Shown here: positions 1-64,000 of the stretch, piece by piece
Layout: every line of letters starts with the position of its first letter
Position numbering within the stretch: the first letter of the stretch is position 1
Source of the DNA: a virus
DNA length: 64,000 nucleotides
Direction: 5' to 3' (one strand)
IMG/VR virus record: IMGVR_UViG_3300032770_000013
Location: 1 to 64,000 of that record
Program-made: the position numbers and the translations under genes
The notes under the pieces: generated by a model
What the model was told of the DNA's origin: nothing
The model's input: only the letters and a program-made list of their open reading frames with translations
Databases searched by the model: none

Positions 1-76
1 GCGCCGATATAGCGCTTGCCGTTTATTTTGTTGGTTGCCATATAGACAGTGAAAGTGTGTTCTGTCACAATACAAC

Positions 77-757
77 CTATGCGCGAAAATAGTTCTGCAA
101 CCCAGGAGTGATATACATGGGCGATGACTCCGTCTGCTTGCAGGCGGTAGCGTAAGCTTCCTTTGCGTCAACTTTACGCTTGTCCTCGAGCGCAGGAGCG
201 TGATGGCGCGACAAGCGATAGGCGAGTTCTGCAACGTAGGCGTCCAGCCAGAAATATGGGATTGCCGCATTGCCCCCTTGCTGTGGCGTCGCGTCTTGGA
301 TCTGTTGGTAGTAGTAATATGTCATGACATAAGTGGCATTCGCATCCGGCACCGGCCACAGCATCAGCGTCTGCGTCAACAAACGATTATTCCAAAACGA
401 CGTCGGATAGCCTTCTTGGTTCGGCTCCGCGAGTGAAGCGTAGTCCGTGCGACTGAACGGGAAAAGCAAGCGATTGAAAGAGCCATTAACCGTTATGTAG
501 ACGTCCAAAACTGCGATCGCGTTGGCCGGCACGTTGTAGGTGGCTACGCCGGCAGAAAGCGGCTGCTGATACTCCGTTACCGTCCACCACGTAATCCCAT
601 CCGCCCCCCAGAAGGATTGCAGCAAATTCATCTCGAGGAACGCATTCTCGTGATGCTGTGGGGTCAACTCCGTCCTAGCGATTTGGCAACGGGAGAAAGC
701 GGCTAGGGTAAGAGAGCCTAGGGATGGTGAAAAGTTATAGGTGCCGCTGTTTGCCAT
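77..757 (-). CDS. Putative head-tail adaptor / tail tubular protein
   Basis: 226 aa; resembles podovirus adaptor proteins (LWPVPD...Y motif); structural gene context. Confidence 0.6.
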   Translation of the reverse strand: MANSGTYNFSPSLGSLTLAAFSRCQIARTELTPQHHENAFLEMNLLQSFWGADGITWWTVTEYQQPLSAGVATYNVPANAIAVLDVYITVNGSFNRLLFPFSRTDYASLAEPNQEGYPTSFWNNRLLTQTLMLWPVPDANATYVMTYYYYQQIQDATPQQGGNAAIPYFWLDAYVAELAYRLSRHHAPALEDKRKVDAKEAYATACKQTESSPMYITPGLQNYFRA

Positions 758-781
758 TGGGCTATTGTATCACAATACTCA

Positions 782-2221
782 TCAGCAACCACCTCCGGTG
801 CCGGCGTAGATCTCGTGGGTTGATGTGTCGATGCACATCGGCTGCTTGCCGGTTGGAGTTGTAGCTAGACTGGGAGCAAAAAGGTGACCTGACGTATCAA
901 TGTTCAAGCCAATGTTGCCATTGCCTTCAAGCCACATTCCAGCAGCAGCATTAATTGTGAAAGAATTTACTCCGTTACCGTTGGCGTTATTCGATCCATT
1001 CAACGCCATTGCCGCCTCAGAAACTGACGTGTTATTGCCAAATTGCAATCGTGTCGTTGCCGTAGAAGCCGAACTCGTTGAAGTATTTTGAAATGAAAAA
1101 TAGGTTCCCGCAGTCAATGCTGTCTCATAATACAGGCCGCCTTGAGCAAACTCGAAAGGCGTGCCATTGGCCGCAATCGTTGGGGTATTAGCCGCTTCCA
1201 GATATATGCCATTCGTCGGAGCGGTGCTGCTCGTTGGGATAAACGACCCGCCTGTTACGACGCCTGCGCCAGTAACGGAAAAATTAGCGTCTTTGAGAAA
1301 ATATCCCGAAATGGTATAGGCGGAGAGATCAATGCCAGTCGCAATCGTTTCCGAAATGCCGTCCGTGCAGACCACACAGCCGGTTGTAAGCAATGGTGCT
1401 GCGCCATTGACATTCTTCGCCAGCAACAGCGCCGTTCCCCAAGAAGCTGTGTTGCCAGATGCGGTCCCAACTTGCAGCGCGGCGTCGTTAACGGAACCAT
1501 TGACTTGACCCCATGCAACCAAACTCAAACCAAGCCGGTTGTTCATTGAAGAACCGGTCGCAGCAACTGCATCAATTTCGGCACCTTCGCAGGCGTACCA
1601 ATAGGTAGCGCCGTTATTGCAACGAACCACGATGTTTGCACCGAACGCCGAACCTTTGGCACTAGAGATCGTACCGTTGTCGCCCGAAGTGACCGTCATT
1701 TGGAGAACGCCACCGACGTAATTCCTGTTGGTGTTGCTAGGACTGGTTGGTGCATTAAAAGTCCCAGCCACATCCAGAACTTCGGCTACGCCAGTTTTTG
1801 TCGATCCGCCAATTCCTTCCTTGAAAAGCCAACCGATGTACGCGATTGGAGCGGCGATAGCATCTTGCGTAATCGTAAATGTGTTATACCCGCCATCAGC
1901 ACTGGACGCGCTTGATCCGGGTTGGAGTGTGCATATTCCATTAAAGGCAGGCGTACAGCCGCCGATGGACAAGCCGCTATCCGTCCATGTCGATCCATCT
2001 GGCATCGTCACCGTGCCGGTAAAGGTTGGCGAAGCAGAGGTGGAAAAATATGAAGCCAATACTTTCGCTGAAGCTCCGTTATGCAGCAGATACAGATAAT
2101 CCGAACTCAATGGGGATTGAACCGGGAGTCCATTCACATAATTGGAGAATGTCTCCTGTGCTGCTGCCGGGAGGGAAAGCAGGAGAAGAATTATGGCGGC
2201 TGAGATTGATTTGAGATTCAT
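782..2221 (-). CDS. Tail fibre/spike-like protein with N-terminal signal-like peptide
   Basis: 479 aa, G/S/T/N-rich, hydrophobic N-terminus. Confidence 0.5.
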   Translation of the reverse strand: MNLKSISAAIILLLLSLPAAAQETFSNYVNGLPVQSPLSSDYLYLLHNGASAKVLASYFSTSASPTFTGTVTMPDGSTWTDSGLSIGGCTPAFNGICTLQPGSSASSADGGYNTFTITQDAIAAPIAYIGWLFKEGIGGSTKTGVAEVLDVAGTFNAPTSPSNTNRNYVGGVLQMTVTSGDNGTISSAKGSAFGANIVVRCNNGATYWYACEGAEIDAVAATGSSMNNRLGLSLVAWGQVNGSVNDAALQVGTASGNTASWGTALLLAKNVNGAAPLLTTGCVVCTDGISETIATGIDLSAYTISGYFLKDANFSVTGAGVVTGGSFIPTSSTAPTNGIYLEAANTPTIAANGTPFEFAQGGLYYETALTAGTYFSFQNTSTSSASTATTRLQFGNNTSVSEAAMALNGSNNANGNGVNSFTINAAAGMWLEGNGNIGLNIDTSGHLFAPSLATTPTGKQPMCIDTSTHEIYAGTGGGC

Positions 2222-2290
2222 TTATGCCGCCTCATTCAAAAACGCCGGGCCGTCGTTGTCGTTGGCTGGGTTGAGGTCGCGGGCGGTCAT

Positions 2291-3760
2291 CTAGTTACAC
2301 GCCGATCCAGTCACGGCGCTGATATTGCCGCTATAGGTCAGATTGGTCCCACCGCCATTATGATACCACGATGTAGCTCCGCCAGAACTATCCAAGAAAT
2401 TCGTGAGAAAAGTTACGTTAGAGAGCGCACCGCCTTCCTGTTGGCCATCATACATAGCTGCTATCGCGGTATAAGTATTTCCGCCGCCGCCACATGACCC
2501 ATTCGGTCCTGGCATGAGAACGACATTATGATCCCAAGTCGTTCCATCAATGCTAGTCGTGTCTGCCTGTGGCGCAGCCAGCGCCGTTGGATTGGCGTAG
2601 TTCCCACCTGGACAATGGGTCGAATCGGCATCGACCGTGCAATGAAACGGATTCCAGAAAGTGTTAAATTCTGAAGTGTAGTTTACAGTACCATTCGATC
2701 CATAGAAGTACTGGCTCTCGCCGTGAGCGCATGGGCCGTGTGGGTTATTGGTCTGGCAATTCCCGATAGTGTCGTAGAGATTAAACTTTTCAACAATCGT
2801 TCCGCCGCCAGTCGTGCCGTAGAGTTGCCAACACTTGCTGTCTTGCTGATAGCAATAATTATATTCAAAGGTCAGCGAGGTTATTGGCCCACAGCAAAGC
2901 GAGCCATTCGGACCGCAGGTTGTTGAACCATCGCCGCATTGACCGCCGGGGCTGCCGATACCGCCAAGCACGGCACCGCCATTGAAGTCGTTAAACTTGA
3001 CAGTCCCGGAAGTACTGCTGTTGAGAGTCACGCTTTGACTATCTGAGGCAGGATCGCAAAATGAATTATTGCTGACTACATATCCAGTCACGCTACTTGA
3101 AATCACGAGCGTTGCGCTATGAGAGCAAAAGTCAAAGCCATTGAGCGTCACGTTGTTGCTGCCGATCGTGACCGTGGAACCCGAGACAGTAGCGCCTGAC
3201 GGCAGATTTCCTTGAATGGTGGGATCCTTCAGCGTCAATGTCCGATCATAACCGACCGGATAATCGACGCCTGGCATGTTCCATGTCGTTGAGGCGTTGT
3301 GCGGCGTTTGCTGGTAAACGACTGCGTGCATACTACCATTGGTGCCACCGGACGCTCCGGCAGGGATCGAGATCGTCGGGACCGACGTGCAGCCCGCACC
3401 GGGATTGCTGATAGTGTACGTGACGCCTGCTGCGCCACCGAGATAGCCGCTGGTGACCGTAACGGTACCCGATGCGTTGACTGAACAACCGCCGCCGCTT
3501 GAGGTCCAGGTGTATGGGCCCCCGCTGGTATAGCCGGAGCCAGTGAGGATCACGACAGAAACCACAGTCTGCGGCGTCAATATAGTCGTTCGTGGCGTTA
3601 TTCCACTTACCTGCGCACCCAAACACCCGTCAGAGAGCGCCGTGCCGAAAAGACACGAAGTCGGAACGGACGCATTGTTCAGCCCGAAGCTGACAAAAGC
3701 CGCATTCGCGTAACCGAGCCACATTCCGGCCAGCAAGATCCCGGCGATCAGTCTCAACAT
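2291..3760 (-). CDS. Beta-helix-like, Cys/Gly-rich structural or secreted protein
   Basis: 489 aa, signal-like N-terminus, beta-helix-like repeats. Confidence 0.5.
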   Translation of the reverse strand: MLRLIAGILLAGMWLGYANAAFVSFGLNNASVPTSCLFGTALSDGCLGAQVSGITPRTTILTPQTVVSVVILTGSGYTSGGPYTWTSSGGGCSVNASGTVTVTSGYLGGAAGVTYTISNPGAGCTSVPTISIPAGASGGTNGSMHAVVYQQTPHNASTTWNMPGVDYPVGYDRTLTLKDPTIQGNLPSGATVSGSTVTIGSNNVTLNGFDFCSHSATLVISSSVTGYVVSNNSFCDPASDSQSVTLNSSTSGTVKFNDFNGGAVLGGIGSPGGQCGDGSTTCGPNGSLCCGPITSLTFEYNYCYQQDSKCWQLYGTTGGGTIVEKFNLYDTIGNCQTNNPHGPCAHGESQYFYGSNGTVNYTSEFNTFWNPFHCTVDADSTHCPGGNYANPTALAAPQADTTSIDGTTWDHNVVLMPGPNGSCGGGGNTYTAIAAMYDGQQEGGALSNVTFLTNFLDSSGGATSWYHNGGGTNLTYSGNISAVTGSACN

Positions 3761-4899
3761 GCGCCGATGCCCAAGAGAGTGAGGGTGTGCGTCGTGCAGC
3801 CACCGCCGCCGGAGGTCGTGTAGATGATGACGATGATGCCCGGTTCTCCAGCGCCGCCGCCACTGGTCAAAACACCGCCTCCGCTAGTACCGCCAGAACC
3901 ACCGCCACCGCCATAGAGGCCGCCACTGCCGCCGTAACCAGGCAGGTCGCTTCCCGCAGCAGCACCACCGCCGCCCCCGCCCCCGCCGGGGCCGCCAGTC
4001 GGCCCAGCGGTCGACGTGTAGTCCGCGCCGGGGCCACCATTGCCACCAGGAGGGGGAACGGTCGTGCTGGTGGAGCTGCCTGAGCCTGACCCGCCGCCAC
4101 CGACTGTCCCCGCATTGCCCGCGACACCATCGCCGACTGTCGCGCCACCGCCAGAGCCCGCAGCGTTATTGCCACCTGCTGCGCCGGATGTTGAGGATGC
4201 GGCAGTACCGTTTGCGCCGACCGTCCCTGAACCGCCGCCGCCAGCGCCGCCGCCGCCAGAGCCACCCCAATTTGATGCGCCTGTTGCGCCGCCGTTACCG
4301 CCGTTACCATTCGCGCCGCCCGCAGCACCCCCGCCTGCGCCGTTGATATTGAAGTTCGCCGAGACGCCGCCGGTGCCCCCACTCTTGGTCGTCGTCCCGA
4401 CAGAGGATGCCGCCGCACCGCCCGCGCCGCCAACTGTTACCGTCGTCGAGACTTGACCGCCTTGCGCGCCACAGGAAAGACTCGAACCGTTGCTGACAGC
4501 ATTCGCGAGACTAGTGGCGTTGAACCAGGTATCGTTGCCTTTCGTCCCGGTTCCGGCCGTGACGGTGCTCTGACCGGTCGGACCGGCAGTCCCTCCCGCA
4601 CCAACACCGACGTTGACGTTTGCACCAATGCCGCCGAGCGTCGCAGCGGATATGTTGCTGATCGAGGCAAACGCACCCCCGCCGCCGCCCGGCAGTGATG
4701 TGCCGCCAGCGAATGAAGTGCCACCGCCGCCGCCAGCGCCGCCGGCGATACAGATGATCGTATTCGTGCTCGACCAATCGCTCGGGACTGCCCAAGTGCT
4801 CGATCCGGTAGCCGTGATGAAAATAGTCTTGACGGTCGCAAAGCACGGCGACGCAAACAGCCAGCAACCGAGAAGCGCGAGAAAAAGTCTACGGCGCAT
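3754..4899 (-). CDS. Glycine-rich phage protein
   Basis: 381 aa, GGGG/GAGG repeats, C-terminal LLGIG. Confidence 0.6.
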   Translation of the reverse strand: MRRRLFLALLGCWLFASPCFATVKTIFITATGSSTWAVPSDWSSTNTIICIAGGAGGGGGTSFAGGTSLPGGGGGAFASISNISAATLGGIGANVNVGVGAGGTAGPTGQSTVTAGTGTKGNDTWFNATSLANAVSNGSSLSCGAQGGQVSTTVTVGGAGGAAASSVGTTTKSGGTGGVSANFNINGAGGGAAGGANGNGGNGGATGASNWGGSGGGGAGGGGSGTVGANGTAASSTSGAAGGNNAAGSGGGATVGDGVAGNAGTVGGGGSGSGSSTSTTVPPPGGNGGPGADYTSTAGPTGGPGGGGGGGGAAAGSDLPGYGGSGGLYGGGGGSGGTSGGGVLTSGGGAGEPGIIVIIYTTSGGGGCTTHTLTLLGIGAC

Positions 4900-4900
4900 T

Positions 4901-7117
4901 TTAGTTCGCCGACGAATGCCCGGAGGCGTTGCAGATTACGCTCGCGCCGGTCGTCACATCTGCGGCGTAGAGCCCGTTGCCTGCTGTGGTCCACGTCAGC
5001 GCGTCGACGTCGCTTTCGGTATCGCCGCCACCGGCGGGGGCGATCAGCGTCATCAGGGTCGTGCCGCCACTGCCGTCTTGGATGCTGACCAGCGTAGCGG
5101 TGCCGCTGGAATTATTGCAACTGATGTGAGTCGGGTAGATGTGCTGGGAGGAAACAGCCGCAATGAGCTGCGTGCTCGACGTTCCCGTCATCGCCGCCGT
5201 GGTGCCCTTGACCAGCGTGTGGCTCAGGATCGAGCCGGGGGCGCCGATTGCTCGGCCTTGGTTGTCATATTGCGCGGCGGTTTGCTGGCCGTTAGTCGGC
5301 GACGGCAGTGTGGAGTTGTAGACACCCCCATCAAGGATCGAATCCGCCGCTGCCGTGCCCGCCGCTTTCGTTCCAGTAAGATTGGTCAGATCGACCACGG
5401 CACCGGAGGCAAGAGAACCGGAGGCATAAGCACCGGACGAGACGGCGCCCGAGGCAAAGGCACCGGATGCCACTGCGCCGCTGGCAATCGCTCCAGAAGC
5501 AATCGAAGCACTCGCCGCCTTGATCGCAACGGCGCCCTGGTCACTCGCGATGACGACAGGAGAGCTATTTGCACTCGTTGCAGACCCATTAGCATTCGAA
5601 TTGGTGACATACGCATTGACCGCAGGAACCGCAATTGCGCTCGGTGCCGTACCATAGTTCGAGGTCGCCGACCACGCGACCATGTTGGTGCCGTTGGTCA
5701 AGCCGATGGCGGTGCCGGTCGAGGGGAAGGCCGACCCGAAGCTTGACGACGTGCCGCCAGAACCCCCGCCCGCCTTTACGTTGACCTCAAGATAACCGGC
5801 CGAATCGGTCTGCAACGCAACGCTCTGGCCGTTCGAGGGCGTGACGCCACCGGAATTGTAGACGCCGCCGGCGACCTGCATATTCGTGGGGGCACTTCCA
5901 GCCGCGACGGTGGCAATGCCCCAGGTCGAGATCGTATTCGGATCGACCTTGCCAATGGCAGTCGAGCCGCTCGCTTGTAACGTCGCTTGCACGGCAAGCG
6001 TGCCAGTTCCGACGATGACAGGGTGACCGCTGGAATCGGTGGAGATATTGCGAACGTCCGTGCCGTCAGAGCCGCCGATGAGAACGGGATTGTTGCCGAT
6101 CGCCGATCCGCTGGCTACCTCGCCCGCGACTTGGAGCGCGCCGTTGCCATCAACGTGGGCCATAGCAACGGTGCCGCCCGAGTAGAAGCCAACGGCGAGC
6201 ATATTCGTCGGAATCGCGCTGCTTGTGAGGCCCCAAGTCGCGATGGTGTTTGGATCGACTTTGCCGATGGCGGTGGAACCGCTCGCCTGCAATGTAGCCT
6301 GCACGGCAAATGTACCAGTGCCGACCACAACGGCCTGACCAGACGAATTGGTCGCAAGTGAGCGCGCATCCGTTCCATCCGAACCCGCGATCAGAACCGG
6401 ATTACCTGCAAGTGCAGATCCGCTCGCAGCGGCGCCGGTCGCCAGCACATACCCAAGCCCGCTCGCAACCTTCCAGTTATCCACATTCCCAGATGCCGTG
6501 CCATCAACCGTGCCGCCCATCAGTACCGGAGGATTGGCCGCCGCCGTACCAGCGGCAGTCGGACCATAGACCGCGCCGCCGCCGCCAGATCCACCACCAC
6601 CGCCACCGGCACCAGTAGCCAAGCCGGTGCCACCTGACATCACCACCACATTCGAGGCCGAATCCCCGGCCTGGTTAATGCAATTCAGGTAAGTATTGGA
6701 GCCAACCGTAAAGGCAAACCATGAACTCGGCTGAATGACATCTTCATTGGCAACTGCGGTTCCAGACCCAACCGTCAGCTTGCACGATACCGCCGTAGTG
6801 CCGGTGTTGTAAGCAACAACAACCGCAGGAGATCCGCTCGGTAACGCATGACTGGCCGAGGCGGCACCGGAAGTCACCGTCGCGTAATTGCTCGAGGGAG
6901 CAAACCCACTGACCGAGGCCGAAACCGTAGCGTTGACGCAGAGCTTCCCGTTCGTATCGATCGTTACCGAGCCATAGGATCCGGCCGCATAGGTCGTAGC
7001 GGGACTGCCGCAGGAAGAAAGGATAAATCCCTGCGCTGCTCCCTGCGCAGAGGCACCTCCCATGGAGGCGAGAAGGCCGGCAATAACGAAAGAGAGAGCG
7101 GCAAAAATCCGGATCAT
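4901..7117 (-). CDS. Large A/G/S-rich structural protein with internal repeats
   Basis: 738 aa; duplicated NPVLIxGSDGTD...VQATLQASGSTAIGKVDPNTI unit. Confidence 0.55.
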   Translation of the reverse strand: MIRIFAALSFVIAGLLASMGGASAQGAAQGFILSSCGSPATTYAAGSYGSVTIDTNGKLCVNATVSASVSGFAPSSNYATVTSGAASASHALPSGSPAVVVAYNTGTTAVSCKLTVGSGTAVANEDVIQPSSWFAFTVGSNTYLNCINQAGDSASNVVVMSGGTGLATGAGGGGGGSGGGGAVYGPTAAGTAAANPPVLMGGTVDGTASGNVDNWKVASGLGYVLATGAAASGSALAGNPVLIAGSDGTDARSLATNSSGQAVVVGTGTFAVQATLQASGSTAIGKVDPNTIATWGLTSSAIPTNMLAVGFYSGGTVAMAHVDGNGALQVAGEVASGSAIGNNPVLIGGSDGTDVRNISTDSSGHPVIVGTGTLAVQATLQASGSTAIGKVDPNTISTWGIATVAAGSAPTNMQVAGGVYNSGGVTPSNGQSVALQTDSAGYLEVNVKAGGGSGGTSSSFGSAFPSTGTAIGLTNGTNMVAWSATSNYGTAPSAIAVPAVNAYVTNSNANGSATSANSSPVVIASDQGAVAIKAASASIASGAIASGAVASGAFASGAVSSGAYASGSLASGAVVDLTNLTGTKAAGTAAADSILDGGVYNSTLPSPTNGQQTAAQYDNQGRAIGAPGSILSHTLVKGTTAAMTGTSSTQLIAAVSSQHIYPTHISCNNSSGTATLVSIQDGSGGTTLMTLIAPAGGGDTESDVDALTWTTAGNGLYAADVTTGASVICNASGHSSAN

Positions 7118-7773
7118 CAGCCAGCCCCAGCCTCGAGGAATCTCGTTCGCAACTCTCCGGTTCCGGAGTTAATCAGAAGCCGGACCGCCTTAATCGGCGT
7201 AGTGTATGCCCCATCAATCGTTGCCGCAGCTCCAACAATGATGCTGCTGAACGGCAGCGGGTACAGAAGGCCAGCAACGAGATTATTGGGGTCATCGTAG
7301 GTATGCTGGATCGTGAAGTTTGCCGAACCCGACACGAGCTCGACTGCCACGCCAACATTCATCGGCGAATAACCGCGCCAGTTAAGCGACACCCAAGGTG
7401 AGGATCCGACACCATTCGTTCCCGCAGTCACGCCAGTCAAACCACCGCCGACCGGCGTAATGCTGGTCACGGTCACAAAATCAAGATTTGACTGTGCCGT
7501 ACCGCTACTGCCGATCGCGACGTCAGCAATCGGAGCGCCGCCGGCATTCGTACCGACAATCGTAAAATTGGTATCCGTGCCGGTATAGGAAATCGTGACC
7601 CGGCGCCCGATTGCGGAGTTAGCCGCAGTCGCCGTGTCAATCGTGGCTACACCGCTGGTGACCGCAGCGCCATTTAGCGTCAGCGGCGTGCCGGCACTGC
7701 CAGACTGGCTTGTGCAGATATTGTCAGAAGAAGCCGCCCCAAGCTGCTTGGTGAACGTCGTGCTTACACCCAC
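7117..7773 (-). CDS. Virion structural protein (hypothetical)
   Basis: 218 aa, GTG start, translationally coupled to the next gene. Confidence 0.55.
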   Translation of the reverse strand: MGVSTTFTKQLGAASSDNICTSQSGSAGTPLTLNGAAVTSGVATIDTATAANSAIGRRVTISYTGTDTNFTIVGTNAGGAPIADVAIGSSGTAQSNLDFVTVTSITPVGGGLTGVTAGTNGVGSSPWVSLNWRGYSPMNVGVAVELVSGSANFTIQHTYDDPNNLVAGLLYPLPFSSIIVGAAATIDGAYTTPIKAVRLLINSGTGELRTRFLEAGAG

Positions 7774-7781
7774 CGCTCACC

Positions 7782-8027
7782 TCAGCTGCTCTTGCGTGAT
7801 GGCCGGTCGGCCCTATGCTTCGCCGGCTCGCCCTCGACATGAATGTTCGGAAACTTGCGGCGAACCTTGGCTCTGATCTTGGCCTTGAGTTCCGGAGAAG
7901 CGTGCTGCGAAGCACGCGCAAGCGCATTACGGGCGTGGCTCTCGTCCTCGATTGGATAGGACCGGTCAGGGCCCGCGAAGGCAGAGTTCGGTAATGCGTT
8001 GCGCGTCTTTGCCTTGAGCTTTGCCAC
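7782..8027 (-). CDS. Small basic phage protein
   Basis: RNALPNSAFAGPDRSYPIxDxSHARNALARA motif, recurrent in phage head modules. Confidence 0.6.
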   Translation of the reverse strand: MAKLKAKTRNALPNSAFAGPDRSYPIEDESHARNALARASQHASPELKAKIRAKVRRKFPNIHVEGEPAKHRADRPSRKSS

Positions 8028-8032
8028 TGGCC

Positions 8033-8500
8033 TCAGTCCGAAGGCTCGCCCATTTCAGGTGTTTCTCCTGGCGTGACGTGTTTGACCTTGGCCGCGGTAG
8101 TCAGGGGAGTTTTGTCGGCGCCCATACCCTCGCCGCGGAGACGGCCGCCGCGGGCGCGGTGATGCGTCTTATGCTCATGCTCCACGGTCCCCTCATGCTC
8201 GTGGTGGACGGTTCCGTGATGCTTCACATGACCGCCGCGGGCGCGCTGCACGGCGTCGCCGGCCGCACGTTCATGCTCGTGCTCTTTGTGGTGCTCGACC
8301 TTGCCCCCACGTCGCCGACGATCAGCGCGATGCTTGGAGTGCTCGCCCTCGCCGTGCATATGCTCGGCCGTGCGTCCACCGTGACGACGCTCCTCGGCTT
8401 CCTTGGCCGCATTCTGGCCGCCGCCGGCATTCCAAACCGGCTTGCTGGACAGTCCACCGCCCGCGGCGCGCTTCTTTTCGTGGTGCCTAAGTCTGCTCAT
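8033..8500 (-). CDS. His/Arg-rich protein with RARGG repeats
   Basis: 155 aa ORF with RBS. Confidence 0.6.
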   Translation of the reverse strand: MSRLRHHEKKRAAGGGLSSKPVWNAGGGQNAAKEAEERRHGGRTAEHMHGEGEHSKHRADRRRRGGKVEHHKEHEHERAAGDAVQRARGGHVKHHGTVHHEHEGTVEHEHKTHHRARGGRLRGEGMGADKTPLTTAAKVKHVTPGETPEMGEPSD

Positions 8501-8562
8501 TTCAAAACCTCTTCACCCGGATCCGTGGGCTCGGCCGCGAGATTACCCTGCTCGCGATCAGG

Positions 8563-9882
8563 TTAGACTTGGGTGACTCCAACCAGACCGGCGGTCGTAG
8601 TCATATTGGCCACCAGCGGCGTCCAGAACAGCGTCAGCCGCTTTGTCCCATCGCTCGCCGATGGCGTACCAACCGTACCTCTGACGTCGCCGGTCAAAGC
8701 CGTTGCCGGGCTTGTAGTATCGGCCGCAGTGAACGATCCGCCGGACGAATCCGAGTTCAAGACGGTCAATTCCACAATACCCGAGCCTTCGGTAAACGCC
8801 GTGACGCTCGAGACGGAGAAGCCAATAGTCTGGCCGGCTCCGAAGGTATTGTTGCCCGTGATCGCACTGCCGGTCACCACATGGCCAACCGGCGTGCAAT
8901 TTGCCGAGGTCAGATTGACGATACCACCGGTAACCGCAGAGCCGTTGGCAAACGCCGTGAGTGTTGCCGCCTTGCCGCCGGTCGTAACCGCACTGCCATC
9001 GACACGGAAGTTGATCGACAGCAACGAGCCGTCGAACGGCATATCCACGGCAAACGTCTGACCGTTGGCAAGCGTCGCCAGCGAAACCGGAACCTCGACT
9101 ACGCTCTCGCCGCCGCTCAAGCCACCAGTTACCAGTTCCTGCGGGTTGCCCCACCAGGTCTGGAGATAGGAAGCGCGATCGGTTCGCAGCGGAATGCCAT
9201 AAGTGTCGGTCGTGCCGACGGTGATATTCGATCCACTCAGCGTGCCGGCCGGCGTGATCGACGCGATGTACTTGAAAGCTTTCTTCGTCACCGCAGCTGC
9301 AATGTTTCCACCCGTGACGGTCTGCGTCATCGGATAGAAATACTCGTCATAGCCAGCGACCACGAACGTTCCGCTGCTGTCATTGCCTGCGCTGACGATC
9401 TGAATGGCCCGCGCAATAGCCCATGCCGGATTCCAAAGCCTTTGTGACCCGCCACTGCCATTACCGCCGCTGCCAAAAGTGACCACAGGCTGCGGACTAG
9501 TCGCGGAATTAACGTCAATGCCGAGAAGGCCGGTAACAACCTGACCGGTATCGGCCCGGGTGATTGAGCAGCCAACCGTAATGCCGCTCCCAGACGATGA
9601 CACCAAAGTCAATGGCGTCGCCGCAACTGGAACCTGCGATGCCGCAATGTTCGACACGCTAATCGCAGATGGAACTTGGTCAATCAGCGGAATAGCGGTC
9701 GAGGTGTACCATCCATAGTTCGGTTGGTCAGCGCGTTGGCCAGGCTGATAGGTGTATGGCGCCCGAGGATCGAGCAGCATATCACCTTGATACCAGGCAT
9801 TAGGACCAGCCTGCGGATTGGAATCCGAAGTCTGTGCTTGTCCGAATGTAACCTGCGGGCCCTGTTCTGCGGTAACGCCCAT
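8563..9882 (-). CDS. Virion structural protein downstream of the capsid gene
   Basis: 439 aa; position and composition. Confidence 0.55.
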   Translation of the reverse strand: MGVTAEQGPQVTFGQAQTSDSNPQAGPNAWYQGDMLLDPRAPYTYQPGQRADQPNYGWYTSTAIPLIDQVPSAISVSNIAASQVPVAATPLTLVSSSGSGITVGCSITRADTGQVVTGLLGIDVNSATSPQPVVTFGSGGNGSGGSQRLWNPAWAIARAIQIVSAGNDSSGTFVVAGYDEYFYPMTQTVTGGNIAAAVTKKAFKYIASITPAGTLSGSNITVGTTDTYGIPLRTDRASYLQTWWGNPQELVTGGLSGGESVVEVPVSLATLANGQTFAVDMPFDGSLLSINFRVDGSAVTTGGKAATLTAFANGSAVTGGIVNLTSANCTPVGHVVTGSAITGNNTFGAGQTIGFSVSSVTAFTEGSGIVELTVLNSDSSGGSFTAADTTSPATALTGDVRGTVGTPSASDGTKRLTLFWTPLVANMTTTAGLVGVTQV

Positions 9883-9887
9883 GTCTG

Positions 9888-10982
9888 CTAGGCTCCAAAT
9901 CCAAGTGGGCCGTTGAACGCTGCGCTATCTTCAGCCGACGGTTCAGGCTGCTCTACAAGTTGGAAGCCAGAACGATCTGCCGTTGCTGGCGACCATGCCT
10001 CAATGATTCTCGTGACGGTTTCCACGTCTTTGATCCAGAACGGAACGCCGCGCTGATTCGTGATGCTGATGGCATCAACACGCTGGCCGCGCGCTTCTGT
10101 CGTATGCAACGTCAAACCGACGAAACGGCCGTCCCCAAGCGGGATTGCGCCGTCTTTGATCTCGTCAAATGTCGTGCAGCGGCCGAAGTTTTCGATCTCA
10201 GCCAGTAACCGCGCAGTGCGAGCTTCTGGCAAGGTTGCATGGCCTCCTAGATCAATGGCATTTTTCTGGATGTGGATTCGCGCGCGGTAGGCATCACCAT
10301 GAAGGTAGACGCCGTGATAACCACTGCGATTGGCACGATGAATTGGCTTATTGTGGCCGTTCTCACTTTTGGTCGCTGGACGAAGATTGCTCCAACGATT
10401 GTCGGCTTTATCGCCATTAATGTGGTCAACTTCGTGCTCTGGCCACTCGCCAGTCATGTAGAAAAAAGCAAGCGAGTGCTCAAGGTACTTTTTGTAATCA
10501 AGGCCGATCTGCCGATAACCAAGACCGTGATGACCCCCGGCGCGGTCGCCAATATTTGCAATCGATGAGTTCACGCGCCACGTAAACCAACCAGTCGCAG
10601 GTTCGTAGTGCAATAGCTCTTTAAGTCGCTCCTGCGTCAGCTGGCGCCTTTTGATGGCACCTTTGTGCTCATCCTGGACAAACAGATTCGCAATGCGATT
10701 GTCGGTCTTGCTTCCGTTGAGATATTTGATGCGGCCGCACGGCCATTCCCCCTTGACATAAAGCCAAGCAAGGACGCCGGCATTGTAGTTAGTCGCATCA
10801 ACAGAAATCATCGTGTATCCCAATGTGCTGATCCTGCCAGCACCAACTTTCCCGTGTTTGCGATCAGAGCCAGACCAAGTCCGTGGCTGTTGACGTCGAA
10901 CAAAAACGCCTGTCTCCGGATCGTAGTGAAACAACTCCTTCAATCGGTCCTGCGTTGGCCTAAGCCCAATTTCCTTTGCCAT
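9888..10982 (-). CDS. HNH homing endonuclease (tandem HNH modules plus AP2-like domain)
   Basis: Two TQxRLKELxHYxPxTG modules; VDHINGDKADNRWSNLR. Confidence 0.85.
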   Translation of the reverse strand: MAKEIGLRPTQDRLKELFHYDPETGVFVRRQQPRTWSGSDRKHGKVGAGRISTLGYTMISVDATNYNAGVLAWLYVKGEWPCGRIKYLNGSKTDNRIANLFVQDEHKGAIKRRQLTQERLKELLHYEPATGWFTWRVNSSIANIGDRAGGHHGLGYRQIGLDYKKYLEHSLAFFYMTGEWPEHEVDHINGDKADNRWSNLRPATKSENGHNKPIHRANRSGYHGVYLHGDAYRARIHIQKNAIDLGGHATLPEARTARLLAEIENFGRCTTFDEIKDGAIPLGDGRFVGLTLHTTEARGQRVDAISITNQRGVPFWIKDVETVTRIIEAWSPATADRSGFQLVEQPEPSAEDSAAFNGPLGFGA

Positions 10983-11049
10983 TTCTTTTCTCCACTTAAT
11001 CACCTATTCGGTGAATGTAGCATGAGAAAAGATAATCACAAGAGAAAAC

Positions 11050-11976
11050 TCAAGCAGTAGGTGCTGTGCCCCAAATGCTTCTCGGATCGTTATACGAAAA
11101 GCTGTATCTCTCCCAGCCTTTCACCAATAGGTTGTCCGTGGTGAAGTCCACCTGCATGTCGATCTCGAACGGCTCGCGCTCGAGATATAGAAGTCCCGGC
11201 TGATCGGTCTTGATGTACCAAGGATACGGGGAGGTGAAGAACACGTCCTTGACGTAATCCGTGATACCGCCGGCGGTGGACGGGATGACGTTGGGATCGT
11301 TCTGAGACGTTCCCGGCCGGAGTTCGGCGCGGAGCAGTCGGAGAGCGACCGGTTCGTTGTTCGGATGGATGACCAGCGTCTTGCCGGTTGCCATCATACG
11401 CAGACCGGCGTTGTCGTAGAAGCCGGTCTGGATCGAAATCATGCCGTTGAGCAGCGATGATTCGTTCAGGTCGACGTCAACGGTCGGCCGATTGGCCCAG
11501 GTCGACGGCCCACTGCCGCCCGCAGGAAGCGGGTGAGCGGTATTGATGAGCGACACGCCGTCGCCGCCGATGGTCTGATCGTAGACGGTCGAGTTATTGA
11601 AGACCGCGGCGCCATAGATTTCCTTGGTCTGCGCAAACGAACGCTGCAAGCCGAGGTTCGAGGGCCGGAACTGCGCCTTGTAGAGGTTGTCCGAGATCGT
11701 GTTGCGGGTGATGGCGTAGCCCAGACCGATGCCGGTATGAAGCTGGTTGTAGATGAACGCCTCGCCGGCGCCGTTGTCGAAGGAAGTCTGGCCGCCGTCT
11801 GTCTTCAACTGAGCCAGCGGCAGGAAGCGCATCGAAGGCGTGCGTTCCTGCGCCATCTCCGACTTGCCTTGGTCGAAGAGCTTGGGCCAGATCGAAGGCC
11901 ACTGCTTGTATTCGCCCGTGACGCCGCGGAGGCCGGGCAGGAGAAGGTCGCGAATCGCGGCAACGTTGATAGCCAT
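11050..11976 (-). CDS. Major capsid protein
   Basis: 308 aa, MAINVAAIRDLLLPGL start, ERYSF..DPR end, strongly GC3-biased codons. Confidence 0.85.
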   Translation of the reverse strand: MAINVAAIRDLLLPGLRGVTGEYKQWPSIWPKLFDQGKSEMAQERTPSMRFLPLAQLKTDGGQTSFDNGAGEAFIYNQLHTGIGLGYAITRNTISDNLYKAQFRPSNLGLQRSFAQTKEIYGAAVFNNSTVYDQTIGGDGVSLINTAHPLPAGGSGPSTWANRPTVDVDLNESSLLNGMISIQTGFYDNAGLRMMATGKTLVIHPNNEPVALRLLRAELRPGTSQNDPNVIPSTAGGITDYVKDVFFTSPYPWYIKTDQPGLLYLEREPFEIDMQVDFTTDNLLVKGWERYSFSYNDPRSIWGTAPTA

Positions 11977-11979
11977 GGT

Positions 11980-12597
11980 TCAGACCCCCAACAGCGACTT
12001 GTATTGCTGATTGTTCATCGACACGACGACGTAGTTGTAGGGCGTCGTCAGATCGGTGCCGTTCGCACCAGGCGGCGTGTTGATGACGTTGACCACCTTG
12101 AACGGAAGCGTGTTCGTGGTGGTTGGCGTCGAAAGCGACATGCCCGAAATACCGGTCGAGGTATTTCCAGTCGGCGCGGCTACGATATCCGCCGTTCGAC
12201 CGATACTGGTTTGGGTAATCGCGGAGCCGATACCGGCTTGAACCTTGAATTGCTGGTTTGGGTCGTCGATCACATAAGCGTTGACATCCCCGATGGCGTC
12301 CGAGCCTGCCGGGAAGTACCGCTTGAAGACCGTGCCGCCATAACTCGCCGAGTAGTAGGAGCACCCGACGAAGATGCCGACCAAGATCTGGGTGGCCGTC
12401 GATCCGTCACCATTCGCCCACTGCTCAATGTAGCCGGTCGGACCGGACACATTCATGCGAACAGCATCGCCAAAGAAGATTTGCGTGCCGTAAGCAGCAG
12501 CGATTCGATAAGGTGGATTGTGATTTTCCGCGAAATTAGGCGGACCACTGTTTGTCCCCCAAGCAGCAAAGCCAAAGGGAGCTAGGGTATTAGCCAT
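11980..12597 (-). CDS. Capsid decoration/stabilising protein
   Basis: MANTLAPFGF start, VGIFVGCSY and DDP motifs; immediately upstream of the capsid gene. Confidence 0.7.
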   Translation of the reverse strand: MANTLAPFGFAAWGTNSGPPNFAENHNPPYRIAAAYGTQIFFGDAVRMNVSGPTGYIEQWANGDGSTATQILVGIFVGCSYYSASYGGTVFKRYFPAGSDAIGDVNAYVIDDPNQQFKVQAGIGSAITQTSIGRTADIVAAPTGNTSTGISGMSLSTPTTTNTLPFKVVNVINTPPGANGTDLTTPYNYVVVSMNNQQYKSLLGV

Positions 12598-12850
12598 CGC
12601 AAATCGGCCCCAGTCTTGGCTTGGTCTGTGCCAGCGTGGCGCAGGTTCGGCCTAGAGGTCTGCCATCGCAGCGTGCGACAGCGCTCAAACTGTGTTGCGG
12701 ATTTGCCGTGCCCAGCCCGGGCTTGGCGCCTTCCCTTCAGCGGACCAATCCTGCGCGTGAGGATGGTTGCTGCTTCGACACACACAGCATGGTGTGTCGG
12801 TAATGGGCGTGCACGCTAATGGTAGTTCCGGGTGTTTGTCAAGCGGCAAC

Positions 12851-12880
12851 AAAAAAGCCGCCCCCGTTTCCGAGAGCGGC
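12851..12880 (-). terminator. Intrinsic terminator
   Basis: GCCGCTCTCG-GAAA-CGGGGGCGGC-TTTTTT. Confidence 0.8.
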
Positions 12881-12885
12881 AGCAG

Positions 12886-13413
12886 TTATCTTAGGTTTGT
12901 GAAGTCCCAGTAGCCATAGACGCACCGCCCGCCAATTTCAGTCCATACACCATTTTTATTTCGACCTTGATTGGCCTTCAGTTCTTGTCCGCGGTCTGGC
13001 TCAAACATCCAGCTTTTATCGCGCCGCGGGTCATATGTGTCGTGGATATTGCCGTCGATAACAGCCGTGTAATGTCTGCTGACGGACACTACGAGCCGCC
13101 CCATCGGCAATTCTCCATCGGCCAGATGAACCTTGCAGCCCTGACCGATCTTCATGCAGGAAACCCATCGCACTCTCGGGTTCAACTCATAAGCCAATTT
13201 GTGAGCCGTTGCCTTAAAGACCCCGGTTCTAGCTGCTGAGATTTTACGCTTGCGTTTGCCAAGCCGCTCCGACTTTGCCAACTCATTGATGAGGTCGTAA
13301 ACCTCTGAGTATGGCCGCTCGGCAGCTATGGCAAATGCTCGAGCACAACAGTCTCCCGTACTTCCTTGGAAGCCGCTTGCAGCACGGCCCCCATCGTCGT
13401 AAAGATGACGCAT
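12886..13413 (-). CDS. Conserved phage hypothetical protein
   Basis: 175 aa; GDCCARAFAIA and HYTAVIDG..HDTYD motifs; own promoter and terminator. Confidence 0.7.
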   Translation of the reverse strand: MRHLYDDGGRAASGFQGSTGDCCARAFAIAAERPYSEVYDLINELAKSERLGKRKRKISAARTGVFKATAHKLAYELNPRVRWVSCMKIGQGCKVHLADGELPMGRLVVSVSRHYTAVIDGNIHDTYDPRRDKSWMFEPDRGQELKANQGRNKNGVWTEIGGRCVYGYWDFTNLR

Positions 13414-13425
13414 TGGTTCTTCTCC

Positions 13426-13496
13426 ACAATGTCAAACAACCCGGCGGCTCCAACCGCCGGGTCACCCGGTCATCGAGTGACAATCGCATTATAGCA
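13426..13496 (-). promoter_or_regulatory. Extended -10 promoter, hairpin and boxA-like site
   Basis: TGcTATAAT (13488-13496); hairpin CCCGGCGG/CCGCCGGG; TGTTTGACATTGT. Confidence 0.55.
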
Positions 13497-13689
13497 AATC
13501 GACTTTTGGGATTTTCGGATTTGACGTGTCAGCGGCGCAAGTAATGCCGATGGCTTAAGGCTTTCTTTACGCGAGCCGAAAAACTTGACACGATAAAATC
13601 GTATCTAATCGCATCTATCTAACAAACTGCGAGCGCAGAAACCCGCGCCGTTGCGATGTAACATTTCGTGAAGCGCCCAGAAAAAAGGA

Positions 13690-13764
13690 TGGCAAGGGAC
13701 CGGAGATTTGAACTCCGACTGCATGGTTTTGGAGACCAGCCGACTGCCGTTATCTTAGTCCCCT
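13690..13764 (-). tRNA. tRNA-Trp(CCA)
   Basis: Cloverleaf, CCA end. Confidence 0.9.
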
Positions 13765-13765
13765 A

Positions 13766-13837
13766 TGGTACTGCGTGAGGGTTACGATCCCTCTTGAGCC
13801 GGATTCACAGTCCGTCCCCTGTCCAACAGCACGCAGC
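13766..13837 (-). tRNA. tRNA-His(GTG)
   Basis: Cloverleaf with short D-arm, A73, no G-1. Confidence 0.85.
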
Positions 13838-13842
13838 ATATT

Positions 13843-13916
13843 TGGTAGCGCGCCCCGGTGACGATCCGGGCCAACCATCCTTATGAGAGACAGCCGTTCA
13901 CCAGCGAACGCGCGCT
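13843..13916 (-). tRNA. tRNA-Met(CAT)
   Basis: Cloverleaf, atypical T-loop. Confidence 0.8.
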
Positions 13917-13923
13917 GTAAATT

Positions 13924-13999
13924 TGGCAGCCGAGGTAGGTCTCGAACCCACAACCTTCAGATTCAAAGTCTGCTGCGCTACCAATTACGCCACTCGGCC
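13924..13999 (-). tRNA. tRNA-Gln(TTG)
   Basis: Cloverleaf, CCA end. Confidence 0.92.
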
Positions 14000-14003
14000 G
14001 TAT

Positions 14004-14078
14004 TGGCACCCCGTGCGGGTGTCGATCCCGCTTCTCCGGTTTGAAGGACCGGGATTCTAGCCGGTAAACTAACGGGGC
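14004..14078 (-). tRNA. tRNA-Glu(TTC)
   Basis: Cloverleaf, C33. Confidence 0.88.
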
Positions 14079-14083
14079 AAAAA

Positions 14084-14157
14084 TGGTGCGGGCTCGGGGA
14101 CTCGAACCCCGAACCTCTGGTTGGAAGCCAGATACGTTACCTTTACGCTAAGCCCGC
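14084..14157 (-). tRNA. tRNA-Gly(TCC)
   Basis: Cloverleaf, CCA end. Confidence 0.92.
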
Positions 14158-14243
14158 GGCGGAAAGCTGAGAGCACGATTCTCACACCCGAAGGTGCCCT
14201 TCGTTTAGCAAACGAGGACGGGATCCCACCCGCTTAGCTTTCC
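14158..14243 (-). tRNA. tRNA-Ser(GCT)
   Basis: Long variable arm; ends GCC directly against tRNA-Gly. Confidence 0.85.
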
Positions 14244-14247
14244 GTAT

Positions 14248-14324
14248 TGGTGATCTCGGGAAGACTCGAACTCCCACACAATCGTTTAGGAAACGATGGC
14301 TCTGTCCAGTTGAGCTACGAGACC
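14248..14324 (-). tRNA. tRNA-Arg(CCT)
   Basis: Cloverleaf, CCA end. Confidence 0.92.
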
Positions 14325-14325
14325 G

Positions 14326-14396
14326 TGGTCTGGCGAGGACTCGAACCTCGATCCAACGCTTAGAAGGCGTCGCTTTATCCCGTTAAGTACCAGACC
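14326..14396 (-). tRNA. tRNA-Arg(TCT)
   Basis: Cloverleaf; full CCA not encoded after the discriminator. Confidence 0.85.
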
Positions 14397-14401
14397 GTAT
14401 T

Positions 14402-14475
14402 TGGAGGAACAGGGGAGAATCAAACTCCCATACGCGGGGTTGCAATCCGCTGCATCATCACTCTGCCACTGTCCC
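14402..14475 (-). tRNA. tRNA-Cys(GCA)
   Basis: Cloverleaf, U73. Confidence 0.88.
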
Positions 14476-14479
14476 GTAT

Positions 14480-14553
14480 TGGCACCCCTTGATGGAATCG
14501 AACCACCCTCTGCTGGTTCAGAGCCAGCCGTCCTGCCGATGAACGAAAGGGGT
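14480..14553 (-). tRNA. tRNA-Gln(CTG)
   Basis: Cloverleaf, CCA end. Confidence 0.9.
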
Positions 14554-14557
14554 AGAT

Positions 14558-14633
14558 TGGTCTGGGTGCGGTGTTCTGCCCACCGTCCTTCTGGTTCCAA
14601 GCCAGAGACTCTTCTAGCACGAGCTTCACCCAG
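14558..14633 (-). tRNA. tRNA-Pro(TGG)
   Basis: Cloverleaf, atypical D- and T-loops. Confidence 0.8.
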
Positions 14634-14639
14634 ATAAAA

Positions 14640-14718
14640 TGGAGCACACGGGGAGAGTCGAACTCCCATTTTCCAGTTACGGTTCCAATGATTCGTAGTC
14701 ATGGCCGATTACGTGTGC
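14640..14718 (-). tRNA. Atypical D-armless tRNA-like gene, anticodon ACG (Arg)
   Basis: 7-bp acceptor stem, T-arm, anticodon arm and CCA; no D-arm; about 20-nt extra region. Confidence 0.65.
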
Positions 14719-14719
14719 A

Positions 14720-14794
14720 TGGAGCCGCCAGCGGGTTCCGACCCCGCTTCATTTGGTTGAGAACCAAATATCCTAGCCACTAGACGATGGCGGC
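14720..14794 (-). tRNA. tRNA-Glu(CTC)
   Basis: Cloverleaf, CCA end. Confidence 0.88.
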
Positions 14795-14798
14795 AAGT

Positions 14799-14882
14799 TG
14801 GCTGGAGAGGGAGGGATCGAACCTCCGCCACGATGGGGACTCCGGTTAACAGCCGGGCACATTACCGCTCTGTCACTCTCCA
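14799..14882 (-). tRNA. tRNA-Asn(GTT)
   Basis: Cloverleaf with extended variable region. Confidence 0.88.
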
Positions 14883-14883
14883 A

Positions 14884-14955
14884 TGGTGGAGAAACGGAGA
14901 ATCGAACTCCGAACGGCAGCCTTGCAAGGGGTGCCTGTGTCCCAACACTTTCCCC
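14884..14955 (-). tRNA. tRNA-Ala(TGC)
   Basis: G3:U70 pair, short D-arm. Confidence 0.85.
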
Positions 14956-14959
14956 GAAA

Positions 14960-15035
14960 TGGTGCCCGGTCGTGGTTTCGAGCCACGCTCTCCTGCTCTT
15001 CAGGCAGGCGCTTTCACCAGATTAGCTTACCAGGC
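14960..15035 (-). tRNA. tRNA-Phe(GAA)
   Basis: Cloverleaf, CCA end. Confidence 0.9.
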
Positions 15036-15036
15036 T

Positions 15037-15110
15037 TGGTGCGGACACGGGGAGTCGAACCCCGGCCACTTCGTTGGCAACGAAGGAGACTGCCGTAATC
15101 CTTTGTCCGC
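15037..15110 (-). tRNA. tRNA-Gly(GCC)
   Basis: Cloverleaf, CCA end. Confidence 0.9.
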
Positions 15111-15111
15111 A

Positions 15112-15197
15112 TGGTAGGCGAGGCAGGACTCGAACCTGCGAAGACCGAAGCCGAGGGTTTTACAGACCCTTGTCGTTGCCGCTTGAACTACTCGCCC
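15112..15197 (-). tRNA. tRNA-Tyr(GTA)
   Basis: Long variable arm, CCA end. Confidence 0.92.
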
Positions 15198-15202
15198 TTA
15201 AT

Positions 15203-15276
15203 TGGTTGCGCAGGCCAGAGTCGCACTGGCGTCTTCAGGTTATGAGCCTGATATGGAACTCCTCCACTACCGCGCG
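15203..15276 (-). tRNA. tRNA-Met(CAT), initiator-like
   Basis: C1:A72 mismatch. Confidence 0.82.
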
Positions 15277-15282
15277 TCAGTT

Positions 15283-15371
15283 TGGCGGAAACGTGAGGTC
15301 TTGATCCCCAATGGCTTGCGCCATCCATCTCGCTTCGAACGAGCGCCGAGCACTTGCCCAGTTACGTTTCC
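15283..15371 (-). tRNA. tRNA-Ser(CGA)
   Basis: Long variable arm, G73. Confidence 0.85.
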
Positions 15372-15376
15372 GTATT

Positions 15377-15463
15377 TGGCGGAAGGCTGAGAACATGATT
15401 CTCATACGTTGCCGTACCAGCCGCTTTCCAAGCGGTGCCGGAGCCCTGTCCGGTTAACCTTCC
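15377..15463 (-). tRNA. tRNA-Ser(GGA)
   Basis: Long variable arm, G73. Confidence 0.87.
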
Positions 15464-15467
15464 GTAT

Positions 15468-15552
15468 TGGCGGATGGCTGAGGTGTCGATCCCCATACCT
15501 TGCGGTACTACGAGTATTCAAAGCTCGCTGCCGGGCCGCCGGCAAACCATCC
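15468..15552 (-). tRNA. tRNA-Ser(TGA)
   Basis: Long variable arm, G73. Confidence 0.8.
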
Positions 15553-15557
15553 GTATT

Positions 15558-15634
15558 TGGCGTTCCCTCGGTGATTCGAACACCGGGCCTCGGGCTTCGG
15601 AAACCCGCGCTCTTTCCTGCTGAGCTAAGGGAAC
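15558..15634 (-). tRNA. tRNA-Arg(CCG)
   Basis: Cloverleaf, CCA end. Confidence 0.92.
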
Positions 15635-15948
15635 AAAATTCCCGCCTTTTCAATAAAGACAATCTGCTTGTCGTCCTTCAAGATCGTCGGCCCGCGGCCG
15701 CACTTTCCGTCGAGCGCTTGAAACAGCGCCGTGATGAGGTTGTCCAAGTCCGGCCCGGTCGGGTCGATAAACAGCGCCGATAAGGAAATCTGGTGCTTCA
15801 GTTGCACAAGGCCAGCTTCCTGTGCTGCTTTCCACAATTCCTCTCGATAGCGCTTTAGCACCTCGCGATGAACGCGGCGGTGCGGTGCGCCATGCACATA
15901 GACCGTCAGCAGGCGCCGTGGATGATCGTACTGAACCTTGCAGCGCAT
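15625..15948 (-). CDS. rusA: RusA-like Holliday junction resolvase inside the tRNA array
   Basis: PDLDNL...DG...KDDKQI motif; GAGG RBS before ATG at 15948. Confidence 0.75.
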   Translation of the reverse strand: MRCKVQYDHPRRLLTVYVHGAPHRRVHREVLKRYREELWKAAQEAGLVQLKHQISLSALFIDPTGPDLDNLITALFQALDGKCGRGPTILKDDKQIVFIEKAGILFP

Positions 15949-15960
15949 AATCGCCTCGTT

Positions 15961-16035
15961 TGGTGCTTGCGCCGGGATTCGAACCCAGGTCAAACGGTTA
16001 TGAGCCGTCGGCACTAGCCACTGTGCTACACAAGC
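15961..16035 (-). tRNA. tRNA with CAT anticodon, probably Ile2 (lysidine type)
   Basis: Cloverleaf; third CAT tRNA in the array; Ile2-like arms. Confidence 0.8.
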
Positions 16036-16038
16036 AAT

Positions 16039-16115
16039 TGGTCGGGGTGGCAGGCTTCGATCCTGCGACCACTCGCTTCCGAAGCGAGGACTCTACCTGG
16101 CTGAGCTACACCCCG
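16039..16115 (-). tRNA. tRNA-Pro(CGG)
   Basis: Cloverleaf, CCA end. Confidence 0.92.
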
Positions 16116-16121
16116 TTGAAT

Positions 16122-16196
16122 TGGCGCGACTGGCGGGTGCTGACCCCGCGTCCTTTCCCTTGACAGGGGAGTGCTCCACCGTTGAGCTACAGCCGC
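16122..16196 (-). tRNA. tRNA-Asp(GTC)
   Basis: Cloverleaf, G73. Confidence 0.88.
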
Positions 16197-16200
16197 ATTA

Positions 16201-16276
16201 TGGTGTGCATGGGGCGAATCGAACGCCCACTGAACAGCTTCTCAAGCTGGTCCCTCTGCCGTTGGGGTACATGCAC
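16201..16276 (-). tRNA. tRNA-Leu(GAG)
   Basis: Cloverleaf, short variable loop. Confidence 0.88.
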
Positions 16277-16279
16277 GTT

Positions 16280-16355
16280 TGGTAGACCACCGGGGATTCG
16301 AACCCCGACCTCAGGGATTAAGAGTCCCGCGCTCTGCCGTTGATGCTAGTGGTCT
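16280..16355 (-). tRNA. tRNA-Lys(CTT)
   Basis: Cloverleaf, CCA end. Confidence 0.9.
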
Positions 16356-16360
16356 GTGAA

Positions 16361-16443
16361 TGGCGAACCCCGGTGGTTTCGAGCCACTTGGCGACGGGTT
16401 AAAAGTCCGGTCCCTCTCCATTCGGGTTTAAGCCTCGGGGTCC
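16361..16443 (-). tRNA. tRNA-Lys(TTT), atypical
   Basis: About 8 extra nt between acceptor stem and D-stem. Confidence 0.75.
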
Positions 16444-16490
16444 AAAGACCCCGCGTTTGAGTGGGTCACTCATTTTTCGAGTTCCTTATT

Positions 16491-16564
16491 TGGTGCGCCA
16501 GTGAGGAATCGAACCTCCGTCCCACGGTTATCGGCCGCGTTCTCTGCCATTGAGATACAAGCGC
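16491..16564 (-). tRNA. tRNA-Ile(GAT)
   Basis: Cloverleaf, C33. Confidence 0.88.
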
Positions 16565-16570
16565 ATTTGT

Positions 16571-16645
16571 TGGTGCGTCGTCGGTGAGTTGAACACCGGA
16601 CCTTTTGCGTGTCGAGCAAACGTTCCACCGCTGAACTAACGACGC
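16571..16645 (-). tRNA. tRNA-Val(GAC)
   Basis: Cloverleaf, C33. Confidence 0.88.
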
Positions 16646-16646
16646 A

Positions 16647-16721
16647 TGGTAGGCGCTGAGAATTACGATATCTCGACCTTCGCGGTGTAAACGCGACGCT
16701 CTTCCTCTGAGCTAAGCGCCT
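16647..16721 (-). tRNA. tRNA-Val(TAC)
   Basis: Cloverleaf, CCA end. Confidence 0.88.
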
Positions 16722-16727
16722 GTAAAT

Positions 16728-16804
16728 TGGTGCCCTAGGCAGGCCACGATCCTGCACTGAAAAGGGTTTAAGCCTTCTCCCTCTGCCAATTGGGGTACTA
16801 GGGC
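16728..16804 (-). tRNA. tRNA-Leu(TAA)
   Basis: Cloverleaf, short variable loop. Confidence 0.88.
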
Positions 16805-16805
16805 G

Positions 16806-16881
16806 TGGTGCACGTCTGGCGATTTGAACGCCGACTGAACGGGGTTTGAAGCCGCTGCCTCTGCCATTGGGCTAGACGTGC
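16806..16881 (-). tRNA. tRNA-Leu(CAA)
   Basis: Cloverleaf; register matches the other Leu tRNAs. Confidence 0.82.
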
Positions 16882-16885
16882 AAAT

Positions 16886-16962
16886 TGGTAGCCTCGGGGA
16901 GATTCGAACTCCCAACGCATGCCTTCTGAGGGCATCGTCTCTGCCAATTGGACTACGAGGCC
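16886..16962 (-). tRNA. tRNA-Leu(CAG)
   Basis: Cloverleaf, short variable loop. Confidence 0.9.
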
Positions 16963-16967
16963 GTAAA

Positions 16968-17041
16968 TGGTGCCCTCTACAGGTTACGATCCTGTGTCCG
17001 CTCCTTACCAAAGAGCAATTCTGCCATTGAACTAAGAGGGC
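16968..17041 (-). tRNA. tRNA-Thr(GGT)
   Basis: Cloverleaf, CCA end. Confidence 0.88.
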
Positions 17042-17046
17042 GCGAT

Positions 17047-17121
17047 TGGTGCCGGCTGGGTGAATCGAACACCCGCACTCTGCTTACAAGACAGAACCTC
17101 TGCCACTAAGGATAAGCCGGC
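17047..17121 (-). tRNA. tRNA-Thr(TGT)
   Basis: Cloverleaf, CCA end. Confidence 0.9.
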
Positions 17122-17122
17122 A

Positions 17123-17196
17123 TGGTGCTGGTTCCGTGAATCGAACACGGGCAACCTTCTTACGAGGGAGGTGGACTGCCACTATCCTAAGCCAGC
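17123..17196 (-). tRNA. tRNA-Thr(CGT)
   Basis: Cloverleaf, CCA end. Confidence 0.9.
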
Positions 17197-17210
17197 CTGA
17201 AAATTTACAA

Positions 17211-17500
17211 ATGGACGGGCGATCTGCTGAGCATCCCGAAGGAGGCAGTCGCACAACGCCGCGTCCAATTATTCTGGACGTTCACGATGTCAAAACATCC
17301 CGACGCTCTTTCGAGGTCGTCAGGCAGTTTGGATGGAGTGCGGCTCGCGGAGATTTTAGACTTTGGGGAACTTTGCGGGCCGTCTCGGTCCTCTCTGCCT
17401 GTGTTTGGCAGAGGGAGATTGACCCGCTGCCGTTTAGTCTTTCGTCCTTAACCCTTGTTCGGGCTTCATCACGCACGAATGCAACCAATCGCTTGGGCGA
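17211..17500 (-). promoter_or_regulatory. Structured leader of the tRNA operon with hairpin and boxA-like site
   Basis: Several stems; hairpin 17299-17324 followed by TGTTTTGACATCGT (17284-17297). Confidence 0.5.
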
Positions 17501-17586
17501 TTAAATCGCCGGGCGGCGGTTGTTAGTGCGGTATATGGGCGTATCGAAAGCATAGCTTCCTCTAAACGATGGTAGCCCATAGCAGC

Positions 17587-17613
17587 AAAAAAGCGGCCCC
17601 GCAAGGGGGCCGC
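17587..17613 (-). terminator. Intrinsic terminator
   Basis: GCGGCCCC stem followed by T6. Confidence 0.8.
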
Positions 17614-17639
17614 CCCTACAAACTAACGCTACGAAAGCG

Positions 17640-18059
17640 TTACGCCGAGACGGCGATTCTCTTCTGCTCCTCGGCTTCCGCCTCATTGCGAGGCGCCGCC
17701 GGCAATTGCAGGACTGTGGCCTTCTGCCCTTCGATGAGATCGTTGAGCATGACGATCTTGCCGTCGGGGAGTTCCAGCGCGTCGTGATGCTTGTGGGCGA
17801 TATGCTTGTCGATCTGGCGGAAGCGGGCGACCTTGTGCCCGTGGTCGATCGCCTCTGAACTCCACCACAGACCATAAGTCTTGGTCCGGATATTGTCGTC
17901 AAAGGCGAGTTCGCTGCCTGGAAGTAGGCAAACCGCGACGGTCTTGTCGTCAGCAGCAGCAAAGCCCTTGCTGGTTGAGCTCTCGAAGCCGGTGGAGACG
18001 AGCTTGTCGTCTACTGCGGCGGCACGAGATTTCACGCTAGCCAATGAGAAGTCGCACAG
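17640..18059 (-). CDS. Conserved rhizobial-type hypothetical protein (MCDYSL-like N-terminus), CTG start
   Basis: AAAGGA RBS then CTG TGC GAC TTC TCA TTG; AVCLLPGSELAF and HHDALELPDG motifs. Confidence 0.7.
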   Translation of the reverse strand: MCDFSLASVKSRAAAVDDKLVSTGFESSTSKGFAAADDKTVAVCLLPGSELAFDDNIRTKTYGLWWSSEAIDHGHKVARFRQIDKHIAHKHHDALELPDGKIVMLNDLIEGQKATVLQLPAAPRNEAEAEEQKRIAVSA

Positions 18060-18128
18060 GTTGAAGTGTCCTTTCGACCGGTTAGAGTTGAACCAAACGA
18101 ATCGGAAAGCCTGACTGCAACAATTCTA

Positions 18129-19046
18129 CTACAATTTCGCCATCGGCACTATGCCAAGCCGATCGAGCGCATTCCCAATGCAAGCGGCTGGCGTCAGAAT
18201 ATCTCTAAACCTCTCAAACTGCTTGGCATACAGCGCCTTCCAGAACGGCTTGTAGGATTCCGCCTCCCGGTAAAACCCGTCCAAGCTATCCGCAAAGCTG
18301 ATGATCTGATTCCAAGGCGCAGCCAATTCATGCGGCTCCGCAATGACCGGGCGTCCAAGGCTTAATGCCGACGCGCAGCGAGAGGACGACACCAGCCCCA
18401 TTTTCTCAAGGATCCGGATTTGCACGATAATCCGCGCACTCTGCATTTCCAGATCACGGGTCTCCTGCGCCGAAGCCGTTGGGTTATGCAAGGAAATCAA
18501 CTTGACCGTCCCGCGCCGACCAAGCTTCCTGAGAATTTTATATCGCCTGTTCGACACTGAGCCATAAAACCCGAAATCATGATCTGGCTGGCGGATTTGC
18601 GGCCGCATCATGCCGGGAGAATAGCCGAGTTCAATCTGCTCTGTCGGTGCATATTGCCCATACCAATGCGCTGTGTTCGGCACTAGAGCTAAGACGGCAT
18701 CGGCATATTTGGCGGCTTCGGGAAAAAGAGCCTGCCGCAAAACCATAAATCGATCGGCAGCATGATTAAAACCAACAAATCCAGGCTCCTCACAAGGCTC
18801 TTCAGTTGCAACAAAGATGAACCGACAATCATGTAATCTGCGCGCCTCTTTAAGCATGGCAATCGAAAGTAAATTAAATCCTTCAAAAATCAGATTTACA
18901 CCATCCTTTCCACGTAGAAATTCATCGTCCGAATGATCTATTTGATGACCTAAAGATCGGAGTTGATGGACAATAATTTGCGATGGGTCTTGTAATGACA
19001 GCCTGCCAATTTGTGAGTGATTAAAAAGATTTAACCGAAAGCGCAA
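18129..19046 (-). CDS. Glycosyltransferase-like protein (GT-B type)
   Basis: DFGFYGS...RR and VSSSRC...RPVIAE motifs; paralog of 53585-54772. Confidence 0.55.
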   Translation of the reverse strand: MRFRLNLFNHSQIGRLSLQDPSQIIVHQLRSLGHQIDHSDDEFLRGKDGVNLIFEGFNLLSIAMLKEARRLHDCRFIFVATEEPCEEPGFVGFNHAADRFMVLRQALFPEAAKYADAVLALVPNTAHWYGQYAPTEQIELGYSPGMMRPQIRQPDHDFGFYGSVSNRRYKILRKLGRRGTVKLISLHNPTASAQETRDLEMQSARIIVQIRILEKMGLVSSSRCASALSLGRPVIAEPHELAAPWNQIISFADSLDGFYREAESYKPFWKALYAKQFERFRDILTPAACIGNALDRLGIVPMAKL

Positions 19047-19048
19047 AA

Positions 19049-19139
19049 TCGCCTCGCCATACCAAACCGGGCCGATGCCAAAACATGCCTTACCTTTGCG
19101 AGCCGGGGCTTACCAAACTCCAGCATGCCGCACCATAAC
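19049..19139 (-). ncRNA. GGY-NN pentamer tract E (putative guide RNA)
   Basis: About 18 units, ending GGCGAGGCGATTTT. Confidence 0.75.
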
Positions 19140-19157
19140 TCAAAGCGATAAAAAAAT

Positions 19158-19254
19158 CCTCGCCGCGCCACACGCTGCCAGACCGTGCCGTGCCTCAGCA
19201 GACCCCGGCTCGCCCCGACAGGCCACGCAAGACCCGGCCGCAGCGTACCATGCC
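19158..19254 (-). ncRNA. GGY-NN pentamer tract D (putative guide RNA)
   Basis: 19 in-phase units, ending GGCGAGGA-T7. Confidence 0.8.
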
Positions 19255-19277
19255 TCCTTCAAAAATCGCCAAAATAT

Positions 19278-19410
19278 CCTCGCCTAATCCAAACCTCACC
19301 CGGCCTTGTCATACCTTGCCACAGCTCACTGAGCCAAGCCGGGCCGCACTTAACCTAACCTAGCCACGCCCCGCGTTGCCAAATCGCGCCCGGGATCGCC
19401 ATGCCCAACC
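19278..19410 (-). ncRNA. GGY-NN pentamer tract C (putative guide RNA)
   Basis: About 26 units, ending GGCGAGGATATTTT. Confidence 0.75.
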
Positions 19411-19421
19411 GCTCCGCAAAC

Positions 19422-20036
19422 CTACTTGAAGTTTACGATTCCAAAGCGGCCGAATGTCGGCCTAAAATCACCGATGCCGATCAAGCGACCAGCACTTTCA
19501 ATCGTTTCGCGCAAGGCATTGTGATCGACGTATTCCGGCAGCATCACGAGAAGATCAAACGTGACCTTCCAGCCGGCGCGCAAGGCAGGCCGCACGCGGT
19601 TGATACCTTGGCGCTGAATCATAACGCGCCGTTTATCCAAATAATCCCAATCCTTTACGCCGAGAGTGGCGAGCGGACTGGTGACGACAATGGCGGCCTT
19701 GAACAGGTCCATTGCGGACTTCCGCGGTGACCGCGGATCTTGCCGGAATTTCGCCGCGTTGATGATTGAGCCGCGAAGATACTCGCCGGGGACACAGATT
19801 TCACCGGCGTCGTTCCGATAGACGTAGGATTCTACGTCATCGGTCTTTTTGCCTTTGGAATTTTTAGCGGCGCGGGCTTTTTCATCGACCGCCTCGCTAT
19901 TCCATCTGTGCATTAAAAGATCGGCGGCCCCTTGAATCGTCACGCGAACCGGATATGGCTCGCTGTGAGAGATGACTTCGTTGCCACCGGAAGTCGGCTC
20001 AGAAATGTGGATAACTTTAGCTTTAGTTGCAGTCAT
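19422..20036 (-). CDS. Stand-alone RAMP/Cas7-like RNA-binding protein (Vipr-like)
   Basis: VTIQG..DLLMH, VPGEYLRGSI, RVRP and C-terminal G-loop GIGDFRPTFGRF; flanked by pentamer tracts. Confidence 0.75.
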   Translation of the reverse strand: MTATKAKVIHISEPTSGGNEVISHSEPYPVRVTIQGAADLLMHRWNSEAVDEKARAAKNSKGKKTDDVESYVYRNDAGEICVPGEYLRGSIINAAKFRQDPRSPRKSAMDLFKAAIVVTSPLATLGVKDWDYLDKRRVMIQRQGINRVRPALRAGWKVTFDLLVMLPEYVDHNALRETIESAGRLIGIGDFRPTFGRFGIVNFK

Positions 20037-20060
20037 TGTATTTGCTCCATTTTGGTTGAT

Positions 20061-20149
20061 GGAGACCTCACCGCACCGATGCTTGCCCTAGCTTGCCCAA
20101 CGCGACCTGACCAAGCCGCACCAAAGCGCGCCGTAAGCAAAAGGTCTCC
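20061..20149 (-). ncRNA. GGY-NN pentamer tract B closed by a GGAGACC/GGTCTCC stem
   Basis: About 14 units inside a 7-bp inverted repeat. Confidence 0.75.
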
Positions 20150-20269
20150 CCCGCGCTGAGCCTGCTAAGCCCGGAACGCGGTTCAGGGGTCACTTTTCAG
20201 CGACACTCAGACACGGGGAAGTTCGTGAGAGGTGCCGCGTTCTTCGCGTTAGCAGCCGCGAATGGAAAA

Positions 20270-20297
20270 ATAATACCGAAAATAAATCGAATGTCTA
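20270..20297 (-). promoter_or_regulatory. Sigma70-like promoter for tract B and the RAMP gene
   Basis: TAGACA-16nt-TATTAT. Confidence 0.5.
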
Positions 20298-20316
20298 GTG
20301 CCATTCACCAGCCCAA

Positions 20317-20332
20317 TGTTTCACGTGAAACA
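20317..20332. promoter_or_regulatory. parS-like ParB binding site
   Basis: Perfect palindrome TGTTTCACGTGAAACA. Confidence 0.7.
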
Positions 20333-20345
20333 TTTTGGTAATGTC

Positions 20346-20464
20346 GAACGGAGCCCGAAGGCCCCGTTCTCCCTTACCGAAACTCACCGCAGCCAACCGG
20401 ACCGGACAAGACCATGCCGAAGCCCACAACGGCAAACCATACCAAGGCCAGCACAAGCCCCACC
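20346..20464 (-). ncRNA. GGY-NN pentamer tract A with 3' hairpin
   Basis: About 18 units then GAACGGGGCC-TTCG-GGCTCCGTTC; TATAAT upstream at 20478-20483. Confidence 0.75.
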
Positions 20465-20517
20465 ACGTGAGGACAACATTATACAGTAATTCGTAACGTT
20501 CCAGTATATTTTCAGCT

Positions 20518-23500
20518 TCATGTTTTGCGATTCTCAACATGAGCGAACGGCTTGGTGGTCTTACCATGTTCAAGCCATTTTTTGAAATCCGGCAACGTCA
20601 TTTGGTGAATTGCGCCGACACGGTCCACTCCTCGTCCATCTGCAAATGCGCGGTGATAGACATTGGTGGCATGCTTGAGCGATGCCGCGCCAAGAATTAT
20701 TTTGTGCTCATCGAACTTCTTAGTGTCGGCGTCAACTTGATCCACGATGTAAACACATTTCGCTCGCGGGTGGTCGCACAAAAATACGTCTAGGTTATCA
20801 CCATCGGCACCATCGTGGCGTTTCAAATATCCGTAGTGGGCTGGAAGCACGCTCCGCCAAGGACGACCATCCTTATCGATGCCGCGACGGATTCCGCCTT
20901 TGCCATTTTCAATGGTGATCTGAAGTCCGAATTTGTGCAGATGGTCCTTTTTGTAATTCCCCGCTGCGATCTGCGCTTTGCTTGGATGCTTTTCGATATT
21001 CCGCACTTCGACTCTTCCCCCATGCGCCCGCTTTGGCGTCAAATTCTCGATTGCCTCATCCTTCGTCTTTCCGGTCGAGAGTAATTCGCCGTCCTTGTCG
21101 TAGACGCCCCATTTATTGAGCGGGATACCGGTAAACTCAGCCGTCAGACCTTGCGGTAATACTCGGCCGCCGCTGGCTCTTGCCTGCGCCTTTTCCTGCT
21201 GAGAGACCGTTGGCCTGCCCTGCAATTCATTCGATATATCGCTGATCCAGTTATCTTTTTGACCAGTGACGTTCATCATGAAGTTGTCGTACAGCTTTTG
21301 CGGTGTTGATTCGCTGCGCGCATCCTCCACGTTGGTCGACGGTCGAAAGTCCGCGTATGGGTCTGGTGCCGGACCGCCATCAGCTCGCTCAATTCTCTCG
21401 CGCGGCCCTATTGGATCGCTTGGATCGACGTCGGCTGTTTGCCGAGCCATCTGCCATTCGGCGTTGGATTGAGATTCGGGATGATCGTCTGGAGCGCAGA
21501 TAGAGCCGCCTTGGGCCATCCCTTGTGTATTGGTCTTTGCGAATGGATCGTAATCTACGGGAACGGTTTGGAAATGAGATGCACCCCCTGCAACCAATCC
21601 GGCGAGGCCGTATTTCTTGATGATGTCGATCAGCTTGTCGTTGAAGACGACGTAATTTCTGGTCGGATTCTCATATGAATTTATCTGCGCCTGAAGGTTT
21701 TTGATCACGCCTTCATCACCGCGCGCTTGGGCTTTTTCTAAAGCTGTCCGCAGTGCCTGCAATTGAGTCGGTGTCGCGCGAGAGCCTTGGTCTAGATATT
21801 TGATACCGGGGATTCCAGCATCGCGAAGTTGCTGCGCCACGCGCTGAACATCGGTGTGACCTTGGCCCGGCGTATGCAGACTGATTTCATTGTTGCGATA
21901 AATCTGCTCGCCGGTCTGATTCGCGTGCGCTTCTGGATGCGCGAGCCAAGCGTCTTTTAATTTTTGCTGGACAGCCGGACTCTGCTCACTCAGCGGCTTA
22001 TCCCAATCAAGGAAATGCTCGGGATCGGCGTTGATGTTGACTTCGTAGAGATTGCCAGCCTTTGATGGGTATGGTATTTCACTGCGAACATGAAGATCGC
22101 CCTTATCTGCGCTTCTTGCGGCAAGAGCTTCCTCAAGCATCGCAGTGCTTTGAGGCCCAATCAGCGGACGTTTTGCAGTCGCGAGTGCCACGTAAGGGGC
22201 CAGCATATCGACGGCCTTAACGCGGCTGGCTACAAGATTATTCGCGTTGGTAGGAAGCAAGTCTACGAGCATAGATGGATTATTGAGCAAAGCATCGGAC
22301 GTAAACTCCTTCCCACCGAGCATGTGCATCACATCAACGGGAAGAAGTCGGACAACCGCCTTTCCAATCTCCGGGTCTTGGAGGAGTCCACGCATCACCG
22401 GGAGCACGTCGCTCCTACTTTCGACATCGAGCGAGCGAAAGCCCTTTACGAGCAGGGGATTGGATACCGCAAACTTGCCGAAATTTTCGGCGTGGCTCGC
22501 CAAAACATCAGAGGGTGCTTCATACGTAGGGGCTGGCATGTTACCGGCCGTACCCGCCGTTCTATAACTCTCGGCAGTTGATGGATGCTCAGCCAGATAA
22601 ATTCCATGCCCATAAGCCTGTGCGCCTTCGCCGGTGCCGATCTTCGATAGATCGAACTTGTCGAAGTCGTAGGGGCTGCCGTGATAGGCGCGGATGCCTT
22701 GGGGTTGTGGAACTTCGGACAACAAAGGATGAATGAGCTTATCGCTTCCGACATTAGCGGGATCAAACGAATCAAAACGTGATCGCACTTGGCTCGGTTC
22801 AAAGACCATGATGTGCGGACGACCCGGCGTTCCAGTTATCTCCTTCTGCGGATCGCCAATGATCGCATCATATCCAGCGTCCCGAATGGCCTGAGCCTTT
22901 AGCGCCACAGGTGTGTCTTGACCAAGGCCGTGATAAAAAAGCGTGCTGCCGGTCCAGTATTTCAGCGGGCCACCTTCGATCATCTTTTTGGCCTGCTCGG
23001 TGCGGCCGGCGGCTTTCAAAACTTCTGCCGCTTGCTCGGCAGTTATCGGCTGGTCCATGCGAAACGGATTCTGCACTTTGAGCTTGACGGGCATGACGCG
23101 CGGAGTATCGCCGGACCAGGCGCCAGTGTGCTTATTGGCAAATTCAGCGGACGGCGTGAAATAAAAGTTGCCCCCGTATTGTATGTTGTCGCGGACCTTC
23201 ATCGGATCGAAAGCTTCGAACTCCTGCGAGCCAGTCCCGTGGAATGCGTCAATCGTCCAACCTTGCTGTGCGGCTCGCGCCATCCGGCTTGCTTCATCCA
23301 TTGGGAGCGCAGCGCGAGCGGCAGCAGTTAATTCCGGCGCAACCTTTTCGGCCGCCCCCATCGCCACCTTGGCTGCCCGCATTTCCGGCGTCAGCAACCC
23401 GGCAGCCGACATCAGCGCGAAGTTCTGCGCTTCATCGGGCGTCATCTGACCACGCAACGCGCTGATTGCATCATTGACGCCAGTCACATCGCCAGCAACA

Positions 23501-23649
23501 TTGGCGACCTTCCCGGGCATTGATGCTATATCTTGCCCTACAGTCGGTGGCGCAATTGTCTGCCCCGGCTTGGCGACTGGCCCTACCGCGAACGGATCAT
23601 GATCGACCGGAACGAGGTCATAATCAGGCTGCAATTGATCGTCGGGCAC
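20518..23649 (-). CDS. Polyvalent ejected protein: two ADP-ribosyltransferase-like domains and a C-terminal pyrophosphatase-like domain
   Basis: AFHGT..YFTP; AYHGSPYDFDKFD..GHGIYLAE; GNYKK..ITIEN..HYGY..GADGD..FDEHK. Confidence 0.7.
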   Translation of the reverse strand: MPDDQLQPDYDLVPVDHDPFAVGPVAKPGQTIAPPTVGQDIASMPGKVANVAGDVTGVNDAISALRGQMTPDEAQNFALMSAAGLLTPEMRAAKVAMGAAEKVAPELTAAARAALPMDEASRMARAAQQGWTIDAFHGTGSQEFEAFDPMKVRDNIQYGGNFYFTPSAEFANKHTGAWSGDTPRVMPVKLKVQNPFRMDQPITAEQAAEVLKAAGRTEQAKKMIEGGPLKYWTGSTLFYHGLGQDTPVALKAQAIRDAGYDAIIGDPQKEITGTPGRPHIMVFEPSQVRSRFDSFDPANVGSDKLIHPLLSEVPQPQGIRAYHGSPYDFDKFDLSKIGTGEGAQAYGHGIYLAEHPSTAESYRTAGTAGNMPAPTYEAPSDVLASHAENFGKFAVSNPLLVKGFRSLDVESRSDVLPVMRGLLQDPEIGKAVVRLLPVDVMHMLGGKEFTSDALLNNPSMLVDLLPTNANNLVASRVKAVDMLAPYVALATAKRPLIGPQSTAMLEEALAARSADKGDLHVRSEIPYPSKAGNLYEVNINADPEHFLDWDKPLSEQSPAVQQKLKDAWLAHPEAHANQTGEQIYRNNEISLHTPGQGHTDVQRVAQQLRDAGIPGIKYLDQGSRATPTQLQALRTALEKAQARGDEGVIKNLQAQINSYENPTRNYVVFNDKLIDIIKKYGLAGLVAGGASHFQTVPVDYDPFAKTNTQGMAQGGSICAPDDHPESQSNAEWQMARQTADVDPSDPIGPRERIERADGGPAPDPYADFRPSTNVEDARSESTPQKLYDNFMMNVTGQKDNWISDISNELQGRPTVSQQEKAQARASGGRVLPQGLTAEFTGIPLNKWGVYDKDGELLSTGKTKDEAIENLTPKRAHGGRVEVRNIEKHPSKAQIAAGNYKKDHLHKFGLQITIENGKGGIRRGIDKDGRPWRSVLPAHYGYLKRHDGADGDNLDVFLCDHPRAKCVYIVDQVDADTKKFDEHKIILGAASLKHATNVYHRAFADGRGVDRVGAIHQMTLPDFKKWLEHGKTTKPFAHVENRKT
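22090..22581 (+). CDS. HNH endonuclease with zinc finger and HTH, nested antisense within the polyvalent gene
   Basis: CASC..FCSREC; YEHR..VHHINGKKSDNRLSNL; C-terminal HTH. Confidence 0.8.
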   Translation: MKIALICASCGKSFLKHRSALRPNQRTFCSRECHVRGQHIDGLNAAGYKIIRVGRKQVYEHRWIIEQSIGRKLLPTEHVHHINGKKSDNRLSNLRVLEESTHHREHVAPTFDIERAKALYEQGIGYRKLAEIFGVARQNIRGCFIRRGWHVTGRTRRSITLGS

Positions 23650-25840
23650 GGCTGACTACCTTGAGATACTTTCCGGGACGATGAGGATCAGCCAAATAAT
23701 AATTGCCGTCCCTCGCCAGTCTAGCCCCCTTCGGTAACTGTGGATTATCGGCCTTCTGACGCTTCGAATCGGATGGCTCGCGTATCTTGCCACCTTGCGC
23801 TCGCGATTTCCCTTGCTGATCTATTGCGCCGCCGTGTTTTTGCTGGGCTGGTGGCCGTACAATGTTGTTCTGATTGGGTGCACCCTGTGCCGTCCCCGGT
23901 CCTTGCTGCGCAAGATTTTTAAGGTCAATCCCAAGCGGCGTAAGAGCGCGTTGCAAATTCATCGTAGCCGCGACCGCCGCCCGTTGCCGAATAGGATTCG
24001 GTGCCACTTGCAACGCTGATTTGGCGCGGTTCCACTGCTGCATTCTGTCGGCAACGATAGGCAGCTGCTTGGTGATACCAGAATGCAATCGCTCCAATGC
24101 TCGTTCCGTCTGACTGCCAGCAGCAAGTCCAGCAAGTTCGCCGACCAGCGGAATCGGCACGACAGCATGACCAATCAAAGCTCCAACGATGCCGCCTATC
24201 CGGCTTCTAATCGCAGCCATTGCCTGCTGTATCGGAGGAGCGGAAGGAAAGTAACTTCCCGGCGGCATCGTAATGCGCCGCATCAGATTGGCATAGGCGC
24301 GCAAGGTCTCCTGTTCCTGCGGCGAGTAAATGACACCAGCCATATCGCTATTAAGAAACTTGCTCATGCGTTGGGCTATTTGCCCCGTACCCAATGCAGT
24401 CTCGCCTTCTCCGGCTTGCATTAATTTTTGGGCGACACCCTGCTTCGTAGCTATCCATTCTGGCGACTGCTCGCCGAGAATCGATTTTAACCGATTGGCC
24501 ACGCCGATATTCAAGGTAGTCGGATTGGCTGATGAGCCGACAATTTGATCCATGACCTTCCCGGAAGTAAGAGGGTCATTAACATTGTCGCCGATTATCT
24601 TTTGAACGACACGGCCAACTGGATCATTTCTGCCTGCGGTAAAAGTGCTACGATAATCCGCATAGGCCGCGCGAGCATTGTTCCAAGCCGCAACCGCTGC
24701 TGGGTCTCCCGTATAGCGACCGCCGTTTACTGCTTGGTCAATTCGGTCGTCGAAAGCATCAATAACAGCCTGCGCCGCTCGGCCATCGGCGGCATTTCCA
24801 CTTGCGTAGGCGTCCTTTCTGAAAGACGAAAGGCGCTTCCGCATTTGGTCGACGCCATCCAGATTGATACCGGTTATGTTCTGCGGATCTGGAACCGGAG
24901 TAGCCTTCTGTAATTTCGCAACTCCGTTATTCAGATCATCAATCATCTTCGACGCAAACGGTGTCGTCTTGTCGTCAATAATGACCGGATTATCGCCAAG
25001 CGTGAGATCGTTTCTGATGCCTTGGCTTATATCCTGAAAAACGCCAGCATGAATCTCACCTGGCAACGCACGGGCCTGCGCATATGCCTGCGCAACTGCT
25101 GCTTTCCTTGCCGCCGCAGTGTTCTGCACGCCTTGGGAAACTAGCTGCCCAGCCTCTTGCGGAGTTTCAGCCAAAATCTGACGCGCTGGATCAAGTCCCT
25201 CTACCAGCGCATCCTTCGAGTCCTGCAACTGCTTCGCCCGCTGCGCCGTCCAAGCCTCGGTGCCTGGCACTGCATTACGAATCGCCGCAGCTTCCCGCTG
25301 GCGCAATGCTAGATCGTTAGCCGCCTCTCCCTTGCTCAGGGTCACTCCAAACGGAGCTTCGGGCAGTTCAACGGGCTTAGGAATGCCCTTCGGCACCGGC
25401 AACAAGAATGACGCGCCGATTTCTGCTGCTGTTCCAGCCGCAGGGCTTCCAGTAGCTTCGGCAATCGGCCTGCCAACGATAGTATGCAACGGAGCATTAA
25501 TCGGCGACGTAACGTAGCCAAGGCCGCCAAGAGCGACGTTGCCCAAGCCCTTAGCAACTTCCAACGGCTCGCCAGTTTCGATTTGCGAAACGCCCTGGCC
25601 CATCTGGCCAATGGATTCCTTCACCATCTTCTGATAAGTTGCAGGAATGCTCGTGATCGGCTCAATGGCTTTCGCCAGAGGCGATACCTTGTCGCTTGGG
25701 TCCGCGTCGCTCGGCAAAACGAATTTTGGTTCGTCCGCAGCCGCTTCTGGCGGCGTTCCGTTTACAGGAGGCGCAGTCGCAGTTGCCGGTGGAGGCGCGG
25801 CAGGAGCGTCGCTCGGCAGAACAAAATCATCGTCGCTCAT
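23624..25840 (-). CDS. Internal virion / DNA ejection protein
   Basis: 738 aa, helical A/Q-rich; position. Confidence 0.6.
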   Translation of the reverse strand: MSDDDFVLPSDAPAAPPPATATAPPVNGTPPEAAADEPKFVLPSDADPSDKVSPLAKAIEPITSIPATYQKMVKESIGQMGQGVSQIETGEPLEVAKGLGNVALGGLGYVTSPINAPLHTIVGRPIAEATGSPAAGTAAEIGASFLLPVPKGIPKPVELPEAPFGVTLSKGEAANDLALRQREAAAIRNAVPGTEAWTAQRAKQLQDSKDALVEGLDPARQILAETPQEAGQLVSQGVQNTAAARKAAVAQAYAQARALPGEIHAGVFQDISQGIRNDLTLGDNPVIIDDKTTPFASKMIDDLNNGVAKLQKATPVPDPQNITGINLDGVDQMRKRLSSFRKDAYASGNAADGRAAQAVIDAFDDRIDQAVNGGRYTGDPAAVAAWNNARAAYADYRSTFTAGRNDPVGRVVQKIIGDNVNDPLTSGKVMDQIVGSSANPTTLNIGVANRLKSILGEQSPEWIATKQGVAQKLMQAGEGETALGTGQIAQRMSKFLNSDMAGVIYSPQEQETLRAYANLMRRITMPPGSYFPSAPPIQQAMAAIRSRIGGIVGALIGHAVVPIPLVGELAGLAAGSQTERALERLHSGITKQLPIVADRMQQWNRAKSALQVAPNPIRQRAAVAATMNLQRALTPLGIDLKNLAQQGPGTAQGAPNQNNIVRPPAQQKHGGAIDQQGKSRAQGGKIREPSDSKRQKADNPQLPKGARLARDGNYYLADPHRPGKYLKVVSRARRSIAA

Positions 25841-28800
25841 TGCTGCGGCTCAGTCAGGAGCGTATCGGCGATGCCATTGCCATATTTTCTATTGATCGCC
25901 GCAATGGCCGCAGGGTTGTCACGATGAGCAAGTAACGCGGCCCGGTCCCGCGGATCCACAAGGCCGTTTGCAATCGCGCGCCTTGAATAAACTTCCGGCG
26001 GATTAGCCCTGTTAAATTCAATCTCAGCCCCAACCGTATCGCCGCCATGGGTCCGCATATAATCTCTGGCAAACTGGTAGTAGTCAGCTTGCCGCTGGAC
26101 CTGCTGTTCGATAGCCGAGGAAACCAGTCGGAAGCCTGTCGGCGTATTTTCGGCATTAGGCACCGAACTGGTCGCCTGCTGGACGATCATCATGGCCTCG
26201 CGGGAGCCGAGCGTCCGGGCGAGTTCAAAGCCCATTTGCGTCGTCTGCTTATTCAGGCTTTCCCAGCTTCCAACGGTCTTTGGGTCGAAAACCGGATTGG
26301 CCCCAAGCGTCGCGGCAATCGAGTTGATGGTCTTGGCCAGACCGACGCGGGCTGATTCGCCAGTGCCGGTAGTCGACCAGCCAGCCGCATTAAGCTGATC
26401 GGCATCCTGCCGCATGATGCCCAGCCGCATTTTAATGTCTTGGGCATTGGCGTAGGCATCACCAGCCTTTTCGAACTTCTTGGCCGCATCCTTCTGCATT
26501 TCCTCAATGGCAGGAGTGACCGACGAGGATACGCTGCCGTCTGGATTGCGGATCAGCCGGGGGGCAAATTCGCTAGGCTGGCCCAATGGGAGGACATTAG
26601 GCGGCGTAGGAGCGGCTGGAGCGGCAGCGGGGGCACTTGGGGTACCCGGCGCGGCAGGCGTACCAGTGACGCCCGGAAGCCTGCTAATGGCCCAATCCTG
26701 AGCCGCCCGAAGGGCAGGACTGGTATCCGCACCAGTTGTAACCACCTGATTCGGAGCGACCGCTATTGGCCTGCCGCCCTCTCGGATAGCCGCCTGAGCA
26801 ATATCGTAAGGGGCTTCGGCCTCCTTTTTGAGACCAGCGGCCCTAGCCGCTGCTTCTGCGGCACCCGGAACCGGAATGACGTTCCCATTCTGATCGGTTG
26901 TGATTCCTTTGGAAATCATCGTCTCGTACAGCGACATCATCTTTTCGCCAGCCGACTGGTAAGCCGGGACGCCAGATCGGATATACCGCTGTGCCGTGGC
27001 GAGGAGATGGTTGGGATTCATCACTGGCGTATTATTCGCATCCACCGCCACTGGACCCTGCGGCGTCTGTCGTATCGCCGCCACGTTGGACACGGCCTGT
27101 GTAGCTTGATGTAAAGTCGCTACCGGGTTTTCGGCAGGCGCAATGTTCGGAGTTGCGGCCTGTGGAGCAGGCGGCAAAACAGACGCAAGGCCAGAACGCG
27201 GAGTAGCGGTTACCGTCCCGGTATCCTCGTCCCGCATCTTCGTCAGCGCATCAAGATTTCTTGCCTCGGTCTCCGCTTCAATCGACAGCTTCCGAGCCTG
27301 AGCGTTTATTACCTTCTCGTTCATTTCCTGCTGGCGCTCGGTCGTATAAGTCTGCGCACCAGCCAGTGCACCTTCACCTAGCGCAACGCCCGGAAACGGT
27401 GATCGAGAAGCGAGCATTCCAGCACCGGCCGTGATTAGCGCGGGCCAGAGTTTGGAATTACTCGACCAATCAATACCTGATGTTGGAGCAACTCCCTGCG
27501 GCGCGGAGACCGACACGTTACCTATGTCTAGCGGTGCACCGGAAGTCGCTGCATTGATGGCCATTATTCCCGGCGCATTTGCTATGCCGTTTTGGTTAGC
27601 AAAGGCCAAAGCATGCACGCCATTGAATCTGCTATCCCAAAGATTCGTAAATTGACCAGCCGTCATTCCCGGCGCACCGCCATTCTGCACGACCGCATTG
27701 TGACCGACGATGCTTGATGCTGGCGCATCGGGATTTGTCAACAGAGCGAGCGCGCCATTCGCCCCCTGCTGATGAGCTAAATACAATTCAGCAGCAGTCG
27801 GATCGCGACCGAGACCAGCGCGCAATGTCTGGAAATTATCACGTCCCAAGCGACCAGCCGCATCCGTACTAGCTACCGGATCTGTAGGATCATCCAAACC
27901 ATATTGCCGCGCTGTGCTCGGTATGAATTGGAATAGCCCGGTTGCGCCAGAAAATTCGTTCCGAGCGTCGGGATTGTAGTTGGATTCAATCTTGGCGGTC
28001 TGCGAAAGATAGCCGGGAGGCAAACCGTACTTCGCCTCGGTCTTGTCAAACAACGTCGGGCTGCGACCGCTTGCAACTTCATCTGGCATTGCTGCGACAT
28101 CCGCCGCGATTGGCCGAGACTGAGGCAGCGGCACATCAGTCGGCGCGACACCGGCATTCGGCGGCGGCAATACGATGGCGTCACCCGTGGCAGGATTGAC
28201 GACGCTGTTCGACCAAGACGGCATATTGGTCACGTCGCCAAATTCTTGATTAAAGTCTGGCGAGCCACCATCGGCATATCCCTTCGGCATCACGATACGA
28301 TCATGCGTCGGCAGATTGGCAATACCGCCAGAAGCATATCGTCCGACCGAACCGCCGCGGTGATAGATGGCCTCGCTCGAGGAAGGCGGCGGAGCTACAC
28401 CTTCAGGAATAGGCACGATCGTTCCAGCGGGAGACGGCGTAAACGTGCTGCCGGGAGGCGAGATATTGGTCGGCTGGTTCAAGCCTAACTGAATCTGCTG
28501 ACCAAGCTGACCGATGCCTTTTGCCTGCTGGGCGATGCTGGGTTGCTGTTGTGCACCGAGGTTTGGCGGATAGCCCGGAGGGCCGCGGCCATGCGCCGGC
28601 TGCGAGGACGGCACATAGTTGACGCCGCCAGTATAGGGCAGACCGGATGACACAGGCGGCAGACTTCCCGGATAAGGCATGCCACCGGAATGCGGCGCCC
28701 ACGGATAAGCCATTGCCACACCGCCACCCGGCGCAAATCCCGGAACGCGATTCGCTACGCCGCCACTGGAGCGGCGGATCGCATCCTCAGTCGCACGATC

Positions 28801-29853
28801 ATAATCGACATGCTTCCAGCCGCCGATCTCGCGGATGGCATCAGGATGATGCTTCTGCACCTCCTGCGCTATCAAACCGATCCGGGTCGTCGGATCGCCC
28901 TTGTAGTTGAAACGATAGATCGTCTGACCATCAAAAAGCTTGCCGATCCTGCGGATGTTTTCTTTCGCCCGGCGATCAGAAAGAGCGCCGAGAGCGGGAA
29001 GATATGAAAGCAATCCAGCCTGGCCACCTAACCCGGTAGCAAGCGTGCCGAGGCCGGCAATCTGGCTGATCGGATTAGGCGGCGGCCCGACCGTCTGCGA
29101 CGTGCCGCCCATCAAGCTCCCAAGACCGCCAAGCTGGCTCGCTTCCCATCCCGTCGCCTGAAACGGATAACCAAGCTGAGCAAGGTATTGCTGATAGGCA
29201 AAGGTGTCGGCCGCCTGTTGGGTTTGCTGCGCCGTTGTGCCAAGGCCGAATTGCTGGCCGGCACCGGTCAAAGCTGCATTCTGACCGGCCACGCCAAGAC
29301 TACCGACCGAATAGGCTCCGGACGCCAAAGCCTGTTGCTCGGTCAATGCGGTATTGACGCCTTGGGTATAGCCTTGGCTTTCCAGTCCGGCGATGACCGG
29401 GGCCTGGGCAAGCTGTTGCTGGTTCGCCAATTCGGCCGCTGCAATGGCTTCTCGATTACCCCCCATCGCACCTTGCGCGATCGCATTGCCCTGAACTTGT
29501 TCCTGCTGCTGTGCGTTCTGATTGGCAAATTGAGCCTGCGTCGCATTGACTACTGCTGCCGTGTAAGGGTTCGTATATTGCGAAATATCCGCCGCAGTAA
29601 TTGGTTGTGCCGCCTGCTGCGCCATCGTCTCCGCAGTGTTCACATACGGAACGGCATAACCCGCGTATTGATTGGTGTTGGCGATGCCGGTGCGCTGCTC
29701 TGGCGTAAGCGGAGCCACACCTTGACCAGTGAACGCCGTGTAGGGTGTTTGCCCGATATTCTGGATGGTCGGGATGACCGAGCTATACGCCGCCATTGCC
29801 GCCGGGTTAGCGGAGGTGGTTTGCGTGGTCGTGTTTTTGTTAGTCCCACACAT
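25837..29853 (-). CDS. DNA ejection protein with peptidase S74-like chaperone domain and lytic transglycosylase domain
   Basis: SDRRAKENI..IYRFNYKG..GLIAQEV; IESNYNP..ATGLFQF..T..YGL. Confidence 0.75.
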   Translation of the reverse strand: MCGTNKNTTTQTTSANPAAMAAYSSVIPTIQNIGQTPYTAFTGQGVAPLTPEQRTGIANTNQYAGYAVPYVNTAETMAQQAAQPITAADISQYTNPYTAAVVNATQAQFANQNAQQQEQVQGNAIAQGAMGGNREAIAAAELANQQQLAQAPVIAGLESQGYTQGVNTALTEQQALASGAYSVGSLGVAGQNAALTGAGQQFGLGTTAQQTQQAADTFAYQQYLAQLGYPFQATGWEASQLGGLGSLMGGTSQTVGPPPNPISQIAGLGTLATGLGGQAGLLSYLPALGALSDRRAKENIRRIGKLFDGQTIYRFNYKGDPTTRIGLIAQEVQKHHPDAIREIGGWKHVDYDRATEDAIRRSSGGVANRVPGFAPGGGVAMAYPWAPHSGGMPYPGSLPPVSSGLPYTGGVNYVPSSQPAHGRGPPGYPPNLGAQQQPSIAQQAKGIGQLGQQIQLGLNQPTNISPPGSTFTPSPAGTIVPIPEGVAPPPSSSEAIYHRGGSVGRYASGGIANLPTHDRIVMPKGYADGGSPDFNQEFGDVTNMPSWSNSVVNPATGDAIVLPPPNAGVAPTDVPLPQSRPIAADVAAMPDEVASGRSPTLFDKTEAKYGLPPGYLSQTAKIESNYNPDARNEFSGATGLFQFIPSTARQYGLDDPTDPVASTDAAGRLGRDNFQTLRAGLGRDPTAAELYLAHQQGANGALALLTNPDAPASSIVGHNAVVQNGGAPGMTAGQFTNLWDSRFNGVHALAFANQNGIANAPGIMAINAATSGAPLDIGNVSVSAPQGVAPTSGIDWSSNSKLWPALITAGAGMLASRSPFPGVALGEGALAGAQTYTTERQQEMNEKVINAQARKLSIEAETEARNLDALTKMRDEDTGTVTATPRSGLASVLPPAPQAATPNIAPAENPVATLHQATQAVSNVAAIRQTPQGPVAVDANNTPVMNPNHLLATAQRYIRSGVPAYQSAGEKMMSLYETMISKGITTDQNGNVIPVPGAAEAAARAAGLKKEAEAPYDIAQAAIREGGRPIAVAPNQVVTTGADTSPALRAAQDWAISRLPGVTGTPAAPGTPSAPAAAPAAPTPPNVLPLGQPSEFAPRLIRNPDGSVSSSVTPAIEEMQKDAAKKFEKAGDAYANAQDIKMRLGIMRQDADQLNAAGWSTTGTGESARVGLAKTINSIAATLGANPVFDPKTVGSWESLNKQTTQMGFELARTLGSREAMMIVQQATSSVPNAENTPTGFRLVSSAIEQQVQRQADYYQFARDYMRTHGGDTVGAEIEFNRANPPEVYSRRAIANGLVDPRDRAALLAHRDNPAAIAAINRKYGNGIADTLLTEPQQ

Positions 29854-30506
29854 TAAGCAGCCGCCCCGTTTCTCTTAGGAGCCGCCCAAGTATCATCTAT
29901 CTCGCCGAGTGCTTCCGCTGCTTTTCGGAGAAGCGGAGCGATATTCTTGCGCACAGTATCAAAGTGGACGCGCTTATCGTTGCAAGTTTGAGCCCACTCC
30001 CGTAGTTCGTTTCGCAGCTCACCATGATCTTCCAGCGGCTGTGGCTTCCATTCGGCATTGTGAACAAAAAACGCTCCGGCTGGCTGCCCAAGCAAGCGGC
30101 GGTAAAGTCTGACTTTCCCAGCCATCTGTTTGTTGGTGATAATCCCAGTCAACAGCGGGCAACCCATCTTGTTGGCAAGAGACTTGCCAAACTCAATCAA
30201 TGCTTCTGCATTTCTTGAACGACGAAACTCTTTGTCGACAAAGTTCCAAAGCTCGGAAAGATGCCAATCATCACTGTAATAATATTCGTTTATGCAAAGA
30301 CACGTCGAGGCTTCTAAATCGCCTACTGGTCCGATCACTCCAACAATAGTTCCCTCGCGATTGAAATACCGCCGCAACTGATCGCGCACCTTATTCTCGT
30401 TTAGCGAAAACAGGCCATTTTCTTCCCAGAGACGGCGAGCCATCGCCATCACGGCTTCCTCGTCCGCCGGCTCCGCAAGTCTGACTGTTGGCAGTTCTTG
30501 CGCCAT
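29853..30506 (-). CDS. GNAT-like acetyltransferase
   Basis: VRLAEPAD start, FVDKEFRRS motif. Confidence 0.6.
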   Translation of the reverse strand: MAQELPTVRLAEPADEEAVMAMARRLWEENGLFSLNENKVRDQLRRYFNREGTIVGVIGPVGDLEASTCLCINEYYYSDDWHLSELWNFVDKEFRRSRNAEALIEFGKSLANKMGCPLLTGIITNKQMAGKVRLYRRLLGQPAGAFFVHNAEWKPQPLEDHGELRNELREWAQTCNDKRVHFDTVRKNIAPLLRKAAEALGEIDDTWAAPKRNGAAA

Positions 30507-30835
30507 CAGTTCGGCTTACCTCCATCGGCGCCGTTGCTGTGTATCACCTTCTCGATTGCGTCTGTGATCGCCGTCTCGTTGTGCCGCGCGGCGGCCATGG
30601 AGGCCAAAACCTCAGCCAGCGCATCACGCAACTGGATAGCGCACGGCTCCGTCAGGCGCAGACGCGAGACGATAGTGGGGTCTGGCGCGATGGTTGTGCC
30701 GTCAGAATCTGGTGTGAATAGGAACACGCCTAAACAGACGTTCAAGACTCCTTGGGCATACCCTCGACCAAGCACAAGATTACAAAACGTGACGCCAACT
30801 TCGTCTGCCGCTTTGATAAACTTTGGTTCTTTCAT
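30506..30835 (-). CDS. Hypothetical protein
   Basis: Translationally coupled ORF. Confidence 0.55.
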   Translation of the reverse strand: MKEPKFIKAADEVGVTFCNLVLGRGYAQGVLNVCLGVFLFTPDSDGTTIAPDPTIVSRLRLTEPCAIQLRDALAEVLASMAAARHNETAITDAIEKVIHSNGADGGKPN

Positions 30836-31035
30836 AACAGCATTCCTCTTTCCCGCATGAAGTCTACCGGATCTTTCGCACCTTTGCTTAAGTTGCAAGC
30901 CTCACAGGTGATCTGCAAATTTTTTCTGTCGTTGTGTCCGTGACGGCACGGAATATTAGTGAAAAAGAATCGCAATCCTTTATCACCAGCCTCTTTACGA
31001 GAAATAACAACATGCTTAGTCTCATCATCAGCCAT
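30832..31035 (-). pseudogene. Internally deleted HNH endonuclease remnant
   Basis: N-terminal FFTNIPCRHGH fused directly to C-terminal NLQITCEACNLSKGAKDP. Confidence 0.65.
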
Positions 31036-31109
31036 TTGAACCCCCTGCGGTTCATTTCGGTTAGAGGTTCGCAGGCGCAGCACACGCTTGCGAACCTCGT
31101 TGATTCATA

Positions 31110-32087
31110 TCATTTTTTCGCTGGCGGTGGAAGTTTCCGCAAAGTCTTGATTTCCTTTTTGCGCGTTTCCATTATCCACTTATCCAAGATGGCGTGGCCT
31201 TTCTTCAGGCTCCCAAATTTTTTGATGATGAGTTCGGGAGGGATGATGACCTCGCCACCACTAACGTTCACGTCGACAAGACCGCGTTTGTCTGCGCCTC
31301 TCGCGCCGCCTTCGCTCGCGTAGTGCATGCCATTACCAGCACTGCCTTGCATCAACCGATGGCCCATGCCGAACATTCTGGAAACAATCGCCATACCCGC
31401 ATTCGTGTTGCCTTGACCCAGAGCAGAGACGTGGGCGGCCGGCAGGACGTAGCTCGACGAGGGAACCTTAATTGGATGGTTGTCCCGCCTGCCTGGCACA
31501 ACCGATAATACCGGACCAACATGGAGATTCCTAAACTCCTGCCGCTGATACGGCGGCGGCCGGAGATTAGCGCTCTTGGCGACGTCAAAGCCGCCCATTG
31601 CCCGATTAGCTACTCCGCCGGTATTGAGAAGCTTTTGAGCGATTGGATTGGCGGGATTGAGATTCTGCTGCACAACTCCGGGTAGGGTGGATTGCATCGT
31701 AGTTGAAGTAGCGGCCGCAGCCGGATTCGTCCCGGGCGCAGCCACTCCGGCAGGAGGCGGCGCCGTCATTGCCGTTGCCGCGGTCGAGCTCGGTGCTGCT
31801 GGATTGCTTGAGTTTGGCGTCGTGCTTGGTGTGCTGGTTGTCCCGGGAGAACCTACGCCTGCTCCCGCGCCTTGCTGAAGTGCGGCTATAATTTGTTGAA
31901 CCGCTCCACCATTGTCAAAGTTTGCTACGCCGCCAGTGGCGCGACCAGAACCGCGCCGCTGAGTTTCAAGCGCGATTGCGATCGCCTGTTTGCGAGATTG
32001 AACGTGGGGAGACTTTCCAATCTCACCCATCAAGACGTGCATATTACGCTTGAGGGCACCGGGGCTGGATGAATGTTCAAGCGGCAT
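31110..32087 (-). CDS. Hypothetical virion-associated protein with xAxGG motifs
   Basis: 325 aa ORF in the structural module. Confidence 0.6.
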   Translation of the reverse strand: MPLEHSSSPGALKRNMHVLMGEIGKSPHVQSRKQAIAIALETQRRGSGRATGGVANFDNGGAVQQIIAALQQGAGAGVGSPGTTSTPSTTPNSSNPAAPSSTAATAMTAPPPAGVAAPGTNPAAAATSTTMQSTLPGVVQQNLNPANPIAQKLLNTGGVANRAMGGFDVAKSANLRPPPYQRQEFRNLHVGPVLSVVPGRRDNHPIKVPSSSYVLPAAHVSALGQGNTNAGMAIVSRMFGMGHRLMQGSAGNGMHYASEGGARGADKRGLVDVNVSGGEVIIPPELIIKKFGSLKKGHAILDKWIMETRKKEIKTLRKLPPPAKK

Positions 32088-32982
32088 GACTGTTGCTCAC
32101 AGGGAATATTGCTTCTTTTACCATGACACCGTGCGCAACCTTCGCCCCAAATGCCTTGTGGCAAGAGTAACATAAAGTCCGTCCATTTTCGAGAGAGTAT
32201 CTAAGTTCTGGGAAAAGCGAGAATGGCTTAATATGATCGGCGTTCAAAACGCCGCCTCTGATGCCGCAAATCGTGCATTTGTAATCGTCGCGCTCGAACA
32301 CAGCTACGCGCCAACGCTCAGCTTGCCTTGATTTTCTAGCTGCTTCGTTTTTCGTCGTTACACCGCCGCGCCAAAACGGATGATCTGGACCTCTTAATAT
32401 TTTTTTATTTGGTGGTTGAGGTATTTTCCCACCGAAAGCAGCCATTACTTTACGGCCAGTTTCACGACGTGCTGCAATAATTTCCGGCCGAGTTTGAACT
32501 TCTTTGATAGCGCAGGATCGACACCGTATGCCATGATTATCTATCCTACGCAGCCAGCTACACCCACAATCAATACACGTTGCCTGAACCATTATGCGGC
32601 GTTCATTTTTCTTATGGCGCTCTCCTCCTCGCCAATTAGGATGCTCCTTTCCTCTTAACACTTTTCTTCGGCGATAAGATTCCTTAACCTCAGGTCGCGA
32701 GCTAACCTCTTTCTGAGCGCACGACAAGCATCTACCTTTCCACTTTCGGATATTGCTTACATGCATCATCCAGGTATGACCGCAATCGGAACAAACGACT
32801 TGCCGTTTCTTATCTCTATTTGCCTCTCTGTTGCAGACACGAGAACACTCACAGCAGAGAGAACCGCTAGTCCATCGCAACCCCGAATGACCATAAGGAC
32901 ACGGACGACCTTGATATTGCTTCAAGCCAGCTGCCAAGGCAGCATTCCGCGCTTCAATTGATTCCCGTCTGACCGACATCAC
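32077..32982 (-). CDS. HNH endonuclease with multiple zinc fingers
   Basis: VFERDDYKCTICG..ADHIKPF..NGRTLCYSCH. Confidence 0.85.
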   Translation of the reverse strand: MMSVRRESIEARNAALAAGLKQYQGRPCPYGHSGLRWTSGSLCCECSRVCNREANRDKKRQVVCSDCGHTWMMHVSNIRKWKGRCLSCAQKEVSSRPEVKESYRRRKVLRGKEHPNWRGGERHKKNERRIMVQATCIDCGCSWLRRIDNHGIRCRSCAIKEVQTRPEIIAARRETGRKVMAAFGGKIPQPPNKKILRGPDHPFWRGGVTTKNEAARKSRQAERWRVAVFERDDYKCTICGIRGGVLNADHIKPFSLFPELRYSLENGRTLCYSCHKAFGAKVAHGVMVKEAIFPVSNSHAA

Positions 32983-33293
32983 TTACCTATGATGGTCCAC
33001 GCTGTCCCGTTAAACCAGCAAAGATAGGGCGTTGAATGTCCGCCCGAGGGGCTGGTCCCCCAGCTCGCTCCCGACGCCCCGTCCGTAATTCGTGCGATTG
33101 TACCTGCACTTGGGCTGCTCGGCAATGTAGCTACCGTATAGCTTTTAATCGGGATGACCGCCAATGCCTGTACGGCGGCGATTAGTACAAGCATATTCTG
33201 GTTGGCGGCCGAAAGCTGGCTGGTTACGCCCTTGATCTGCGTTGCTAGATCGGTACTACCGGCTGAGCCTTGGCCTACATCGTTTGCGGCCAT
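32979..33293 (-). CDS. Small tail-associated protein
   Basis: YTVATLPS..ITDG..WFNGTAW motif; follows the nozzle gene. Confidence 0.55.
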   Translation of the reverse strand: MAANDVGQGSAGSTDLATQIKGVTSQLSAANQNMLVLIAAVQALAVIPIKSYTVATLPSSPSAGTIARITDGASGASWGTSPSGGHSTPYLCWFNGTAWTIIGK

Positions 33294-33295
33294 CG

Positions 33296-35575
33296 TTAGC
33301 GTCTCCCCGCTGGAGCGTACCGGTACTTACACGAACCAAGGCGCCAAAAGCTGCCAATGTCCGCCGATTCCATCGTTATGCTCATCAATCGCCCACGAAA
33401 TCTAACGGACAGAAACTCAGTAGCAGATGTGCATGTGTACGGCCCGAAAACCGTTGGCGTATCGCCTGGATAATTGAGCACGTTAAAGCTTAATTGGATT
33501 TGCGCCGATGTCGCTCCATCAATCGTCTCCCAACGAAAGTCGGGTATGATCTGGTCGACGAAGACGTAGTCCTCGCTCTCCGCAAGATAAAAATATCCGG
33601 TGGTGAACGTAGCCACCAGTGGGTTACCGGCGGCATCCGCCGTCGTCTCATGCTGATAGACAATGCCATTGGACGCCGCACCGATCGGCATGCCAAGCAC
33701 GCTCTGATCGAGCCACGCCGAACGCTGTAGCGCATTGGCAGGTCCGTAATCCCATGGTGCGCCCGGCTCGAGAATGTTCATCTTGACGTAGCTGTCACAC
33801 TCGCCCGACACGCTCGCAGCACTCGGATAAAGCCATCCAACCTCGTTGTACGGCGTATTCGGCATTGCCCGCACGTTCTGCAAAAACTCACTGTTGATAT
33901 TCTGGAACACCTGATCCCAGATTGGGCACGGGATGATCGAGGCACCATTGCTCGTATAGGAACAGAAATTAGTGCGGTTCATCCAGTACAGGCTTCCCCA
34001 AACCGCCTGAATCGAATGCGAGGACACCGCTCCCATGCCGGCTCCGACCTTGTTGAAGCCGAATACATTGGGCGGTCCGATATAGTTCATCGCCCACAAA
34101 TCAAGATCGGTGATGATGATGTTCTGATTCGGTGCCGCCAGACCGGCCATAATCATCGAGCCGGTTGAAATGGTATAATTGCCCGCTTGGTCGGATGCCT
34201 CCGCATTCCACTGGAAGAAATTAGATACGTCACACCACGATACCAACAGCGGCTGCTTCTGCCAGCCGATTGCCTGGTGGATCGAGGAGCCATACGCCAC
34301 CATGATCTGCTCGGACATCGAGATAAACATGCCATTGTTAAACGGCGGAGCCGTCGCAATAACCTGTGCATTCTGAAAGCCCGAGGTAGGATCCCAGTAA
34401 TAAAGCGCGCCGCCGTAAGGATTGGCGGCAAGAATCTCGCCCCAGTTGTCAGTCGTCCAGTCTGATGCCGTAATTTCGGTGCCGGTCTGCACGCCTTGGA
34501 CGGACCCGGTGCCATAACCGCCCAAGCCATAACCGCCTAAGCCATAGCCCGTACCGCCAGGCGATGGACCTATGGCGATGTAGTAAACCAACTGCGCCTC
34601 GCCGCCATTCATCCCGAAGGTAGAGCCGGCTGTGGCAAGCGTATTGGTCGTTATCGTGAAATCATTTGCATCCAGCACCGCATTGACGTCGTAGCTCCCC
34701 GTAATCGTGACGCCATCTGCCGTGGTTGGAATGGCAAAGACCACAATATCCGCAGCTTCAGAACCGGAAGCCGCCACTACGCCGTTATCAATGAACGTGA
34801 CCTTGACCGAATTGCTGCCGTTTGTAGTGGTGAAGACCGGCACGCTGTTGAAGACGATACTGTCTCCCGAACCAACTCCAGGAGCGGCGACGTTCTGCGA
34901 TAGCGTAACCGTGGTGCCGCTGACGTTCTGGACTATCGTATTGGCCGGAATCGCAGTCGGATTGGTGAGGTCGAAGGCCACCATGCCGATGGTTATCCAG
35001 CTTGGAGTTCCGCCGGGATACTGAAGGATTTTGCTTCCCGCGCCGGTCGAGCCTCCCGTGGTTGTTGGGTTAGATACCGTCGCTGTGGCATTGGTCGGAG
35101 CCGTAATCTCGTAAGAGCTCGGCCCGGTAACCTGCGTAATCTGATAGAGGCCATCAAGAATAAGACCGCCAATCGAAACCGGCACATTGAAAAACACCGC
35201 ATCATCTACAGTCGGCCCATTGGTATTTGGATCGACAATGGTGACGACAGGACTGTTTATCGTCGTCGACATATTCGGCGGGAAATTGGAAATCAGTTGC
35301 TGCGGCGTGATGTCCTGCAATTGACCATTGGTCAGGACAATCAGCTTCGCCGTGGTTCCTACCGAAAGATGCTTGTTGTTGTTGAGGTCTTGCCACGCAT
35401 GGAGATCGCGCGGCAGGCCGGCGATTGGATAGGGATAGTACGGTGTCCAGCCGCCGTATTTTTGCACCAGACTATCGCGGAAGCGGATCAGGCTCGACGA
35501 CGAGAAGCCCGCACGCAACAGCAGCGGCGTGCGCAGAACGTTGACGCCCGGCACTAAGGTAACCGAGCCTTCCAT
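33296..35575 (-). CDS. Tail nozzle / DNA stabilisation protein (P22 gp10-like)
   Basis: 759 aa; RFR..QKYGGW start, RFRGRL..FWRLG..GRR end. Confidence 0.7.
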   Translation of the reverse strand: MEGSVTLVPGVNVLRTPLLLRAGFSSSSLIRFRDSLVQKYGGWTPYYPYPIAGLPRDLHAWQDLNNNKHLSVGTTAKLIVLTNGQLQDITPQQLISNFPPNMSTTINSPVVTIVDPNTNGPTVDDAVFFNVPVSIGGLILDGLYQITQVTGPSSYEITAPTNATATVSNPTTTGGSTGAGSKILQYPGGTPSWITIGMVAFDLTNPTAIPANTIVQNVSGTTVTLSQNVAAPGVGSGDSIVFNSVPVFTTTNGSNSVKVTFIDNGVVAASGSEAADIVVFAIPTTADGVTITGSYDVNAVLDANDFTITTNTLATAGSTFGMNGGEAQLVYYIAIGPSPGGTGYGLGGYGLGGYGTGSVQGVQTGTEITASDWTTDNWGEILAANPYGGALYYWDPTSGFQNAQVIATAPPFNNGMFISMSEQIMVAYGSSIHQAIGWQKQPLLVSWCDVSNFFQWNAEASDQAGNYTISTGSMIMAGLAAPNQNIIITDLDLWAMNYIGPPNVFGFNKVGAGMGAVSSHSIQAVWGSLYWMNRTNFCSYTSNGASIIPCPIWDQVFQNINSEFLQNVRAMPNTPYNEVGWLYPSAASVSGECDSYVKMNILEPGAPWDYGPANALQRSAWLDQSVLGMPIGAASNGIVYQHETTADAAGNPLVATFTTGYFYLAESEDYVFVDQIIPDFRWETIDGATSAQIQLSFNVLNYPGDTPTVFGPYTCTSATEFLSVRFRGRLMSITMESADIGSFWRLGSCKYRYAPAGRR

Positions 35576-36079
35576 TTAATTTGGCCTCGCAAACTCGCCA
35601 TGAGGCCGATTAGCAGCATCCACATACGCATGATGAGCCGCAATCTCGGTATCGAAAAGTCCCAAATGTATCCGTTTATTCTCGTGTTGTATGTTTGCGA
35701 GCCATTTCTGCGATGCTTTGTGCCAACTCACGCCCTTAAATTTCGAACTCTTCGGTCTAGACCATTGTTTCCGGTTATGCTGATTTTGCGATTTTGTCGC
35801 GGCACGAAGGTTATCAATTCGATTATCGTCTCTAACACCATTTTTGTGATCGACTTCAAATTCAGGCCATTCACCAGTCTCAAAAAGCCAAGCTATCCGA
35901 TGTGCCTGATAGACTTTGCCTCGCAGTTCAATCTCGCGATATCCTTGACCGTTTTTGTGACCTGCTTCAGCGCCGACCGAACATCTGCGTGCAGGAGCGG
36001 CCCTCCAATAAAAAAGGCCAGTCTCCGGTTCGTACCGAAGCCAAGACATGAGTTCGTTGCGAGTTAGACTTTCAGCCAT
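35576..36079 (-). CDS. HNH-AP2 homing endonuclease
   Basis: AHRIAW..VDHKNGVRDDNRIDNLR; FKGVSW..HLGLF. Confidence 0.88.
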   Translation of the reverse strand: MAESLTRNELMSWLRYEPETGLFYWRAAPARRCSVGAEAGHKNGQGYREIELRGKVYQAHRIAWLFETGEWPEFEVDHKNGVRDDNRIDNLRAATKSQNQHNRKQWSRPKSSKFKGVSWHKASQKWLANIQHENKRIHLGLFDTEIAAHHAYVDAANRPHGEFARPN

Positions 36080-36089
36080 GGCGATAAAT

Positions 36090-37058
36090 TTATGTCTTCA
36101 CTAATGGTAAGAAGGAAACGATTGTCGGCTGGACGTTCCCGGACGCGCCACTAAAAGCATTCCGGACGGTAACTGACGTAGTGATGTTGGCGTAACCTGT
36201 CGCGCTATTCAGTCCAGATCCACGGATGACGGGGGCTATGCCTGCGCTATACGGCGAAACTGAGGTGGTAAGTCCGAGATCATGTTGGTGCCCGCTATCT
36301 GTCGAGGTCGCAACAGCGGTATGGTTATGCAGTTGCGGATTATCATCGCCGCCGGCCGAGGCCATCGCACTGCCGTTAATGCCACAAACGCTAGGACTCA
36401 ATCGGCCCGTGCCGACACCATCATAGCCGACTCTCGCCCGCGCGAGCTCGTCCGGCACGGCAAAGGTTAATCCCGGTGTGCCTCCGAAGGCGTTTCCGAG
36501 AACTGAAGCCAGCGCCGGATATGTTGAATTGTTGTAAACTGCGCCGTTCTTGATGAGATAAGGAATGACCGTGCACAGCAGCATCCACTTGGGATAATAG
36601 GTTGCACCCTGTAAATCATATGCAGTGCCCGGGTCTGGCGCGTTGACAAAGTCCATATTCGTGCCATCGTTGAAGACGTGGCACTTCTTTCCATAGGGTA
36701 TCCCAATCGCATTCCCAGCCCCGCCGCTCAGCAGTTGCACGCCATGCGTCGTCGGTGTGCAAAGGTTCTGCACAATGAAGAAGCCAGCCCGTGGGAAAGT
36801 AACTTGGACGTCACCGGTAAGCACTCCGGTAAAGACAATCAGCGAGCTTTGCGATTGATACGGTCCGCTCCAAGCCGCTCCGCTATTCGGCGGCGTGCTC
36901 AGCGTCACCGGCCCGCTCGATAGGCTGATCGTCGCTACGTTGCCGAAGAGGCTGTCAATTGCTCCAAAGTTGGCATTATTGGGCAAATCCCAGGTGCCCA
37001 CGTCCGAGCCCCTTGTCGGCTGGTAGATTTGGATATTGGCTGTCTGTGGATCTGCCAC
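36090..37058 (-). CDS. Tail fibre / tail collar-domain protein
   Basis: YPALASVLG..FGG..TFAVPD collar motif; NVQPTIV..VKT end. Confidence 0.7.
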   Translation of the reverse strand: MADPQTANIQIYQPTRGSDVGTWDLPNNANFGAIDSLFGNVATISLSSGPVTLSTPPNSGAAWSGPYQSQSSLIVFTGVLTGDVQVTFPRAGFFIVQNLCTPTTHGVQLLSGGAGNAIGIPYGKKCHVFNDGTNMDFVNAPDPGTAYDLQGATYYPKWMLLCTVIPYLIKNGAVYNNSTYPALASVLGNAFGGTPGLTFAVPDELARARVGYDGVGTGRLSPSVCGINGSAMASAGGDDNPQLHNHTAVATSTDSGHQHDLGLTTSVSPYSAGIAPVIRGSGLNSATGYANITTSVTVRNAFSGASGNVQPTIVSFLPLVKT

Positions 37059-37070
37059 GGGTTATCCTTC

Positions 37071-37781
37071 CTAAGCGCGCGGCGGCGTGGCAATCGGGTT
37101 TGGTTGTTTTGGCGTCCAACCTTGCGACTGATACCGTTTGCGCATTTCCTCAGTGTTTGCAGATGCCCACAAATCCTGATAGTGTTTTGACCAACTCGAC
37201 GAACCTTGCGGATCGTCTGTAAGAGCGCCGAAGTCTTTCAAATAGCCATAACCAAATATGAGAGATTCTGCTAGGAAAAGGTCCGGCAGATACAAACTCA
37301 AATAAGTTTGCGGGTTAGTAGCACTCAATGGCGTTGGTCTAATTGTCCCGATAACCTCCATCGTGTATGCCGCATCTGGAGGTGGCCCTACAATGATTGT
37401 CTGGTCCGTTATCATCGCGTAGTATTGCGGGACCGATGGCGTTGTTGTTGCCGTCTCGTTGCCCCACATCCAATCGATGAACTCGCGCGAGGTCGGCACA
37501 AGCTGAACGCGATTGCTGGAGTTGAGCGGATAAAAGACATTCATGCTCTCAGTAACAACAAACCGTCCTTGGTCCTGAGGTAGCGTGAAGCTGCGACTAT
37601 TAGGTGTAAGAGTCGCGCTGGAATCTACAATTACAGAATTTAAAATATCTAATTCTCTGAGGATTCTTTGCTCGGAATCGTCGATCACATTCGGCAAAAA
37701 TGTTTGAAAATTCGGGTCATTCTGAGGAATGACCAGCATGTTGGCCAGCGACTGAACGTATGTCGTATAGGTAAGGCTCAT
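37071..37781 (-). CDS. Head-tail adaptor protein
   Basis: EQRILRELD, PQYYA..VGPPPD and PDLFL motifs. Confidence 0.7.
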   Translation of the reverse strand: MSLTYTTYVQSLANMLVIPQNDPNFQTFLPNVIDDSEQRILRELDILNSVIVDSSATLTPNSRSFTLPQDQGRFVVTESMNVFYPLNSSNRVQLVPTSREFIDWMWGNETATTTPSVPQYYAMITDQTIIVGPPPDAAYTMEVIGTIRPTPLSATNPQTYLSLYLPDLFLAESLIFGYGYLKDFGALTDDPQGSSSWSKHYQDLWASANTEEMRKRYQSQGWTPKQPNPIATPPRA

Positions 37782-37800
37782 ATAACTTCCCGATAAATAG

Positions 37801-37915
37801 GAAAGGCCGCCACGTTAGCGACGACCTTTCCACCCCTATCAGACCGGAACTCACCAGAACTCACCCGAGCTAACCATAACCGACCTGATCTCACCGCATC
37901 TCGTCTCACCATAAC
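37801..37915 (-). ncRNA. GNY-NN pentamer tract F with 3' hairpin (putative guide RNA)
   Basis: 17 in-phase units then GAAAGGTCGTC/GGCGGCCTTTC stem. Confidence 0.75.
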
Positions 37916-38103
37916 AAATGTTGACGAGAAAGAAATTTGGCGAGGATGCGCCGGACGGCCTCGGAACGGGTAGGCTTGTCCTCTTGAGTTTGCCTCCATT
38001 GATCGATCGCACCGCGTAATTTCACAGGCAATCTTATCGCGGTCACAGGGTCTTGACCTGTCTGCGGCCTTCCTCTTTTTCGTACTACAGGTATTGACCC
38101 CAT
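37906..38103 (-). CDS. Ribbon-helix-helix transcriptional regulator
   Basis: KRGRP.TG.DP..AIRLP..IDQW..PTRSEAVRRI. Confidence 0.7.
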   Translation of the reverse strand: MGSIPVVRKRGRPQTGQDPVTAIRLPVKLRGAIDQWRQTQEDKPTRSEAVRRILAKFLSRQHLLW

Positions 38104-38149
38104 AGCCTATTTGTAATACACTTATGCCGCTGAAACAAGACGGCAGAAG

Positions 38150-38581
38150 ATGACCTACGAAGAATACATCCGTTCGCCGCAATGGCACGCAAAACGCGAA
38201 CTTGCCCTTGCAAGGGACGGATTTCGTTGCCGAGCATGCGATGCAACCGAAAATCTTGAGGTTCACCATCGGCGCTATCCCAAAATTCTTGGCACGGAAA
38301 AAGTAGACGATTTGACAACGCTCTGCGGCGGCCAAAACGGCTGCCACATGGCCATCACTAATCTCCTTCGATCTCGCAGACATGCCTTGGCGACCATCGA
38401 GGCTTCCACAACAGTCCGAATCAGCATTGGACGCATAGAGGTATCTCATGAACTACAAGAACCTGAAATTTCGGATACGCAGCGTTGCACCCCTGCTCAT
38501 GCACAACGGGCAACTGGCGGACCCACTGAACCACCATGTGAAAGAAATGCGCAAGATTACGAGCAAGCGGATCAAAACTGA
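38150..38581 (+). CDS. HNH endonuclease
   Basis: YEEYIRSPQW..RDGFRCRAC..LEVHHRRY..LTTLC..CH. Confidence 0.8.
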   Translation: MTYEEYIRSPQWHAKRELALARDGFRCRACDATENLEVHHRRYPKILGTEKVDDLTTLCGGQNGCHMAITNLLRSRRHALATIEASTTVRISIGRIEVSHELQEPEISDTQRCTPAHAQRATGGPTEPPCERNAQDYEQADQN

Positions 38582-39014
38582 TTCCGACTTGGAACAACTT
38601 GCCAAGCTGGAATGGTTCGGCTCGCTTTACATCAGCAACGGCGTCCCATGCTTGCCTGGAGAACTCGTAGAGGCGACGTTTGTCAACGCCGCCAAAAAGA
38701 CCAAACGAGGCCAACAAGCTAAAGCCGGCATAATTTCGGACGGCTTTTGGCCAGTTGAATACGATGGGCCAAAAGACTTGGAAGAAATGTGGAAAGATGG
38801 ACGGTTTCGGCTCACTACCGCCGTTCGCGTATAGCGCAACAAGGTTATGAGGACACGACCGATCTTTCGACAGTGGGAATCCACTATCCAAATCGACTAC
38901 CTGCCGGATCAATTGGGCGTCAACGAGATCACAGATATCGTCGCCATCATGGGACGATTGATTGGCTTCGGCGATTGGCGTCCGCGTTTTGGACGCTTTG
39001 AAATCGTCTCTTGA
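38448..39014 (+). pseudogene. Second RAMP/Cas7-like gene interrupted by an in-frame TAG (38832-38834)
   Basis: PLLMHN..LPGE; frame continues RNKVMRTRPIF..GFGDWRPRFGRF to TGA at 39014. Confidence 0.75.
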
Positions 39015-39045
39015 CCGCATCGCCCCACGTCACCCTTAGCCCCGC

Positions 39046-39612
39046 TTATTCCTCGATCTGCATGGGAACCATGCGGCCGACCTCCTTAACCACGCGAGGC
39101 CGCACGCGGTCATCCTCCCGCGTCATCTCGCCCTTCGGCGTTTTGCCGAGGCGCTGTTCGGCTTCCCGGATTTGGCGGTTGGCGAGTTGCTCATTCTCGG
39201 TCCGGGCCTCATCGGTCAACTCTTTCGGCCGCTCCATGAGGATCAGGCCATCCTTGATGATGTGCGGCTTGTCGTAGCCCGGAGGCAACGGCACCCAATC
39301 CGGATGCTGCCGCGGGTCGACGGGCAACCAGCCCTGCTCTTCCATGCGGGAGAGATAGAACGGATCATCGGCGCCGACGTTGCTGAAGCGCTTCCATTCC
39401 ACCGATACGTCGGACGGAATCTTATCGAGATTGACCGCATCGAACGGATTGACCTGGACCGAGGCGCTACGCTGCCGGGTGCGTTTCCGCGGCGCATCGT
39501 GCTCGGCTACATGCTCGGTTTCCCGGGCATCGGGCGGCGGTGCTGCCGCATGTTCCGGTGTGCGATCGGCATTGCGACGCTGACGCCGCTGGGCAACTGT
39601 CTCGGGTTCCAT
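39046..39612 (-). CDS. Conserved head-module protein
   Basis: GW.PV..HP and GLILMERP motifs; follows the scaffold gene. Confidence 0.65.
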   Translation of the reverse strand: MEPETVAQRRQRRNADRTPEHAAAPPPDARETEHVAEHDAPRKRTRQRSASVQVNPFDAVNLDKIPSDVSVEWKRFSNVGADDPFYLSRMEEQGWLPVDPRQHPDWVPLPPGYDKPHIIKDGLILMERPKELTDEARTENEQLANRQIREAEQRLGKTPKGEMTREDDRVRPRVVKEVGRMVPMQIEE

Positions 39613-39624
39613 GATCTTTTCCTT

Positions 39625-40728
39625 TTAATATCCAACTCGGCCAATTTTTCCTTCAGCCGTAGCCTTCACAAGCTCGGCCGCATAGGTGCCAAAGGCCCGC
39701 TTGCGGTGTGCTGCCTCATCCTCGCCCTGCTTGGCCGGATAGGAGAACAGCGCGACTTCCTGCTGCTGCGGATTAAGCTGAACCCGCTGGCGCTGGCTCT
39801 GGCCGGTAGACGCAGACGGCGCCTCGCGCGTAACCGGCGCCGATGGCACCGCACGTTGCTGGGTCTGCCGCTGGACTGGTTGCTTGGTGGCTTGCTGGTG
39901 CGCCTCCTCGCCTGCCGGCTTGACATCAGCCGCAGCCGATACCGGCGCACGCGCGCCAATGCTTTCCTCGATCACCCTGAAATAATCCGGGGTATCTGTC
40001 GCAAATCCCTGTTCGATCGCCGCATAATGACCTTTCATCATCGCGGCGTTCTTTTTCGCATCGCCGCCGACTTGCACCGGAACACATTCAGGATGAGCCC
40101 GCAGCCACGCCTGAGAGGCCGGCGTGTATCCAGACACGTATTGCTCAAACGGTGAAAGGCGCGTTTCGACCTGAGTAGTCGTGCGCGTAGCATCTGCGGC
40201 CTGCCGCGCCGCCTTGTTCTCCAAGGCAACTTTATCTGCCTCCAACCGGTCGATCGCCGCGGCAAGCTTGGCGGCTTTGATCTGCGCCTTGGCTTCCTTC
40301 GCAATCTCGCCGGCTTCCTTGGCGTGGATGACTTCGGCTTCCACCGCCTCTAGTTCGCGGGTAGCCGCTTCAAGCCGCGCCGTGACGCCGTTCAACTGGC
40401 TGCTGGCGGCTTCCTCGACGGCTTCCTGCGCCCGCTGCTCGCTTTGCTGGGCCCGCTGTGCCGCTTCATTAGCTCGCAACCGCTCGGCTTGGGCGGTCTG
40501 CTGGGCGGCAATGCGATCCTGCTTTTCCTTTTCCAGCGCCGCCTTCAACGCATCCGCCGCCTCGTCCGCGGCATTCTTTGCCGGCGGCGCTACTGGAGTC
40601 TTTGGCTCAGGCTCCGGTGTCTTGGCCTCAGTCACCTTCGCCGGCTCGACAACCAGATCGCCGTCGACCTCGACCTCGATAACCGTGTCGTCCTCAATCT
40701 CGACTTCGCGTGTGCCAGATTCGGCCAT
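39625..40728 (-). CDS. Putative capsid scaffolding protein
   Basis: Acidic N-terminus, coiled coil, YA..K C-terminus. Confidence 0.65.
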   Translation of the reverse strand: MAESGTREVEIEDDTVIEVEVDGDLVVEPAKVTEAKTPEPEPKTPVAPPAKNAADEAADALKAALEKEKQDRIAAQQTAQAERLRANEAAQRAQQSEQRAQEAVEEAASSQLNGVTARLEAATRELEAVEAEVIHAKEAGEIAKEAKAQIKAAKLAAAIDRLEADKVALENKAARQAADATRTTTQVETRLSPFEQYVSGYTPASQAWLRAHPECVPVQVGGDAKKNAAMMKGHYAAIEQGFATDTPDYFRVIEESIGARAPVSAAADVKPAGEEAHQQATKQPVQRQTQQRAVPSAPVTREAPSASTGQSQRQRVQLNPQQQEVALFSYPAKQGEDEAAHRKRAFGTYAAELVKATAEGKIGRVGY

Positions 40729-40836
40729 GGCGCTATTTCCTTGCTAACATCATGATAATACACTAGATATAGCGAAGCCGCCAGACGTTCGAGCGCCCGA
40801 CGGCTTCTCGCCAACACCAAACCCCAGGAGGTCTAG

Positions 40837-41550
40837 GTGGCTAATTCCCGTATATGCTCGGTTGAAGGTTGCGGCAAGCCGCACGAGGCACACGGCTATT
40901 GCCCGATGCACTACACCCGTTGGCGCAAGCACGGCGATCCACTTTACGAGGTGCCGCTTAAAAACTACGGGCCAATTTGTTCGGTTGAAGGATGTGAAAA
41001 GCCGTCCCGCGAACGAGGTTGGTGCAGCATGCACTATGCCAGATGGCTTACGCATGGCGACGTAAACTACGCAGGCAAGCCGCGTCCTAAAACCAAGTTG
41101 CAGAAGTTCATCGAAGAAGCCGTAGCATACAAAGGCGACGATTGCCTTTACTGGCCGTGGCCGACAAAGAGCCGACGCGGCTCGATCTTTGTTGACGGCC
41201 GACTGGTCAAGGCTCCGCGCTATGTGTGCACTTTGGTTCATGGCGAGCCACCAACGCCAGAATACGAAGCCGCCCATTCATGCGGCCATGGCTGGGAAGT
41301 ATGTCTCAATCCAAACCACTTGAGATGGGCAACACCGATTGAAAATGCGGCCGACAGATACCTCCATGGAACAGATGCAAGAGGGGAGAACAATCCCGGT
41401 GCCGTGTTAACAGAAACCAATGTGCGCGAAATCCGAAAGTTGCTTCGGCGTGGCATGAAACAAAAAGACATCGGAAAGATATTTGGTGTTTCCAGAGGTG
41501 CCATCTTGTCGATCAATCTGCGCAAGTCATGGGGGTGGCTAGAAGATTAG
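40837..41550 (+). CDS. HNH endonuclease with zinc-finger repeats and HTH
   Basis: Two CSVEGC..C.MHY.RW repeats; AAHSCG..CLNPNHLRWAT..EN..D. Confidence 0.85.
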   Translation: MANSRICSVEGCGKPHEAHGYCPMHYTRWRKHGDPLYEVPLKNYGPICSVEGCEKPSRERGWCSMHYARWLTHGDVNYAGKPRPKTKLQKFIEEAVAYKGDDCLYWPWPTKSRRGSIFVDGRLVKAPRYVCTLVHGEPPTPEYEAAHSCGHGWEVCLNPNHLRWATPIENAADRYLHGTDARGENNPGAVLTETNVREIRKLLRRGMKQKDIGKIFGVSRGAILSINLRKSWGWLED

Positions 41551-41946
41551 GTCGGGAGCGGGAATCCTCATTGCGATGTCTTGATCTCTGACTATGCGGC
41601 AAAGTTGCCCGTTCACCACGATTTTTCTGCCGTCTACCGTATGAAGCGCAACCCAGTCTCCCGGCGAAACGGAATCGGGTCCGAAATCATATTGATCGTC
41701 GGATTTGAAAGCCGAATGGCCCAGCATCAGGACGCAGGCCGCCTTGCCTTGGAACTCGTCTTCTTTGATCGTGACGTCGGCCAAATGAATCCCAGATTTG
41801 GTAACTTTCGGCCGCTCATAGATGCCGACAAGGACGCGATTCCCAAACAATTCAAAGCCGGGCAAAACGCCTAGCTTCTTCATTCCGATCTTGTCGTAAA
41901 TGACCTTTCGCGGATCGTCCTTCGCCTGCATTTCCATATAAGGCAT
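41539..41946 (-). CDS. groES: GroES-like co-chaperonin
   Basis: GNRVLV..TKSGIHL..VLMLG..PGDWV. Confidence 0.75.
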   Translation of the reverse strand: MPYMEMQAKDDPRKVIYDKIGMKKLGVLPGFELFGNRVLVGIYERPKVTKSGIHLADVTIKEDEFQGKAACVLMLGHSAFKSDDQYDFGPDSVSPGDWVALHTVDGRKIVVNGQLCRIVRDQDIAMRIPAPDLIF

Positions 41947-41959
41947 TGTGGCGTGTTCC

Positions 41960-42445
41960 TTATTTCTTCGGTCCAAAGACCAATGTGAAAACGGCTGGCG
42001 GACCTTCGTATGCTTTCGTCTTGATGCCAGTAGCCGACGTCAGAGCAGCACAGAGAAATGCGCCGTCGCAGGATAATCCTGTACCAATCGGAATGTCGCG
42101 GTAAAGGAAACAATGGCTGAGCAGGTGCGCTTTCCACCCCGCTTCATTTAGCGCATCGACAATGTCCTCAGCCAATGGTCGGCAATCGGCATTGTCGCAT
42201 TCAACCTTCACTTCCTTGCTTGCCGTGACGCCTTTAAGCGTCGCCACAAACTTAGCATATTGGTTGTCGTTCAGTTCGTACCAATGCCATTTCCTGTAGC
42301 GTTCAAGTTGGCGGTTATTGGATTGGATGGTCGTCATGTTCGACGGAAGATAATAAGCGCCGTTCTTGTCGCTGATCCAGTCATCGGCAAACGCCGAGCT
42401 AACGAGCACGGTGACGAGTAATGCTACGCCGAGAAACGCCCTCAT
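41960..42445 (-). CDS. Hypothetical protein with signal peptide
   Basis: MRAFLGVALLVTVLVSSAFA. Confidence 0.55.
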   Translation of the reverse strand: MRAFLGVALLVTVLVSSAFADDWISDKNGAYYLPSNMTTIQSNNRQLERYRKWHWYELNDNQYAKFVATLKGVTASKEVKVECDNADCRPLAEDIVDALNEAGWKAHLLSHCFLYRDIPIGTGLSCDGAFLCAALTSATGIKTKAYEGPPAVFTLVFGPKK

Positions 42446-42449
42446 CCGG

Positions 42450-42674
42450 CTACCCTCTTTGATCTGAAATTGTCTCATAAAGCGTGCCGGCAATATCATC
42501 GCATTTCTGCATGATGACGTTGCAAGCCTCGATAAATCCTACCTGCCCGCGATAGGCCGGATAATCCTCAGCCGCACCTTGGGCAAGTGAAACCATCCGT
42601 TCATCAATCAACTCCAACAAAATCGGATAGAGTTGCCGATAGAACGGATCGTGGATATCTCGCGGACCAGCCAA
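42450..42674 (-). CDS. Small conserved head-module protein
   Basis: LAQGAAEDYPAYRGQVG motif, typical upstream of phage GroES. Confidence 0.6.
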   Translation of the reverse strand: MAGPRDIHDPFYRQLYPILLELIDERMVSLAQGAAEDYPAYRGQVGFIEACNVIMQKCDDIAGTLYETISDQRG

Positions 42675-42676
42675 GA

Positions 42677-43555
42677 TTACACCGCTTGCGCTTTGCCGGC
42701 CCCTTTGGGCTTCTCGCCGATCTTCTCCAATCTGCCCTCACCCGAAACAGCGCCAGCAGTCATGTGATGCTTCTGGCTCGGCAAGCGACCCTTCGGACCA
42801 GTGACGCCCTCGACATGGCCGCCCATGGCGCGACCTTCGATCGGCATCTTCTCGGCCTTGTTTGACCGGATCAAGCCTTCTTGCTTGAGCGTTTTCATAA
42901 TCAACTGCTTGTCTTGGAGTTCGTCCGGGTGGTTGACCTTACCCCCATGCTTCCGCGGAGGCACGACCCCCGGAGGCACCGCACCGGGCGCCATCATCGG
43001 CCGAGCCATCGCGCCAGGAGGCATCCCAGCGGCCCCCGGAGGCATCATGGGAGGCGGTGGTCCACCAGCCGGTGGAACCATAGGTCCGCCCGGAGGAACG
43101 ACAGGCGGCGGCCTCATGCCCATTGGACCGCCTCCGCCTTGGGGTGCAACGATCACATTTACATGCGTCGAGCCCTTATGCTTCGTCCGACCGCCGCGGG
43201 CACGGTTGGCCTGAGACTGATTGAGATTGGCTTCCTCGACCGGGGAATCCGCCGTTGTCGAGCCGCCGCTGTCCCGGTGATGAACCTTGCCGCCCCGGGC
43301 CCGCTTGACATGGCCGCCGCGCTTTAGGGTAGCCACCGGATTGGCTACCATCTGCTTGCGGCTGGCGCGATCGGCTCGAGAACGCGGGACTGTGGCATCC
43401 GCGCCAAGCCCTACCGCCTGCTCCGGTCCCTCGCCGCCCTTCATCCGCTCGGATGGGGCGAGGATGTCATTGGCCGGGCTTCCGACATATCCGTCCGTCA
43501 TCCTGCGCATTTTGGCGTTGTGTGACTCGGTCGATTCCTTCTTATGCGGGTGCAT
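42677..43555 (-). CDS. Pro/Gly-rich protein with RARGG motifs
   Basis: 292 aa ORF with RBS. Confidence 0.6.
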   Translation of the reverse strand: MHPHKKESTESHNAKMRRMTDGYVGSPANDILAPSERMKGGEGPEQAVGLGADATVPRSRADRASRKQMVANPVATLKRGGHVKRARGGKVHHRDSGGSTTADSPVEEANLNQSQANRARGGRTKHKGSTHVNVIVAPQGGGGPMGMRPPPVVPPGGPMVPPAGGPPPPMMPPGAAGMPPGAMARPMMAPGAVPPGVVPPRKHGGKVNHPDELQDKQLIMKTLKQEGLIRSNKAEKMPIEGRAMGGHVEGVTGPKGRLPSQKHHMTAGAVSGEGRLEKIGEKPKGAGKAQAV

Positions 43556-43573
43556 AGCCTCAGTTCCCTCTTC

Positions 43574-43825
43574 TTACGCCGTTTCGGGTCTAAGAGGGAA
43601 TTGGATCAACTTATCGCCAATCCCCTGCATGAAATAAACGTCTGATGCCACAACGGGGCCGCCATTTGGCGCGACCGCCGACAACGCAGCAAGTACAGAT
43701 GCTTCAGCTTGCCGAAGATCGACCGGGAAAACCACACGTAAGCCGGAAGTATCCTTGGCCGTCATAGCGCATTCCATGAATGCTAAGACAGCCTTGTCCA
43801 AGACAGCTCGATCAATCCGAAGCAT
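43574..43825 (-). CDS. Hypothetical protein
   Basis: ORF in operon. Confidence 0.45.
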   Translation of the reverse strand: MLRIDRAVLDKAVLAFMECAMTAKDTSGLRVVFPVDLRQAEASVLAALSAVAPNGGPVVASDVYFMQGIGDKLIQFPLRPETA

Positions 43826-43966
43826 GTCAGTCCTTTTCCTTTGGCTCTTTCGGTGGAGTTCCGTCGCTCTGCTTGTACGGTGTCGTGACTTCCTTCTCGC
43901 CCTTCATGGCGCGGTCTAGCCATGCTGGCTTGTGCTTGTACTCGGCGTCTTTCTCGGGATAAGCCA

Positions 43967-44173
43967 TCAGGCCGCCTCCGCTTTTGGCTTGTCTTGCAGC
44001 GAATAACGGCAACTATCAGCGTCGAACATAATCGCCTTAGAGCCGCCGTTCTCACGATAGAAGGTGATAAGTTCGTCGATGTCGTTCCAGTGCAGCGCGC
44101 CAAGCGCGTTCCGCGAAAGCCAGCGGACCGCAAATTCATCCTCGAACATTTCCACCGCGACAGTCGCGCTCAT
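43967..44173 (-). CDS. Hypothetical protein
   Basis: AGGAG RBS. Confidence 0.45.
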   Translation of the reverse strand: MSATVAVEMFEDEFAVRWLSRNALGALHWNDIDELITFYRENGGSKAIMFDADSCRYSLQDKPKAEAA

Positions 44174-44216
44174 GTTACGCTCCTATACCCGACTTTTCGG
44201 CCCTTGTCATGGTGGC

Positions 44217-46619
44217 TCATGGAGCCGCAGGCTCTACTGGTTGTGTCGCCAATTGATGCTGACGCTCCAAGGCATTCTGATTGGCCTCGTGCTGCCGATC
44301 CAGATGGCCTTGGATCATTTCGTGGGCCCGGGCAACACCAGCCTGCCTAGCCTCGTGAACCCTGCCAGCATGCGCCTCTGCGGCTTGCTGCGCGCCCTGA
44401 TTCGCCTGCGCCCGGTTCGCCGCGGTCGCCAAAGCCAGTTTATGAATGCGCTCCGCCGCCCGATTCTGATTGCTGATACCCAACTCTTCCCGCGCAGCCT
44501 GCTGATCGGCATTGTGGATTACGAGCTCGCGCGCCACCCCAAGTGAGGCAATTTTTTCCTTGCTGGCAATGGTTTGCGTGTCCGTGGCGGATTTAAGCTG
44601 CGCCTCTTTCGCTCTCGTCTGACTATCCGCCAATCGGGCTTCGGCAGCCAACAGCGTAGCTTGGGCAGTTATTGCACTCGGATCTGGCTGCGCTGCACCG
44701 GGCGGCGGAGCGGGCTTAAAGAATCTCTGACTGTCATCCACGCCCATAACCTGAAAGGCCCAGTCGTCGACTTCGTTCAGGTCTAAATTCGGATTGGTCA
44801 TTGCCATCTGCCGCGCGGCCACGACCTTCAGATACCGCTCGGTCTGGCTCGAGGTGTTCGGATCGGCCGCCGGCACCAATTCACAATCGCTCAATGCCGC
44901 AAGGAATAGCTCCCGGTGCCGCTCTTCGGCTTCGTCCTCAGCGTCTACCACTGGCTGCTGTCCGGCTTCGGCAGTCAGTAGAGCCAATACTTTGCTTTTC
45001 TTGTTATGCCTCCAAAGGGCCTCTGGGTCTTCCTCCAAGAGGCTCTTGAGCATATCAAATTCAGCCCCTTGCGCCTGATGTAGTCGCTTATGAACAGCCG
45101 ACATCAATTTCGTGGCCTGCTCAATCAGAGCAAGCGTAGTGCCCACCGGAGCATCTTGCCGACCCTCTCCGATCTGCAATTCCGCCGTTCCACCAACGCG
45201 CTGCGCTGTGGTGGCAATGTTCTCGATAAGCTGGATGAAAACCGCGCTCGGATCCTTGTACGGCAACGGCATTATCGCCTTGGAAATATCGTTTCCGACC
45301 GTATCGATCGCCATGCCGCCGCCTGGCGGAATGCGGAACTGGTTGGTTAATTGCTTGGCGAGGGATTTGAGATAGAGAAATCCGGGGAAGTTGGCGAACA
45401 TGCCGGCGTCGATCATCAGCCGCCATGCCGCCGTCACAGCCTTGGTGGCATTGCCGAGAACATTCAGCAGGCCGATGCCGTAGAACCCCAAGCCTGGAAT
45501 GAAGATGTAGGCGATGATACGATTGACGGCGAGGCAGAACGCATCGTCCTCATCCCAATTGCGGCGGATTTCAAGAATTTTCCGGGCTTCCTTGTCGATC
45601 GTCACCTTGTACGGCAGCGGCAGTCCGGTTTCCTTGCTCTCCAGTTTATGCTCGAAGCCCGGCAGGTCGTACTCGCAATAACACTCGTAGAGCTCGCGGT
45701 CCTGATCGGCGGTGTCGAGATAGGTGGAAGGCGCTATGCCTTGCGTCTGGTCAATCTTGATATCGACCGCATCGCGCGGTGCCGGCGTTCCCGGAGCGGG
45801 CAAGCTGATATCGCGGTAAACGCCCAACAGTTGCATACGCCGCAACACGCTTGGCCGCATCATGACGCGGTGGGTGACTCGGCCAGCACCGTCAATATCC
45901 GTCGCCGAGTTGCTGACGATTAAATCGTTCGCATCAATCGAGGCGATGACCGGACGTCGCTTGATCGGATCGTGACTGCCCTTCTTGAAGGAAATCCCGG
46001 AGAACCCGAGCATCAGCAGCATTCTATCCGTGTCGGGATAGTATTCTTTCGCTACCTTGGTCAGGTAATGGTTCAAATCCTTTTCGAGCGCTTGGGCCAG
46101 CCGTGCCGATAGCGAGTTCTCCTCGCCATCATTGCGGACCTTGACCGGCCCATCGGACGGCAAAAGCTCGCCGCGGGCATTCGCCTGAAAGCGCAGGACG
46201 GCCTCGAGCAGGAGCGGATGGTCGACGGTGGATACGCCTTCGGCCGGCGTGGCTCCCGAGGCCGCGGCGCCGCGGGGATTCTTGACTTGGAGGCCGAGCA
46301 ACGAAATGCCGTTGCTCATATTCTCCAGCCATTCCTGGCGGCTTTGCAGATCTTGCTCGATGCCGAATAGTAGCTTCTCAGCCATGAGGCTGAGTTCGGC
46401 TTCGCTTAGTTCTTCCGCTAGATTGGCCTTAAAGCCCTTGTCTTCTTTGCTTTCTTGCGGAGGCGGACCCCAAGTAATCTCGACATTGCCGTCAGGAAGC
46501 GGGACTTGTACGGTATTGGTCCCGATATCGTAATCAACTGCGTCCGGGTCATCGCTGGAGAGGGCGACAACCACGTCCGACATGGGCATAGAGCGATCTA
46601 ATTGGTAAACATTGCTCAT
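44217..46619 (-). CDS. Portal protein
   Basis: 800 aa; HPLLLEAVLRFQA..ELLPSDGPVK, PGLGFYGIGL, APVGTTLALIEQ. Confidence 0.88.
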   Translation of the reverse strand: MSNVYQLDRSMPMSDVVVALSSDDPDAVDYDIGTNTVQVPLPDGNVEITWGPPPQESKEDKGFKANLAEELSEAELSLMAEKLLFGIEQDLQSRQEWLENMSNGISLLGLQVKNPRGAAASGATPAEGVSTVDHPLLLEAVLRFQANARGELLPSDGPVKVRNDGEENSLSARLAQALEKDLNHYLTKVAKEYYPDTDRMLLMLGFSGISFKKGSHDPIKRRPVIASIDANDLIVSNSATDIDGAGRVTHRVMMRPSVLRRMQLLGVYRDISLPAPGTPAPRDAVDIKIDQTQGIAPSTYLDTADQDRELYECYCEYDLPGFEHKLESKETGLPLPYKVTIDKEARKILEIRRNWDEDDAFCLAVNRIIAYIFIPGLGFYGIGLLNVLGNATKAVTAAWRLMIDAGMFANFPGFLYLKSLAKQLTNQFRIPPGGGMAIDTVGNDISKAIMPLPYKDPSAVFIQLIENIATTAQRVGGTAELQIGEGRQDAPVGTTLALIEQATKLMSAVHKRLHQAQGAEFDMLKSLLEEDPEALWRHNKKSKVLALLTAEAGQQPVVDAEDEAEERHRELFLAALSDCELVPAADPNTSSQTERYLKVVAARQMAMTNPNLDLNEVDDWAFQVMGVDDSQRFFKPAPPPGAAQPDPSAITAQATLLAAEARLADSQTRAKEAQLKSATDTQTIASKEKIASLGVARELVIHNADQQAAREELGISNQNRAAERIHKLALATAANRAQANQGAQQAAEAHAGRVHEARQAGVARAHEMIQGHLDRQHEANQNALERQHQLATQPVEPAAP

Positions 46620-47158
46620 TGCGTGGCTGCGCCGTTACTAAAGACCGAAAATTCCTTAGCGTAACGAAGCGAAGCTTGCCTGTAGGCTAAAGCTGCATCA
46701 TCAATATTATTGAATAGTCCCAAACTGATCCTTCTTCCAAAGTAAATACTTGCTCTCCATTTTTTTGTTTTTGGATGCCAATCAACTCCAGTAAATCCAC
46801 TCGTGTTGTTTTTCTTCTTCTTAACGTTGTGGTTTTGTTGCGATCTGGTCGCCAGCCGAAGATTGGCAATTCGATTGTCGGCTGTATCTCGATTGACGTG
46901 GTCTAGCTCTGATTCTGGCAAAACCCCATAAACATAGAGCCACGCTAGGCGATGCGCTAAATATCTTTTCCCATCAAGCTGAATATACCAATAGCCATTT
47001 GGCTTTAGATCACCAGCTACCTTCCCGGCAAACCTTTTGTTCCAAGTCTTATCGAATCTATTGGTCTCTACGCGATGCAGCCAAGTAAATATGCCGGTCT
47101 CTGGCTCGTAATTTAGTCGGACCTTTAAAGTCGGCGCCTCGGTCAAGTAATCGAACAT
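46616..47158 (-). CDS. HNH-AP2 homing endonuclease
   Basis: AHRLAWLY..LDHVNRDTADNRIANLR; SGFTGV. Confidence 0.88.
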   Translation of the reverse strand: MFDYLTEAPTLKVRLNYEPETGIFTWLHRVETNRFDKTWNKRFAGKVAGDLKPNGYWYIQLDGKRYLAHRLAWLYVYGVLPESELDHVNRDTADNRIANLRLATRSQQNHNVKKKKNNTSGFTGVDWHPKTKKWRASIYFGRRISLGLFNNIDDAALAYRQASLRYAKEFSVFSNGAATQ

Positions 47159-47217
47159 TTAATATACCTTTGTATGGCCGCGAAGCTCATTCAGTCCCGC
47201 GCGAATCAGGCGCTATC

Positions 47218-47610
47218 TTACTGCTTTTGACTGGCTTCCGGTCCATTAGGCTCTATCCGTGGGCCGCGGCGGGACAAACCCAGGCGTTTAATAGTCTCAT
47301 CAAGCTTGGTGTCGGCATTGCCGTCAACGCGGACTGACTTTGCTATGCTAAAAAGCATCTCCTTGTCATAGCACGCCGCCATCAGCGCGTGCCATTGAGC
47401 CAAGCATTTCAGCAAGAAAGGAAAGGCGTGCTTGACCTGATTGATATGAAGATTGTCGGCCACTGAGTTGTATGTAACGGCAAAGCCAAGGACTTCATTG
47501 CCAATTACGATACTCGTAGCATCGCTATCTTTGCGAACGAAAAAACCTTCTGGCAGCGGCGGCAACGCGGCCTTGATTTCTTCAACTGCCTTGTCGAGAA
47601 GCGACGTCAT
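47218..47610 (-). CDS. Hypothetical protein
   Basis: Coupled ORF. Confidence 0.5.
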   Translation of the reverse strand: MTSLLDKAVEEIKAALPPLPEGFFVRKDSDATSIVIGNEVLGFAVTYNSVADNLHINQVKHAFPFLLKCLAQWHALMAACYDKEMLFSIAKSVRVDGNADTKLDETIKRLGLSRRGPRIEPNGPEASQKQ

Positions 47611-47888
47611 GGCCGCGCCCGCACGATGCTCGACATGGGCTTCGGGTTCACGATCTCGCCCAGCAGCCTAGCCTGTAGCATCCCGGCGCCGACGTACAGA
47701 TCACCATGAAGCATTCCCACATAAGCATTCGCCACTCCGCGCTGCTGGCTTATTGCCACGATGCCACAGGCGGCGAGATTGCCGGCCTTGGCCTGCGCGA
47801 GAAATTCTTCCAGCATCTGAACGATGGGATTCTTTAGCTGCGGGATTGGGGGTAGATCGTTGGCCGCTGGTTCGCCGTTCATGCTCAT
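47607..47888 (-). CDS. Hypothetical protein
   Basis: Coupled ORF. Confidence 0.5.
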   Translation of the reverse strand: MSMNGEPAANDLPPIPQLKNPIVQMLEEFLAQAKAGNLAACGIVAISQQRGVANAYVGMLHGDLYVGAGMLQARLLGEIVNPKPMSSIVRARP

Positions 47889-48088
47889 TGCTCTTCCTCT
47901 CTCACCCCAACCGGCCGCTCACTCTCCGGCACAAAGTCGGCCCGGATGGCAGACCGCGGAAACACACTCACTACACCGGGAACCTTGACGGCTTCCTGTT
48001 CCGCCTCGGCGGCGGAATAGGCTTGGGTCTCGACCCAGTCTTCAATAACCTTTTTTACCCGGACGCGCCAGATGTTAGGGCGTGGCAT
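47885..48088 (-). CDS. Hypothetical protein
   Basis: Coupled ORF. Confidence 0.45.
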   Translation of the reverse strand: MPRPNIWRVRVKKVIEDWVETQAYSAAEAEQEAVKVPGVVSVFPRSAIRADFVPESERPVGVREEEQ

Positions 48089-48423
48089 TCAAATATCGTC
48101 CCTGCATTCCTGCTCGCAGTCCGCGCAACAAGTGCAAAACTCTGCATTATCGTCGTCGTTGATCTCCCGCTGATACGGGCATGAATGCGGCGGCAACGCA
48201 TCGTTCGGCGCTTGCTCGCGGCCAAAGCGTCGACAGCGTTCACACTTTGGCATTTGGGTCACGGTCATCAGTCGTCAATCGATGCAAAAAACCTATTGCA
48301 TCTCGATTAGCACCCGGACGAAGCCTAGCGGTTAATGGTTCATCGTAAGTCGGGCGCACGATGGGTAAGCGTTTACATTCGTCCTGCCGGACAGGACGGC
48401 CGCTAGGATGTTTTGGCGGCGTA

Positions 48424-49650
48424 TTAATCTTTGTCGACATAATAAGATTTTACCTCATTAGACCCAGAATGACACGCGGCATCAATCTCGCCCTTCAGCC
48501 CCATCCGCAGTTTGTTCAGCCGCATCGCCTTAACGTGCTGGTCCGATGCTATCTCATTGTGCCGTCCGCCGGTAGCCTTTGGCACCATATCCTCAAGCAC
48601 GTCAAACGTCTCGGCGTGAATGTCCACCAGCGAACTCAGTAGCTTTGATAAGCCTGGCTGACGAAGCAGAAACCGTCCCGCTTCCGCATGACGCTGGTAT
48701 TCCCGCTCGATCAATGCCCGCTTTTCCGGGCCAAACCGCATCCGCTTCACGATCAATACCGCAAACCGGTCAAGGAAATCACCCGGCGTCAACGGCATCT
48801 TCACCGAGCAAATCGGCGAGGGATCATGCAGACGAAGCCGCCGCGCATTGGCCCCGTCTAGGATAAGCCCAATCAGCTCATCATGGTTGAGGTCCGTGAT
48901 CTTATATTCCTCGACGTCGAAATCAAACCCGGCAAACTTCGCCACCGAGGCATAGGGGAAAGTATCCTTTGCCCAATAGGCCGGCGCTCGGCCGCCATCT
49001 ATATCCGGTGTTGCCAAGGTCTTGCGACACGGCCATTGGCCGGTGACGAATACCGACATCAACCCGCATTGCGGCCCGATCACCCATTCGGTCGCGCACG
49101 CCTTCGCCAATAAATCATGCAGCCCAAGCTTCTTGTCGTTCACCCATACTTTGCGCCCGGCCGCATAAAGCGCAGCTACCAGCCGCGGATAGAAGCTCGG
49201 TTGCGTGTTCGGCCATGTTGTCGCTTCCACGATCATCACCGTATTCGGCTCAAACGGCGGCGCATTCGGTAATCGCGGAAGACTTAACGGCGCTTGCGGA
49301 TCCAGCCCGAGCACCATGCGGAACATATCGGCGTGGGTTACGTCATGCTGTGTGGGAAGATGATCGAGCTTGATCCTGTTCCGGACCATACACGGATGCG
49401 CGTAGAACGGCTGGCCGTTGCCGATGATGTTCTCGTATGATCGCTGAAAAGCCTGGTTTGCCTCCGTGCCGAATGTGGCAATGTCATCGACGCGGTATCG
49501 GACGCCCTTGAACAGATCGACCAAACCGACATGGCCGCTTTTAATAACCAGTTCAACGTTGTCTGTCCGATGCTGGCGGCAGAAACTCTCATAGAGCGAA
49601 GCGACCAAGTAGACATCGCCCAAGCCTCCGAGAACTACGATGGTCTGCAT
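48424..49650 (-). CDS. GT9-like glycosyltransferase with C-terminal helical domain
   Basis: GGLGDVYL and VIGPQCGL motifs; paralog of 54978-55763. Confidence 0.5.
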   Translation of the reverse strand: MQTIVVLGGLGDVYLVASLYESFCRQHRTDNVELVIKSGHVGLVDLFKGVRYRVDDIATFGTEANQAFQRSYENIIGNGQPFYAHPCMVRNRIKLDHLPTQHDVTHADMFRMVLGLDPQAPLSLPRLPNAPPFEPNTVMIVEATTWPNTQPSFYPRLVAALYAAGRKVWVNDKKLGLHDLLAKACATEWVIGPQCGLMSVFVTGQWPCRKTLATPDIDGGRAPAYWAKDTFPYASVAKFAGFDFDVEEYKITDLNHDELIGLILDGANARRLRLHDPSPICSVKMPLTPGDFLDRFAVLIVKRMRFGPEKRALIEREYQRHAEAGRFLLRQPGLSKLLSSLVDIHAETFDVLEDMVPKATGGRHNEIASDQHVKAMRLNKLRMGLKGEIDAACHSGSNEVKSYYVDKD

Positions 49651-49898
49651 CTGATTTATGGCGCGTAAGTTATTTCCGGAATCTTACCTCCGACTACGCG
49701 CTTGCAATGATCGCACATCAGATAAATGTCATCCATGTGGGTGACGCCTCCGCAACTTGGACAACGCGGTAAGTGCATGTCGCTGAACTCGCAAACGCCA
49801 TCTACGTGCCATGTCTTACACTTACACTCTTCGCAATGAAGAATCATGTCTGCAATCATCTGGCTAGCGTCTCGCGTTTATGAGTTCTCAATGCGTGC

Positions 49899-50384
49899 TC
49901 ACTCGGCGGCTTCTGGATAGCCAATTGTGGTGCAGGTTGATCGCTCCACAAATCGCAGTGCGATGCAGAGTTCGGTCGTGTTCGTGACAAAGCCTGAGCC
50001 AAGTAGATACATCAATTCCGGCTCAAACTGATCTTCGTTCAACATGAACACCACGTCCTTGCCTTGGCCGCAGGCGTAGCCAGCTTCCAAATGGGCGGAA
50101 CGCCCACACGGCAGAACAAGCACGCAGGTATCGCACCAGTTAAGCGCGTCCTTGTCGAGCTTGAACCCGGACGCCGCAATAGGATGGCGCTCGATCTCGA
50201 CGACGTATTTTTGTAGGGACCAGTCCTTCCATTCGCGATCTATGGCAGACCAGTGGAAGCCCTCGTTGCCATCGGCCGGATGCCGAAAGTCATAGACTTC
50301 GTGACCTTCAGCACGCAACGCCTCGACGACTTTCGGCTGTAGTTTGTTACGCCAAGACGATGCCACATAGATTTTGCGTTTCAT
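49899..50384 (-). CDS. Nucleoside 2-deoxyribosyltransferase-like protein
   Basis: KIYVASSWRN..EVYDF..CVLVLPCGRSAHLEAGY. Confidence 0.7.
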   Translation of the reverse strand: MKRKIYVASSWRNKLQPKVVEALRAEGHEVYDFRHPADGNEGFHWSAIDREWKDWSLQKYVVEIERHPIAASGFKLDKDALNWCDTCVLVLPCGRSAHLEAGYACGQGKDVVFMLNEDQFEPELMYLLGSGFVTNTTELCIALRFVERSTCTTIGYPEAAE

Positions 50385-50425
50385 TTTTCAGACCTCGCGT
50401 TAAGGAGCGGTTAGAGCGTGCTTTG

Positions 50426-50914
50426 CTATGGCGCGTCAGCGATGCCACCGCTGGCGCGGAGGTCCGCGTAGCTGGCCTCGTCAACGGCGCGATTAAGCTC
50501 AATCTGCAAAAGCGTCCCGACCACCGTATCTATCACCTGATACCAAGTTGGCGAGCTAGGCGTCTGGTTGCGAAAGACATTCATCAACTCGGTGAGTTCG
50601 TTCAAGCTCGCCATTTTGCTTCCTTCCTTGCGGCGACAAAGCTTGCAGCGGCCGTTGCCTAGGTTATGCTCCGCTTTGGATATTGGAGTATTGCAATCTC
50701 GACAAACGTGTCGCGGAAGATCGCTCGTTGCTTCGGCTTTTCTTAAAGCTTCGCCAGCGATCTTTCGACATGCTATCAGCCGCGCCGGTGTGTCTTTGTA
50801 CTCACCTTCGCCCCAGCCGATCTTCTCGATGGTCCATAGGGCTCTCTCCATTAAAGCCTCACGGCTAGGAGTTTTGCCGTCCTTGTAAAGATGTGCCGCC
50901 CAATGTGAAGTCAT
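50426..50914 (-). CDS. Hypothetical protein
   Basis: ORF with CxxC pairs. Confidence 0.4.
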   Translation of the reverse strand: MTSHWAAHLYKDGKTPSREALMERALWTIEKIGWGEGEYKDTPARLIACRKIAGEALRKAEATSDLPRHVCRDCNTPISKAEHNLGNGRCKLCRRKEGSKMASLNELTELMNVFRNQTPSSPTWYQVIDTVVGTLLQIELNRAVDEASYADLRASGGIADAP

Positions 50915-50979
50915 CGGTAAATCCTAAGCGTTCCCGGTGAAGGCATGGCGACGGCGAAGTTCATTTAGAGCGCACTTTG

Positions 50980-51357
50980 CTAAATCGTAATGACGGGAGA
51001 ACTGACCTCAGCCCGATCAGGCCAATATGGAAAACTGATCGCAGCCCGAGGTTCTGCTGCATCTATGTCATAGGCCAATTTGCCATCATGGAATCGCGAG
51101 TCTTTGAACACGGTGCCGCATCGCTTATTTTGGAAAACGCCGTCAGCGACCTTGACCCATTCGTCATCGGCGCCGGTCAATGGCGCAAGCGGCTTCCCAG
51201 CAATACACCGCATCAGAACCGGTGCGACAGCGTGGACAGCGCCTCCGCTGTCCCATTGACCGAAGAACTTTTCCAGTATCTCGATCATTACTCGGCTATC
51301 TTCTTCGCCGAAGTTGATTGCGGCGAGTTCGGTTTTAGCTTGGTCAACGATGCTCAT
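50980..51357 (-). CDS. Conserved phage hypothetical protein
   Basis: PLAPLTGADDEW..FQNKRC..VFKD. Confidence 0.65.
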   Translation of the reverse strand: MSIVDQAKTELAAINFGEEDSRVMIEILEKFFGQWDSGGAVHAVAPVLMRCIAGKPLAPLTGADDEWVKVADGVFQNKRCGTVFKDSRFHDGKLAYDIDAAEPRAAISFPYWPDRAEVSSPVITI

Positions 51358-51790
51358 AGTCCCTCCTCGCGTTTATAAGTCCTTAGAGCGCGCTCGCTCG
51401 ATCTCGCGACGCGCTATTTCACGGCATTTTCTTTTTGACCATTCCCTTCGCTGACGTGGACCCTCTGCTCGTTCCTCGCGGCGAAGCGTCAGAAATGCCC
51501 GGTGGATCGGATCGGGCCACCGTTGTGTTTTCATTTCGGAACCTCACGATTCTCAATGCGGCGATAGCAGTCTGGATGATATTTCCTATGATCGACCTGA
51601 ATCATCGGACCTTCGCCGAGCGGATTTCGACAAGCTGCGCATGGGATGGCGCTGATGATCGCTCCAAGAAAACACTCAAACCGCTGCACCGATGGCTCCG
51701 GCTCGTAATATCCATCCCTGTGCCTGCCGTAAATCATCAGAATTTGCCCTCGTCCTTACCTCGCTGTTTCACGCCGACGCGATGACTGGA

Positions 51791-52279
51791 TCACAGAAAC
51801 ACATCGAGGCGACCGGCCTCTATATTGGCGATGGCCTCTCGTAGCCTCTGAGCTTTGTCAGCGGCCATGCGTTCTTCGGATTCGGCACGCTCTAGCCTAT
51901 AGCGCGCCGATTGAAGCATTTTCGTCAGACTTCGCTTGGCGCCCTTGCGCAGATAGAAATTATCGCGACTCGAATTGGAATGGTTGAGGTTCACAATGTC
52001 CGCATCATCGTAGTAATCAGCCTGGTGCTCACTGGACTTTTCGAGGTCCGCGAGATTGCCCAAGTGCTCCAACGTCAACGCCGGCAGATCGGCTTCTGCA
52101 AAGGATCGACCGTCATTGCCGCTGCCCCAAAAGGTATCTCGCAGCCGACCATTCTTGACGACGGCTATGCAGGAACAACAATGGTAGCGACCCCATGAAC
52201 CGTCGCGCTCAGGGTCGGGTTCGCGAAAGCGCCAACGATAAATGTCGCCTTCCCGCAACTTCTCTGAAACTTCTGCCAT
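51791..52279 (-). CDS. Hypothetical protein
   Basis: 162 aa with RBS. Confidence 0.55.
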   Translation of the reverse strand: MAEVSEKLREGDIYRWRFREPDPERDGSWGRYHCCSCIAVVKNGRLRDTFWGSGNDGRSFAEADLPALTLEHLGNLADLEKSSEHQADYYDDADIVNLNHSNSSRDNFYLRKGAKRSLTKMLQSARYRLERAESEERMAADKAQRLREAIANIEAGRLDVFL

Positions 52280-52380
52280 CGCTCGCCTCTGTTTCGCCGC
52301 CTCGCGTCTAAGCGATAACTGACGGGCGCTTTGATTTCATTGATCTGCGCACACACACTGCCTTAGAGCGCACCCATCGA

Positions 52381-52530
52381 TTACCCGACTCCACGCCGCG
52401 CCGTTCCGAGGTCAGGATAACGTATTATCTCTTGATGCACGGACAAGTCCACTTCCTCAAGGTTAACGCGCCCAAGCCGATGAGGAATAAATCCCCGCCA
52501 CTCTATCGTGCCTATCCGGTTGTCGCTCAT
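52381..52530 (-). pseudogene. Displaced duplicate of the 3' end of the 53585-54772 gene
   Basis: IEWRGFIPHRLGRVNLEEVDLSVHQEIIRYPDL versus VEWGGFIYAVPHRSGRIYLEEIDLGKHPEIMRYSDL. Confidence 0.7.
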
Positions 52531-53588
52531 TGAGCTACACGTCCCCGGCTTCCCTCAACAGGACCCGCAGCACTACGGGCGAGAATGTTCTTTGCACTAT
52601 TGTGGTCACGGTCATGGACCGCACCACATTCATCACAAATCCATTCCCTTATTCGCAACCCTTTTTGACCTTTTGGGCCACTGCGCGCACCGCACGCAGA
52701 ACAGGTTACGGTCGTAAAACTCTCGTTCACTTCCTCATAACCTACTGATTTGTATTTCAGCATGGTACGGAAAGTAGACCAACTAGCATCCAGCACGGAC
52801 TTTGCCATCCGTGTCTGTGCAAGCTGCTTCGCATTGACGTTGCCCACGACGATTAGCGAGTATCGAGCCGCAAGCTCCGTCGAAAGTTTGTGTAGAAAAT
52901 CTTGGCGACAGTTTTGGATTTTGATCCACAGACGCCGCGACTTTCGCTGGTTATTGGCGCGCTGAGATTTAGCTATTCGCTGTTCATATTGCCGATAATA
53001 TTGCGGTGCTCCAATCCTGCGGCCATCGCTCAATGTGACGAATGATTTTAGACCGAGATCAATCCCAATAGCTGCATCTCCGCCAATCCGCTGCTCAACC
53101 TCAACATGAAAACAAACATACCAGCGACCCAAGCTATCTTCAACGAAGTAGCCGCCTTTAGCATTCTCAGGAAGCGGTCTGCCGCCTTCCCAAAATCGAT
53201 ATCTCTTACGAAAATAAGTAATAGTATTGCCTTCAATTTGACGACCTTGATTCTGAAATGGTATCCATCCCAAAGAACGTTTCGCACCAAAACTTGATCT
53301 GAAATTCGGAGCACGTTTAATCTTGTCTCGAGCAACAGCAAACTGCCGACAAACCTCGCCTACACTCTGCTGATTCAAATTCAATATTTTGCTGACTCCC
53401 TTGCAAAGCTTTTGTAGATCATAGTGAGTTGCCCATTTACGAGGCTTCTCACCAGCCCGATAGCGTGCTTGCACGTCAAGTTGTTGAGCACAGCAGTAAT
53501 TCCAAACCTGATTAACAGCATAAGCATGTCGCCTCAGCGTCTTTTTGGCTGAGCGATCTTTGATGCGATATTTATAAGTGAGAATCAT
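52527..53588 (-). CDS. tnpB: TnpB RNA-guided endonuclease (IS200/IS605 family), no tnpA
   Basis: TYKYRI; GIDLGLK; TTVTCSACG..WICDECG..HDRDHNSAKNIL. Confidence 0.9.
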   Translation of the reverse strand: MILTYKYRIKDRSAKKTLRRHAYAVNQVWNYCCAQQLDVQARYRAGEKPRKWATHYDLQKLCKGVSKILNLNQQSVGEVCRQFAVARDKIKRAPNFRSSFGAKRSLGWIPFQNQGRQIEGNTITYFRKRYRFWEGGRPLPENAKGGYFVEDSLGRWYVCFHVEVEQRIGGDAAIGIDLGLKSFVTLSDGRRIGAPQYYRQYEQRIAKSQRANNQRKSRRLWIKIQNCRQDFLHKLSTELAARYSLIVVGNVNAKQLAQTRMAKSVLDASWSTFRTMLKYKSVGYEEVNESFTTVTCSACGARSGPKGQKGLRIREWICDECGAVHDRDHNSAKNILARSAAGPVEGSRGRVAQ

Positions 53589-54772
53589 TTTGATGACATT
53601 AAGCGTCTGGCTTCTGACAGGTCGGAATAACGCATTATTTCGGGATGTTTTCCTAAGTCGATTTCCTCAAGGTATATTCGTCCTGATCGATGAGGGACGG
53701 CATAGATGAAACCGCCCCACTCTACAAGATTAGCTCCACCATAGGATTCAACCAATCGCGCCCGCGGCCCGCTATGCACAACATTTTGCGTGTGGCTGTT
53801 TACCCGGATCAGCTTCTTCGGCGGCCCTTTCGGCGTCTGCACCGCCGGCAGCACCACATCAGGCGGCTTGGGCAGAATAGCTATCGCTTCCGCTATTCTG
53901 CTCGGCTTGCGCTTTAATGCCGCCAATTGCTGCTCGTGCACCTCTTCCCATCGGTCGAGAACTTCCAGCGCAGCATCGTAAAACCCGCCATCCGGCGCAA
54001 ACCGAACTATCCTCGCCCATTCGCCTTGGACCCGCAGCGATCTGGCCTCAGCCACAACCGGCCGACCATACCCGATCGATGTCACATACCGGACCGACGA
54101 TACCAGATCCCACCACGGATATTGCTTAAGATCCAAGACTACACGCGAATACGGCAAGCGCCGATCCCGCTCGGCCAATGGCGTTGAATGCGGGATGACG
54201 TCGACCGAATGCCCGCGATGAATGAATTGGTCGAGCGTCTTGGTTCGGCGCCGGGTCAGGCTCCCGAAAAAGCAGAAATCATATCGCGGCATAACCTTGC
54301 CTCTTACCCTCGCCACGCTGGTCCGCGGCGGCACTATCGTCTTGAACCGCTTGCCCCAGACCATATCAATATCGGCCGCCCGAGGCACAAACCGCCTGAT
54401 AATCTTGGCGGTATCCGGTGCATAGCACCATGCCGCTGTCATATACGGTGCACTCTCAATGAAGCACTCCGCCCGCTCGATCCAGTCGTCCGAGGTGCGG
54501 TAGTTCCAGACCACGCCTTCATCGGTAACCAATGTCGGCTCTTCCGTCACCAGCACAATCATCTGGTAGCCAGCCTCGGCAAGTGATTGCACCAGCCTTG
54601 GATTATTGGTTACTTCGCTGACGCCTTCGGAGAAGATGTTAAACCACGGCGGAGGGAGGAATATCCCGCGATTGACGGCAAATTCATGCCCCAATGCTTC
54701 GATCTGGTCGCGGAGATCGTCTACTTGATCGCCAGCTTGGGCATCGATCGAGAGCATGTAGCTGAAGCGCAT
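53585..54772 (-). CDS. Glycosyltransferase-like protein (GT-B type)
   Basis: TEEP, YDFCFFGSLTRRR, VSSVRY..RPVVAE; paralog of 18129-19046. Confidence 0.55.
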   Translation of the reverse strand: MRFSYMLSIDAQAGDQVDDLRDQIEALGHEFAVNRGIFLPPPWFNIFSEGVSEVTNNPRLVQSLAEAGYQMIVLVTEEPTLVTDEGVVWNYRTSDDWIERAECFIESAPYMTAAWCYAPDTAKIIRRFVPRAADIDMVWGKRFKTIVPPRTSVARVRGKVMPRYDFCFFGSLTRRRTKTLDQFIHRGHSVDVIPHSTPLAERDRRLPYSRVVLDLKQYPWWDLVSSVRYVTSIGYGRPVVAEARSLRVQGEWARIVRFAPDGGFYDAALEVLDRWEEVHEQQLAALKRKPSRIAEAIAILPKPPDVVLPAVQTPKGPPKKLIRVNSHTQNVVHSGPRARLVESYGGANLVEWGGFIYAVPHRSGRIYLEEIDLGKHPEIMRYSDLSEARRLMSSK

Positions 54773-54977
54773 TCATGCCTCTATTTTTGTTTACGGTATT
54801 TATGACGATTGGCCGCGATATTGGCCATTAATCGTTGGTCGTAGCAAGGACCGCAATAAGTCTTTCTATTATCGTTCAAGCGCATTCCGCATTTAGCACA
54901 TTTTTTAGTAACAATTTTCGCACGGTTGCCCGCTTCAATCCGATGCCCAGCTTCCCATCCAATCGCTCTTGTCATTT

Positions 54978-55763
54978 TCAAATACCAACGGCAATCCTCT
55001 CGACGGCCTCTTCCCAATTGGTAGGAGATACCACGAAATGCCTGACGTCCGGATGGTCATTCCCTGCGAAGGTGGAACAATGGCCATACGGCATGGTTTC
55101 GGTCAAGCCAAAGAGATAAGGATTTGCCTTGCTCAATTCGCAAATAGCAAAGGTCTTGCGGCAAAAGAATAGCGCATCGCAGAGCACCGACATAACCCCA
55201 CATTGCGGACCAATGACATGCTCGGAAGCATCGCACTGATCGAACAACTCCCGTAGCGACCATTCCGGCTCGACTAGCCTAGCGTCCATGCGCTTTGCCA
55301 GCGCCTCCCAGAATTGAGGCGGCAGATTTGGCCACGACCGCGACGTATGGATTATCAGCGTGCCACTACCCCGCACGATCCTTCGTGGACCGAACGGGAC
55401 TTCCAGCGGCGCCCACGGCGAAAGGCCGAGTAATGCGCGGTACATATCCGCTTGGCTGACACGAGGCTTAACCGTCAGTTGGTCGATACGAACCGGTGTC
55501 CGAACGAAATGCGGGTGAACGTAGTAAAATCCGCGGTCGGCAATCTCGTTGGCATGGCTGAGTTGAAAGAACTGGCTTCCTTCCGCCGAGGCCACAACCT
55601 CATCGCTCGCCTCGTAATCCACGCCGAACATTTGCGGGATTGCGACCTGCGCCGATTTGACTACCACGCAAGCCTTGATGCTGTGTTCCTTTTCAAAGGC
55701 ACGGACAAGACCGCAGATGAGATAAGCATCCCCAACGCCATATAGAGCCACGAGGCGAATCAC
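54978..55763 (-). CDS. GT9-like glycosyltransferase
   Basis: YGVGDAYL and VIGPQCGV motifs. Confidence 0.5.
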   Translation of the reverse strand: MIRLVALYGVGDAYLICGLVRAFEKEHSIKACVVVKSAQVAIPQMFGVDYEASDEVVASAEGSQFFQLSHANEIADRGFYYVHPHFVRTPVRIDQLTVKPRVSQADMYRALLGLSPWAPLEVPFGPRRIVRGSGTLIIHTSRSWPNLPPQFWEALAKRMDARLVEPEWSLRELFDQCDASEHVIGPQCGVMSVLCDALFFCRKTFAICELSKANPYLFGLTETMPYGHCSTFAGNDHPDVRHFVVSPTNWEEAVERIAVGI

Positions 55764-55944
55764 GACAATCTCTTTCGCTTGGGCCGCACATTGTCCCGAG
55801 CTCGCTGACAAACTTCATGCCAGCAGCGCCGGCAGAATGCTTTGCCCGGACGCGTTGTCCTCATAATTCCCCGCCACGGATAAGCGGTCGATTGGATCTT
55901 GACCAGCATCGTGTCCGGATGACGTGGACAAAACCAATGGGCGA

Positions 55945-56343
55945 TCATCTGACTGCCGATGCAGCAGCAACGGACGCCCAGTATTTATCGTGCAGGCGAT
56001 CTGGCTGCAAAATACCTACATGACCAGCGGCCTTCGCTCTCCGAACCATGTCCGCCGTACTACGACCGCCAGTAAATGCCACCACCATATCCGGCTTGCC
56101 TTCATCTAACATGCGCTGATTCCGGATTGGACCAGCAGCGTTGCCATCCCGCTTCCATGCCGCTGGATAGGGCCACATACGTACACGGTGCTGATATGCC
56201 CATTCGTGAGCAAACGCATCAGCACCGCGCGCCGCACCGTGTATCACGTCCGTAATCGGACGATGACGATTCAGGTGGTCAAGCACAGCAAATACAAAAT
56301 CCTTGTCTTTGAAGTCTCGACCGCCGCATACAAGCACGCGCAT
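55945..56343 (-). CDS. SLOG/YspA-like (DUF2493) protein
   Basis: [29 protein letters not shown]. Confidence 0.85.
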
Positions 56344-56346
56344 AAC

Positions 56347-57147
56347 TCATCCCTGAACCGTGACGGCAAGCGGTTTGCCGTTCATCCTAGCCTGCATACG
56401 GACAGTCTGCGGCGGAGCCAGATCCGTCGTTACCAATAGTCGCAATGATTCTCTCAATCGCGGGTCTGACGGATAGCGGTCGCCAAGCTCGGATGCTGAT
56501 ATTGGCGAATTTTGATCCCACAAATACGAATCGGGCGGATTGCTTACGCACCACCTCCACCATGCGATTCCGCGCTCGCCATGAAGCGGCCGGCGCCCGC
56601 GGTGCTCATGACTGGTCTGGGCGAGAAACATTGTTCCGGCCGGGCCGTAAATCGTCCGCATAACACCGTCCGGTCCGATAATATCGTGCGGTCCCTGCTC
56701 ATCATTAAGCACGTCCGTCAGATAGACGAACATGGCGAGGAAGCCTGCCGGATCGTCCGCATCGCGGTGAAATTCCTGAATGTCAGGTCGCGTCGGACCC
56801 TGCGCTGGTCGTGTGTAAAAACTGTTCGCCGAGTAAGACAGTGCCGGATCGCGGCCGAGATAGCCGCTTACAAAGTCAGTCAACGCCATTGCCTTCTCGA
56901 GAATGACCGGCGTTAGGATGGCATCACGAAGCGAAATGCAGATTGCGCTATCGTTTGGCACGGTATCTCGTGAGACTGGGTCGAGAATGCCGCTGTTCTT
57001 CTGTGCTGCTACTCGGATGTGAGAGCCGGGGAATACCGGACGGGAAAGGAGATAGCCGAGCACTTCATTGCGCTCGGCATCGGTCAGCGGCGGCAGCATT
57101 ACGTATGCCGTAGCGCGGAGGCTTTGGTCGATAGCTGCGTAGTCCAT
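56347..57147 (-). CDS. 2OG-Fe(II) dioxygenase (PhyH-like)
   Basis: FHRD..FVYLTDV..GPH..GPAGT..HRG. Confidence 0.7.
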   Translation of the reverse strand: MDYAAIDQSLRATAYVMLPPLTDAERNEVLGYLLSRPVFPGSHIRVAAQKNSGILDPVSRDTVPNDSAICISLRDAILTPVILEKAMALTDFVSGYLGRDPALSYSANSFYTRPAQGPTRPDIQEFHRDADDPAGFLAMFVYLTDVLNDEQGPHDIIGPDGVMRTIYGPAGTMFLAQTSHEHRGRRPLHGERGIAWWRWCVSNPPDSYLWDQNSPISASELGDRYPSDPRLRESLRLLVTTDLAPPQTVRMQARMNGKPLAVTVQG

Positions 57148-57153
57148 TTTGAT

Positions 57154-58131
57154 TTACCCAAGCGACCGAAAGCCAGCGGCCCGACGCAAACCGCCGACAC
57201 CATCAGATTCAAGTTTTTGCTGACGCATTTGCCCGAGACGCTCAAATACCACGTCTTCGTCCTGACCAAAACATTTGATGGCAATAATCACTTCACGTAG
57301 ATGAGCTACGCTGTAGTCTTCAGTAAGTCGGACCCACCGTTCAAGTGTTATTTTGTCCAACGACGGCTCTTTGGCTTGGAAGTAAACGCGACGCGCATTC
57401 GCTGAAGGCATTCCAACGTGCATAATGGTATCAAAGCGCGATGGCCGATCTACGAAACGACGATCAAGGTATTCTGGATAGTTCGTTGTAGCCAAATGAA
57501 CGACATTTGAAATCTGCGTTTCACCGTCAAGTAAAGCCAAATACCCATGATCGCCGTACTGCTGCACGAGTGCATCCAAATCTTCCATGATTGTAATCAT
57601 GGGACGATCTGGTTCGATTCGCCTCAGCAAACTGATGCAATCTGTCGCGAGAGTAGGCTTCTCAATGAACACCACAACACCACGATGTAACCGCACTAAC
57701 TCCTGCGTCATCTGCCAAATTGCACTGGTTTTACCACTGCCGGGCGGCCCCCACATCAACAGCCCGCGCTTGAATGTAAAGCCGCGCTCAGAAAAATTAT
57801 TCCGCAGCGTCCAGAATTTCTTAAATTCTGCCATTAGCTTCTCAACCGCGCCATCAGGCAATGCGAGCAAACTATCAATTTGAATTGGCATTTTTTCTAA
57901 ATAAGGACCACGATTAGACAATTGCGGACGATAAGCGCCAGGCGGCAATTCATTCACAACTTCCGATACTGGGAAAAAAGCATCACCAGATTGCGCCCAA
58001 CAACGAGCACTAGCTGCAATCTGCGCCCAATTGCTATCTGGTGGCCCTTGTGCTTCTACGGCAGCGGTCGGATTGCCATAAGCAGCCCGCTCGCGAAGAA
58101 GAGAGCCAACCAATTCGTTAAAGTCGTTCAT
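57154..58131 (-). CDS. AAA+ ATPase
   Basis: Walker A GPPGSGKT, Walker B IMEDLD, RPSRFD. Confidence 0.88.
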   Translation of the reverse strand: MNDFNELVGSLLRERAAYGNPTAAVEAQGPPDSNWAQIAASARCWAQSGDAFFPVSEVVNELPPGAYRPQLSNRGPYLEKMPIQIDSLLALPDGAVEKLMAEFKKFWTLRNNFSERGFTFKRGLLMWGPPGSGKTSAIWQMTQELVRLHRGVVVFIEKPTLATDCISLLRRIEPDRPMITIMEDLDALVQQYGDHGYLALLDGETQISNVVHLATTNYPEYLDRRFVDRPSRFDTIMHVGMPSANARRVYFQAKEPSLDKITLERWVRLTEDYSVAHLREVIIAIKCFGQDEDVVFERLGQMRQQKLESDGVGGLRRAAGFRSLG

Positions 58132-58718
58132 TTCTGGAACCACCCAATTCCAAGCCTCTCCCCAATCACAGCCACATCTAGCCCATGCGCCCGCAGATCG
58201 GCAATGAAATGCCGGACCTCGTATTCCGGCGCGAATGCATCATGAAACGCCACAACCCCGCCGGACCGGACCAGCGGGGAATACCGCAGGTAATCGCTAC
58301 ACGCTTCCCGATAGCCATGATCGCCGTCGATGAACAGCATATCAAACGGCGCTTGCTGCCGCGCCTTCTCCAGCGTCTCCAGATCCCGGCTGTCCCCATG
58401 AATTATTGCGTGCGGGCCTGGTACGCTGCTTAGAAACGTCCCGATATTGTTTTCGTCCCGCTCGATCGTCCATGCCTGATCGAACATGAGCTCGAAGCAG
58501 CAATGAATGGCGCCGGCCGAGCCAAGGCCGATCTGCAAGCACTTGCCGTTGATGCCGAGCTCTTGGAGCACCTTGGCGAACGCCATGAACTCGCTGCGCT
58601 CCTGCTGAATTGCCGGGAGATAAGGCGTGTTGCTCTCGTAATCATTGTGCCATCCGGAATGTGGCGCGAATCGACCGTCGTAGGCAACGGCATCGAAGTC
58701 TTGCGGTTGGCAACTCAT
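58128..58718 (-). CDS. Class I SAM-dependent methyltransferase (Methyltransf_24-like)
   Basis: LQIG; FDMLFIDGDH.Y..GGVVAFHD. Confidence 0.8.
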   Translation of the reverse strand: MSCQPQDFDAVAYDGRFAPHSGWHNDYESNTPYLPAIQQERSEFMAFAKVLQELGINGKCLQIGLGSAGAIHCCFELMFDQAWTIERDENNIGTFLSSVPGPHAIIHGDSRDLETLEKARQQAPFDMLFIDGDHGYREACSDYLRYSPLVRSGGVVAFHDAFAPEYEVRHFIADLRAHGLDVAVIGERLGIGWFQK

Positions 58719-59021
58719 CGGACGAAATGCACCACGATTATCTCGACTTGCAGCACGACAATAGCAGCAATGAGGCAGAGGATGGCGAGAACTATTTTAT
58801 GGTGGGCGGACATCAATCGTTCTCAAGAAACATAGGATGCGCCGCGATCGATTCAGTGTAATGACTTCCGTCAGGTCGAACGCAGTCATACCACGGCTGA
58901 GGTGCTTTGCATGTTGGCTGTATATCGCAATACTGCTTGCCGTGATCGACTTCGCAGTGTGGCGGATCGGGCGCCAGACAGCTTAGTGTCGTTGCGAGAA
59001 CTAAGGTGCATACGTCCATGA

Positions 59022-59216
59022 TTATTCCCACTCCTCGCAACCAGCACGCCACTCAGCGTCGGCCGCTAGAGCCATCCGCTGTTCAGGCGTGAATGTATGC
59101 CACATCTCACGGGCACGAGCACCAACGTGATTGCGCCAGTCGTGAACGCGCCCCGCATCGGCCCATTGCGGATCGTCCACGTCAGATTGCTTTGAAGAAT
59201 TGCGATAGATGCTCAC
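59022..59216 (-). CDS. Hypothetical protein
   Basis: RVHDWRNHV..W motif; coupled ORF. Confidence 0.5.
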   Translation of the reverse strand: MSIYRNSSKQSDVDDPQWADAGRVHDWRNHVGARAREMWHTFTPEQRMALAADAEWRAGCEEWE

Positions 59217-59782
59217 GGCCGCCCCTGAAACGATTCGATGAACCGCCGCACATGCGGATTCTTACTCTGCGCCATCTCTTCCGCCGAGTTAAAAGTCTCA
59301 CCCCCGGCAGTATGGATCGGCCATACATCGCCGTGATGTGCAGTGGCTTGAGCAGCAGCGTTTACCTTGTCGGCCGCGTCCAATATCTCGCTGGCCTTGT
59401 TGGCAAAGATCGAAGAGATCGGCATGATTGTCATTCCCCCCATTGTGTAGTCGAAGCAAACCGCTTTCCGACCATCGATCGTGCAGACCGCGGCTTCTTG
59501 CCCTGGCATGCCGACGACAAAGTCGACCTCGTAGCCATTCTCTTCCATGAGCACCTTGGCGATCGCCATCCGCTTCTTGAGCACGGGATGACTCTCAACT
59601 GTTCGTTCCCATGTCTCGCGGATGTTATTGAGCCATGCGAGCCCCAGCGCAGACTGCATCGCGTGATTGCGCTCAAACCGAAAGCTAGCATCGGTATCGG
59701 CGCCGAACTCTTCCTCGACCAGCGAGGCGGCGTATTCAATGATCTTCTTGGCGACGTCGCGGTAATCAATGGCCATCGCCAA
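59213..59782 (-). CDS. Hypothetical protein
   Basis: 189 aa with GAGG RBS. Confidence 0.55.
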   Translation of the reverse strand: MAMAIDYRDVAKKIIEYAASLVEEEFGADTDASFRFERNHAMQSALGLAWLNNIRETWERTVESHPVLKKRMAIAKVLMEENGYEVDFVVGMPGQEAAVCTIDGRKAVCFDYTMGGMTIMPISSIFANKASEILDAADKVNAAAQATAHHGDVWPIHTAGGETFNSAEEMAQSKNPHVRRFIESFQGRP

Positions 59783-59805
59783 TCCTCGTTCTCTGCTAGA
59801 GGGTT

Positions 59806-60048
59806 CTAATAGCCGAACTCAGCTATCTCGTGAACCGTAACACCTTCCGTTGCTGCGGCATGACGTTTAGCCGCCTCGCGATCGTATCTGCCAGCTTCGT
59901 CAATCAACTCGGTATAGCCGCTCCATCCTGGCCGATAAAATAGACCGCGTTTGCGAATCACAACGCCGAGAGAAGATGGGGCGATATATGGATCGTCATG
60001 TTTAATCATCGTCGTTTCTAATTTGAGTTCCACCAGCGGGCCACTCAT
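59806..60048 (-). CDS. Hypothetical protein
   Basis: YRP..SGYT..EAGRY motif. Confidence 0.5.
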   Translation of the reverse strand: MSGPLVELKLETTMIKHDDPYIAPSSLGVVIRKRGLFYRPGWSGYTELIDEAGRYDREAAKRHAAATEGVTVHEIAEFGY

Positions 60049-60326
60049 AGTCGCTCCTTGCGGCCACCTCGATCTTGATAGCCGCGTATGCCATGTTGAG
60101 AAGGATCCAGACTTTGAGGGCTATGAACCAGTTCACGTCACCAACTCCACGCATTTCTCACAGCATAATCCCCAATAGTTATACGGCTCGGGGATAAACG
60201 CTATTCGCCAGCCATGCCGGGCAATTTCTGCGTTGGCCTCAGCATGCAATACGCTCGGCTTGAATACCAGTTCCGACTTGCATGGTACGCAGACGAAACG
60301 CATTATCGGAGGCTTTTTGGTTTCAG

Positions 60327-60584
60327 TCACGGCATACATCCCTTTTGTGCTGGCAATACCATTCTATTCCGACGAAGCCGCAGGAACGCATTTAGCATCG
60401 CGCTTACAGAACCCGGAACTTCTCCTGCCTTGTGCCATCGCACTAAAGTTCGCTCAACCACATTGCATCGCAGTCGCAATTCCTGACGCCATGCGAATGG
60501 ACCCCAAATCTCTTGGCTGATCGAAACAGCATCGTCCCACGAATAGCGATGGCCCGCAGGCATTAGGATCGAGTTATTGCGCAT
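60327..60584 (-). CDS. Small HTH-like protein
   Basis: W..EL..RCNVVERTLVRW..GEVP. Confidence 0.45.
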   Translation of the reverse strand: MRNNSILMPAGHRYSWDDAVSISQEIWGPFAWRQELRLRCNVVERTLVRWHKAGEVPGSVSAMLNAFLRLRRNRMVLPAQKGCMP

Positions 60585-61080
60585 AGCCTTTCTTCTCCAA
60601 CTTCTCCCGCCCGCGGTCCGTCAGCTTAATCCCGAACGCCGCTTCCGATTCAAGCTCTGGACTAGCCGCGCCTGCCCAGATCACGCCATGCACCAGCACG
60701 CCCATTTGAACGCAGCCCTTGGCCGAAAGCTGGTCGTAAACCGACATTGCCTGATTATCCTCTGGCGCTTTCTTCTTGCGCGATAGCACCATGAACCGAG
60801 AGGCATATTTGCCGGTCGTAGCTTCGTGCACCTCGGTCAACGCCGCCATTTCCTCACCGGTCAACGGGTCATCGAACTTGACCAGCGTATCTTGGTTCTC
60901 CGCTCGTTTGGCATTGCGCATGGCTGTGGCAAGCCGATCATGGGCTGCGGTGTAATCCAGATGCGGCCGGACGAACGGATCGGTCTTCCTCGCCGCCAAT
61001 GCGCCTTCAATCGCTTTGATTGCGGCTGTGGCGAATATGATGGTTTCGAGATCGTCGTGGTCGACGGTAACTTTGGTCAT
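60574..61080 (-). CDS. Hypothetical protein
   Basis: Coupled ORF. Confidence 0.5.
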   Translation of the reverse strand: MTKVTVDHDDLETIIFATAAIKAIEGALAARKTDPFVRPHLDYTAAHDRLATAMRNAKRAENQDTLVKFDDPLTGEEMAALTEVHEATTGKYASRFMVLSRKKKAPEDNQAMSVYDQLSAKGCVQMGVLVHGVIWAGAASPELESEAAFGIKLTDRGREKLEKKGYAQ

Positions 61081-61265
61081 GGCTTAATCAACTCCGGCTC
61101 GGCAAAAGCAGCATGCAGCAACTGGCGATCATTAAACCAACAGACATCATAGACCACTAATTGCTGCCGATCGCTGGATATGCGGCGCACCATATCAATC
61201 ACCATTGACGGGCCGCCAGACCGCAGCAGCACGATGTCGCCGACTTGGAATTTTGGTTCACTCAT
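61077..61265 (-). CDS. YodC/DUF2158 family protein
   Basis: FQVGDIVLLRSGGPSMV..CWF. Confidence 0.8.
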   Translation of the reverse strand: MSEPKFQVGDIVLLRSGGPSMVIDMVRRISSDRQQLVVYDVCWFNDRQLLHAAFAEPELIKP

Positions 61266-61445
61266 CGTATAATCTCCTATTTCACCGCAACAGCGTATTC
61301 CGCAGTTGGTCCTTCGAGAACCCGGGACCGTAAACCAAGTGATGCTGCACGATCGCTTGGCGCACCTCAGAGACTATGAAACCGATTATTATTCCGTAGC
61401 TGAAGAATACTACGGCAGGGGCTTTAAGGGTCGGAGCCTCGGCCA

Positions 61446-61685
61446 TCACACTTCGACGCCGAGTTCCCGAAGCTCGCGCTTGAGGCGGATAATCTCATCC
61501 TCCATGATTCCCTTCATGACACCAACTGGATCGCGGAGAAGATGACCGAGATATTCACCTGTTCTTTCCTCGCCACGTCGCAGACACATATTTTCCCATG
61601 CCGACTTCGGCAGTGCCAAATATGTTTCCACTCGCTCAATCCGACTTCGGAGAGTCGCAGCAGTCGCAATATCTGCGTATTTCAT
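61446..61685 (-). CDS. Hypothetical protein
   Basis: GAGG RBS. Confidence 0.45.
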   Translation of the reverse strand: MKYADIATAATLRSRIERVETYLALPKSAWENMCLRRGEERTGEYLGHLLRDPVGVMKGIMEDEIIRLKRELRELGVEV

Positions 61686-61941
61686 TTGAATGTTCCTCTT
61701 GATTGTGCCGTAGCCGATTCCGCACATCACTTCGCCTCCGCTCTCATCCACCTCGCCTGCGAGGGGCAGCTTTTATCCATCGTCAACACCGCTCCAACCG
61801 GACCAGGCTTAACGCCGATGTAGCCCTCGCCTACTCTTGTCAGGAGAGCGCAGGGATTCGTTTCCGCCGGCCAGAGCCACCATCCAACCGTTGCGGCTAG
61901 AATGCTGCCGAGGATTATGGCGCGGGCGTAGTTGATGAGGG

Positions 61942-62328
61942 TCATTCATCGCCCCACAACTCGATCTGCTCCTTCTTCCATTCTTCAAGTGCAGCCAAGT
62001 TACTCTCGGTTCCCAAATAGATTTTGCTCCAAGGGACGATCACCTCTTGATTCATCTCAGGAGAGGAAATCGAAATACCTTCCTCACACACGCTCATATC
62101 GAGGCCGAATGGTTCCTTAAAGAACACCTCAATCACTTCTGTAGCAATCTTGCGAACGGCACGCTCGAGCACTTCCGGCTTTAGATCGATGCTAATCTCA
62201 AATGAATTACCGTCCTTTTCGATATTCACTGAGATGCCTTTTTCCAAGTCGTCCGGCCAATCTCCCCATTCCCAATTGGAAAGATTGACGCGGACCTTCT
62301 TCTTTCGCTTCGTCGCTCGTTTTGCCAT
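61942..62328 (-). CDS. Hypothetical protein
   Basis: Coupled ORF. Confidence 0.5.
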   Translation of the reverse strand: MAKRATKRKKKVRVNLSNWEWGDWPDDLEKGISVNIEKDGNSFEISIDLKPEVLERAVRKIATEVIEVFFKEPFGLDMSVCEEGISISSPEMNQEVIVPWSKIYLGTESNLAALEEWKKEQIELWGDE

Positions 62329-63036
62329 CAGATTATCTCTTTCAGCCCATGCTGATTTTCGAGTATCTTGTTCTTGGCGCGTAATTGCTCGATCTCATCA
62401 GCAGCTTCCAGCATATCGCGCCGAGCGGTTTGTTCATCCATGATTGCGATTGCCGTTCCCGTCATGATCGAACCGCGCGCTATGCTGCCATCGGGCAAGA
62501 TTGATCCCAATGTCATCATTGGGTGGCGAAGCCGCTCGACTAAATCGCGGTGGTCGGTCATGGCAACCAATAAACTGTTGAGGATTCACCATACGGTGCC
62601 CAATAGCTTTTGAAACGGACATGCTGCCGCCAAACCCATCGCCTTTGGCCATTGCGCTTGTTAAACTCATGGACCGAAAGATAGGCTTTAACCGGGAACC
62701 AAGCCCACCAAAGCTCTCCGTCTTTCATTTCCGCTTCTCCACCACATCATCAGCAAATCGCAGGTCGGCAATCGCTTCGGCAATGAGCGTCCCGATTTCA
62801 TCCTGCGACAATGAACTAAGTTCTTTGCCTTCAGCTTGGATGCGAGCCAGAACGCAGGCCATGACCATGTTGCGGTCGATCATTTCCGCTTCTCCGCTTG
62901 CCGATTAGCTATTGGCCCAAATCTTTAATGGTATTCGGGACAATCCAAAAGCATTCTGAACCTTTTGAGCCGTTGCCATAATAAACGGCCCATCCCCAAG
63001 TAGTTCGCTTGAAGCGTATCCGCACGCATTGCATTT

Positions 63037-63453
63037 TCATGACTTCTTCTCCGCTTGCCGGCGATACCAAGTACGGCGCGACATCCCGAGCTTCTTCCAC
63101 GGTTCCTGCGCCGCTAAGGTTTTCGACCTGTCCTCGAGGCGAGGGCGCTTAAATGGTCGTGGCTTATGATCGAGGGTTCCCGTCTTTCCGGTCACGCGCG
63201 GCCGAGGATTTTTGACCGCAACGTTGTCACCCACAACCTTGTCAGCACCGTCCGCCCGGCGCGAGCCTACTGGGACTTCGACAACCCGCGGCATCCGAGA
63301 CCTCGCCGATGCCGCCAAGTCTCCATCCGTTCGCTTGGGATTGGTCCTCGTCTCAAACTTAGGGCACGGCCCTAACCGATGCCGTTCACCACAAGTCCTG
63401 CATTTCGGCAAATCCATGACACCGGATTGGCACAGAATTGGCACCGCAGTCAA
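63037..63453 (-). CDS. Hypothetical DNA-binding protein with C-terminal HTH
   Basis: PWKKLGMSRRTWYRR. Confidence 0.5.
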   Translation of the reverse strand: MTAVPILCQSGVMDLPKCRTCGERHRLGPCPKFETRTNPKRTDGDLAASARSRMPRVVEVPVGSRRADGADKVVGDNVAVKNPRPRVTGKTGTLDHKPRPFKRPRLEDRSKTLAAQEPWKKLGMSRRTWYRRQAEKKS

Positions 63454-63896
63454 GAGCCATCTTCCGGTTTCCTGTTCGCAACTCCCTGCGGCCCAGATAA
63501 CTGCGCCATGTCCTCGAATAAGCCGAGTTCCCGCATTTCCTCGAGGATCTCAGCCCGCAATTGATCCCGATCCTTGCCGTTGAGCGGATTGTCTTTGTCG
63601 CCTGAGACTTTGAGCGCCGAAAGCTTCGGATAATAATAGGGCGCAACCTTATCGGCTAAGGCCGCCGCATCTTTGACATACCCGTCGACCGTTTCATCAT
63701 CGATCCCATTCCGCAGGCAAATCATAGCCTTGCGCCTGAAATGCCACATCGCCTCCTTCATGATCGAGAGGCAATCGAGATTGGGCGTATCATCAGCCGC
63801 ATAGGAAAGAGCGGCCATCGCGCCGCCTGGACTATCGCGCAGTCTGGCTTCGCGGGCGAGCGTCCGTTTGTTCTTTGAGCCCTTTGGACGAGCCAT
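63450..63896 (-). CDS. Putative terminase small subunit
   Basis: RPKGSKNK start; APYYYPKLSA..SGDKDNPL. Confidence 0.6.
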   Translation of the reverse strand: MARPKGSKNKRTLAREARLRDSPGGAMAALSYAADDTPNLDCLSIMKEAMWHFRRKAMICLRNGIDDETVDGYVKDAAALADKVAPYYYPKLSALKVSGDKDNPLNGKDRDQLRAEILEEMRELGLFEDMAQLSGPQGVANRKPEDGS

Positions 63897-64000
63897 TTAC
63901 GACCGTATTTCCAATTTTTTCCTGTTGCCGCCCAAACATTTATCGTGAACGGCTGGAATATATCCGGGAAATACGAGTATTTCAATTATAGCTTCGGAGC

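Follow-up and report, generated by a model that had tools for sequence, protein, structure and literature searches.

A Predicted VIPR Guide in a Wetland Phage Decodes to a Conserved Motif of Polyvalent Protein Genes

The DNA analysed here (hereafter, the window) is a stretch of 64,000 nucleotides, comprising positions 1 to 64,000 of the IMG/VR virus record IMGVR_UViG_3300032770_000013. Judged from its sequence, it carries a VIPR (Viral Interference Programmable Repeat) system, and a short repeat tract next to a polyvalent protein gene, tract A, is one of the vrRNA genes of this system. It appears probable that tract A is a working vrRNA, which would direct the Vipr protein to a motif in the polyvalent genes of rival phages and block transcription there, the resident copy being spared by mismatches.

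VIPR is an RNA-guided gene silencing system first described in 2026 (10.64898/2026.04.26.720920, 10.64898/2026.04.26.720927, 10.64898/2026.10.15.759431), in which a RAMP protein carried by phages forms polymers along vrRNAs that consist of GGY/NN units (2026 VIPR preprints). The NN pairs of these units constitute the guide, successive pairs being separated by one skipped base on the target, and the natural targets have this skipped base at the wobble position of the codon (10.64898/2026.04.26.720920). Natural targets were called at an NN match of at least 80% without gaps, and no self target as high as this was reported (2026 VIPR preprints). Some guides of SUSP1-family phages are aimed at the VIPR genes of rivals, with a self-match lower than the rival-match (10.64898/2026.10.15.759431). 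The 2026 preprints already describe systems of this kind, together with their decoding rule and the principle of hitting a rival while sparing self.

Identification of the VIPR Locus

The vipr gene (19422-20036, minus strand; phrog_4652) encodes a 204-aa protein that is predicted to be a RAMP-type binder of GGY units. No Pfam family was assigned to this ORF by a Pfam search, while PDB entry 36pp_D ('SUSP1 Vipr protein') was matched with the single sequence (E = 2e-7) and with a profile of eight homologs (E = 3.4e-10, covering 28-196 of 200 positions). In Vipr, contact with GGY is made by a G-rich loop and a thumb; the G-loop of the present protein, GIGDFRPTFGRF, aligns to GVGDWRPRFGRF of SUSP1 Vipr. 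The residues H17, R138, D177, W178, and R179, which contact the GGY bases in SUSP1 Vipr (2026 VIPR preprints), correspond here to H43, R149, D190, F191, and R192, all of which are invariant in an alignment of eight Vipr homologs (alignment A1, 57-93% identity). An AlphaFold2 model built from an eight-sequence alignment (pLDDT 41) was too poor for fold comparison.

Five GGY/NN tracts of 12-26 units, above the minimum of 4 tandem units taken for a vrRNA gene, lie on both sides of vipr and on the strand of the gene. They keep a strict 5-nt period, and in each unit a GG-pyrimidine triplet is nearly constant while the next two bases are variable. A scan of the 95,988-bp phage genome for GG phasing at period 5 placed every such tract within 19049-20464 on the minus strand; the plus strand has none. 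Such tracts also flank the gene of Vipr homologs (57-93% identity) in 10 IMG/VR loci and in phage DSL-LC04. Therefore, given the homology to Vipr, the invariant contact residues, and the tract-flanked homologs, the locus is assigned as a VIPR system and tract A as a vrRNA gene within it.

No recognisable vap gene adjoins vipr, and the gene downstream of the DSL-LC04 homolog has no homolog in this phage. The lack of vap was treated as non-defining because VIPR loci are stated in the preprint to 'typically' carry it. The next ORF in this phage (18129-19046) has no Pfam family and showed weak matches to Csa3/CARF-HTH proteins (E about 0.01). The vipr homolog of DSL-LC04 is annotated as an 'HTH regulator'.

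Two other readings of the repeats were considered and dropped. A TRAP-like protein-binding leader was set aside since the ORF matches SUSP1 Vipr and the variable NN positions, as seen for guide B (26/28), encode matches to genes. Two-tier G-quadruplex tracts were discarded on the same SUSP1 Vipr match and on the 26/28 agreement of guide B with foreign vipr genes.

Anatomy of Tract A

Tract A (20374-20463, minus strand) was delimited by register analysis as 18 five-nucleotide units in a single register. Read from 20463 to 20374 on the minus strand, the units, with NN as the guide part, are GTGGG GCTTG TGCTG GCCTT GGTAT GGTTT GCCGT TGTGG GCTTC GGCAT GGTCT TGTCC GGTCC GGTTG GCTGC GGTGA GTTTC GGTAA. 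Nine of these have the canonical GGY and the other nine carry GCY, TGY, or GTY variants; the 5-nt register runs without a break over 18-19 units. The tract was also recovered by an independent GGY caller. Tandem Repeats Finder did not report the GGY/NN tracts, and an Rfam search of 19000-22000 at permissive thresholds yielded nothing relevant. The locus was found only in the source DNA run, a wetland metagenome.

Both flanking signals named in the first-pass annotation are present. A TATAAT hexamer, possibly a -10 box, lies upstream of the tract at 20483-20478 (minus strand) but lacks a usable -35 box, and a sigma-70 consensus scan called no promoter for tract A because no -35 box stands at 16-18 nt. 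The stop codon of the polyvalent gene is located at 20518-20520, and therefore read-through transcription would be an alternative source of tract A RNA. Downstream, the tract is followed by a 3′ tail hairpin with a UUCG tetraloop (GAACGGGGCC-UUCG-GGCUCCGUUC, 20369-20346, minus strand), which is present in both the MFE and the centroid folds of 20335-20472 (minus strand; z = -2.4) and dominates the predicted structure. This tail is a plain hairpin and not the pseudoknot of SUSP1, a feature that counts against a working guide A.

Decoding of Guide A and the Resident Polyvalent Gene

For decoding, the reverse-complemented NN pairs were taken as the first two bases of codons, with one skipped base between pairs. 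In strict register, the target string of guide A is TT GA TC GC CA GG GG AG AT GA CC AC AA AT AA CA CA CC, and its 18 units decode to [F/L][D/E]S-AHGGRIEPTNINH[H/Q]P, i.e., [F/L][D/E]S-A-H-G-G-R-I-E-P-T-N-I-N-H-[H/Q]-P.

The gene upstream of tract A (20518-23649, minus strand) encodes a polyvalent protein of 1043 aa with ART-PolyVal (Pfam PF18760, 9e-20) and C-terminal InPase (PF18823, 1.6e-41) domains. Its site PKRAHGGRVEVRNIEKHP (20984-21036, minus strand; 15-unit core 20984-21027), which encodes PKR-AHGGRVEVRNIEKHP in frame, is partly matched by guide A, with the skipped base at the wobble position. Agreement in strict register and codon frame amounts to 23/30 informative positions over 15 units and 24/36 over 18, so that the resident copy differs at 7/30 (12/36) positions. 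Units 8 and 9, which are adjacent and lie in the middle of the duplex, are fully mismatched (0/4). Across both strands of the 96-kb genome, this site is the best match of guide A (ungapped local score 16 vs. 12 for the next best). Other skip rules performed less well, with best scores of 14 for no skipped base and 13 for two compared with 16 for one, and a 3-nt skip recovered just tract A itself. The resemblance to the upstream polyvalent gene that had been proposed in the first-pass annotation was thus borne out. The count of about 22/30 given there was reproduced using its own parse, which allowed one extra nucleotide in the tract; this parse is unnecessary and was rejected, as the unbroken 5-nt register scores higher (23/30 vs. 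22/30).

A comparison with shuffled controls was carried out genome-wide on both strands, by means of base shuffles, unit-order shuffles, and Markov surrogate genomes. Over 15 units, a score of at least 23 was reached by 1/1000 base shuffles, 0/1000 unit-order shuffles, and 0/150 surrogate genomes, while over 18 units a score of at least 24 was reached by 22/1000, 35/1000, and 6/150, respectively. The local score of 16 at the resident site was reached by 8/500 shuffles. As far as sequence comparison can tell, the match between guide A and the polyvalent gene is one of homology and lies above chance. On the other hand, with a self-match range of 64-77% (67% with 18 units and 77% with 15), the resident match is below target grade by the field's own criterion, as is expected for a resident gene.

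The Family Motif and Distant Relatives

Among about 360 proteins carrying the module, the site corresponds to the family motif R-A-[H/A]-G-G-R-V-x-[A/P]-x-N-I-N-H-x-P-[T/S]-E-A-Q-K on the N-terminal border of the InPase domain as defined by Pfam. At P8, N12, and H13, guide A decodes to the family consensus (RAHGGRVxPxNINHxP), whereas the residues of the resident gene at these positions are the unusual V, E, and K. The same site was also the top genome-wide match of guide A in IMGVR_UViG_3300035696_000020 (G007), a complete 103.9-kb phage that lacks vipr and has about 32 of 88 ORFs in common with this phage at about 48% identity. In that phage, the homologous polyvalent site, PKRASGGRVEPANINHNP, has a local score of 18 against 12 for the next match and agrees with guide A at 24/30 positions (reached by 0/1000 shuffles) or 25/36 (4-5/1000 shuffles). 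In a relative whose Vipr is 68% identical (G006), the top match was again the same polyvalent site, with 22/36 positions and no significance. Since the same site is found in G007, the decode agrees with the family consensus, and the codon frame is kept throughout, the site match is assigned to homology with the polyvalent family at the level of sequence. None of the four relatives closest in Vipr (G001-G004) carries an InPase gene within the sequence examined. Tract A is likewise absent from the closest Vipr relatives, including loci with 93%-identical Vipr, and lies outside the conserved promoter-B-vipr cassette.

Search for an External Target

Scans of the large collections (IMG/VR, JGI metagenomes, and GTDB genomes) relied on exact gapped-pattern seeds. 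The 11-unit core of guide A gave no hit in any of the three, and sub-blocks of 8-9 units gave chance seeds only, with the remaining units unmatched. A scan of IMG/VR with the family-motif pattern retrieved nine polyvalent sites, of which the best (L065) agrees with guide A at 25/30 positions (26/36) and three at 24/30, the value of G007, L067, and L068; because the pattern had fixed 16 positions beforehand, L065, L067, and L068 carry no independent statistical weight. Among the approximately 360 family proteins, the best compatibility with the guide A decode was 12/15 codons. Cultured phages gave no tblastn match to the decoded peptide of 23 aa; with the domain as query, 389 phages were recovered, all with less than 60% identity and most not covering the site.

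Accordingly, no external target of at least 90% was found in the exact-seed scans of IMG/VR, JGI metagenomes, and GTDB or among the family proteins, and the best external match stands at 83% over 15 units and 72% over 18. Distant polyvalent homologs match guide A at 80-83% when 15 units are counted and at 69-72% with 18; the published gapless criterion of at least 80% is therefore passed only if the three 3′-most units are left out. The first-pass annotation had proposed that the guide targets the left-flank gene of related phages. This idea gains from the same site being the top match in G007 (24/30), from the consensus agreement, and from the precedent of guide B, whereas the near-perfect external target that a gapped-pattern search might have retrieved was not found with exact seeds on the large collections, the best being the 25/30 (26/36) of L065.

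Guide B and Tracts C-E

Tract B (20063-20132, minus strand; 14 units) lies in the vipr leader, and its tail is a long-range stem. Its RNA is predicted to be an anti-vipr guide against relatives. It agrees with the vipr genes of two relatives, L006 (4094-4134) and G006 (5073-5113), at 26/28 positions (25/26 over 13 units), in frame with the peptide SADFLFHRWNA, while agreement with the phage's own vipr is 18/26 (69%). The Vipr of L006 is 81% identical to that of this phage. The 26/28 match in the vipr genes of relatives indicates that the 1-nt-skip rule applies at this locus. A promoter-like site for tract B and vipr, TAGACA-16-TATTAT (20270-20297, minus strand), was called by consensus scan with 10/12 matches. 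From this site on, the promoter-B-vipr cassette has 86% nucleotide homology to another IMG/VR locus (L005), and the flanks are unrelated.

vrRNAs C (19291-19410), D (19160-19254), and E (19049-19139), all on the minus strand, each end in GGYGAGG and a U-run. The best self-match of tract E (18862-18911) is in the ORF just downstream, with a local score of 15 that was reached by 13-37 of 500 shuffles, which is weakly in line with guides adjoining the genes that they partly match. Guides C and D have no significant match in this genome or in the relatives' loci compared. By the precedent of guide B, the guides of this phage appear to be aimed at rivals' alleles of genes within or adjoining the locus, with self spared at about 69%; the 18-unit self-match of tract A (67%) is of much the same size.

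Proposed Mechanism and Alternative Explanations

By analogy with SUSP1, Vipr protomers would line up on the vrRNA, one per 5-nt unit, each holding the GGY bases and presenting the NN pair. The resulting filament would then pair with DNA reading NNx, NNx, and so on, and transcription would be blocked at that point. In the case of guide A, the NN code agrees, in codon register, with the motif RA-H-G-G-R-V/I-x-P-x-N-I-N-H-x-P at the N-terminal edge of the InPase module. As this is a conserved motif, the most likely aim of guide A is the polyvalent gene in competitors from the same broad phage group, and the resident copy is probably spared. We infer that the guide A transcript is expressed, loaded, and silencing, and likewise what its real target is. 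A more far-reaching version, which we consider doubtful, is that guide A is consensus-directed and broad-spectrum, acting against the most conserved InPase-edge motif of polyvalent proteins, from which the resident gene would have escaped by changing P/A to V, N to E, and H to K; together with B and E, each vrRNA would then stand beside a gene whose foreign alleles it silences.

Several observations on tract A could be those of a decaying guide. Half of its units (9/18) lack the canonical GGY, it has no -35 box, it is located outside the conserved promoter-B-vipr cassette and is missing from loci with 93%-identical Vipr, and a target of at least 90% occurs in no collection scanned. All this would fit a relic that was once a vrRNA against a polyvalent allele and is no longer loaded by Vipr or silencing, with vestigial matches. 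Such decay is nevertheless unlikely, as the hairpin is intact and all 18-19 units keep to the 5-nt register, working vrRNAs are often internally degenerate with related consensus units (VIPR preprint), and neutral decay would wear away an in-frame family motif such as the NN code still spells across 15 consecutive codons. The resident site, which is the best match in the genome, is located on the same strand only some 520 bp upstream, and at 23/30 (77%) falls just under the working threshold of 80%. It could point to self-regulation, with vrRNA A binding 20984-21036 despite the mismatches and tuning its own operon or the downstream VIPR locus. We regard this as quite improbable. Published VIPR loci have no self matches of at least 80%, and their self-scores are systematically lower than the rival scores; the two adjacent units 8 and 9 are fully mismatched in mid-duplex; the site of a distant relative is matched better than the resident one; and guide B is likewise lower on self.

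It could also be argued that the NN string merely resembles a neighbouring gene by chance, given that P for the 18-unit self-match is only about 0.02-0.04 and that the neighbouring genes were the first to be inspected in the first-pass annotation. This explanation has very little to recommend it, since only 0-1 of 1000 shuffles equalled the 15-unit match, G007, as an independent genome, has the same top site at 0/1000, guide A follows the family consensus at residues in which the resident gene departs from it, and the match is in codon frame. A working vrRNA directed at rivals' polyvalent genes is therefore the reading that we prefer.

Implications

Polyvalent proteins are anti-defence proteins that are delivered with the virion and used by phages against host defences. 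If the predicted target of guide A is true, VIPR would disarm a rival's anti-defence arsenal, going beyond regulators, satellites, and VIPR genes. The new elements here are this predicted target class, the polyvalent/InPase gene, and the arrangement in which A, B, and possibly E adjoin genes that they partly match. If each vrRNA indeed adjoins the gene that it silences in others, new guides may arise from, or co-evolve with, adjacent genes. In addition, guide A and the resident site form a natural test pair for the mismatch tolerance of the gapped code, and guide B has near-perfect targets in the vipr genes of two rival phages. The discovery of VIPR is months old, and its natural targets have so far come mainly from E. 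coli and Pseudomonas elements; the present 96-kb wetland phage provides a clear environmental example in which the tail is a simple hairpin, the tracts are long, and no vap is apparent. The main text of 10.64898/2026.04.26.720920 makes no mention of a polyvalent or InPase gene as a VIPR target (term search of that text).

Comparison with Known Systems

The closest counterpart is the Type II VIPR of Escherichia phage SUSP1. Both systems have a Vipr homolog with conserved GGY-contact residues, tracts of about 100 nt made of YNNGG units on both sides of vipr and on the same strand, predicted pairing by the 1-nt-skip rule in codon frame, and self-matches below 80%. However, the two Vipr proteins are only 20-30% identical outside the C-terminal half, the tracts are longer here (12-26 vs. 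9-16 units), and the tails, a pseudoknot in SUSP1, here take three forms, namely a hairpin with a UUCG loop in A, a long-range stem in B, and GGYGAGG with a U-run in C-E. In addition, unlike in SUSP1, no recognisable vap lies beside vipr in this phage, the next ORF being glycosyltransferase-like.

The rival-directed vrRNAs of SUSP1-family phages (10.64898/2026.10.15.759431) are similar to guide B, which is predicted to act on early vipr codons of two relatives (26/28), and to guide A, which has a low self-match and a better match in a relative, on a gene flanking the locus. The differences are that this phage keeps its own vipr and that the host and the phage group (a 96-kb wetland metagenome phage) are different.

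Class 1 CRISPR crRNA-Cas7 filaments resemble VIPR in that a RAMP protein is polymerised along a guide RNA, with its thumb flipping out bases at regular intervals. In VIPR, only 2 bases of each 5-nt unit pair and the target period is 3 nt, compared with 5 pairing bases per 6-nt unit in Class 1 CRISPR, and VIPR has no repeat-spacer array, no cas1/cas2, and no PAM (2026 VIPR preprints).

A likeness to TRAP-type binding also exists, in that the leader RNA preceding the gene carries triplets repeated roughly every 5 nt. TRAP-type proteins bind (G/U)AG repeats spaced by 2-3 nt. In contrast to such leaders, the neighbouring ORF here encodes a homolog of Vipr, and the variable NN positions contain information that matches genes (26/28 for guide B), which would not be expected of a repeat serving protein binding alone.

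The promoter-B-vipr block and guide B

The core of this RNA-guided silencing system, judged from sequence comparison, behaves as a mobile cassette, because the promoter-B-vipr block (window 19450-20268) shares 86% nucleotide identity with positions 3768-4587 of L005, an IMG/VR contig carrying a vipr homolog, while the genes flanking the block there are unrelated to those of the window. The vrRNA arrays located downstream of vipr are also completely different between the two.

Within this block, vrRNA B (20063-20132, minus strand) occupies the vipr leader. In each of two different related phages it matches the vipr gene, in codon frame, at 26 of 28 informative positions (L006:4094-4134 and G006:C1:5073-5113), where the encoded peptide is SADFLFHRWNA. 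Only 18 of 26 positions match in the phage's own vipr. The matched stretch covers the codon of the His that serves as the G1 contact in SUSP1 Vipr. These matches point clearly to vrRNA B as a natural anti-vipr guide.

Guides A and E and the adjacent genes

The resident polyvalent protein departs from its family (P0003-P0362) at 20984-21036 (minus strand), the stretch partly matched by guide A, having NIEK in place of NINH in an otherwise strong motif, and V in place of P/A. These departures fall exactly at the codons that would otherwise pair with guide A, and could reflect selection for escape from the phage's own guide.

For guide E (tract E, 19049-19139), the top match genome-wide is 18862-18911 (minus strand), with an ungapped local score of 15 that was reached by 13-37 of 500 shuffled guides. 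It falls inside the ORF directly downstream of the tract (18129-19046), whose C-terminal half is glycosyltransferase-like and for which no homolog was found among the relatives compared.

Other repeats in the window

A perfect 20-bp palindrome, AATGTTTCACGTGAAACATT, lies at 20315-20334, with the tract A hairpin on one side and the vipr promoter on the other. Its 16-bp core matches the chromosomal ParB parS consensus; no parAB genes were seen among the ORFs scanned. The GGY caller also flagged a period-10 repeat (GGTGA GAYNN ...) in a coding region at 37841-37910 (minus strand), which Tandem Repeats Finder reported as a 10-nt repeat and which is probably a coding repeat rather than a vrRNA.

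A VIPR locus in phage DSL-LC04

The published phage DSL-LC04 (OR003939.1) has, on sequence grounds, an unannotated VIPR locus at 5720-6650 (L001). A Vipr homolog with 58% identity is present there under the annotation 'helix-turn-helix transcriptional regulator', and its gene is preceded by three GGY/NN tracts. One of these lies within a long-range stem, and a terminator-like hairpin, CCCCACGTTGGGG-T5, comes after the last.

Follow-up and report, generated by a model that had tools for sequence, protein, structure and literature searches.

The window, which is the whole stretch of 64,000 nucleotides of viral DNA that was analysed, carries on its minus strand a gene (20518-23649) for a polyvalent virion/ejection-module protein of 1043 aa, recognised as a stop-free frame in the list of open reading frames (ORFs) and by its Pfam matches to the ART-PolyVal and InPase families. 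The upstream neighbour of this gene, hereafter the host gene, encodes a DNA-ejection protein/transglycosylase (25837-29853). An earlier note on this DNA had described a complete HNH ORF lying antisense within the open frame, and both ORFs were found where it had placed them, with no stop codon in the host frame. The HNH homing-endonuclease-type gene (22090-22581, plus strand, 163 aa) lies wholly within the host ORF, in window coordinates in the exactly codon-aligned antisense frame. The low coordinate of both frames is 1 mod 3, so that the HNH codons are the exact complement, codon for codon, of host codons ~357-520. The cassette to which the gene belongs spans ~22052-22545. Since its length is divisible by three and the HNH gene has no TTA, CTA or TCA codons, the 1043-aa host frame is continuous and gains ~160 residues. 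DNA similarity among cassettes stops just past the RRGWH codons, and the conserved cassette comprises a promoter-like motif and the HNH gene and is barely longer than the latter. The C-terminal tail and stop codon of the HNH gene (22546-22581) lie beyond the conserved cassette core, opposite the conserved host residues STAESYRTAGTA.

The HNH gene and its promoter-like motif

The 163-aa protein was said in the earlier note to combine a zinc finger, an HNH motif and a helix-turn-helix, and Pfam, PHROG and an alignment of relatives all bore this out. The zinc-ribbon cysteines C7, C10, C29 and C33 (22108-22188) occupy nearly invariant columns of the alignment, and the N-terminal CxxC...CxxxC ribbon is kept across the relatives. 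The catalytic core, EHVHHING..DNR..NL..HH..H (22264-22398), corresponds to residues 59-103 and matched HNH_3 (PF13392) with 39 bits against a cut-off of 24.8, while the C-terminal helix-turn-helix (22423-22503, residues 112-138) matched HTH_7 with 27.7 bits against a cut-off of 23.8 (E 2.9e-6). HNH families in PHROG also matched the protein, the best with an E of 2.5e-18. The catalytic residues H78, H80, H81, N89, N93, H102 and H106 were invariant in the alignment of 13 relatives. A sequence search of solved structures with the HNH profile gave no match for the clade. A second HNH gene in the window, free-standing at 35576-36079, likewise has an open codon-aligned ORF on its antisense strand.

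In the HNH frame, nonsynonymous divergence (pN 0.15-0.44) was well below the saturated synonymous divergence (pS 0.56-0.95), with an omega of ~0.1-0.3. Purifying selection acts on the HNH frame, which is not a decayed remnant.

The promoter-like motif of the cassette (22052-22080, plus strand), as read from the sequence, consists of TTGCCA, 17 nucleotides ending in TGG, and TATTTC, followed by 9 nucleotides to the ATG. A motif of the form TTGnnn-16/17-TAnnnT, 6-9 nucleotides upstream of the ATG, was present in 12 of 24 relatives as compared to 4% of random 110-nucleotide windows. The -10 element in the window (TATTTC) is weak, and a consensus scan of 21800-22900 returned neither the cassette promoter nor a terminator; the assignment as a putative promoter is based on comparative conservation of the motif only. 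The HNH mRNA is probably leaderless since a Shine-Dalgarno sequence is absent. One relative, L090, has AAGGAGG ahead of its ATG.

The split ART-like domain and occupancy of the insertion site

The host protein begins its recognisable domains with an uninterrupted ART-PolyVal domain (aa 129-290, 22780-23265; PF18760, E 9e-20). A second, ART-like domain follows in two parts. The N-terminal half (aa 318-368, 22546-22698), with the motifs AYHGSP and GTGEGAQAYGHGIY, is kept in all homologues, and the C-terminal half (aa 532-690, 21580-22056), with the motifs GNLYEVNINADPEHFLDWDKPLSEQ, GIPGIKYLDQGSR and NYVVFND, is kept in homologues and was modelled with a pLDDT of ~90. Between them lies the host-frame read-through of the cassette (aa 369-531, 22057-22545), which is missing from homologues that lack the HNH gene; it was modelled as helical with a pLDDT of 36-79, and its sequence is dictated by the antisense HNH codons. 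The InPase domain (aa 892-1027, 20569-20976; PF18823, E 1.6e-41) is encoded downstream of the insert, so its production requires that the frame be read through.

The HNH gene had been placed between two ART-like halves in the earlier note; the flanking motifs are indeed the conserved halves of one domain in the homologues. When the host protein was aligned with insert-free homologues, a check that the note had proposed, the two halves were found to be joined there by a variable spacer of ~8-100 aa. The cassette is thus located in a naturally variable spacer between the half that carries the Y strand and the half that carries the catalytic strand of an ART-fold domain, and consequently interrupts no tight loop. 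The N-terminal half in homologues matched positions ~8-53 of the ART-PolyVal profile with 26-30 bits, below the cut-off of 31.2. The split domain resembles ART-PolyVal (Tox-ART-HYD2-like; Iyer et al. 2017, PMC5512222) in its H and Y motifs, its modelled ART fold and its ejection-module context; unlike the ART-PolyVal Pfam model, it represents a subfamily whose spacer at the site of insertion varies.

In the AF2 model, the flanks of the split domain had a pLDDT of ~90, and the strands of the N-terminal half 79-91. Both halves together aligned by VIA-align to 9k3a_B, a pre-ejectosome protein of cyanophage A4 (Z 11.1, 141 residues, rmsd 3.1), and to the ART catalytic domains of diphtheria toxin, PARP (tankyrase), MbcT and ParT (Z 6-7.7). 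The ART matches spanned model residues 16-387 and skipped the insert. Foldseek found no PDB match to the model at E<=1e-3, and the ART fold was seen only with the wide VIA search. As modelled, the two halves form a single ART fold, with Z of 7-11 to known ART folds, from which the insert departs as a low-confidence helical excursion. For the insert peptide, the searches returned no family, and the only fold matches were to generic helical bundles (Z<=5.2).

The same ART-like site is filled at five other loci (L099, L089, L101, L102 and L104) and in the proteins P0002/3, P0006 and P0121/2, for which the antisense HNH gene of P0002, P0003, P0006 and P0121 was deduced from the host-frame peptide. 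The occupied proteins differ greatly in overall architecture. At least six loci and 3-5 protein clusters are occupied at this site, and among homologous domains the HNH gene may be present or absent there. An insert inside a catalytic fold, at a site common to at least six loci, is new here. Other relatives (L098, L090, L186, L187 and L188) are sited in non-ART linkers of giant proteins.

The flanks of insert-free homologues were 48-64% identical to those of the window and the flanks of insert-bearing homologues 38-57%. The distribution of the cassette is disjunct; in their flanks, insert-free homologues resemble the window as much as insert-bearing ones do, or more. Protein P0121 was 84% identical to the window in the N-terminal half and 82% in the insert and only 47% in the C-terminal half. 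The analysis found no close relative of this phage that lacks the cassette. The possibility that the insert-free spacers are decayed cassettes was considered and rejected, as a search of six-frame translations of 80 loci (L007-L086) with the HNH profile found nothing at the spacers. Occupancy of the single site by the gene is incongruent with host-gene relatedness, which is the pattern of a homing gene. Together with purifying selection and the invariant catalytic residues, presence or absence at the same site upholds the classification of the gene as a homing-type HNH in the earlier note.

Maintenance of an open antisense strand

Full-length relatives of the HNH gene were found at 40 unique loci. 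At 20 of these the gene is antisense to, and codon-aligned with, an open frame of 400 to at least 3299 codons. Among the remainder, 3 also have an open antisense frame and 17 have 1-10 antisense stops. The sole frame ever open opposite the HNH relatives is the codon-aligned one. Nesting may have arisen once or several times, the HNH tree being weakly resolved. L186 and L187, the most distant of the nested copies, lack an obvious start codon.

For 11 nested copies, each with 0.7-9.6 antisense stops expected, the number observed was zero in every case, and synonymous sites are saturated among the related nested copies. The joint probability is ~1e-14 (~1e-9 excluding L188) if the copies are taken as independent, an assumption that the kinship of the nested copies makes too generous. 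Three non-nested copies, L087, L088 and L179, have three antisense stops each. L087 is a natural control for stop avoidance: it has lost the part of the ART domain between AYHGS and FDDKLIDILKKYG, its host frame is no longer intact and stops are present. The absence of stops in nested copies, as against three in each non-nested copy, supports the view that selection holds the host frame open. For the window locus alone, ~2.3 antisense stops would be expected and P(0) is ~0.09, so that the significance of the open antisense frame derives from its recurrence across loci and not from this single locus.

A profile of the host-frame peptide matched 364 protein clusters, mostly of giant proteins, at E<=1e-10; the number was 1058 with a limit of E<=1e-3 and 32 with one of E<=1e-30, and 138 of the 150 best clusters were at least 500 aa in length. 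The omega of the antisense frame was 0.63-0.95 in nested pairs (1.09 and 1.18 in two pairs) and 0.79-1.56 in pairs with at least one free copy, a comparison confounded by the overlapping frames and by base composition. The lower antisense omega of the nested copies is therefore suggestive at most.

Interpretation and relation to known systems

The best explanation, to which we assign a probability of about 0.8, is that a mobile HNH homing-endonuclease cassette manages without splicing within a coding region since the strand antisense to it also forms an open frame. The earlier note had proposed a homing gene that spares its host by in-frame antisense insertion in place of splicing, and as far as sequence can carry the argument, that proposal stands. 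The steps envisaged, which we infer from the sequences, are read-through, HNH expression, cleavage and homing. The phage would translate straight through the insert, the ART fold would tolerate the extra residues as an excursion, and the InPase domain would still be made. A sigma70-like promoter within the cassette would drive transcription of the HNH gene against the direction of the host gene, and the mRNA would have little or no leader. The enzyme may then nick or cut cassette-free alleles of the domain in co-infecting relatives, and recombinational repair would copy the cassette, at times with a flank, into the cut alleles. Selection acting on the host protein, and through it on the element, would purge antisense stops while the HNH protein stays under purifying selection. 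It is moderately probable that this is the way of life of a whole HNH lineage, which would have evolved a stop-free, codon-aligned antisense strand, enter tolerant stretches of giant virion/polyvalent genes, even in the middle of an ART fold, be read through as harmless filler, and move between unrelated sites as one self-promoted leaderless cassette that retains its stop-free antisense strand.

Several other explanations were weighed. The cassette may have been domesticated, such that the read-through peptide is a functional lobe of the virion protein, or the HNH protein a weapon against co-infecting relatives, or both, and the element is no longer purely selfish. The somewhat lower antisense omega in nested pairs than in pairs with at least one free copy and the modelling of the insert as helices, with a pLDDT of up to 79, would fit this suggestion. 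However, the omega difference carries the confounding noted above, the insert resembles nothing more specific than a generic helical bundle, and the same peptide occurs in unrelated linkers of other proteins, so that we regard domestication as unlikely. It is less probable still that the host gene is expressed as two proteins, the upstream part ending or being cut within the insert and the downstream part restarting, as with nrdA of phage Aeh1, and the open frame merely preventing polarity. Peptidases are common in polyvalent proteins, which may be processed (PMC5512222), and the related cassette of L087 sits at a broken host frame, but neither a stop nor a conserved restart signal was observed in the nested copies, and the model predicts joint folding of the two ART halves, although two chains could do so too.

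An accidental origin, in which insertion of the HNH gene abolished the function of the second ART-like domain and its host frame is fortuitously open, would be compatible with the P(0) of the window taken by itself and with the open antisense ORF of the free-standing gene at 35576-36079. The census makes this explanation highly improbable, as 1) 20-23 of the 40 unique relatives are open, in ORFs of up to at least 3299 codons, 2) the frame stayed open despite saturated synonymous divergence, 3) stops appear at the expected rate solely in non-nested copies and 4) the read-through peptide is found in hundreds of giant proteins. Removal of the insert, either as a group I/II intron with an antisense endonuclease gene or by intein-like protein splicing, has precedent in that homing endonuclease genes usually reside in introns or inteins, and Didymium has nuclear group I introns that carry endonuclease genes in antisense; it is likewise highly improbable, since an Rfam search of 19000-26000 for intron families (E<=1) returned none and only a chance S4-leader match, a Pfam scan of the 1043-aa protein (E<=0.1) revealed no Hint/intein domain, and removal would abolish the need for a stop-free antisense strand that is nevertheless strictly maintained. 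The conserved cassette, being only the promoter-like motif and the HNH gene, leaves no room for a ribozyme, and the contention in the earlier note that no splicing occurs agrees with this shortness and with the empty searches.

In the usual view, a homing endonuclease gene spares its host gene only by residing in an intron, in an intein or between genes. Read-through of an insert whose opposite strand is translatable, as proposed for this locus and its relatives, is a different route and, if true, would add a third way, after introns and inteins, of parasitising a coding sequence. Intron and intein endonuclease genes likewise occupy a conserved site in a conserved gene without destroying it, but they are removed at the level of RNA or protein, whereas here there is no sign of removal and the antisense strand is kept translatable instead. 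Free-standing phage HNH endonucleases, such as the I-HmuI-like enzymes and the mob genes of the T4 family, have the same domain type, an HNH combined with a DNA-binding module, and L088 and L179 are free-standing close relatives of the present gene. Cleavage followed by recombinational repair is the presumed means of spread of both the free-standing enzymes and the cassette. The free-standing genes are intergenic or divide their host gene, as mobE does in splitting nrdA of phage Aeh1 into two genes ('genes in pieces'), while the host frame here is continuous.

The proposed arrangement would have several consequences. Gene callers report just one of the two genes, and an apparent 'junk' stretch in hundreds of giant phage proteins would be a nuclease gene written backwards. 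The locus would offer a clean natural case of overlapping genes with selection on both strands of one stretch of DNA and, in the context of phage competition, a homing element within an injected effector protein. For protein engineering, it marks sites, here a loop in an ART fold, that may accept ~160 foreign residues.

The closest published case is the ShiLan domain, or 'hidden HNH', elements in DNA methylase genes of mycobacteriophages (Arsenault, Gosselin & Gogarten, Genes 2025; PMC11855218), from which the antisense layout differs. In both systems an HNH gene lies within a phage ORF whose frame is stop-free across the insert, intron and intein signatures are absent, the disjunct distribution among related host genes suggests homing and the in-frame product is predicted to loop out (PMC11855218). 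The ShiLan elements also have no ribosome binding site and leaderless initiation was proposed for them (PMC11855218), similar to the situation here. The ShiLan HNH gene is on the same strand as its host, in the third frame, and its expression is ascribed to the host transcript (PMC11855218), whereas the present gene runs antisense to its host in codon alignment and has a promoter-like motif of its own; the text of the ShiLan paper never mentions an antisense or reverse strand (PMC11855218). The hosts here are giant virion/polyvalent proteins as opposed to methylases, and the present elements extend over hundreds of protein clusters.

An HNH gene within an open host frame

The source virus record in IMG/VR is 95,988 bp long and the window is part of it. 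The ORF list confirmed the proposal of the earlier note that a complete HNH gene (plus strand, 22090..22581, 163 aa) lies wholly inside an uninterrupted, stop-free ORF on the minus strand (20518..23649, 1043 aa). The two frames were exactly codon-aligned, the low coordinate of every codon being 1 mod 3, and host codons from about 520 to 357 faced HNH codons 1-163. The description of the product as an HNH protein with a zinc finger and HTH was also upheld: HNH_3 (residues 59-103, 39 vs 24.8 bits) and HTH_7 (residues 112-138, 27.7 vs 23.8 bits) were above the Pfam cut-offs, many PHROG HNH families matched the plus-strand product (best E 2.5e-18), and among relatives the four-cysteine zinc ribbon was kept while the catalytic His and Asn were invariant. 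The window has three further HNH_3-like genes, 9888-11003 (-), 35576-36079 (-) and 46616-47158 (-), all free-standing and in the same orientation as their neighbours.

Pfam placed an ART-PolyVal domain at residues 129-290 and an InPase domain at residues 892-1027 of the minus-strand product, and the upstream neighbour of its gene codes for a DNA-ejection protein bearing a transglycosylase. Consequently, the host product is a polyvalent protein, delivered with the virion, as Iyer et al. 2017 (PMC5512222) use the term; that paper makes no mention of homing, antisense genes or inteins.

The insertion site in the ART-like domain

Homologues, including Sulfitobacter phage phiGT1 gp5 and many metagenomic proteins, could be aligned to the host on either side of the HNH gene. 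The comparison with homologues lacking the insert, which the earlier note had suggested, revealed that the flank motifs, AYHGSP..GTGEGAQAYGHGLY..YR on one side and G.(L/M)YEVNI..DWDKPLSEQ..GIPGIKYLDQGSR..NYVVF on the other, were joined by a variable spacer only, roughly 8-100 residues long. The cassette takes the place of a naturally variable spacer. None of the spacers of insert-free homologues was recognisable as a decayed cassette.

The N-half matched ART-PolyVal profile positions of about 8-53 with a score just under the cut-off. An AF2 model of host residues 301-694, built on a 30-sequence alignment, had a pLDDT of about 90 for the flanks, while the insert (model residues about 65-230) was helical with a pLDDT of 36-79. 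Foldseek on its own gave no match to this model. In a wide structural search the two flanks aligned jointly and the insert was skipped; the best match was the cyanophage A4 pre-ejectosome protein (9k3a_B, Z 11.1, rmsd 3.1 Å, 141 residues), followed by the ART catalytic domains of diphtheria toxin, tankyrase and other PARPs, MbcT and ParT (Z 6-7.7). The joint alignment of the modelled flanks to ART folds supports the view that the HNH gene lies between two halves of an ART-like domain. Since the best structural match was 9k3a_B, the model suggests that the split-ART subfamily is a packaged ejection-protein module. The split domain spans window positions 21580-22698 (host aa 318-690), and its C-terminal two-thirds is outside the Pfam ART-PolyVal model.

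Chance, selection and possible processing of the insert

Just three HNH codons, TTA, CTA and TCA, would stop the host frame, and the codon usage of the record predicts 2.3 of them in the HNH gene (P(0) about 0.09), so that the open frame at the window locus does not, by itself, exceed what chance allows. The free-standing HNH gene at 35576-36079 (-) likewise has an open, codon-aligned reading frame on its antisense strand (35600-36067, 155 aa); one such open frame can therefore arise by chance.

The decisive evidence against chance is the comparison among relatives, drawn from IMG/VR and metagenome contigs. The census comprised 40 unique loci matching the HNH protein over 110 residues or more: 20 occupied codon-aligned antisense frames that were open for 400 to at least 3299 codons, three more were open but short or cut by the contig end, and 17 had 1-10 antisense stops. 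The open antisense frame was the codon-aligned one only. Each of the 11 nested copies studied closely had no antisense stops, where 0.7-9.6 were expected, giving a joint P of about 1e-14 (about 1e-9 without the copy L188) if the copies are assumed to be independent. The close non-nested copies L087, L088 and L179 had three stops apiece. In the HNH frame pN was 0.15-0.44 and synonymous sites were saturated between most pairs (pS 0.56-0.95). It follows that purifying selection acts on the HNH protein and that the stop-free state has outlasted complete turnover of synonymous sites. Antisense omega was 0.63-0.95 in most nested pairs, with two at 1.09 and 1.18, and 0.79-1.56 in pairs involving free-standing copies; the difference only hints that the peptide read in the host frame is under mild extra constraint where the gene is nested, as the estimate is confounded by frame overlap and base composition.

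That the host is made as two chains, or is processed within the insert, was considered very improbable. Removal of the insert by splicing, as an intron or an intein, was unsupported, in line with the earlier note: an Rfam search around the locus gave no intron family at E<=1, Pfam found no Hint domain in the host protein, the cassette leaves no space for a ribozyme, and a stop-free strand would be needless under splicing. A weak Rfam match to the S4-Bacteroidia leader at 20253-20306 (-) (20.3 bits vs a gathering score of 34.7, E 0.99) is most likely chance.

Probable mobility and expression signals of the cassette

The same HNH clade occupied the same ART-like site in proteins of very different architecture: the window protein (ART, split ART, InPase), L089 (RadC, split ART, ART, LPD38; 2046 aa), L099 (2641 aa), L101 (at least 3263 aa), L102, L104 and, judged by its host-frame peptide, the protein P0002 (LPD23, split ART). 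Other members (L098, L090, L186, L187, L188) were in unrelated linkers of giant proteins. The most distant nested copies, L186:4875-5495 and L187:2-535, kept the catalytic motif and had no ATG, GTG or TTG around the point where the zinc ribbon begins, implying either an unusual start codon or early decay with the host frame still open.

DNA similarity of the cassette (about 22052-22545) across contexts extended from about 40 nt 5' of the ATG to just past the RRGWH codons, and the last 12 codons of the window HNH gene come from the opposite strand of conserved host sequence. Compared with the window, the flanks of insert-free homologues were 48-64% identical and those of insert-bearing ones 38-57%. 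P0121 and P0122 (JGI proteins of 543 and 544 aa) were 84% identical to the window in the N-half and 82% in the host-frame insert, but just 44-47% in the C-half (47% for P0121). This drop suggests that recombination broke off at the promoter end of the cassette, and the one-sided similarity of P0121 is the pattern expected of transfer in which one flank was co-converted.

The closest HNH relative, L087:3900-4500 (IMG/VR 3300024245_000001, 74% identity), is a natural control for the nested arrangement. Its ART-like domain was deleted between AYHGS and FDDKLIDILKKYG, the polyvalent host frame terminated within the cassette, and the three antisense stops were present; the locus appears to represent the nested layout in a decayed or derived form.

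The window ATG is preceded by TTGCCA, 17 nt ending in TGG, TATTTC and then nine nt, with no Shine-Dalgarno sequence upstream; the -10 element is weak and the promoter was not called by a consensus scanner. The strict motif TTGnnn-16/18-TAnnnT was present in 12 of 24 relatives vs 4% of random 110-nt windows. The promoter-like motif was 6-9 nt 5' of the ATG in L087, L088, L099 (=L183), L104 (=L185), L179 and L194, a spacing suggestive of a leaderless HNH mRNA. In L089, L090 and L102 it was about 24 nt 5' of the ATG with GGAG or AAGGAGG between. HNH expression, translation through the insert, target specificity and homing are inferred.

The nearest published parallel, the ShiLan domain (PMC11855218), is inserted in frame and without stops in mycobacteriophage methylase genes and conceals an HNH in the third frame of that same strand; it has no intron or intein signature, and leaderless initiation has been proposed for it. 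The principle is the same, but the window element has its HNH on the opposite strand, an arrangement nowhere mentioned in that text, codon-aligned with the host frame, carries its own promoter-like motif and resides in giant virion proteins. Also new are the insertion within a catalytic fold instead of a linker, a putative homing site that six or more loci share, the L087 control and the similarity of P0121 in one flank only.

When a profile built from the host-frame peptide of 11 loci was searched against 1.84 billion cluster representatives, 1058 proteins matched at E<=1e-3, of which 364 were left at E<=1e-10 and 32 at E<=1e-30. Among the best 150 matches, 138 were at least 500 aa long, and many were 2000-5700 aa with the match internal.

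What the first reader, a model, noticed from the sequence alone, without database searches (positions are those of the whole stretch)
37638..37915. Tract F decodes to the adjacent adaptor gene, whose own copy is recoded at first codon positions
Seen: the NN string of tract F is AT GA GA GC GA CA CG AT TA CG GA CT GA CC CT AG. Read as codon positions 1-2 it is compatible with I-D-D-A-E-Q-R-I-Y-R-E-L-D-P-L-S. The adaptor gene just downstream encodes IDDSEQRILRELDILN at 37638-37685 (22/32 gapped matches by hand count). Four mismatches are synonymous switches to AGA (x2, guide CG) and TTA (x2, guide CT), which are unusual in this GC-rich genome. Inference: the guide skips the wobble base and targets the homologous allele in related phages, while the resident allele escaped through the few synonymous changes possible at position 1.
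Basis: partly seen in the sequence, partly recalled or inferred. Interest (0 to 1): 0.95.

Follow-up and report, generated by a model that had tools for sequence, protein, structure and literature searches.

The report
VIPR guide aimed at rivals' adaptor gene
A phage carries a guide RNA of the CRISPR-like VIPR system (described in 2026) that spells the most conserved stretch of a virion gene as rival phages carry it, while the phage's own copy next door is altered at the letters the guide reads; it is a clean new example of a known system and shows how a phage can spare itself.

Summary
Tract F (37836-37915, minus strand) is 16 five-base units G-N-Y + NN, followed by a hairpin tail of the type found behind the nearest Vipr2 homologues. 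It is therefore a VIPR guide RNA (vrRNA; bioRxiv 10.64898/2026.04.26.720920).

Read by the published 1-nt-skip rule, its NN string matches the neighbouring SU10-type adaptor gene at 22/32 (69%, below the published 80% target threshold). It matches the same site in 24 distinct relatives at 24-30/32, with 19 of them at 80% or more, and a MAG contig at 31/32. A 26-base gapped pattern gave 18 exact hits in IMG/VR, all at the homologous adaptor codons. A shuffled pattern gave none.

The footprint is the most conserved stretch of the gene in relatives, and it is where the resident copy diverges most. Four of the ten mismatched letters come from rare synonymous switches (AGA x2, TTA x2). The other six come from amino-acid changes and from guide letters that rarely match any allele.

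Caveats:
- The cassette's own vipr gene carries a premature TAG, so present activity is uncertain.
- No near-isogenic relative with or without the cassette was found.

The scan has noted the same guide-beside-altered-self pattern on other DNA. This is a new member of a known kind.

The parts
37836..37915 (-). vrRNA F repeat tract: 16 units G-N-Y + NN. The guide letters are AT GA GA GC GA CA CG AT TA CG GA CT GA CC CT AG.
   Evidence: Its first units overlap the stop codon of the RHH-like ORF.
37793..37835 (-). vrRNA F 3' tail: GGGGTG, then a 14-bp hairpin (37831-37800, loop TAAC), then a U-rich run. It ends 12 nt before the adaptor ATG.
   Evidence: Hairpin found. The same GGGGTG + hairpin tail follows the vrRNAs of the nearest Vipr2 homologues (L035, L038, L039, L053), with 5 compensatory pairs.
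37638..37685 (-). Resident (spared) copy of the target site: adaptor codons 33-48, IDDSEQRILRELDILN, 22/32 match to guide F.
37611..37688 (-). Patch (codons 32-57) where the resident adaptor gene diverges most from relatives. It is also the GC3 minimum of the gene (0.12 at codons 38-53, against 0.52 for the gene).
37071..37781 (-). Head-to-tail adaptor gene (236 aa, SU10_adaptor PF24175).
37906..38103 (-). Small RHH-like ORF (65 aa) directly upstream of the tract on the same strand. A homologue lies divergent from the HNH-vipr pair in L036, L037 and L056.
   Evidence: Pfam RHH_1 is only E 0.1, so the name is tentative.
38150..38581 (+). HNH-like accessory gene (vap), overlapping the start of vipr2. 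This overlap is conserved in most Vipr2-family loci.
   Evidence: PHROG HNH families at E 2e-8. Pfam HNH is below threshold. Synteny.
38448..39011 (+). vipr2: a Vipr (RAMP) gene of 187 codons, interrupted by TAG at 38832-38834 (codon 129), where most of the 28 aligned homologues, and the alignment consensus, have Gln.
   Evidence: The family profile hits the SUSP1 Vipr structure 36pp_D at E 1.3e-44. TAG is an ordinary stop codon in this phage.
19422..20036 (-). vipr1 of the first, intact VIPR locus (context). It is a possible trans supplier of Vipr protein for vrRNA F.
20063..20132 (-). Guide B of the first locus (context). It shows the same logic: 26/28 to the vipr gene of relative G001 and 19/28 to its own vipr1, which has AGA where the rival has CGT.

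Best explanation
Tract F is a VIPR guide RNA (vrRNA). It would be transcribed on the minus strand, behind a small RHH-like gene and just before the adaptor gene.

In a VIPR complex, Vipr protomers bind each G-N-Y triplet and present the NN pairs. These pair with double-stranded DNA at two of every three bases, skipping the wobble base. This mechanism is taken from the published work and was not tested here.

The 16 NN pairs spell I-D-D-A-E-Q-R-I-Y-R-E-L-D-(L)-L-S. This is the most conserved motif of the SU10-type adaptor gene as related phages carry it. The guide is therefore aimed at rival phages, or prophages, of the same family, whose late structural gene would be silenced or, with the HNH partner, cut.

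The carrier's own adaptor copy, about 150 bp away, falls below the published target threshold (69% against 80%). It differs at 10 of the 32 letters the guide reads. Four of these are the rare synonymous switches CGN->AGA and CTN->TTA, which are the only silent changes a wobble-blind guide can see.

Shown here: the anatomy, membership of the family, the target assignment, and the statistics of self against non-self.

Inferred: expression of the RNA, loading onto a Vipr protein, the effect on rivals, and that the recoding was selected as self-protection.
For: Anatomy:
- The tract has 16 units with G1 and Y3 invariant.
- The tail hairpin has the same form as the tails of the nearest Vipr2 homologues.

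Family:
- The Vipr2 family profile matches the solved SUSP1 Vipr at E 1.3e-44 over its full length.
- Most of the 80 family loci show the order HNH-like gene, vipr, vrRNA arrays.

Target:
- There are 18 exact IMG/VR hits to the 26-base gapped pattern, all in adaptor homologues at the same codons. A shuffled pattern gave 0.
- There are 3 further exact hits in MAG contigs, one of which scores 31/32.
- In five whole relative genomes the adaptor site is the top hit at 26-29/32, against shuffled maxima of 21-23.
- The match is wobble-aligned. In the footprint, major-allele frequency among relatives is 0.86 at position 1, 0.96 at position 2 and 0.53 at position 3.
- The footprint is the most conserved 16-codon window of the gene. 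It is also the only part of the family profile that detects the SU10 adaptor structure 7z47.

Self-sparing:
- The resident allele is the lowest of 25 alleles.
- The resident's excess divergence peaks over the footprint: the top 10 of about 220 windows all start at codons 32-42.
- Both TTA codons and 2 of the 3 AGA codons of the gene lie at codons 39, 42, 44 and 47. By genome codon usage this has P of about 1e-4, computed post hoc.
- Relatives keep CGN and CTN at those columns; at R42, 0 of 24 use AGR.
- A second guide in the same genome (B) shows the same pattern against vipr.

Published rule and thresholds.
Against: - vipr2 has a premature TAG at codon 129, which removes the C-terminal G-rich loop. 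TAG is a normal stop here (13 of 61 ORFs) and no suppressor tRNA is among the 31 tRNAs. The cognate protein is therefore probably not made.
- The tract lies on the strand opposite to vipr2. In most of the 80 family loci the called vrRNAs lie on the vipr strand, directly flanking the gene.
- Only 7 of the 16 units are canonical GGY.
- No sigma-70-like promoter was found for the tract.
- The nearest relatives have only about 69% identical adaptor proteins. Recoding after acquisition therefore cannot be told apart from a guide that could only settle in an already divergent genome.
- Six of the ten mismatches are not synonymous.
- The patch is also AT-rich at wobble positions (GC3 0.12), which a wobble-blind guide does not explain.
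- No expression or binding data are available.
Confidence: 0.75

Rival explanations
1. Relic. The cassette was a working anti-rival VIPR unit but is now decaying. vipr2 is knocked out by the TAG, the canonical vrRNA downstream of vipr is gone, and tract F and the altered adaptor allele are fossils of a past conflict.
For: There is a premature TAG at a position where homologues have Gln, and TAG is an ordinary stop here. Only 35 nt separate the vipr2 stop from the next gene, where relatives carry vrRNAs. Only 7/16 units are canonical GGY.
Against: All 16 units keep G1 and Y3, and the tail hairpin is intact. The guide still matches living alleles at up to 31/32. An intact Vipr1 is encoded 18 kb away, and use of solo vrRNAs by a Vipr supplied in trans is published. 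A single TAG in a metagenome assembly may also be a minority variant or an error, and reads could not be checked.
Confidence: 0.2
2. RNA-guided homing or allele drive. The guide, the HNH-like nuclease and the linked resistant adaptor allele form one selfish unit. In a mixed infection the rival's adaptor gene is cut about 150 bp from the cassette's insertion point and repaired from the carrier genome, so that the cassette and its immune allele are copied into the rival, as with free-standing homing endonucleases.
For: - The target lies in the gene directly next to the cassette.
- The HNH-like gene is a conserved partner of this Vipr clade.
- The cassette fills a variable slot between two genes that hold other inserts in relatives.
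- In the family, 9 of 112 guides have partial matches within 4 kb at p<=0.01, against about 1 expected.
- Guide B also targets the rival copy of a locus gene.
Against: - Codons 1-31, between the cassette and the target, are not unusually divergent, so there is no co-conversion tract reaching from the insertion point.
- There are no boundary repeats.
- No second genome with this cassette at this site was found.
- The HNH assignment rests on PHROG matches only.
- Published VIPR activity is silencing; nuclease action is only predicted for some types.
Confidence: 0.1
3. Self-regulation. The partial (69%) match lets the guide bind the phage's own adaptor gene weakly and tune its expression.
For: The best match in the phage's own genome is the adjacent gene. 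The tract sits immediately upstream of that gene on the same strand.
Against: The guide matches foreign alleles far better than its own. The self match is within the range of shuffled guides and below the published 80% threshold. The published surveys found no self-targets above that threshold.
Confidence: 0.03
4. Chance resemblance between a five-base repeat and a conserved peptide motif.
For: The self match alone (22/32) is reached by 5.7% of shuffled guides somewhere in the window.
Against: There are 18 exact 26-base hits, all at one homologous site, against 0 for the shuffled pattern. By my own rough estimate, far fewer than one exact hit to 26 fixed bases is expected by chance in the collection. 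The adaptor site is also the top hit in each of five whole relative genomes.
Confidence: 0.005

Closest known systems
VIPR systems (Vipr RAMP protein + vrRNA + vap); Escherichia phage SUSP1 and the Pseudomonas fulva prophage; bioRxiv 10.64898/2026.04.26.720920 and 10.64898/2026.04.26.720927
   Same: - A Vipr homologue.
- A guide made of tandem five-base units with a constant triplet and variable NN, capped by a structured 3' tail.
- The 1-nt-skip, wobble-aligned match to a coding sequence of a competing phage.
- A self match below the 80% threshold.
   Different: - Position 2 of the triplet is relaxed (G-N-Y, with only 7/16 GGY).
- The guide lies on the opposite strand from vipr, behind an RHH-like gene.
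- The accessory gene is HNH-like, sits upstream of vipr and overlaps it. In SUSP1, by contrast, vap1 appears to lie after vipr.
- The vipr gene carries a premature stop.
- The target is a virion structural gene of related phages, not a satellite recombinase or a lysogeny regulator.
Solo vrRNAs and self-sparing guides of SUSP1-family phages and F5 satellites; bioRxiv 10.64898/2026.10.15.759431
   Same: The guide is aimed at relatives' copies of a sequence the carrier also has. Self-match scores are lower than non-self scores. The guide may work with a Vipr protein supplied in trans. The footprint is wobble-aligned on near-invariant codon positions.
   Different: In that work the self-sparing guides target vrRNA and vipr sequences. 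Here the target is the adjacent adaptor gene. Term searches of that preprint (synonymous, arginine, leucine) found no mention of escape through six-fold-degenerate codons, and it states that escape requires amino-acid-determining changes.
Free-standing homing endonucleases of T4-like phages (knowledge of the field, not tested here)
   Same: A nuclease-type gene sits between conserved genes. Its target lies in the neighbouring gene of relatives that lack the insert. The carrier's own copy is protected by sequence differences.
   Different: Specificity here lies in an RNA guide. Cleavage, homing and co-conversion are not shown, and no co-conversion tract is seen between insert and target.
Class 1 CRISPR-Cas effector complexes (Cas7 backbone)
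   Same: A RAMP protein polymerises on a guide RNA, with thumb insertions that break the guide-target duplex at regular intervals (as described).
   Different: There is no CRISPR array and no adaptation genes. The skip is every third target base rather than every sixth. The guide is hard-wired in a five-base repeat. The system is carried by a phage.

Membership tests
VIPR system | Vipr protein: a small RAMP homologous to characterised Vipr proteins | tested here: met
   The profile of Vipr2 and 28 homologues hits the SUSP1 Vipr chain 36pp_D at E 1.3e-44, covering positions 5-187 of 188. Vipr1 hits the same chain at E 2e-7. Caveat: the vipr2 reading frame is broken by TAG at codon 129.
VIPR system | vrRNA of 9-16 tandem five-base units with a conserved GGY (or related) triplet and variable NN | tested here: met
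   There are 16 units, with G1 16/16, Y3 16/16 and G2 7/16. Other loci of the same Vipr clade also carry G-N-Y units.
VIPR system | Conserved structured 3' tail capping the repeat tract | tested here: met
   The tail is GGGGTG + a 14-bp hairpin. The same motif and hairpin follow the vrRNAs of L035, L038, L039 (two copies) and L053, with 5 pairs showing compensatory changes in 6 sequences. This is a small sample.
VIPR system | Natural targets found by the 1-nt-skip rule at >=80% NN match, wobble-aligned, in competing mobile elements | tested here: met
   19 of 24 distinct relative alleles score 26/32 or more, and a MAG contig scores 31/32. There are 18 exact 13-unit hits against 0 for the shuffled pattern. 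The skip base is codon position 3.
VIPR system | No self-target at >=80% NN match | tested here: met
   The best hit in the phage's own 95,988-bp genome is 22/32 = 69%.
VIPR system | Accessory vap gene next to vipr | tested here: met
   An HNH-like ORF overlaps the vipr start here and in most of the 80 family loci.
VIPR system | vrRNA expressed, bound by Vipr, and the complex binds or silences matching DNA | not testable with these tools
This needs small-RNA sequencing and binding or repression assays.
VIPR type III (nuclease-associated) | Placement in the type III clade of the Vipr phylogeny, with its characteristic vap | not tested
   The preprint defines types by a Vipr tree and synteny, and its tables are not held here. 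An HNH domain is named among the Vap examples for types II, III and VII. The assignment here is only a lead, based on the HNH-like neighbour.
Homing endonuclease-like mobile unit | Target in the adjacent gene of insert-less relatives, with a resistant resident allele | tested here: met
Homing endonuclease-like mobile unit | Evidence of mobility: the same insert in other genomes, or a co-conversion tract from insert to target | tested here: not met
   No other genome with this cassette beside an adaptor gene was found. Codons 1-31 are not unusually divergent. There are no boundary repeats.

The most novel reading that the evidence does not exclude
The guide, the HNH-like nuclease gene and the linked resistant adaptor allele form a single selfish unit that spreads by RNA-guided homing. 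In a mixed infection it would cut or silence the susceptible allele of rival phages and be copied, together with its antidote allele, into their genomes. That would be a programmable analogue of phage homing endonucleases and a natural gene drive among viruses.
Probability: 0.1. Interest if true: 0.85.

Novelty: new member of a known kind. Interest (0 to 1): 0.55.

Why it matters
VIPR was described only in 2026, and its natural targets have so far been mapped mainly for two clades. This locus adds a well-controlled natural case outside the two best-mapped clades; the nearest named homologues of its Vipr2 come from Alphaproteobacteria.

The guide sits on the deepest-conserved motif of a virion structural gene. 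It covers alleles from phages whose adaptor proteins are only 45-69% identical to the carrier's.

The locus also shows what self-protection looks like in sequence. The carrier's own copy is changed at the letters the guide reads, partly through Arg CGN->AGA and Leu CTN->TTA. These are the only silent changes a wobble-blind guide can detect. The published work argues that wobble skipping prevents escape by mutation, so this route through six-fold-degenerate codons is a testable qualification of that claim.

The placement of guide, HNH-like gene and resistant allele side by side raises the question of whether such cassettes are mobile weapon-plus-antidote units.

Tried and rejected
- **TRAP-like array.** My first idea was a TRAP-like array of triplets bound by a ring protein.
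- **Rfam.** At gathering thresholds it found only tRNAs.
- **GenBank phages.** blastn of 36000-40000 against GenBank phages gave no match.
- **Vipr2 as a single query.** A search of viral contigs with Vipr2 alone found no close relatives. The alignment-based scan did find them.
- **Closer relatives.** The metagenome scan for closer adaptor relatives found nothing above 69% identity. The comparison 'with and without the cassette' in near-isogenic phages was therefore not possible.
- **Resident allele.** The pattern of the resident allele gave 0 hits in viral contigs, with the phage's own record left out.
- **Reciprocal targeting.** Relative G001's own guides do not hit this genome.
- **Generalisation.** The guide of locus L101, which half-matches its neighbouring gene, gave 0 exact hits in viral contigs.
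- **Insertion scars.** No boundary repeats were found around the cassette.
- **TAG reassignment.** Rejected: TAG ends 13 of 61 long ORFs and there is no CTA-anticodon tRNA.

Full report
**What is there.** On the minus strand, 37915->37836 reads as 16 five-base units: GTTAT GGTGA GACGA GATGC GGTGA GATCA GGTCG GTTAT GGTTA GCTCG GGTGA GTTCT GGTGA GTTCC GGTCT GATAG. Position 1 is always G and position 3 always a pyrimidine. Position 2 is G in 7 units, mostly in alternate units. The tract is followed by GGGGTG, a 14-bp hairpin (37831-37800) and a U-rich run that ends 12 nt before the ATG of the next gene. That gene (37071-37781, minus strand, 236 aa) is an SU10-type head-to-tail adaptor (PF24175, E 4e-21). 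The window is the first 64 kb of a 95,988-bp IMG/VR virus record rated complete, and it carries 31 tRNA genes.

**What kind of thing it is.**
- VIPR consists of a small RAMP protein (Vipr) and guide RNAs (vrRNAs) made of GGY/NN five-base units with a structured 3' tail.
- Vipr sequesters each GGY and presents the NN pairs.
- The NN pairs base-pair with double-stranded DNA while every third target base is skipped. In natural targets the skipped base is usually the wobble position.

The window has two Vipr genes.
- vipr1 (19422-20036) is intact and is flanked by five tracts.
- vipr2 (38448-39011) lies 530 bp from tract F.

A profile of Vipr2 and its homologues matches the solved SUSP1 Vipr protein at E 1.3e-44 over its full length. 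About 1,000 homologues of about 188 aa exist. In most of 80 family loci from viral contigs, the order is an HNH-like gene overlapping the vipr start, then vipr, with one or more vrRNAs on the vipr strand directly flanking it. The tails of the nearest homologues' vrRNAs share the GGGGTG-plus-hairpin form of tract F, with compensatory changes in five pairs. Tract F is therefore a vrRNA of the Vipr2 clade.

It is unusual in four ways.
- It lies on the opposite strand, behind a small RHH-like ORF.
- No vrRNA follows vipr2.
- Only 7/16 units are full GGY.
- vipr2 has TAG at codon 129, where most of the 28 aligned homologues have Gln. TAG is an ordinary stop in this phage (13 of 61 long ORFs), and no suppressor tRNA is present.

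**Is the decoded match real?**
- The self match is 22/32, as stated, and is the best in the genome. By itself it is not beyond chance: 5.7% of shuffled NN orders reach 22 somewhere in the window.
The 13-unit pattern (26 fixed bases) has 18 exact matches in IMG/VR. Every one lies in an adaptor homologue at the same codons. The same dinucleotides in shuffled order give none.
- Three more exact hits lie in MAG contigs, one scoring 31/32.
- Across 24 distinct relative alleles the full guide scores 24-30/32 (median 28; 19 at or above the published 80% threshold). The resident allele, at 22/32 (69%), is the lowest of all 25.
- In five complete relative genomes the adaptor site is the single top hit at 26-29/32, against shuffled maxima of 21-23.
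- The guide decodes to IDDAEQRIYRELD(L)LS, which is the consensus of the relatives.
- Units 14 (second letter) and 16 rarely or never match any allele, so the effective guide is units 1-13 and 15.

**Why this site.** Among relatives the footprint (codons 33-48) is the most conserved 16-codon window of the gene at codon positions 1-2, at 0.87-0.90. Within it, major-allele frequency is 0.86 at position 1, 0.96 at position 2 and 0.53 at position 3. It is also the only part of the family profile that detects the SU10 adaptor structure 7z47, weakly. The guide covers alleles of phages whose adaptor proteins are only 45-69% identical to the carrier's. This matches the published logic of wobble-aligned guides on constrained codons.

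**Self-sparing.**
- The resident gene is as similar to relatives as they are to each other everywhere except codons 32-57. The ten windows with the largest excess divergence all start at codons 32-42.
- Of the ten mismatched letters, four are synonymous first-position switches (Arg39 and Arg42 as AGA, Leu44 and Leu47 as TTA). The rest come from A36S, Y41L, L46I and S48N, and from guide letters that rarely match any allele.
- AGA is 10.3% of Arg codons and TTA 6.2% of Leu codons in this phage. Both TTA codons and two of the three AGA codons of the gene lie in these nine codons. The post hoc P is about 1e-4.
- Relatives keep CGN and CTN at these columns. At R42, 0 of 24 use AGR. Alternative codons make up 18/116 inside the footprint against 118/368 outside it.
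- Guide B of the first locus shows the same pattern: 26/28 to the vipr gene of relative G001, and 19/28 to its own vipr1, which has AGA where the rival has CGT.
- Term searches of the third preprint found no mention of this silent escape route. It states that escape needs amino-acid-determining changes.

**What remains open.**
- None of the 32 relative loci from the viral collection has the cassette in the flank fetched around its adaptor gene. Of five whole relative genomes, only G001 has any Vipr, and it lies elsewhere in the genome.
- No near-identical phage was found. I therefore cannot tell recoding after acquisition from a guide that could only settle in an already divergent genome.
- The divergent patch is also AT-rich at wobble positions (GC3 0.12 against 0.52 for the gene). 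A wobble-blind guide does not explain this.
- Because vipr2 is truncated, the guide may be served by Vipr1 in trans, since use of solo vrRNAs is published. It may instead depend on rare read-through, or it may be a relic.

**A bolder reading.** The target lies in the gene next to the cassette. The cassette carries an HNH-like gene that is conserved in this clade. It fills a slot that holds other inserts in relatives. In the family, 9 of 112 guides have significant partial matches within 4 kb, against about 1 expected, and several of these are wobble-aligned with long ORFs. This resembles free-standing homing endonucleases, with an RNA supplying the specificity. Against it:
- No co-conversion tract links the insert to the target.
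- There are no boundary repeats.
- No second copy of the cassette was found at this site.
- The HNH call rests on PHROG matches only.

I give this reading about 10%.

**Verdict.** The system is a member of the published VIPR kind. The locus is a clean natural example of a guide aimed at rivals' copies of a structural gene, with an altered self copy beside it. Other notes of this scan report the same pattern on other DNA; I did not test those.

Noticed in passing
window 38832-38834: vipr2 has an in-frame TAG at codon 129, where most of the 28 aligned homologues have Gln (a single CAG->TAG change). TAG is otherwise a normal stop in this phage, and no CTA-anticodon tRNA is among its 31 tRNAs.
   Followed up: partly
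window 37611-37688 (adaptor codons 32-57): The patch that diverges from relatives is also the GC3 minimum of the gene (0.12 at codons 38-53, against 0.52 overall). Wobble positions are not read by the guide, so this AT-richness is unexplained.
   Followed up: partly
window 20063-20132 (guide B) and 19891-19932; relative G001 5072-5113: Guide B of the first VIPR locus matches the vipr gene of relative phage G001 at 26/28 but its own vipr1 at 19/28. Its own copy uses AGA where the rival has CGT.
   Followed up: yes
loci L039, L040, L044, L046, L052, L053, L057, L062, L101: In 9 of 112 distinct vrRNAs of the Vipr2 family, the guide has a partial match (67-81%) within 4 kb of itself that beats all 100 shuffles. 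Four of these are wobble-aligned with an ORF (L039, L044, L046, L101); those in L039 and L101 exceed 1 kb. This hints that guides beside a half-matching neighbour gene recur in the family.
   Followed up: partly
L159:879-926 (contig CAVPNP010000038.1, uncultured Alphaproteobacteria MAG, 945 kb): This is the best target found (31/32). It lies in an adaptor homologue near the end of a 945-kb alphaproteobacterial MAG contig. It may be a prophage, which would also hint at the host group, or it may be a binning artefact.
   Followed up: no
L071-L076 and L082 (Vipr2-family loci): Some family members carry long arrays (19-45 units) in which almost no unit is GGY but nearly all are G-N-Y. In this clade, position 2 of the triplet seems free.
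   Followed up: no
window 35576-36079 (minus strand): A free-standing HNH_3 + AP2-domain endonuclease gene (PHROG 99, E 1e-66) sits between the tail-collar gene and the 759-aa virion protein gene. It is a classic homing-endonuclease-type insert, two genes away from the VIPR cassette.
   Followed up: no
L010:3807-4001: In relative L010, a 64-aa ORF that looks RHH-like by eye (not checked with any tool) lies directly upstream of the adaptor gene on the same strand. This is the same position as the RHH-like ORF here, but with no tract or vipr.
   Followed up: no

What the first reader, a model, noticed from the sequence alone, without database searches (positions are those of the whole stretch)
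37801..39040. Second cassette: RHH regulator and tract F divergent from HNH plus an amber-interrupted RAMP gene
Seen: a roughly 1.25-kb insert between two structural genes holds an RHH gene followed by tract F on the minus strand. On the plus strand an HNH ORF overlaps a second, divergent RAMP-like gene whose frame continues past a TAG (38832) to GFGDWRPRFGRF. No CTA-anticodon tRNA is present in the array. Inference: this could be an RNA-guided homing cassette in which the HNH supplies cleavage, now decaying or complemented in trans by the 19.4-kb protein.
Basis: partly seen in the sequence, partly recalled or inferred. Interest (0 to 1): 0.8.

Follow-up and report, generated by a model that had tools for sequence, protein, structure and literature searches.

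The report
HNH-armed VIPR cassette, effector amber-broken
A 1.26-kb insert in this phage's virion genes is a second copy of the recently described, CRISPR-like VIPR system with an HNH nuclease partner; its single guide RNA reads rival phages' version of the neighbouring gene, but one stop codon breaks its RNA-binding protein.

Summary
Observation confirmed. The 1,264-bp slot between virion gene 37071-37781 and gene 39046-39612 holds four parts. They are an RHH gene (minus strand), a 15-unit G-N-Y-N-N pentamer tract with a hairpin terminator (minus), and an HNH gene overlapping a RAMP gene (plus). One TAG breaks the RAMP gene at codon 129.

Read through, the RAMP gene is a full-length homolog of the solved SUSP1 Vipr protein (E 8e-43) and folds like Csm3/Cas7. 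This is therefore a VIPR system (bioRxiv 2026), not a new kind.

The same HNH sits upstream of, and overlaps, vipr in 49 of 80 related loci, so it is the conserved nuclease partner.

Under the published 1-nt-skip rule, guide F reads codons 33-47 of the adjacent virion gene. It matches 23-29 of 30 positions in 14 relatives, and 18 IMG/VR phages match its first 13 units exactly. The carrier's own copy matches only 21/30 and uses rare AGA and TTA codons there.

TAG replaces the family's CAG. No suppressor tRNA exists, and TAG is an ordinary stop here. The effector is therefore freshly inactivated, misassembled, or replaced in trans by Vipr1.

RNA-guided homing or exclusion is plausible but unproven. 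This scan noted similar VIPR-HNH cassettes in other genomes.

The parts
37841..37915 (-). vrRNA F guide region: 15 pentamers G-N-Y-N-N (GGT alternating with GNT). The first units overlap the RHH stop codon.
   Evidence: one of only six such tracts in the 96-kb genome. (the NN code matches natural targets).
37790..37840 (-). vrRNA F 3' handle (AG-GGGTG) plus a 14-bp hairpin and T-run, i.e. an intrinsic terminator. It ends 9 nt before the virion gene's start codon.
   Evidence: The same GGG(T/A)GA-plus-hairpin tail follows the vrRNAs of vipr2-clade relatives L017, L020, L021 and L026.
37906..38103 (-). RHH-type small regulator (65 aa), divergent from the HNH-vipr operon.
   Evidence: Pfam RHH_1 match is weak (E 0.1). 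Homologs sit in the same divergent position in L017, L018/L019, L041 and L042. Other loci carry unrelated RHH or HTH genes there.
38094..38122 (+). Promoter-like site (TTGACC-17-TACACT) in front of HNH-vipr2.
   Evidence: This is a consensus match only.
38150..38581 (+). HNH nuclease gene (143 aa), the conserved Vap-like partner. Residues 1-80 are folded and the C-terminal ~60 aa are predicted disordered. The last 134 nt overlap vipr2.
   Evidence: PHROG HNH families at 2e-8. 13 of 21 homologs hit Pfam HNH. C27, C30, H39, H40, L55, C59 and H66 are invariant. Model and fold matches to Cas5-HNH and phage GVE2 HNH. Linkage seen in 49/80 loci.
38448..38831 (+). vipr2, codons 1-128 (RRM core and helical part, including the G1-contact histidine H19).
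38832..38834 (+). In-frame TAG at codon 129. The closest homologs have Gln (CAG) here. In the model it lies in the turn between the two long beta-strands 121-128 and 131-140.
38835..39017 (+). vipr2, codons 130-188 plus TGA. This part holds the thumb arginine (R137) and the G-loop D176-W177-R178. Every family-invariant residue is retained.
   Evidence: Residue roles come from bioRxiv 10.64898/2026.04.26.720927.
37641..37685 (-). Self copy of the guide-F target, codons 33-47 of the virion gene. It matches 21/30 NN positions and carries AGA x2 and TTA x2.
37071..37781 (-). Flanking virion structural gene (phrog_2941), whose alleles in other phages are the predicted target.
39046..39612 (-). Right flanking gene (unknown function), convergent with vipr2 and only 28 bp from its stop. 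No downstream vrRNA is present.
19422..20036 (-). vipr1, the intact paralog (35% identical) and possible trans-acting partner for tract F.

Best explanation
The insert is a second, nuclease-type VIPR cassette. It has a divergent RHH regulator, an HNH-vipr two-gene operon with overlapping genes, and one guide RNA (tract F) that ends in the clade's own handle and terminator hairpin.

By homology with the solved SUSP1 system, Vipr2 protomers would polymerise along the RNA, one per pentamer. They would hide G-N-Y and present each NN pair to double-stranded DNA, skipping every third target base. Read that way, the guide spells codons 33-47 (I-D-D-A-E-Q-R-I-Y-R-E-L-D-x-L) of the virion gene next to the cassette, as that gene is written in related phages.

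The carrier's own gene is protected by nine changes at coding positions. Four of them are Arg CGN-to-AGA and Leu CTN-to-TTA switches that keep the amino acid.

The conserved HNH partner most likely cuts the bound rival DNA. A co-infecting relative would then be destroyed, or repaired from the carrier's genome (exclusion or homing).

In this record a single CAG-to-TAG change at codon 129 removes the thumb and G-loop of Vipr2. The cassette's own effector is therefore most likely freshly inactivated, and the guide is either idle or served by the intact Vipr1.

Shown here: homology, architecture, linkage, guide-target matches, self-mismatch and the stop codon. Inferred: RNA expression, loading, cleavage, homing and trans use.
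For: Vipr identity:
- The profile of P0001 and its homologs hits PDB 36pp_D 'SUSP1 Vipr protein' at E 8e-43 over the full length.
- It matches phrog_4652 end to end at 3e-47.
- The AF2 model has pLDDT 92, and its top PDB folds are all Csm3/Cmr4/Cas7-type RAMPs.
- The GGY-contact residues reported for SUSP1 (H17, R138, D177, W178, R179) align with H19, R137, D176, W177, R178.

Partner genes:
- HNH is linked in 49/80 loci with the same overlap.
- Its Zn-finger and His residues are invariant.
- A divergent RHH or HTH gene recurs in the same position.

Guide RNA:
- Tract F is one of only six pentamer tracts in the genome.
- Its tail is the one used by vipr2-clade relatives, and it ends in a terminator.

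Target:
- The best 1-nt-skip hit in the whole genome is codon 33 of the adjacent gene, at 21/30.
- All 14 orthologous loci have their best hit at the same codon, at 23-29/30, against a background maximum of 21 in 80 unrelated loci.
- 18 IMG/VR contigs match the first 26 specified bases exactly. All 18 matches are in orthologs at +96, and none of those contigs has the cassette.

Self-avoidance:
- Both TTA codons and two of the three AGA codons of the gene lie inside the 15-codon site. Genome-wide these codons make up 7% of Leu and 11% of Arg codons.
- There is a local GC dip to 0.35, against 0.56 in relatives.

Amber:
- Q/CAG is found in the closest homologs, and 0/80 homologs have an internal stop.
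- There is no suppressor tRNA.
- TAG ends 12 of 65 long genes.
Against: - No expression, binding or cleavage data exist for this cassette or for any HNH-type VIPR that I could read.
- The published work demonstrates silencing only, and only for type II.
- Tract F lies on the opposite strand and on the RHH side. In relatives the vrRNAs lie just downstream of vipr on the same strand.
- Only about half of tract F's units are canonical GGY.
- No sigma-70-like promoter was found for tract F.
- With the TAG, four of the five GGY-contact residues are not translated.
- Guides of the nuclease-free vipr1 locus also have their best self-like matches in their own neighbours. Neighbour targeting alone therefore does not imply homing.
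- The recoded patch is local rather than continuous with the cassette edge.
- In relatives the slot is filled by other genes rather than being empty.
Confidence: 0.72

Rival explanations
1. The TAG is an assembly or sequencing error, or a minority allele, in this metagenome-derived record. The real phage has CAG and the cassette is fully active.
For: TAG is one transition from the CAG of the closest homologs. All 13 family-invariant residues downstream of the stop are intact. The HNH, RHH, guide and terminator are all intact.
Against: The record reads TAG, and reads cannot be inspected here. A very recent real mutation would give the same picture.
Confidence: 0.25
2. Dead effector, live guide. 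Vipr2 is lost, and tract F is loaded by the intact Vipr1 (19422-20036). It then acts as a silencer of rivals without the HNH.
For: Vipr1 keeps the aligned His, Arg-Pro and Asp-Phe-Arg contact residues. Tract A beside vipr1 has the same GGG(A/T)G-plus-hairpin tail design as tract F. Phages that lost vipr but kept vrRNAs are documented (bioRxiv 10.64898/2026.10.15.759431).
Against: The two proteins are only 35% identical. Cross-loading between clades has not been tested. Silencing a rival's virion gene could be complemented in trans during co-infection (inference).
Confidence: 0.3
3. The stop is leaky or bypassed. Either near-cognate tRNA-Gln inserts Gln at UAG, or translation restarts at the ATG at 38847. 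Either route would give a low, perhaps regulated, level of functional protein.
For: The family residue at this position is Gln, and the phage encodes tRNA-Gln with CUG and UUG anticodons. An ATG lies 12 nt after the stop. The stop lies in a turn between two strands.
Against: None of 80 homologs has a stop there, so it is not a family feature. There is no suppressor tRNA. TAG terminates 12 of 65 long genes. Restarting at the ATG would delete five thumb residues.
Confidence: 0.1
4. The cassette only excludes or silences rivals and never copies itself. Neighbour targeting would then reflect competition between alleles of the same genome region, not homing.
For: Guides of the nuclease-free vipr1 locus also point at their neighbours. 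The recoded patch is local. Relatives carry other genes in the slot.
Against: A nuclease partner is conserved. The target lies about 140 bp from the cassette edge, as with free-standing phage homing endonucleases (general knowledge).
Confidence: 0.35
5. The HNH is an unrelated free-standing homing endonuclease that landed next to vipr2 by chance and cuts independently of the RNA.
For: Three other free-standing HNH genes sit in the same virion module.
Against: The same HNH family lies directly upstream of vipr, in the same orientation and with the same overlap, in 49 of 80 homologous loci from unrelated contigs.
Confidence: 0.03

Closest known systems
VIPR systems with a predicted nuclease accessory gene (types III-V; an HNH-domain Vap is shown in fig. 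S21 of bioRxiv 10.64898/2026.04.26.720920)
   Same: Vipr RAMP protein, pentamer-repeat guide, 1-nt-skip targets in other phages with the skip at wobble positions, no self hit at 80% or more, a small locus, an HNH partner, and sometimes a single vrRNA.
   Different: The paper describes the nuclease types as enriched in host defence islands. This one sits inside a phage virion module and aims at the flanking gene's alleles. Its guide is on the opposite strand, behind an RHH gene, and its effector carries a stop codon. I could not assign the type number because the figures and tables are not held.
Type II VIPR of Escherichia phage SUSP1 (PDB 36pp; Felixounavirus, LittleE and LESphi2 relatives)
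   Same: Clear sequence homology (E 8e-43; 34-42% identity to phage homologs), the same contact residues, and the same guide logic.
   Different: Type II has vipr followed by a downstream DNA-binding vap and no HNH. Its tail is a pseudoknot, whereas here it is a plain hairpin terminator.
Free-standing phage homing endonucleases (T4 Seg/Mob-type HNH and GIY-YIG genes; general knowledge)
   Same: A nuclease gene inserted between conserved genes and absent from relatives. The recognition site lies in the neighbouring gene of cassette-less genomes, and the carrier's own site is resistant through sequence differences.
   Different: Here recognition would be supplied by an RNA-protein filament rather than by the nuclease's own DNA-binding domain. 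Cleavage and co-conversion have not been shown.
Type I-E HNH Cascade (Cas5-HNH; PDB 8yb6, 8zp7)
   Same: These are the best structural matches of the HNH domain (rmsd 1.7-2.1 A, about 30% identity over ~66 columns). There an HNH is also joined to a RAMP-based RNA-guided complex.
   Different: In Cascade the HNH is fused to Cas5, whereas here it is a separate protein. This cassette has no CRISPR array and no contiguous guide.
Orphan (solo) vrRNAs in VIPR-null phages (bioRxiv 10.64898/2026.10.15.759431)
   Same: A guide is kept while its own effector gene is lost, and the self-match is lower than the match to rivals.
   Different: In those phages vipr-vap1 is deleted. Here the gene is present with one nonsense codon, and an intact paralog exists in the same genome.

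Membership tests
VIPR system | Vipr protein: a RAMP fold (RRM core, thumb, G-loop) homologous to characterised Vipr proteins | tested here: met
   PDB 36pp_D SUSP1 Vipr at E 8e-43, full length. Model pLDDT 92. Top folds are Csm3/Cmr4. This holds for the read-through translation.
VIPR system | Intact effector ORF that includes the GGY-contact residues (SUSP1 H17, R138, D177, W178, R179) | tested here: not met
   The residues are all conserved in sequence (H19, R137, D176, W177, R178). However, four of the five lie after the in-frame TAG at codon 129.
VIPR system | vrRNA: 9 or more pentamer repeats (GGY/NN or a related consensus) with a structured 3' tail, next to vipr | tested here: met
   15 units of G-N-Y-N-N (7 canonical GGY), then a handle and a hairpin terminator. 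The tail is shared with clade relatives. The strand and position are atypical.
VIPR system | Natural targets at 80% or more NN match under the 1-nt-skip rule, with the skip at codon wobble positions | tested here: met
   26-29/30 in 9 of 14 orthologous loci, in frame. 18 exact 26-base matches in IMG/VR, all at codon 33 of orthologs. Other skip lengths give only background scores in the genome, apart from the trivial 3-nt-skip hit on the tract itself.
VIPR system | No self-target at 80% or more NN match | tested here: met
   The best self hit is 21/30, i.e. 70%.
VIPR system | Conserved accessory (vap) gene in the locus | tested here: met
   HNH lies upstream and overlapping in 49/80 loci. RHH or HTH regulators recur.
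VIPR system | vrRNA is expressed and co-purifies with Vipr; target binding or repression follows | not testable with these tools
   Needs small-RNA sequencing, pull-down and reporter assays.
Homing endonuclease element | Nuclease cassette between conserved genes, absent from related genomes | tested here: met
   None of the 14 + 18 related loci has RHH, HNH or vipr. L012, L015 and L117 share both flanks. The slot there holds other small genes and is not empty.
Homing endonuclease element | Recognition site in the cassette-less allele close to the insertion point, with the carrier's site resistant | tested here: met
   The guide target lies about 140 bp from the tract, matching 29/30 in relatives against 21/30 in self. 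Recognition is inferred from the guide code and has not been measured.
Homing endonuclease element | Site-specific cleavage and copying of the element into the cut allele | not testable with these tools
   Needs cleavage mapping and mixed-infection or marker-transfer assays.
CRISPR-Cas | Array of identical repeats separated by unique spacers | tested here: not met
   Only pentamer tracts are present. No repeat-spacer array was found in or beside the cassette.
Stop-codon reassignment or suppression (TAG read as Gln) | A suppressor tRNA, or TAG avoided as a stop and frequent inside genes | tested here: not met
   No CTA-anticodon tRNA in the genome. TAG ends 12 of 65 long ORFs. 0 of 80 homologs carry a stop.

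The most novel reading that the evidence does not exclude
HNH-armed VIPR cassettes may be RNA-guided homing (gene-drive-like) elements of phages. The guide next to the cassette edge reads the cassette-less allele of the flanking gene, the HNH cuts it, and repair from the carrier copies the cassette together with the recoded, immune patch. This phage would show the late stage of that life cycle, with the element fixed and its effector starting to decay.
Probability: 0.35. Interest if true: 0.85.

Novelty: new member of a known kind. Interest (0 to 1): 0.62.

Why it matters
VIPR was described only in 2026, and the experiments I could read concern nuclease-free type II systems. This cassette is a compact natural example of the nuclease-associated kind inside a phage. 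It comes with one guide, a clearly identified target (18 exact natural sites in IMG/VR) and a clearly identified self-immunity solution.

The published argument is that skipping the wobble base defeats synonymous escape. Here the carrier escapes its own guide through the two amino acids whose codon families differ at positions 1-2 (Arg CGN/AGR, Leu CTN/TTR), plus a few conservative replacements.

The layout makes three ideas testable with a 1.3-kb construct:
- RNA-guided cleavage by a Vipr-HNH pair.
- RNA-guided homing between phages.
- Cross-use of a guide by a second Vipr in the same genome.

Tried and rejected
- A fixed-spacing GGTGAG motif search found nothing because the period assumed was wrong. 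The periodicity scan replaced it.
- The search for related loci with the single protein found no relative. The alignment query did.
- The paper's supplementary tables and figures are not held, so the VIPR type number could not be assigned.
- No sigma-70-like promoter was found for tract F. Co-transcription with the RHH gene is assumed.
- No direct or inverted repeats mark the cassette ends.
- Genome-wide TAG recoding and a phage suppressor tRNA were rejected.
- None of the vipr1 guides A-E targets the vipr2 cassette; the best score is 16/24, which is background. Conflict between the two systems does not explain the amber.
- Cross-scanning 160 guides against the other fetched loci (L003-L096) at 85% or more gave only one case, L068 on L065/L071.
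It was redone from coordinates.

Full report
**What is there.** The window is the first 64 kb of a 95,988-bp IMG/VR phage record that is rated complete. Protein relatives point to hosts among the Rhizobiales (Hyphomicrobiaceae, Microvirga, Methylobacterium). Almost all genes in this part of the window run on the minus strand. Between virion gene 37071-37781 (phrog_2941) and gene 39046-39612 lies a 1,264-bp slot.
- an RHH ORF at 37906-38103 (-);
- a pentamer tract directly after the RHH stop codon;
- an HNH ORF at 38150-38581 (+);
- a RAMP-like ORF from 38448 (+), overlapping the HNH by 134 nt. It meets TAG at 38832-38834 and continues in frame for 59 codons to a glycine-rich C-terminus.

**The RAMP-like gene is a Vipr.**
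- Read through the TAG, the 188-aa product (P0001) matches phrog_4652 end to end (3e-47).
- It has about 1,000 full-length homologs, the closest 62-71% identical and also 188 aa.
- A profile of these homologs hits the chain named 'SUSP1 Vipr protein' in PDB entry 36pp at E 8e-43 over the whole length.
- The AlphaFold model is confident (pLDDT 92). Its best PDB folds are all CRISPR backbone RAMPs such as Csm3 and Cmr4.

They describe Vipr plus vrRNAs built of GGY/NN pentamers, a target code that skips one base, seven types, and accessory vap genes that include HNH nucleases. The residues that hold G1, G2 and Y3 in SUSP1 (H17, R138, D177, W178, R179) align with H19, R137, D176, W177 and R178 here. 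So 'RAMP-like' is correct, and the family is a known one.

**The amber.**
- Position 129 is Gln in at least 90% of the aligned sequences.
- The two closest IMG/VR loci, L017 and L018, have CAG there. More distant relatives have Gly.
- None of the 80 homologous loci has an internal stop.
- The genome has 31 tRNAs and no CTA anticodon.
- TAG ends 12 of 65 long ORFs.

Recoding and a programmed family feature are therefore excluded. The change is a single C-to-T transition. It lies in the turn between the strands at 121-128 and 131-140. Termination there removes the thumb arginine and the whole G-loop, so the 128-aa product should not bind the RNA in the known way. Everything downstream is still perfect: all family-invariant residues are kept. 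The HNH and RHH genes also keep their invariant residues. That fits a very recent mutation, a minority allele, or an assembly error. The reads would decide.

**The HNH belongs to the system.** In 49 of the 80 best IMG/VR loci, a homolog of this HNH lies directly upstream of vipr on the same strand. The two genes typically overlap by 130-150 nt, and L017 has the same 143-aa length and 134-nt overlap. The overlap in the window is therefore the native architecture, not decay.
- The CxxC...HH...DDL...C...CH pattern is invariant or nearly so.
- 13 of 21 homologs reach Pfam HNH.
- Residues 1-80 fold confidently. Their best structural matches are the HNH domain of Cas5-HNH in type I-E HNH Cascade and a phage HNH endonuclease.
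- The last ~60 residues are predicted disordered.

A divergent small regulator also recurs. Homologs of this RHH are found in L017, L018/L019, L041 and L042. Other loci carry unrelated RHH or HTH genes in the same place.

**Tract F is a guide RNA gene.**
- A scan of both strands of the whole genome for pentamer periodicity returns only six tracts: five around vipr1, plus tract F.
- Tract F has 15 in-phase units of G-N-Y-N-N, followed by AG-GGGTG, a 14-bp hairpin and a T-run.
- In vipr2-clade relatives the vrRNAs end in the same GGG(T/A)GA-plus-hairpin tail. This ties tract F to this clade.

Two things are unusual:
- In relatives the guides sit just downstream of vipr on its own strand. Here the 28 bp after vipr2 hold nothing, and the only guide lies beyond the RHH gene on the other strand. 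L042 does have a guide beyond its RHH, but on the vipr strand.
- Only about half of the units are canonical GGY. The paper mentions frequent internal degeneracy.

**What the guide reads.**
- With the published 1-nt skip, the single best site in the 96-kb genome is codon 33 of the adjacent virion gene, in frame, at 21/30.
- In each of 14 related loci, the best site within the locus is the orthologous codon, at 23-29/30. Nine of them reach 26/30 or more.
- The best score in 80 unrelated loci never exceeds 21.
- An exact search of IMG/VR with the first 13 units (26 specified bases) returns 18 contigs. All 18 matches are at +96 of an ortholog, in phages only 45-69% identical in that protein. None of these contigs has the cassette.
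- L117 shares four genes of synteny and carries a single unrelated 169-aa ORF in the slot.

The guide therefore targets a conserved peptide motif of this virion protein family.

The carrier's own site differs at nine coding positions. Both TTA codons of the gene, and two of its three AGA codons, lie within these 15 codons. Genome-wide these codons make up 7% of Leu codons and 11% of Arg codons. Local GC falls to 0.35, against 0.56 in relatives. This looks like selected self-immunity that exploits the only synonymous changes the skip code cannot ignore.

**Is it homing?** Among 160 guides in the 80 loci, 15 have a significantly good near-match in their own locus.
- Eleven of those 15 lie within 500 bp of the guide, mostly in frame in the flanking ORF. 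Among the non-significant guides the figure is 33 of 145 (Fisher p 1.4e-4).
- One guide of L068 matches its own flank at 73% and the flank of relatives L065 and L071 at 88%.

Aiming at the neighbour's alleles is therefore a habit of these cassettes. Other follow-ups in this scan reached the same view on other genomes. The preprints I read do not mention it.

A nuclease partner, a target about 140 bp from the cassette edge and an immune carrier allele together form the classic layout of phage homing endonucleases. Silencing a rival's virion gene would be complemented in trans during co-infection, which favours cutting (inference).

Three results temper this reading:
- The nuclease-free vipr1 locus also aims at its neighbours.
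- The recoded patch is local rather than continuous with the cassette edge.
- The slot in relatives is occupied by other genes.

I put homing proper at about one in three, and cleavage-based exclusion or homing together at a little over one half.

**Trans use.** Vipr1 is intact and keeps the contact residues. Tract A beside vipr1 has the same tail design. Phages that lost vipr but kept their guides are documented. Use of tract F by Vipr1 is therefore plausible but untested. None of the vipr1 guides targets the vipr2 cassette.

**Verdict.** The object is a new member of a known, very recently described kind (VIPR with an HNH partner). Its interest lies in the clean guide-target-immunity triad and in the testable idea of RNA-guided homing.

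Noticed in passing
window 32077-32982(-), 35576-36079(-), 40837-41550(+): Three free-standing HNH endonuclease genes (PHROG HNH families, down to 1e-66) are scattered through the same virion module. The region is a hotspot for selfish nuclease genes.
   Followed up: partly
window 19075-20458(-) and neighbours: Guides A, B and E of the first VIPR locus have their best self-like matches in their own neighbours (20993 in the upstream polyvalent gene, 19891 in vipr1 itself, 18862 in the downstream gene). All three matches are on the strand opposite to the genes.
   Followed up: partly
L017-L096 (80 IMG/VR loci): Eleven of the 15 guides with a significant near-self match hit an ORF within 500 bp of the guide, usually in frame. 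Neighbour-allele targeting looks like a general property of this Vipr clade.
   Followed up: partly
L068:3932-3996 versus L065:~4081 and L071:~1890: The third guide of L068 matches the gene flanking the array in two related phages at 23/26, but matches its own copy at only 19/26. Those two relatives show only two guide tracts in the tract scan.
   Followed up: no
window 38402-38581 (HNH residues 85-143): The C-terminal ~60 residues of the HNH protein are predicted disordered, yet they keep a conserved AQR..G motif. They are largely encoded in the overlap with the vipr N-terminus. They may be a docking tail for the Vipr filament, or the conservation may be imposed by the other reading frame.
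   Followed up: no
L042:3217-3321(+): A relative has an extra vrRNA with its own TATAAT box on the far side of its RHH gene, convergent with it. This is the nearest parallel to the odd placement of tract F.
   Followed up: partly
L098 (Mycobacterium phage LittleE, gp33-gp34): A vipr-plus-downstream-gene pair lies inverted between the tape-measure gene and tail genes. It is another VIPR insert on the opposite strand inside a structural module. It is annotated only as hypothetical proteins.
   Followed up: no
window 13690-17196(-): An array of 31 tRNA genes includes two tRNA-Gln genes (CUG, UUG) and three CAU-anticodon tRNAs called Met.
   Followed up: no
window 41539-41976(-): This ORF has a GroES-like co-chaperonin match (phrog_3188, 4e-8) and sits between the capsid-side genes.
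   Followed up: no
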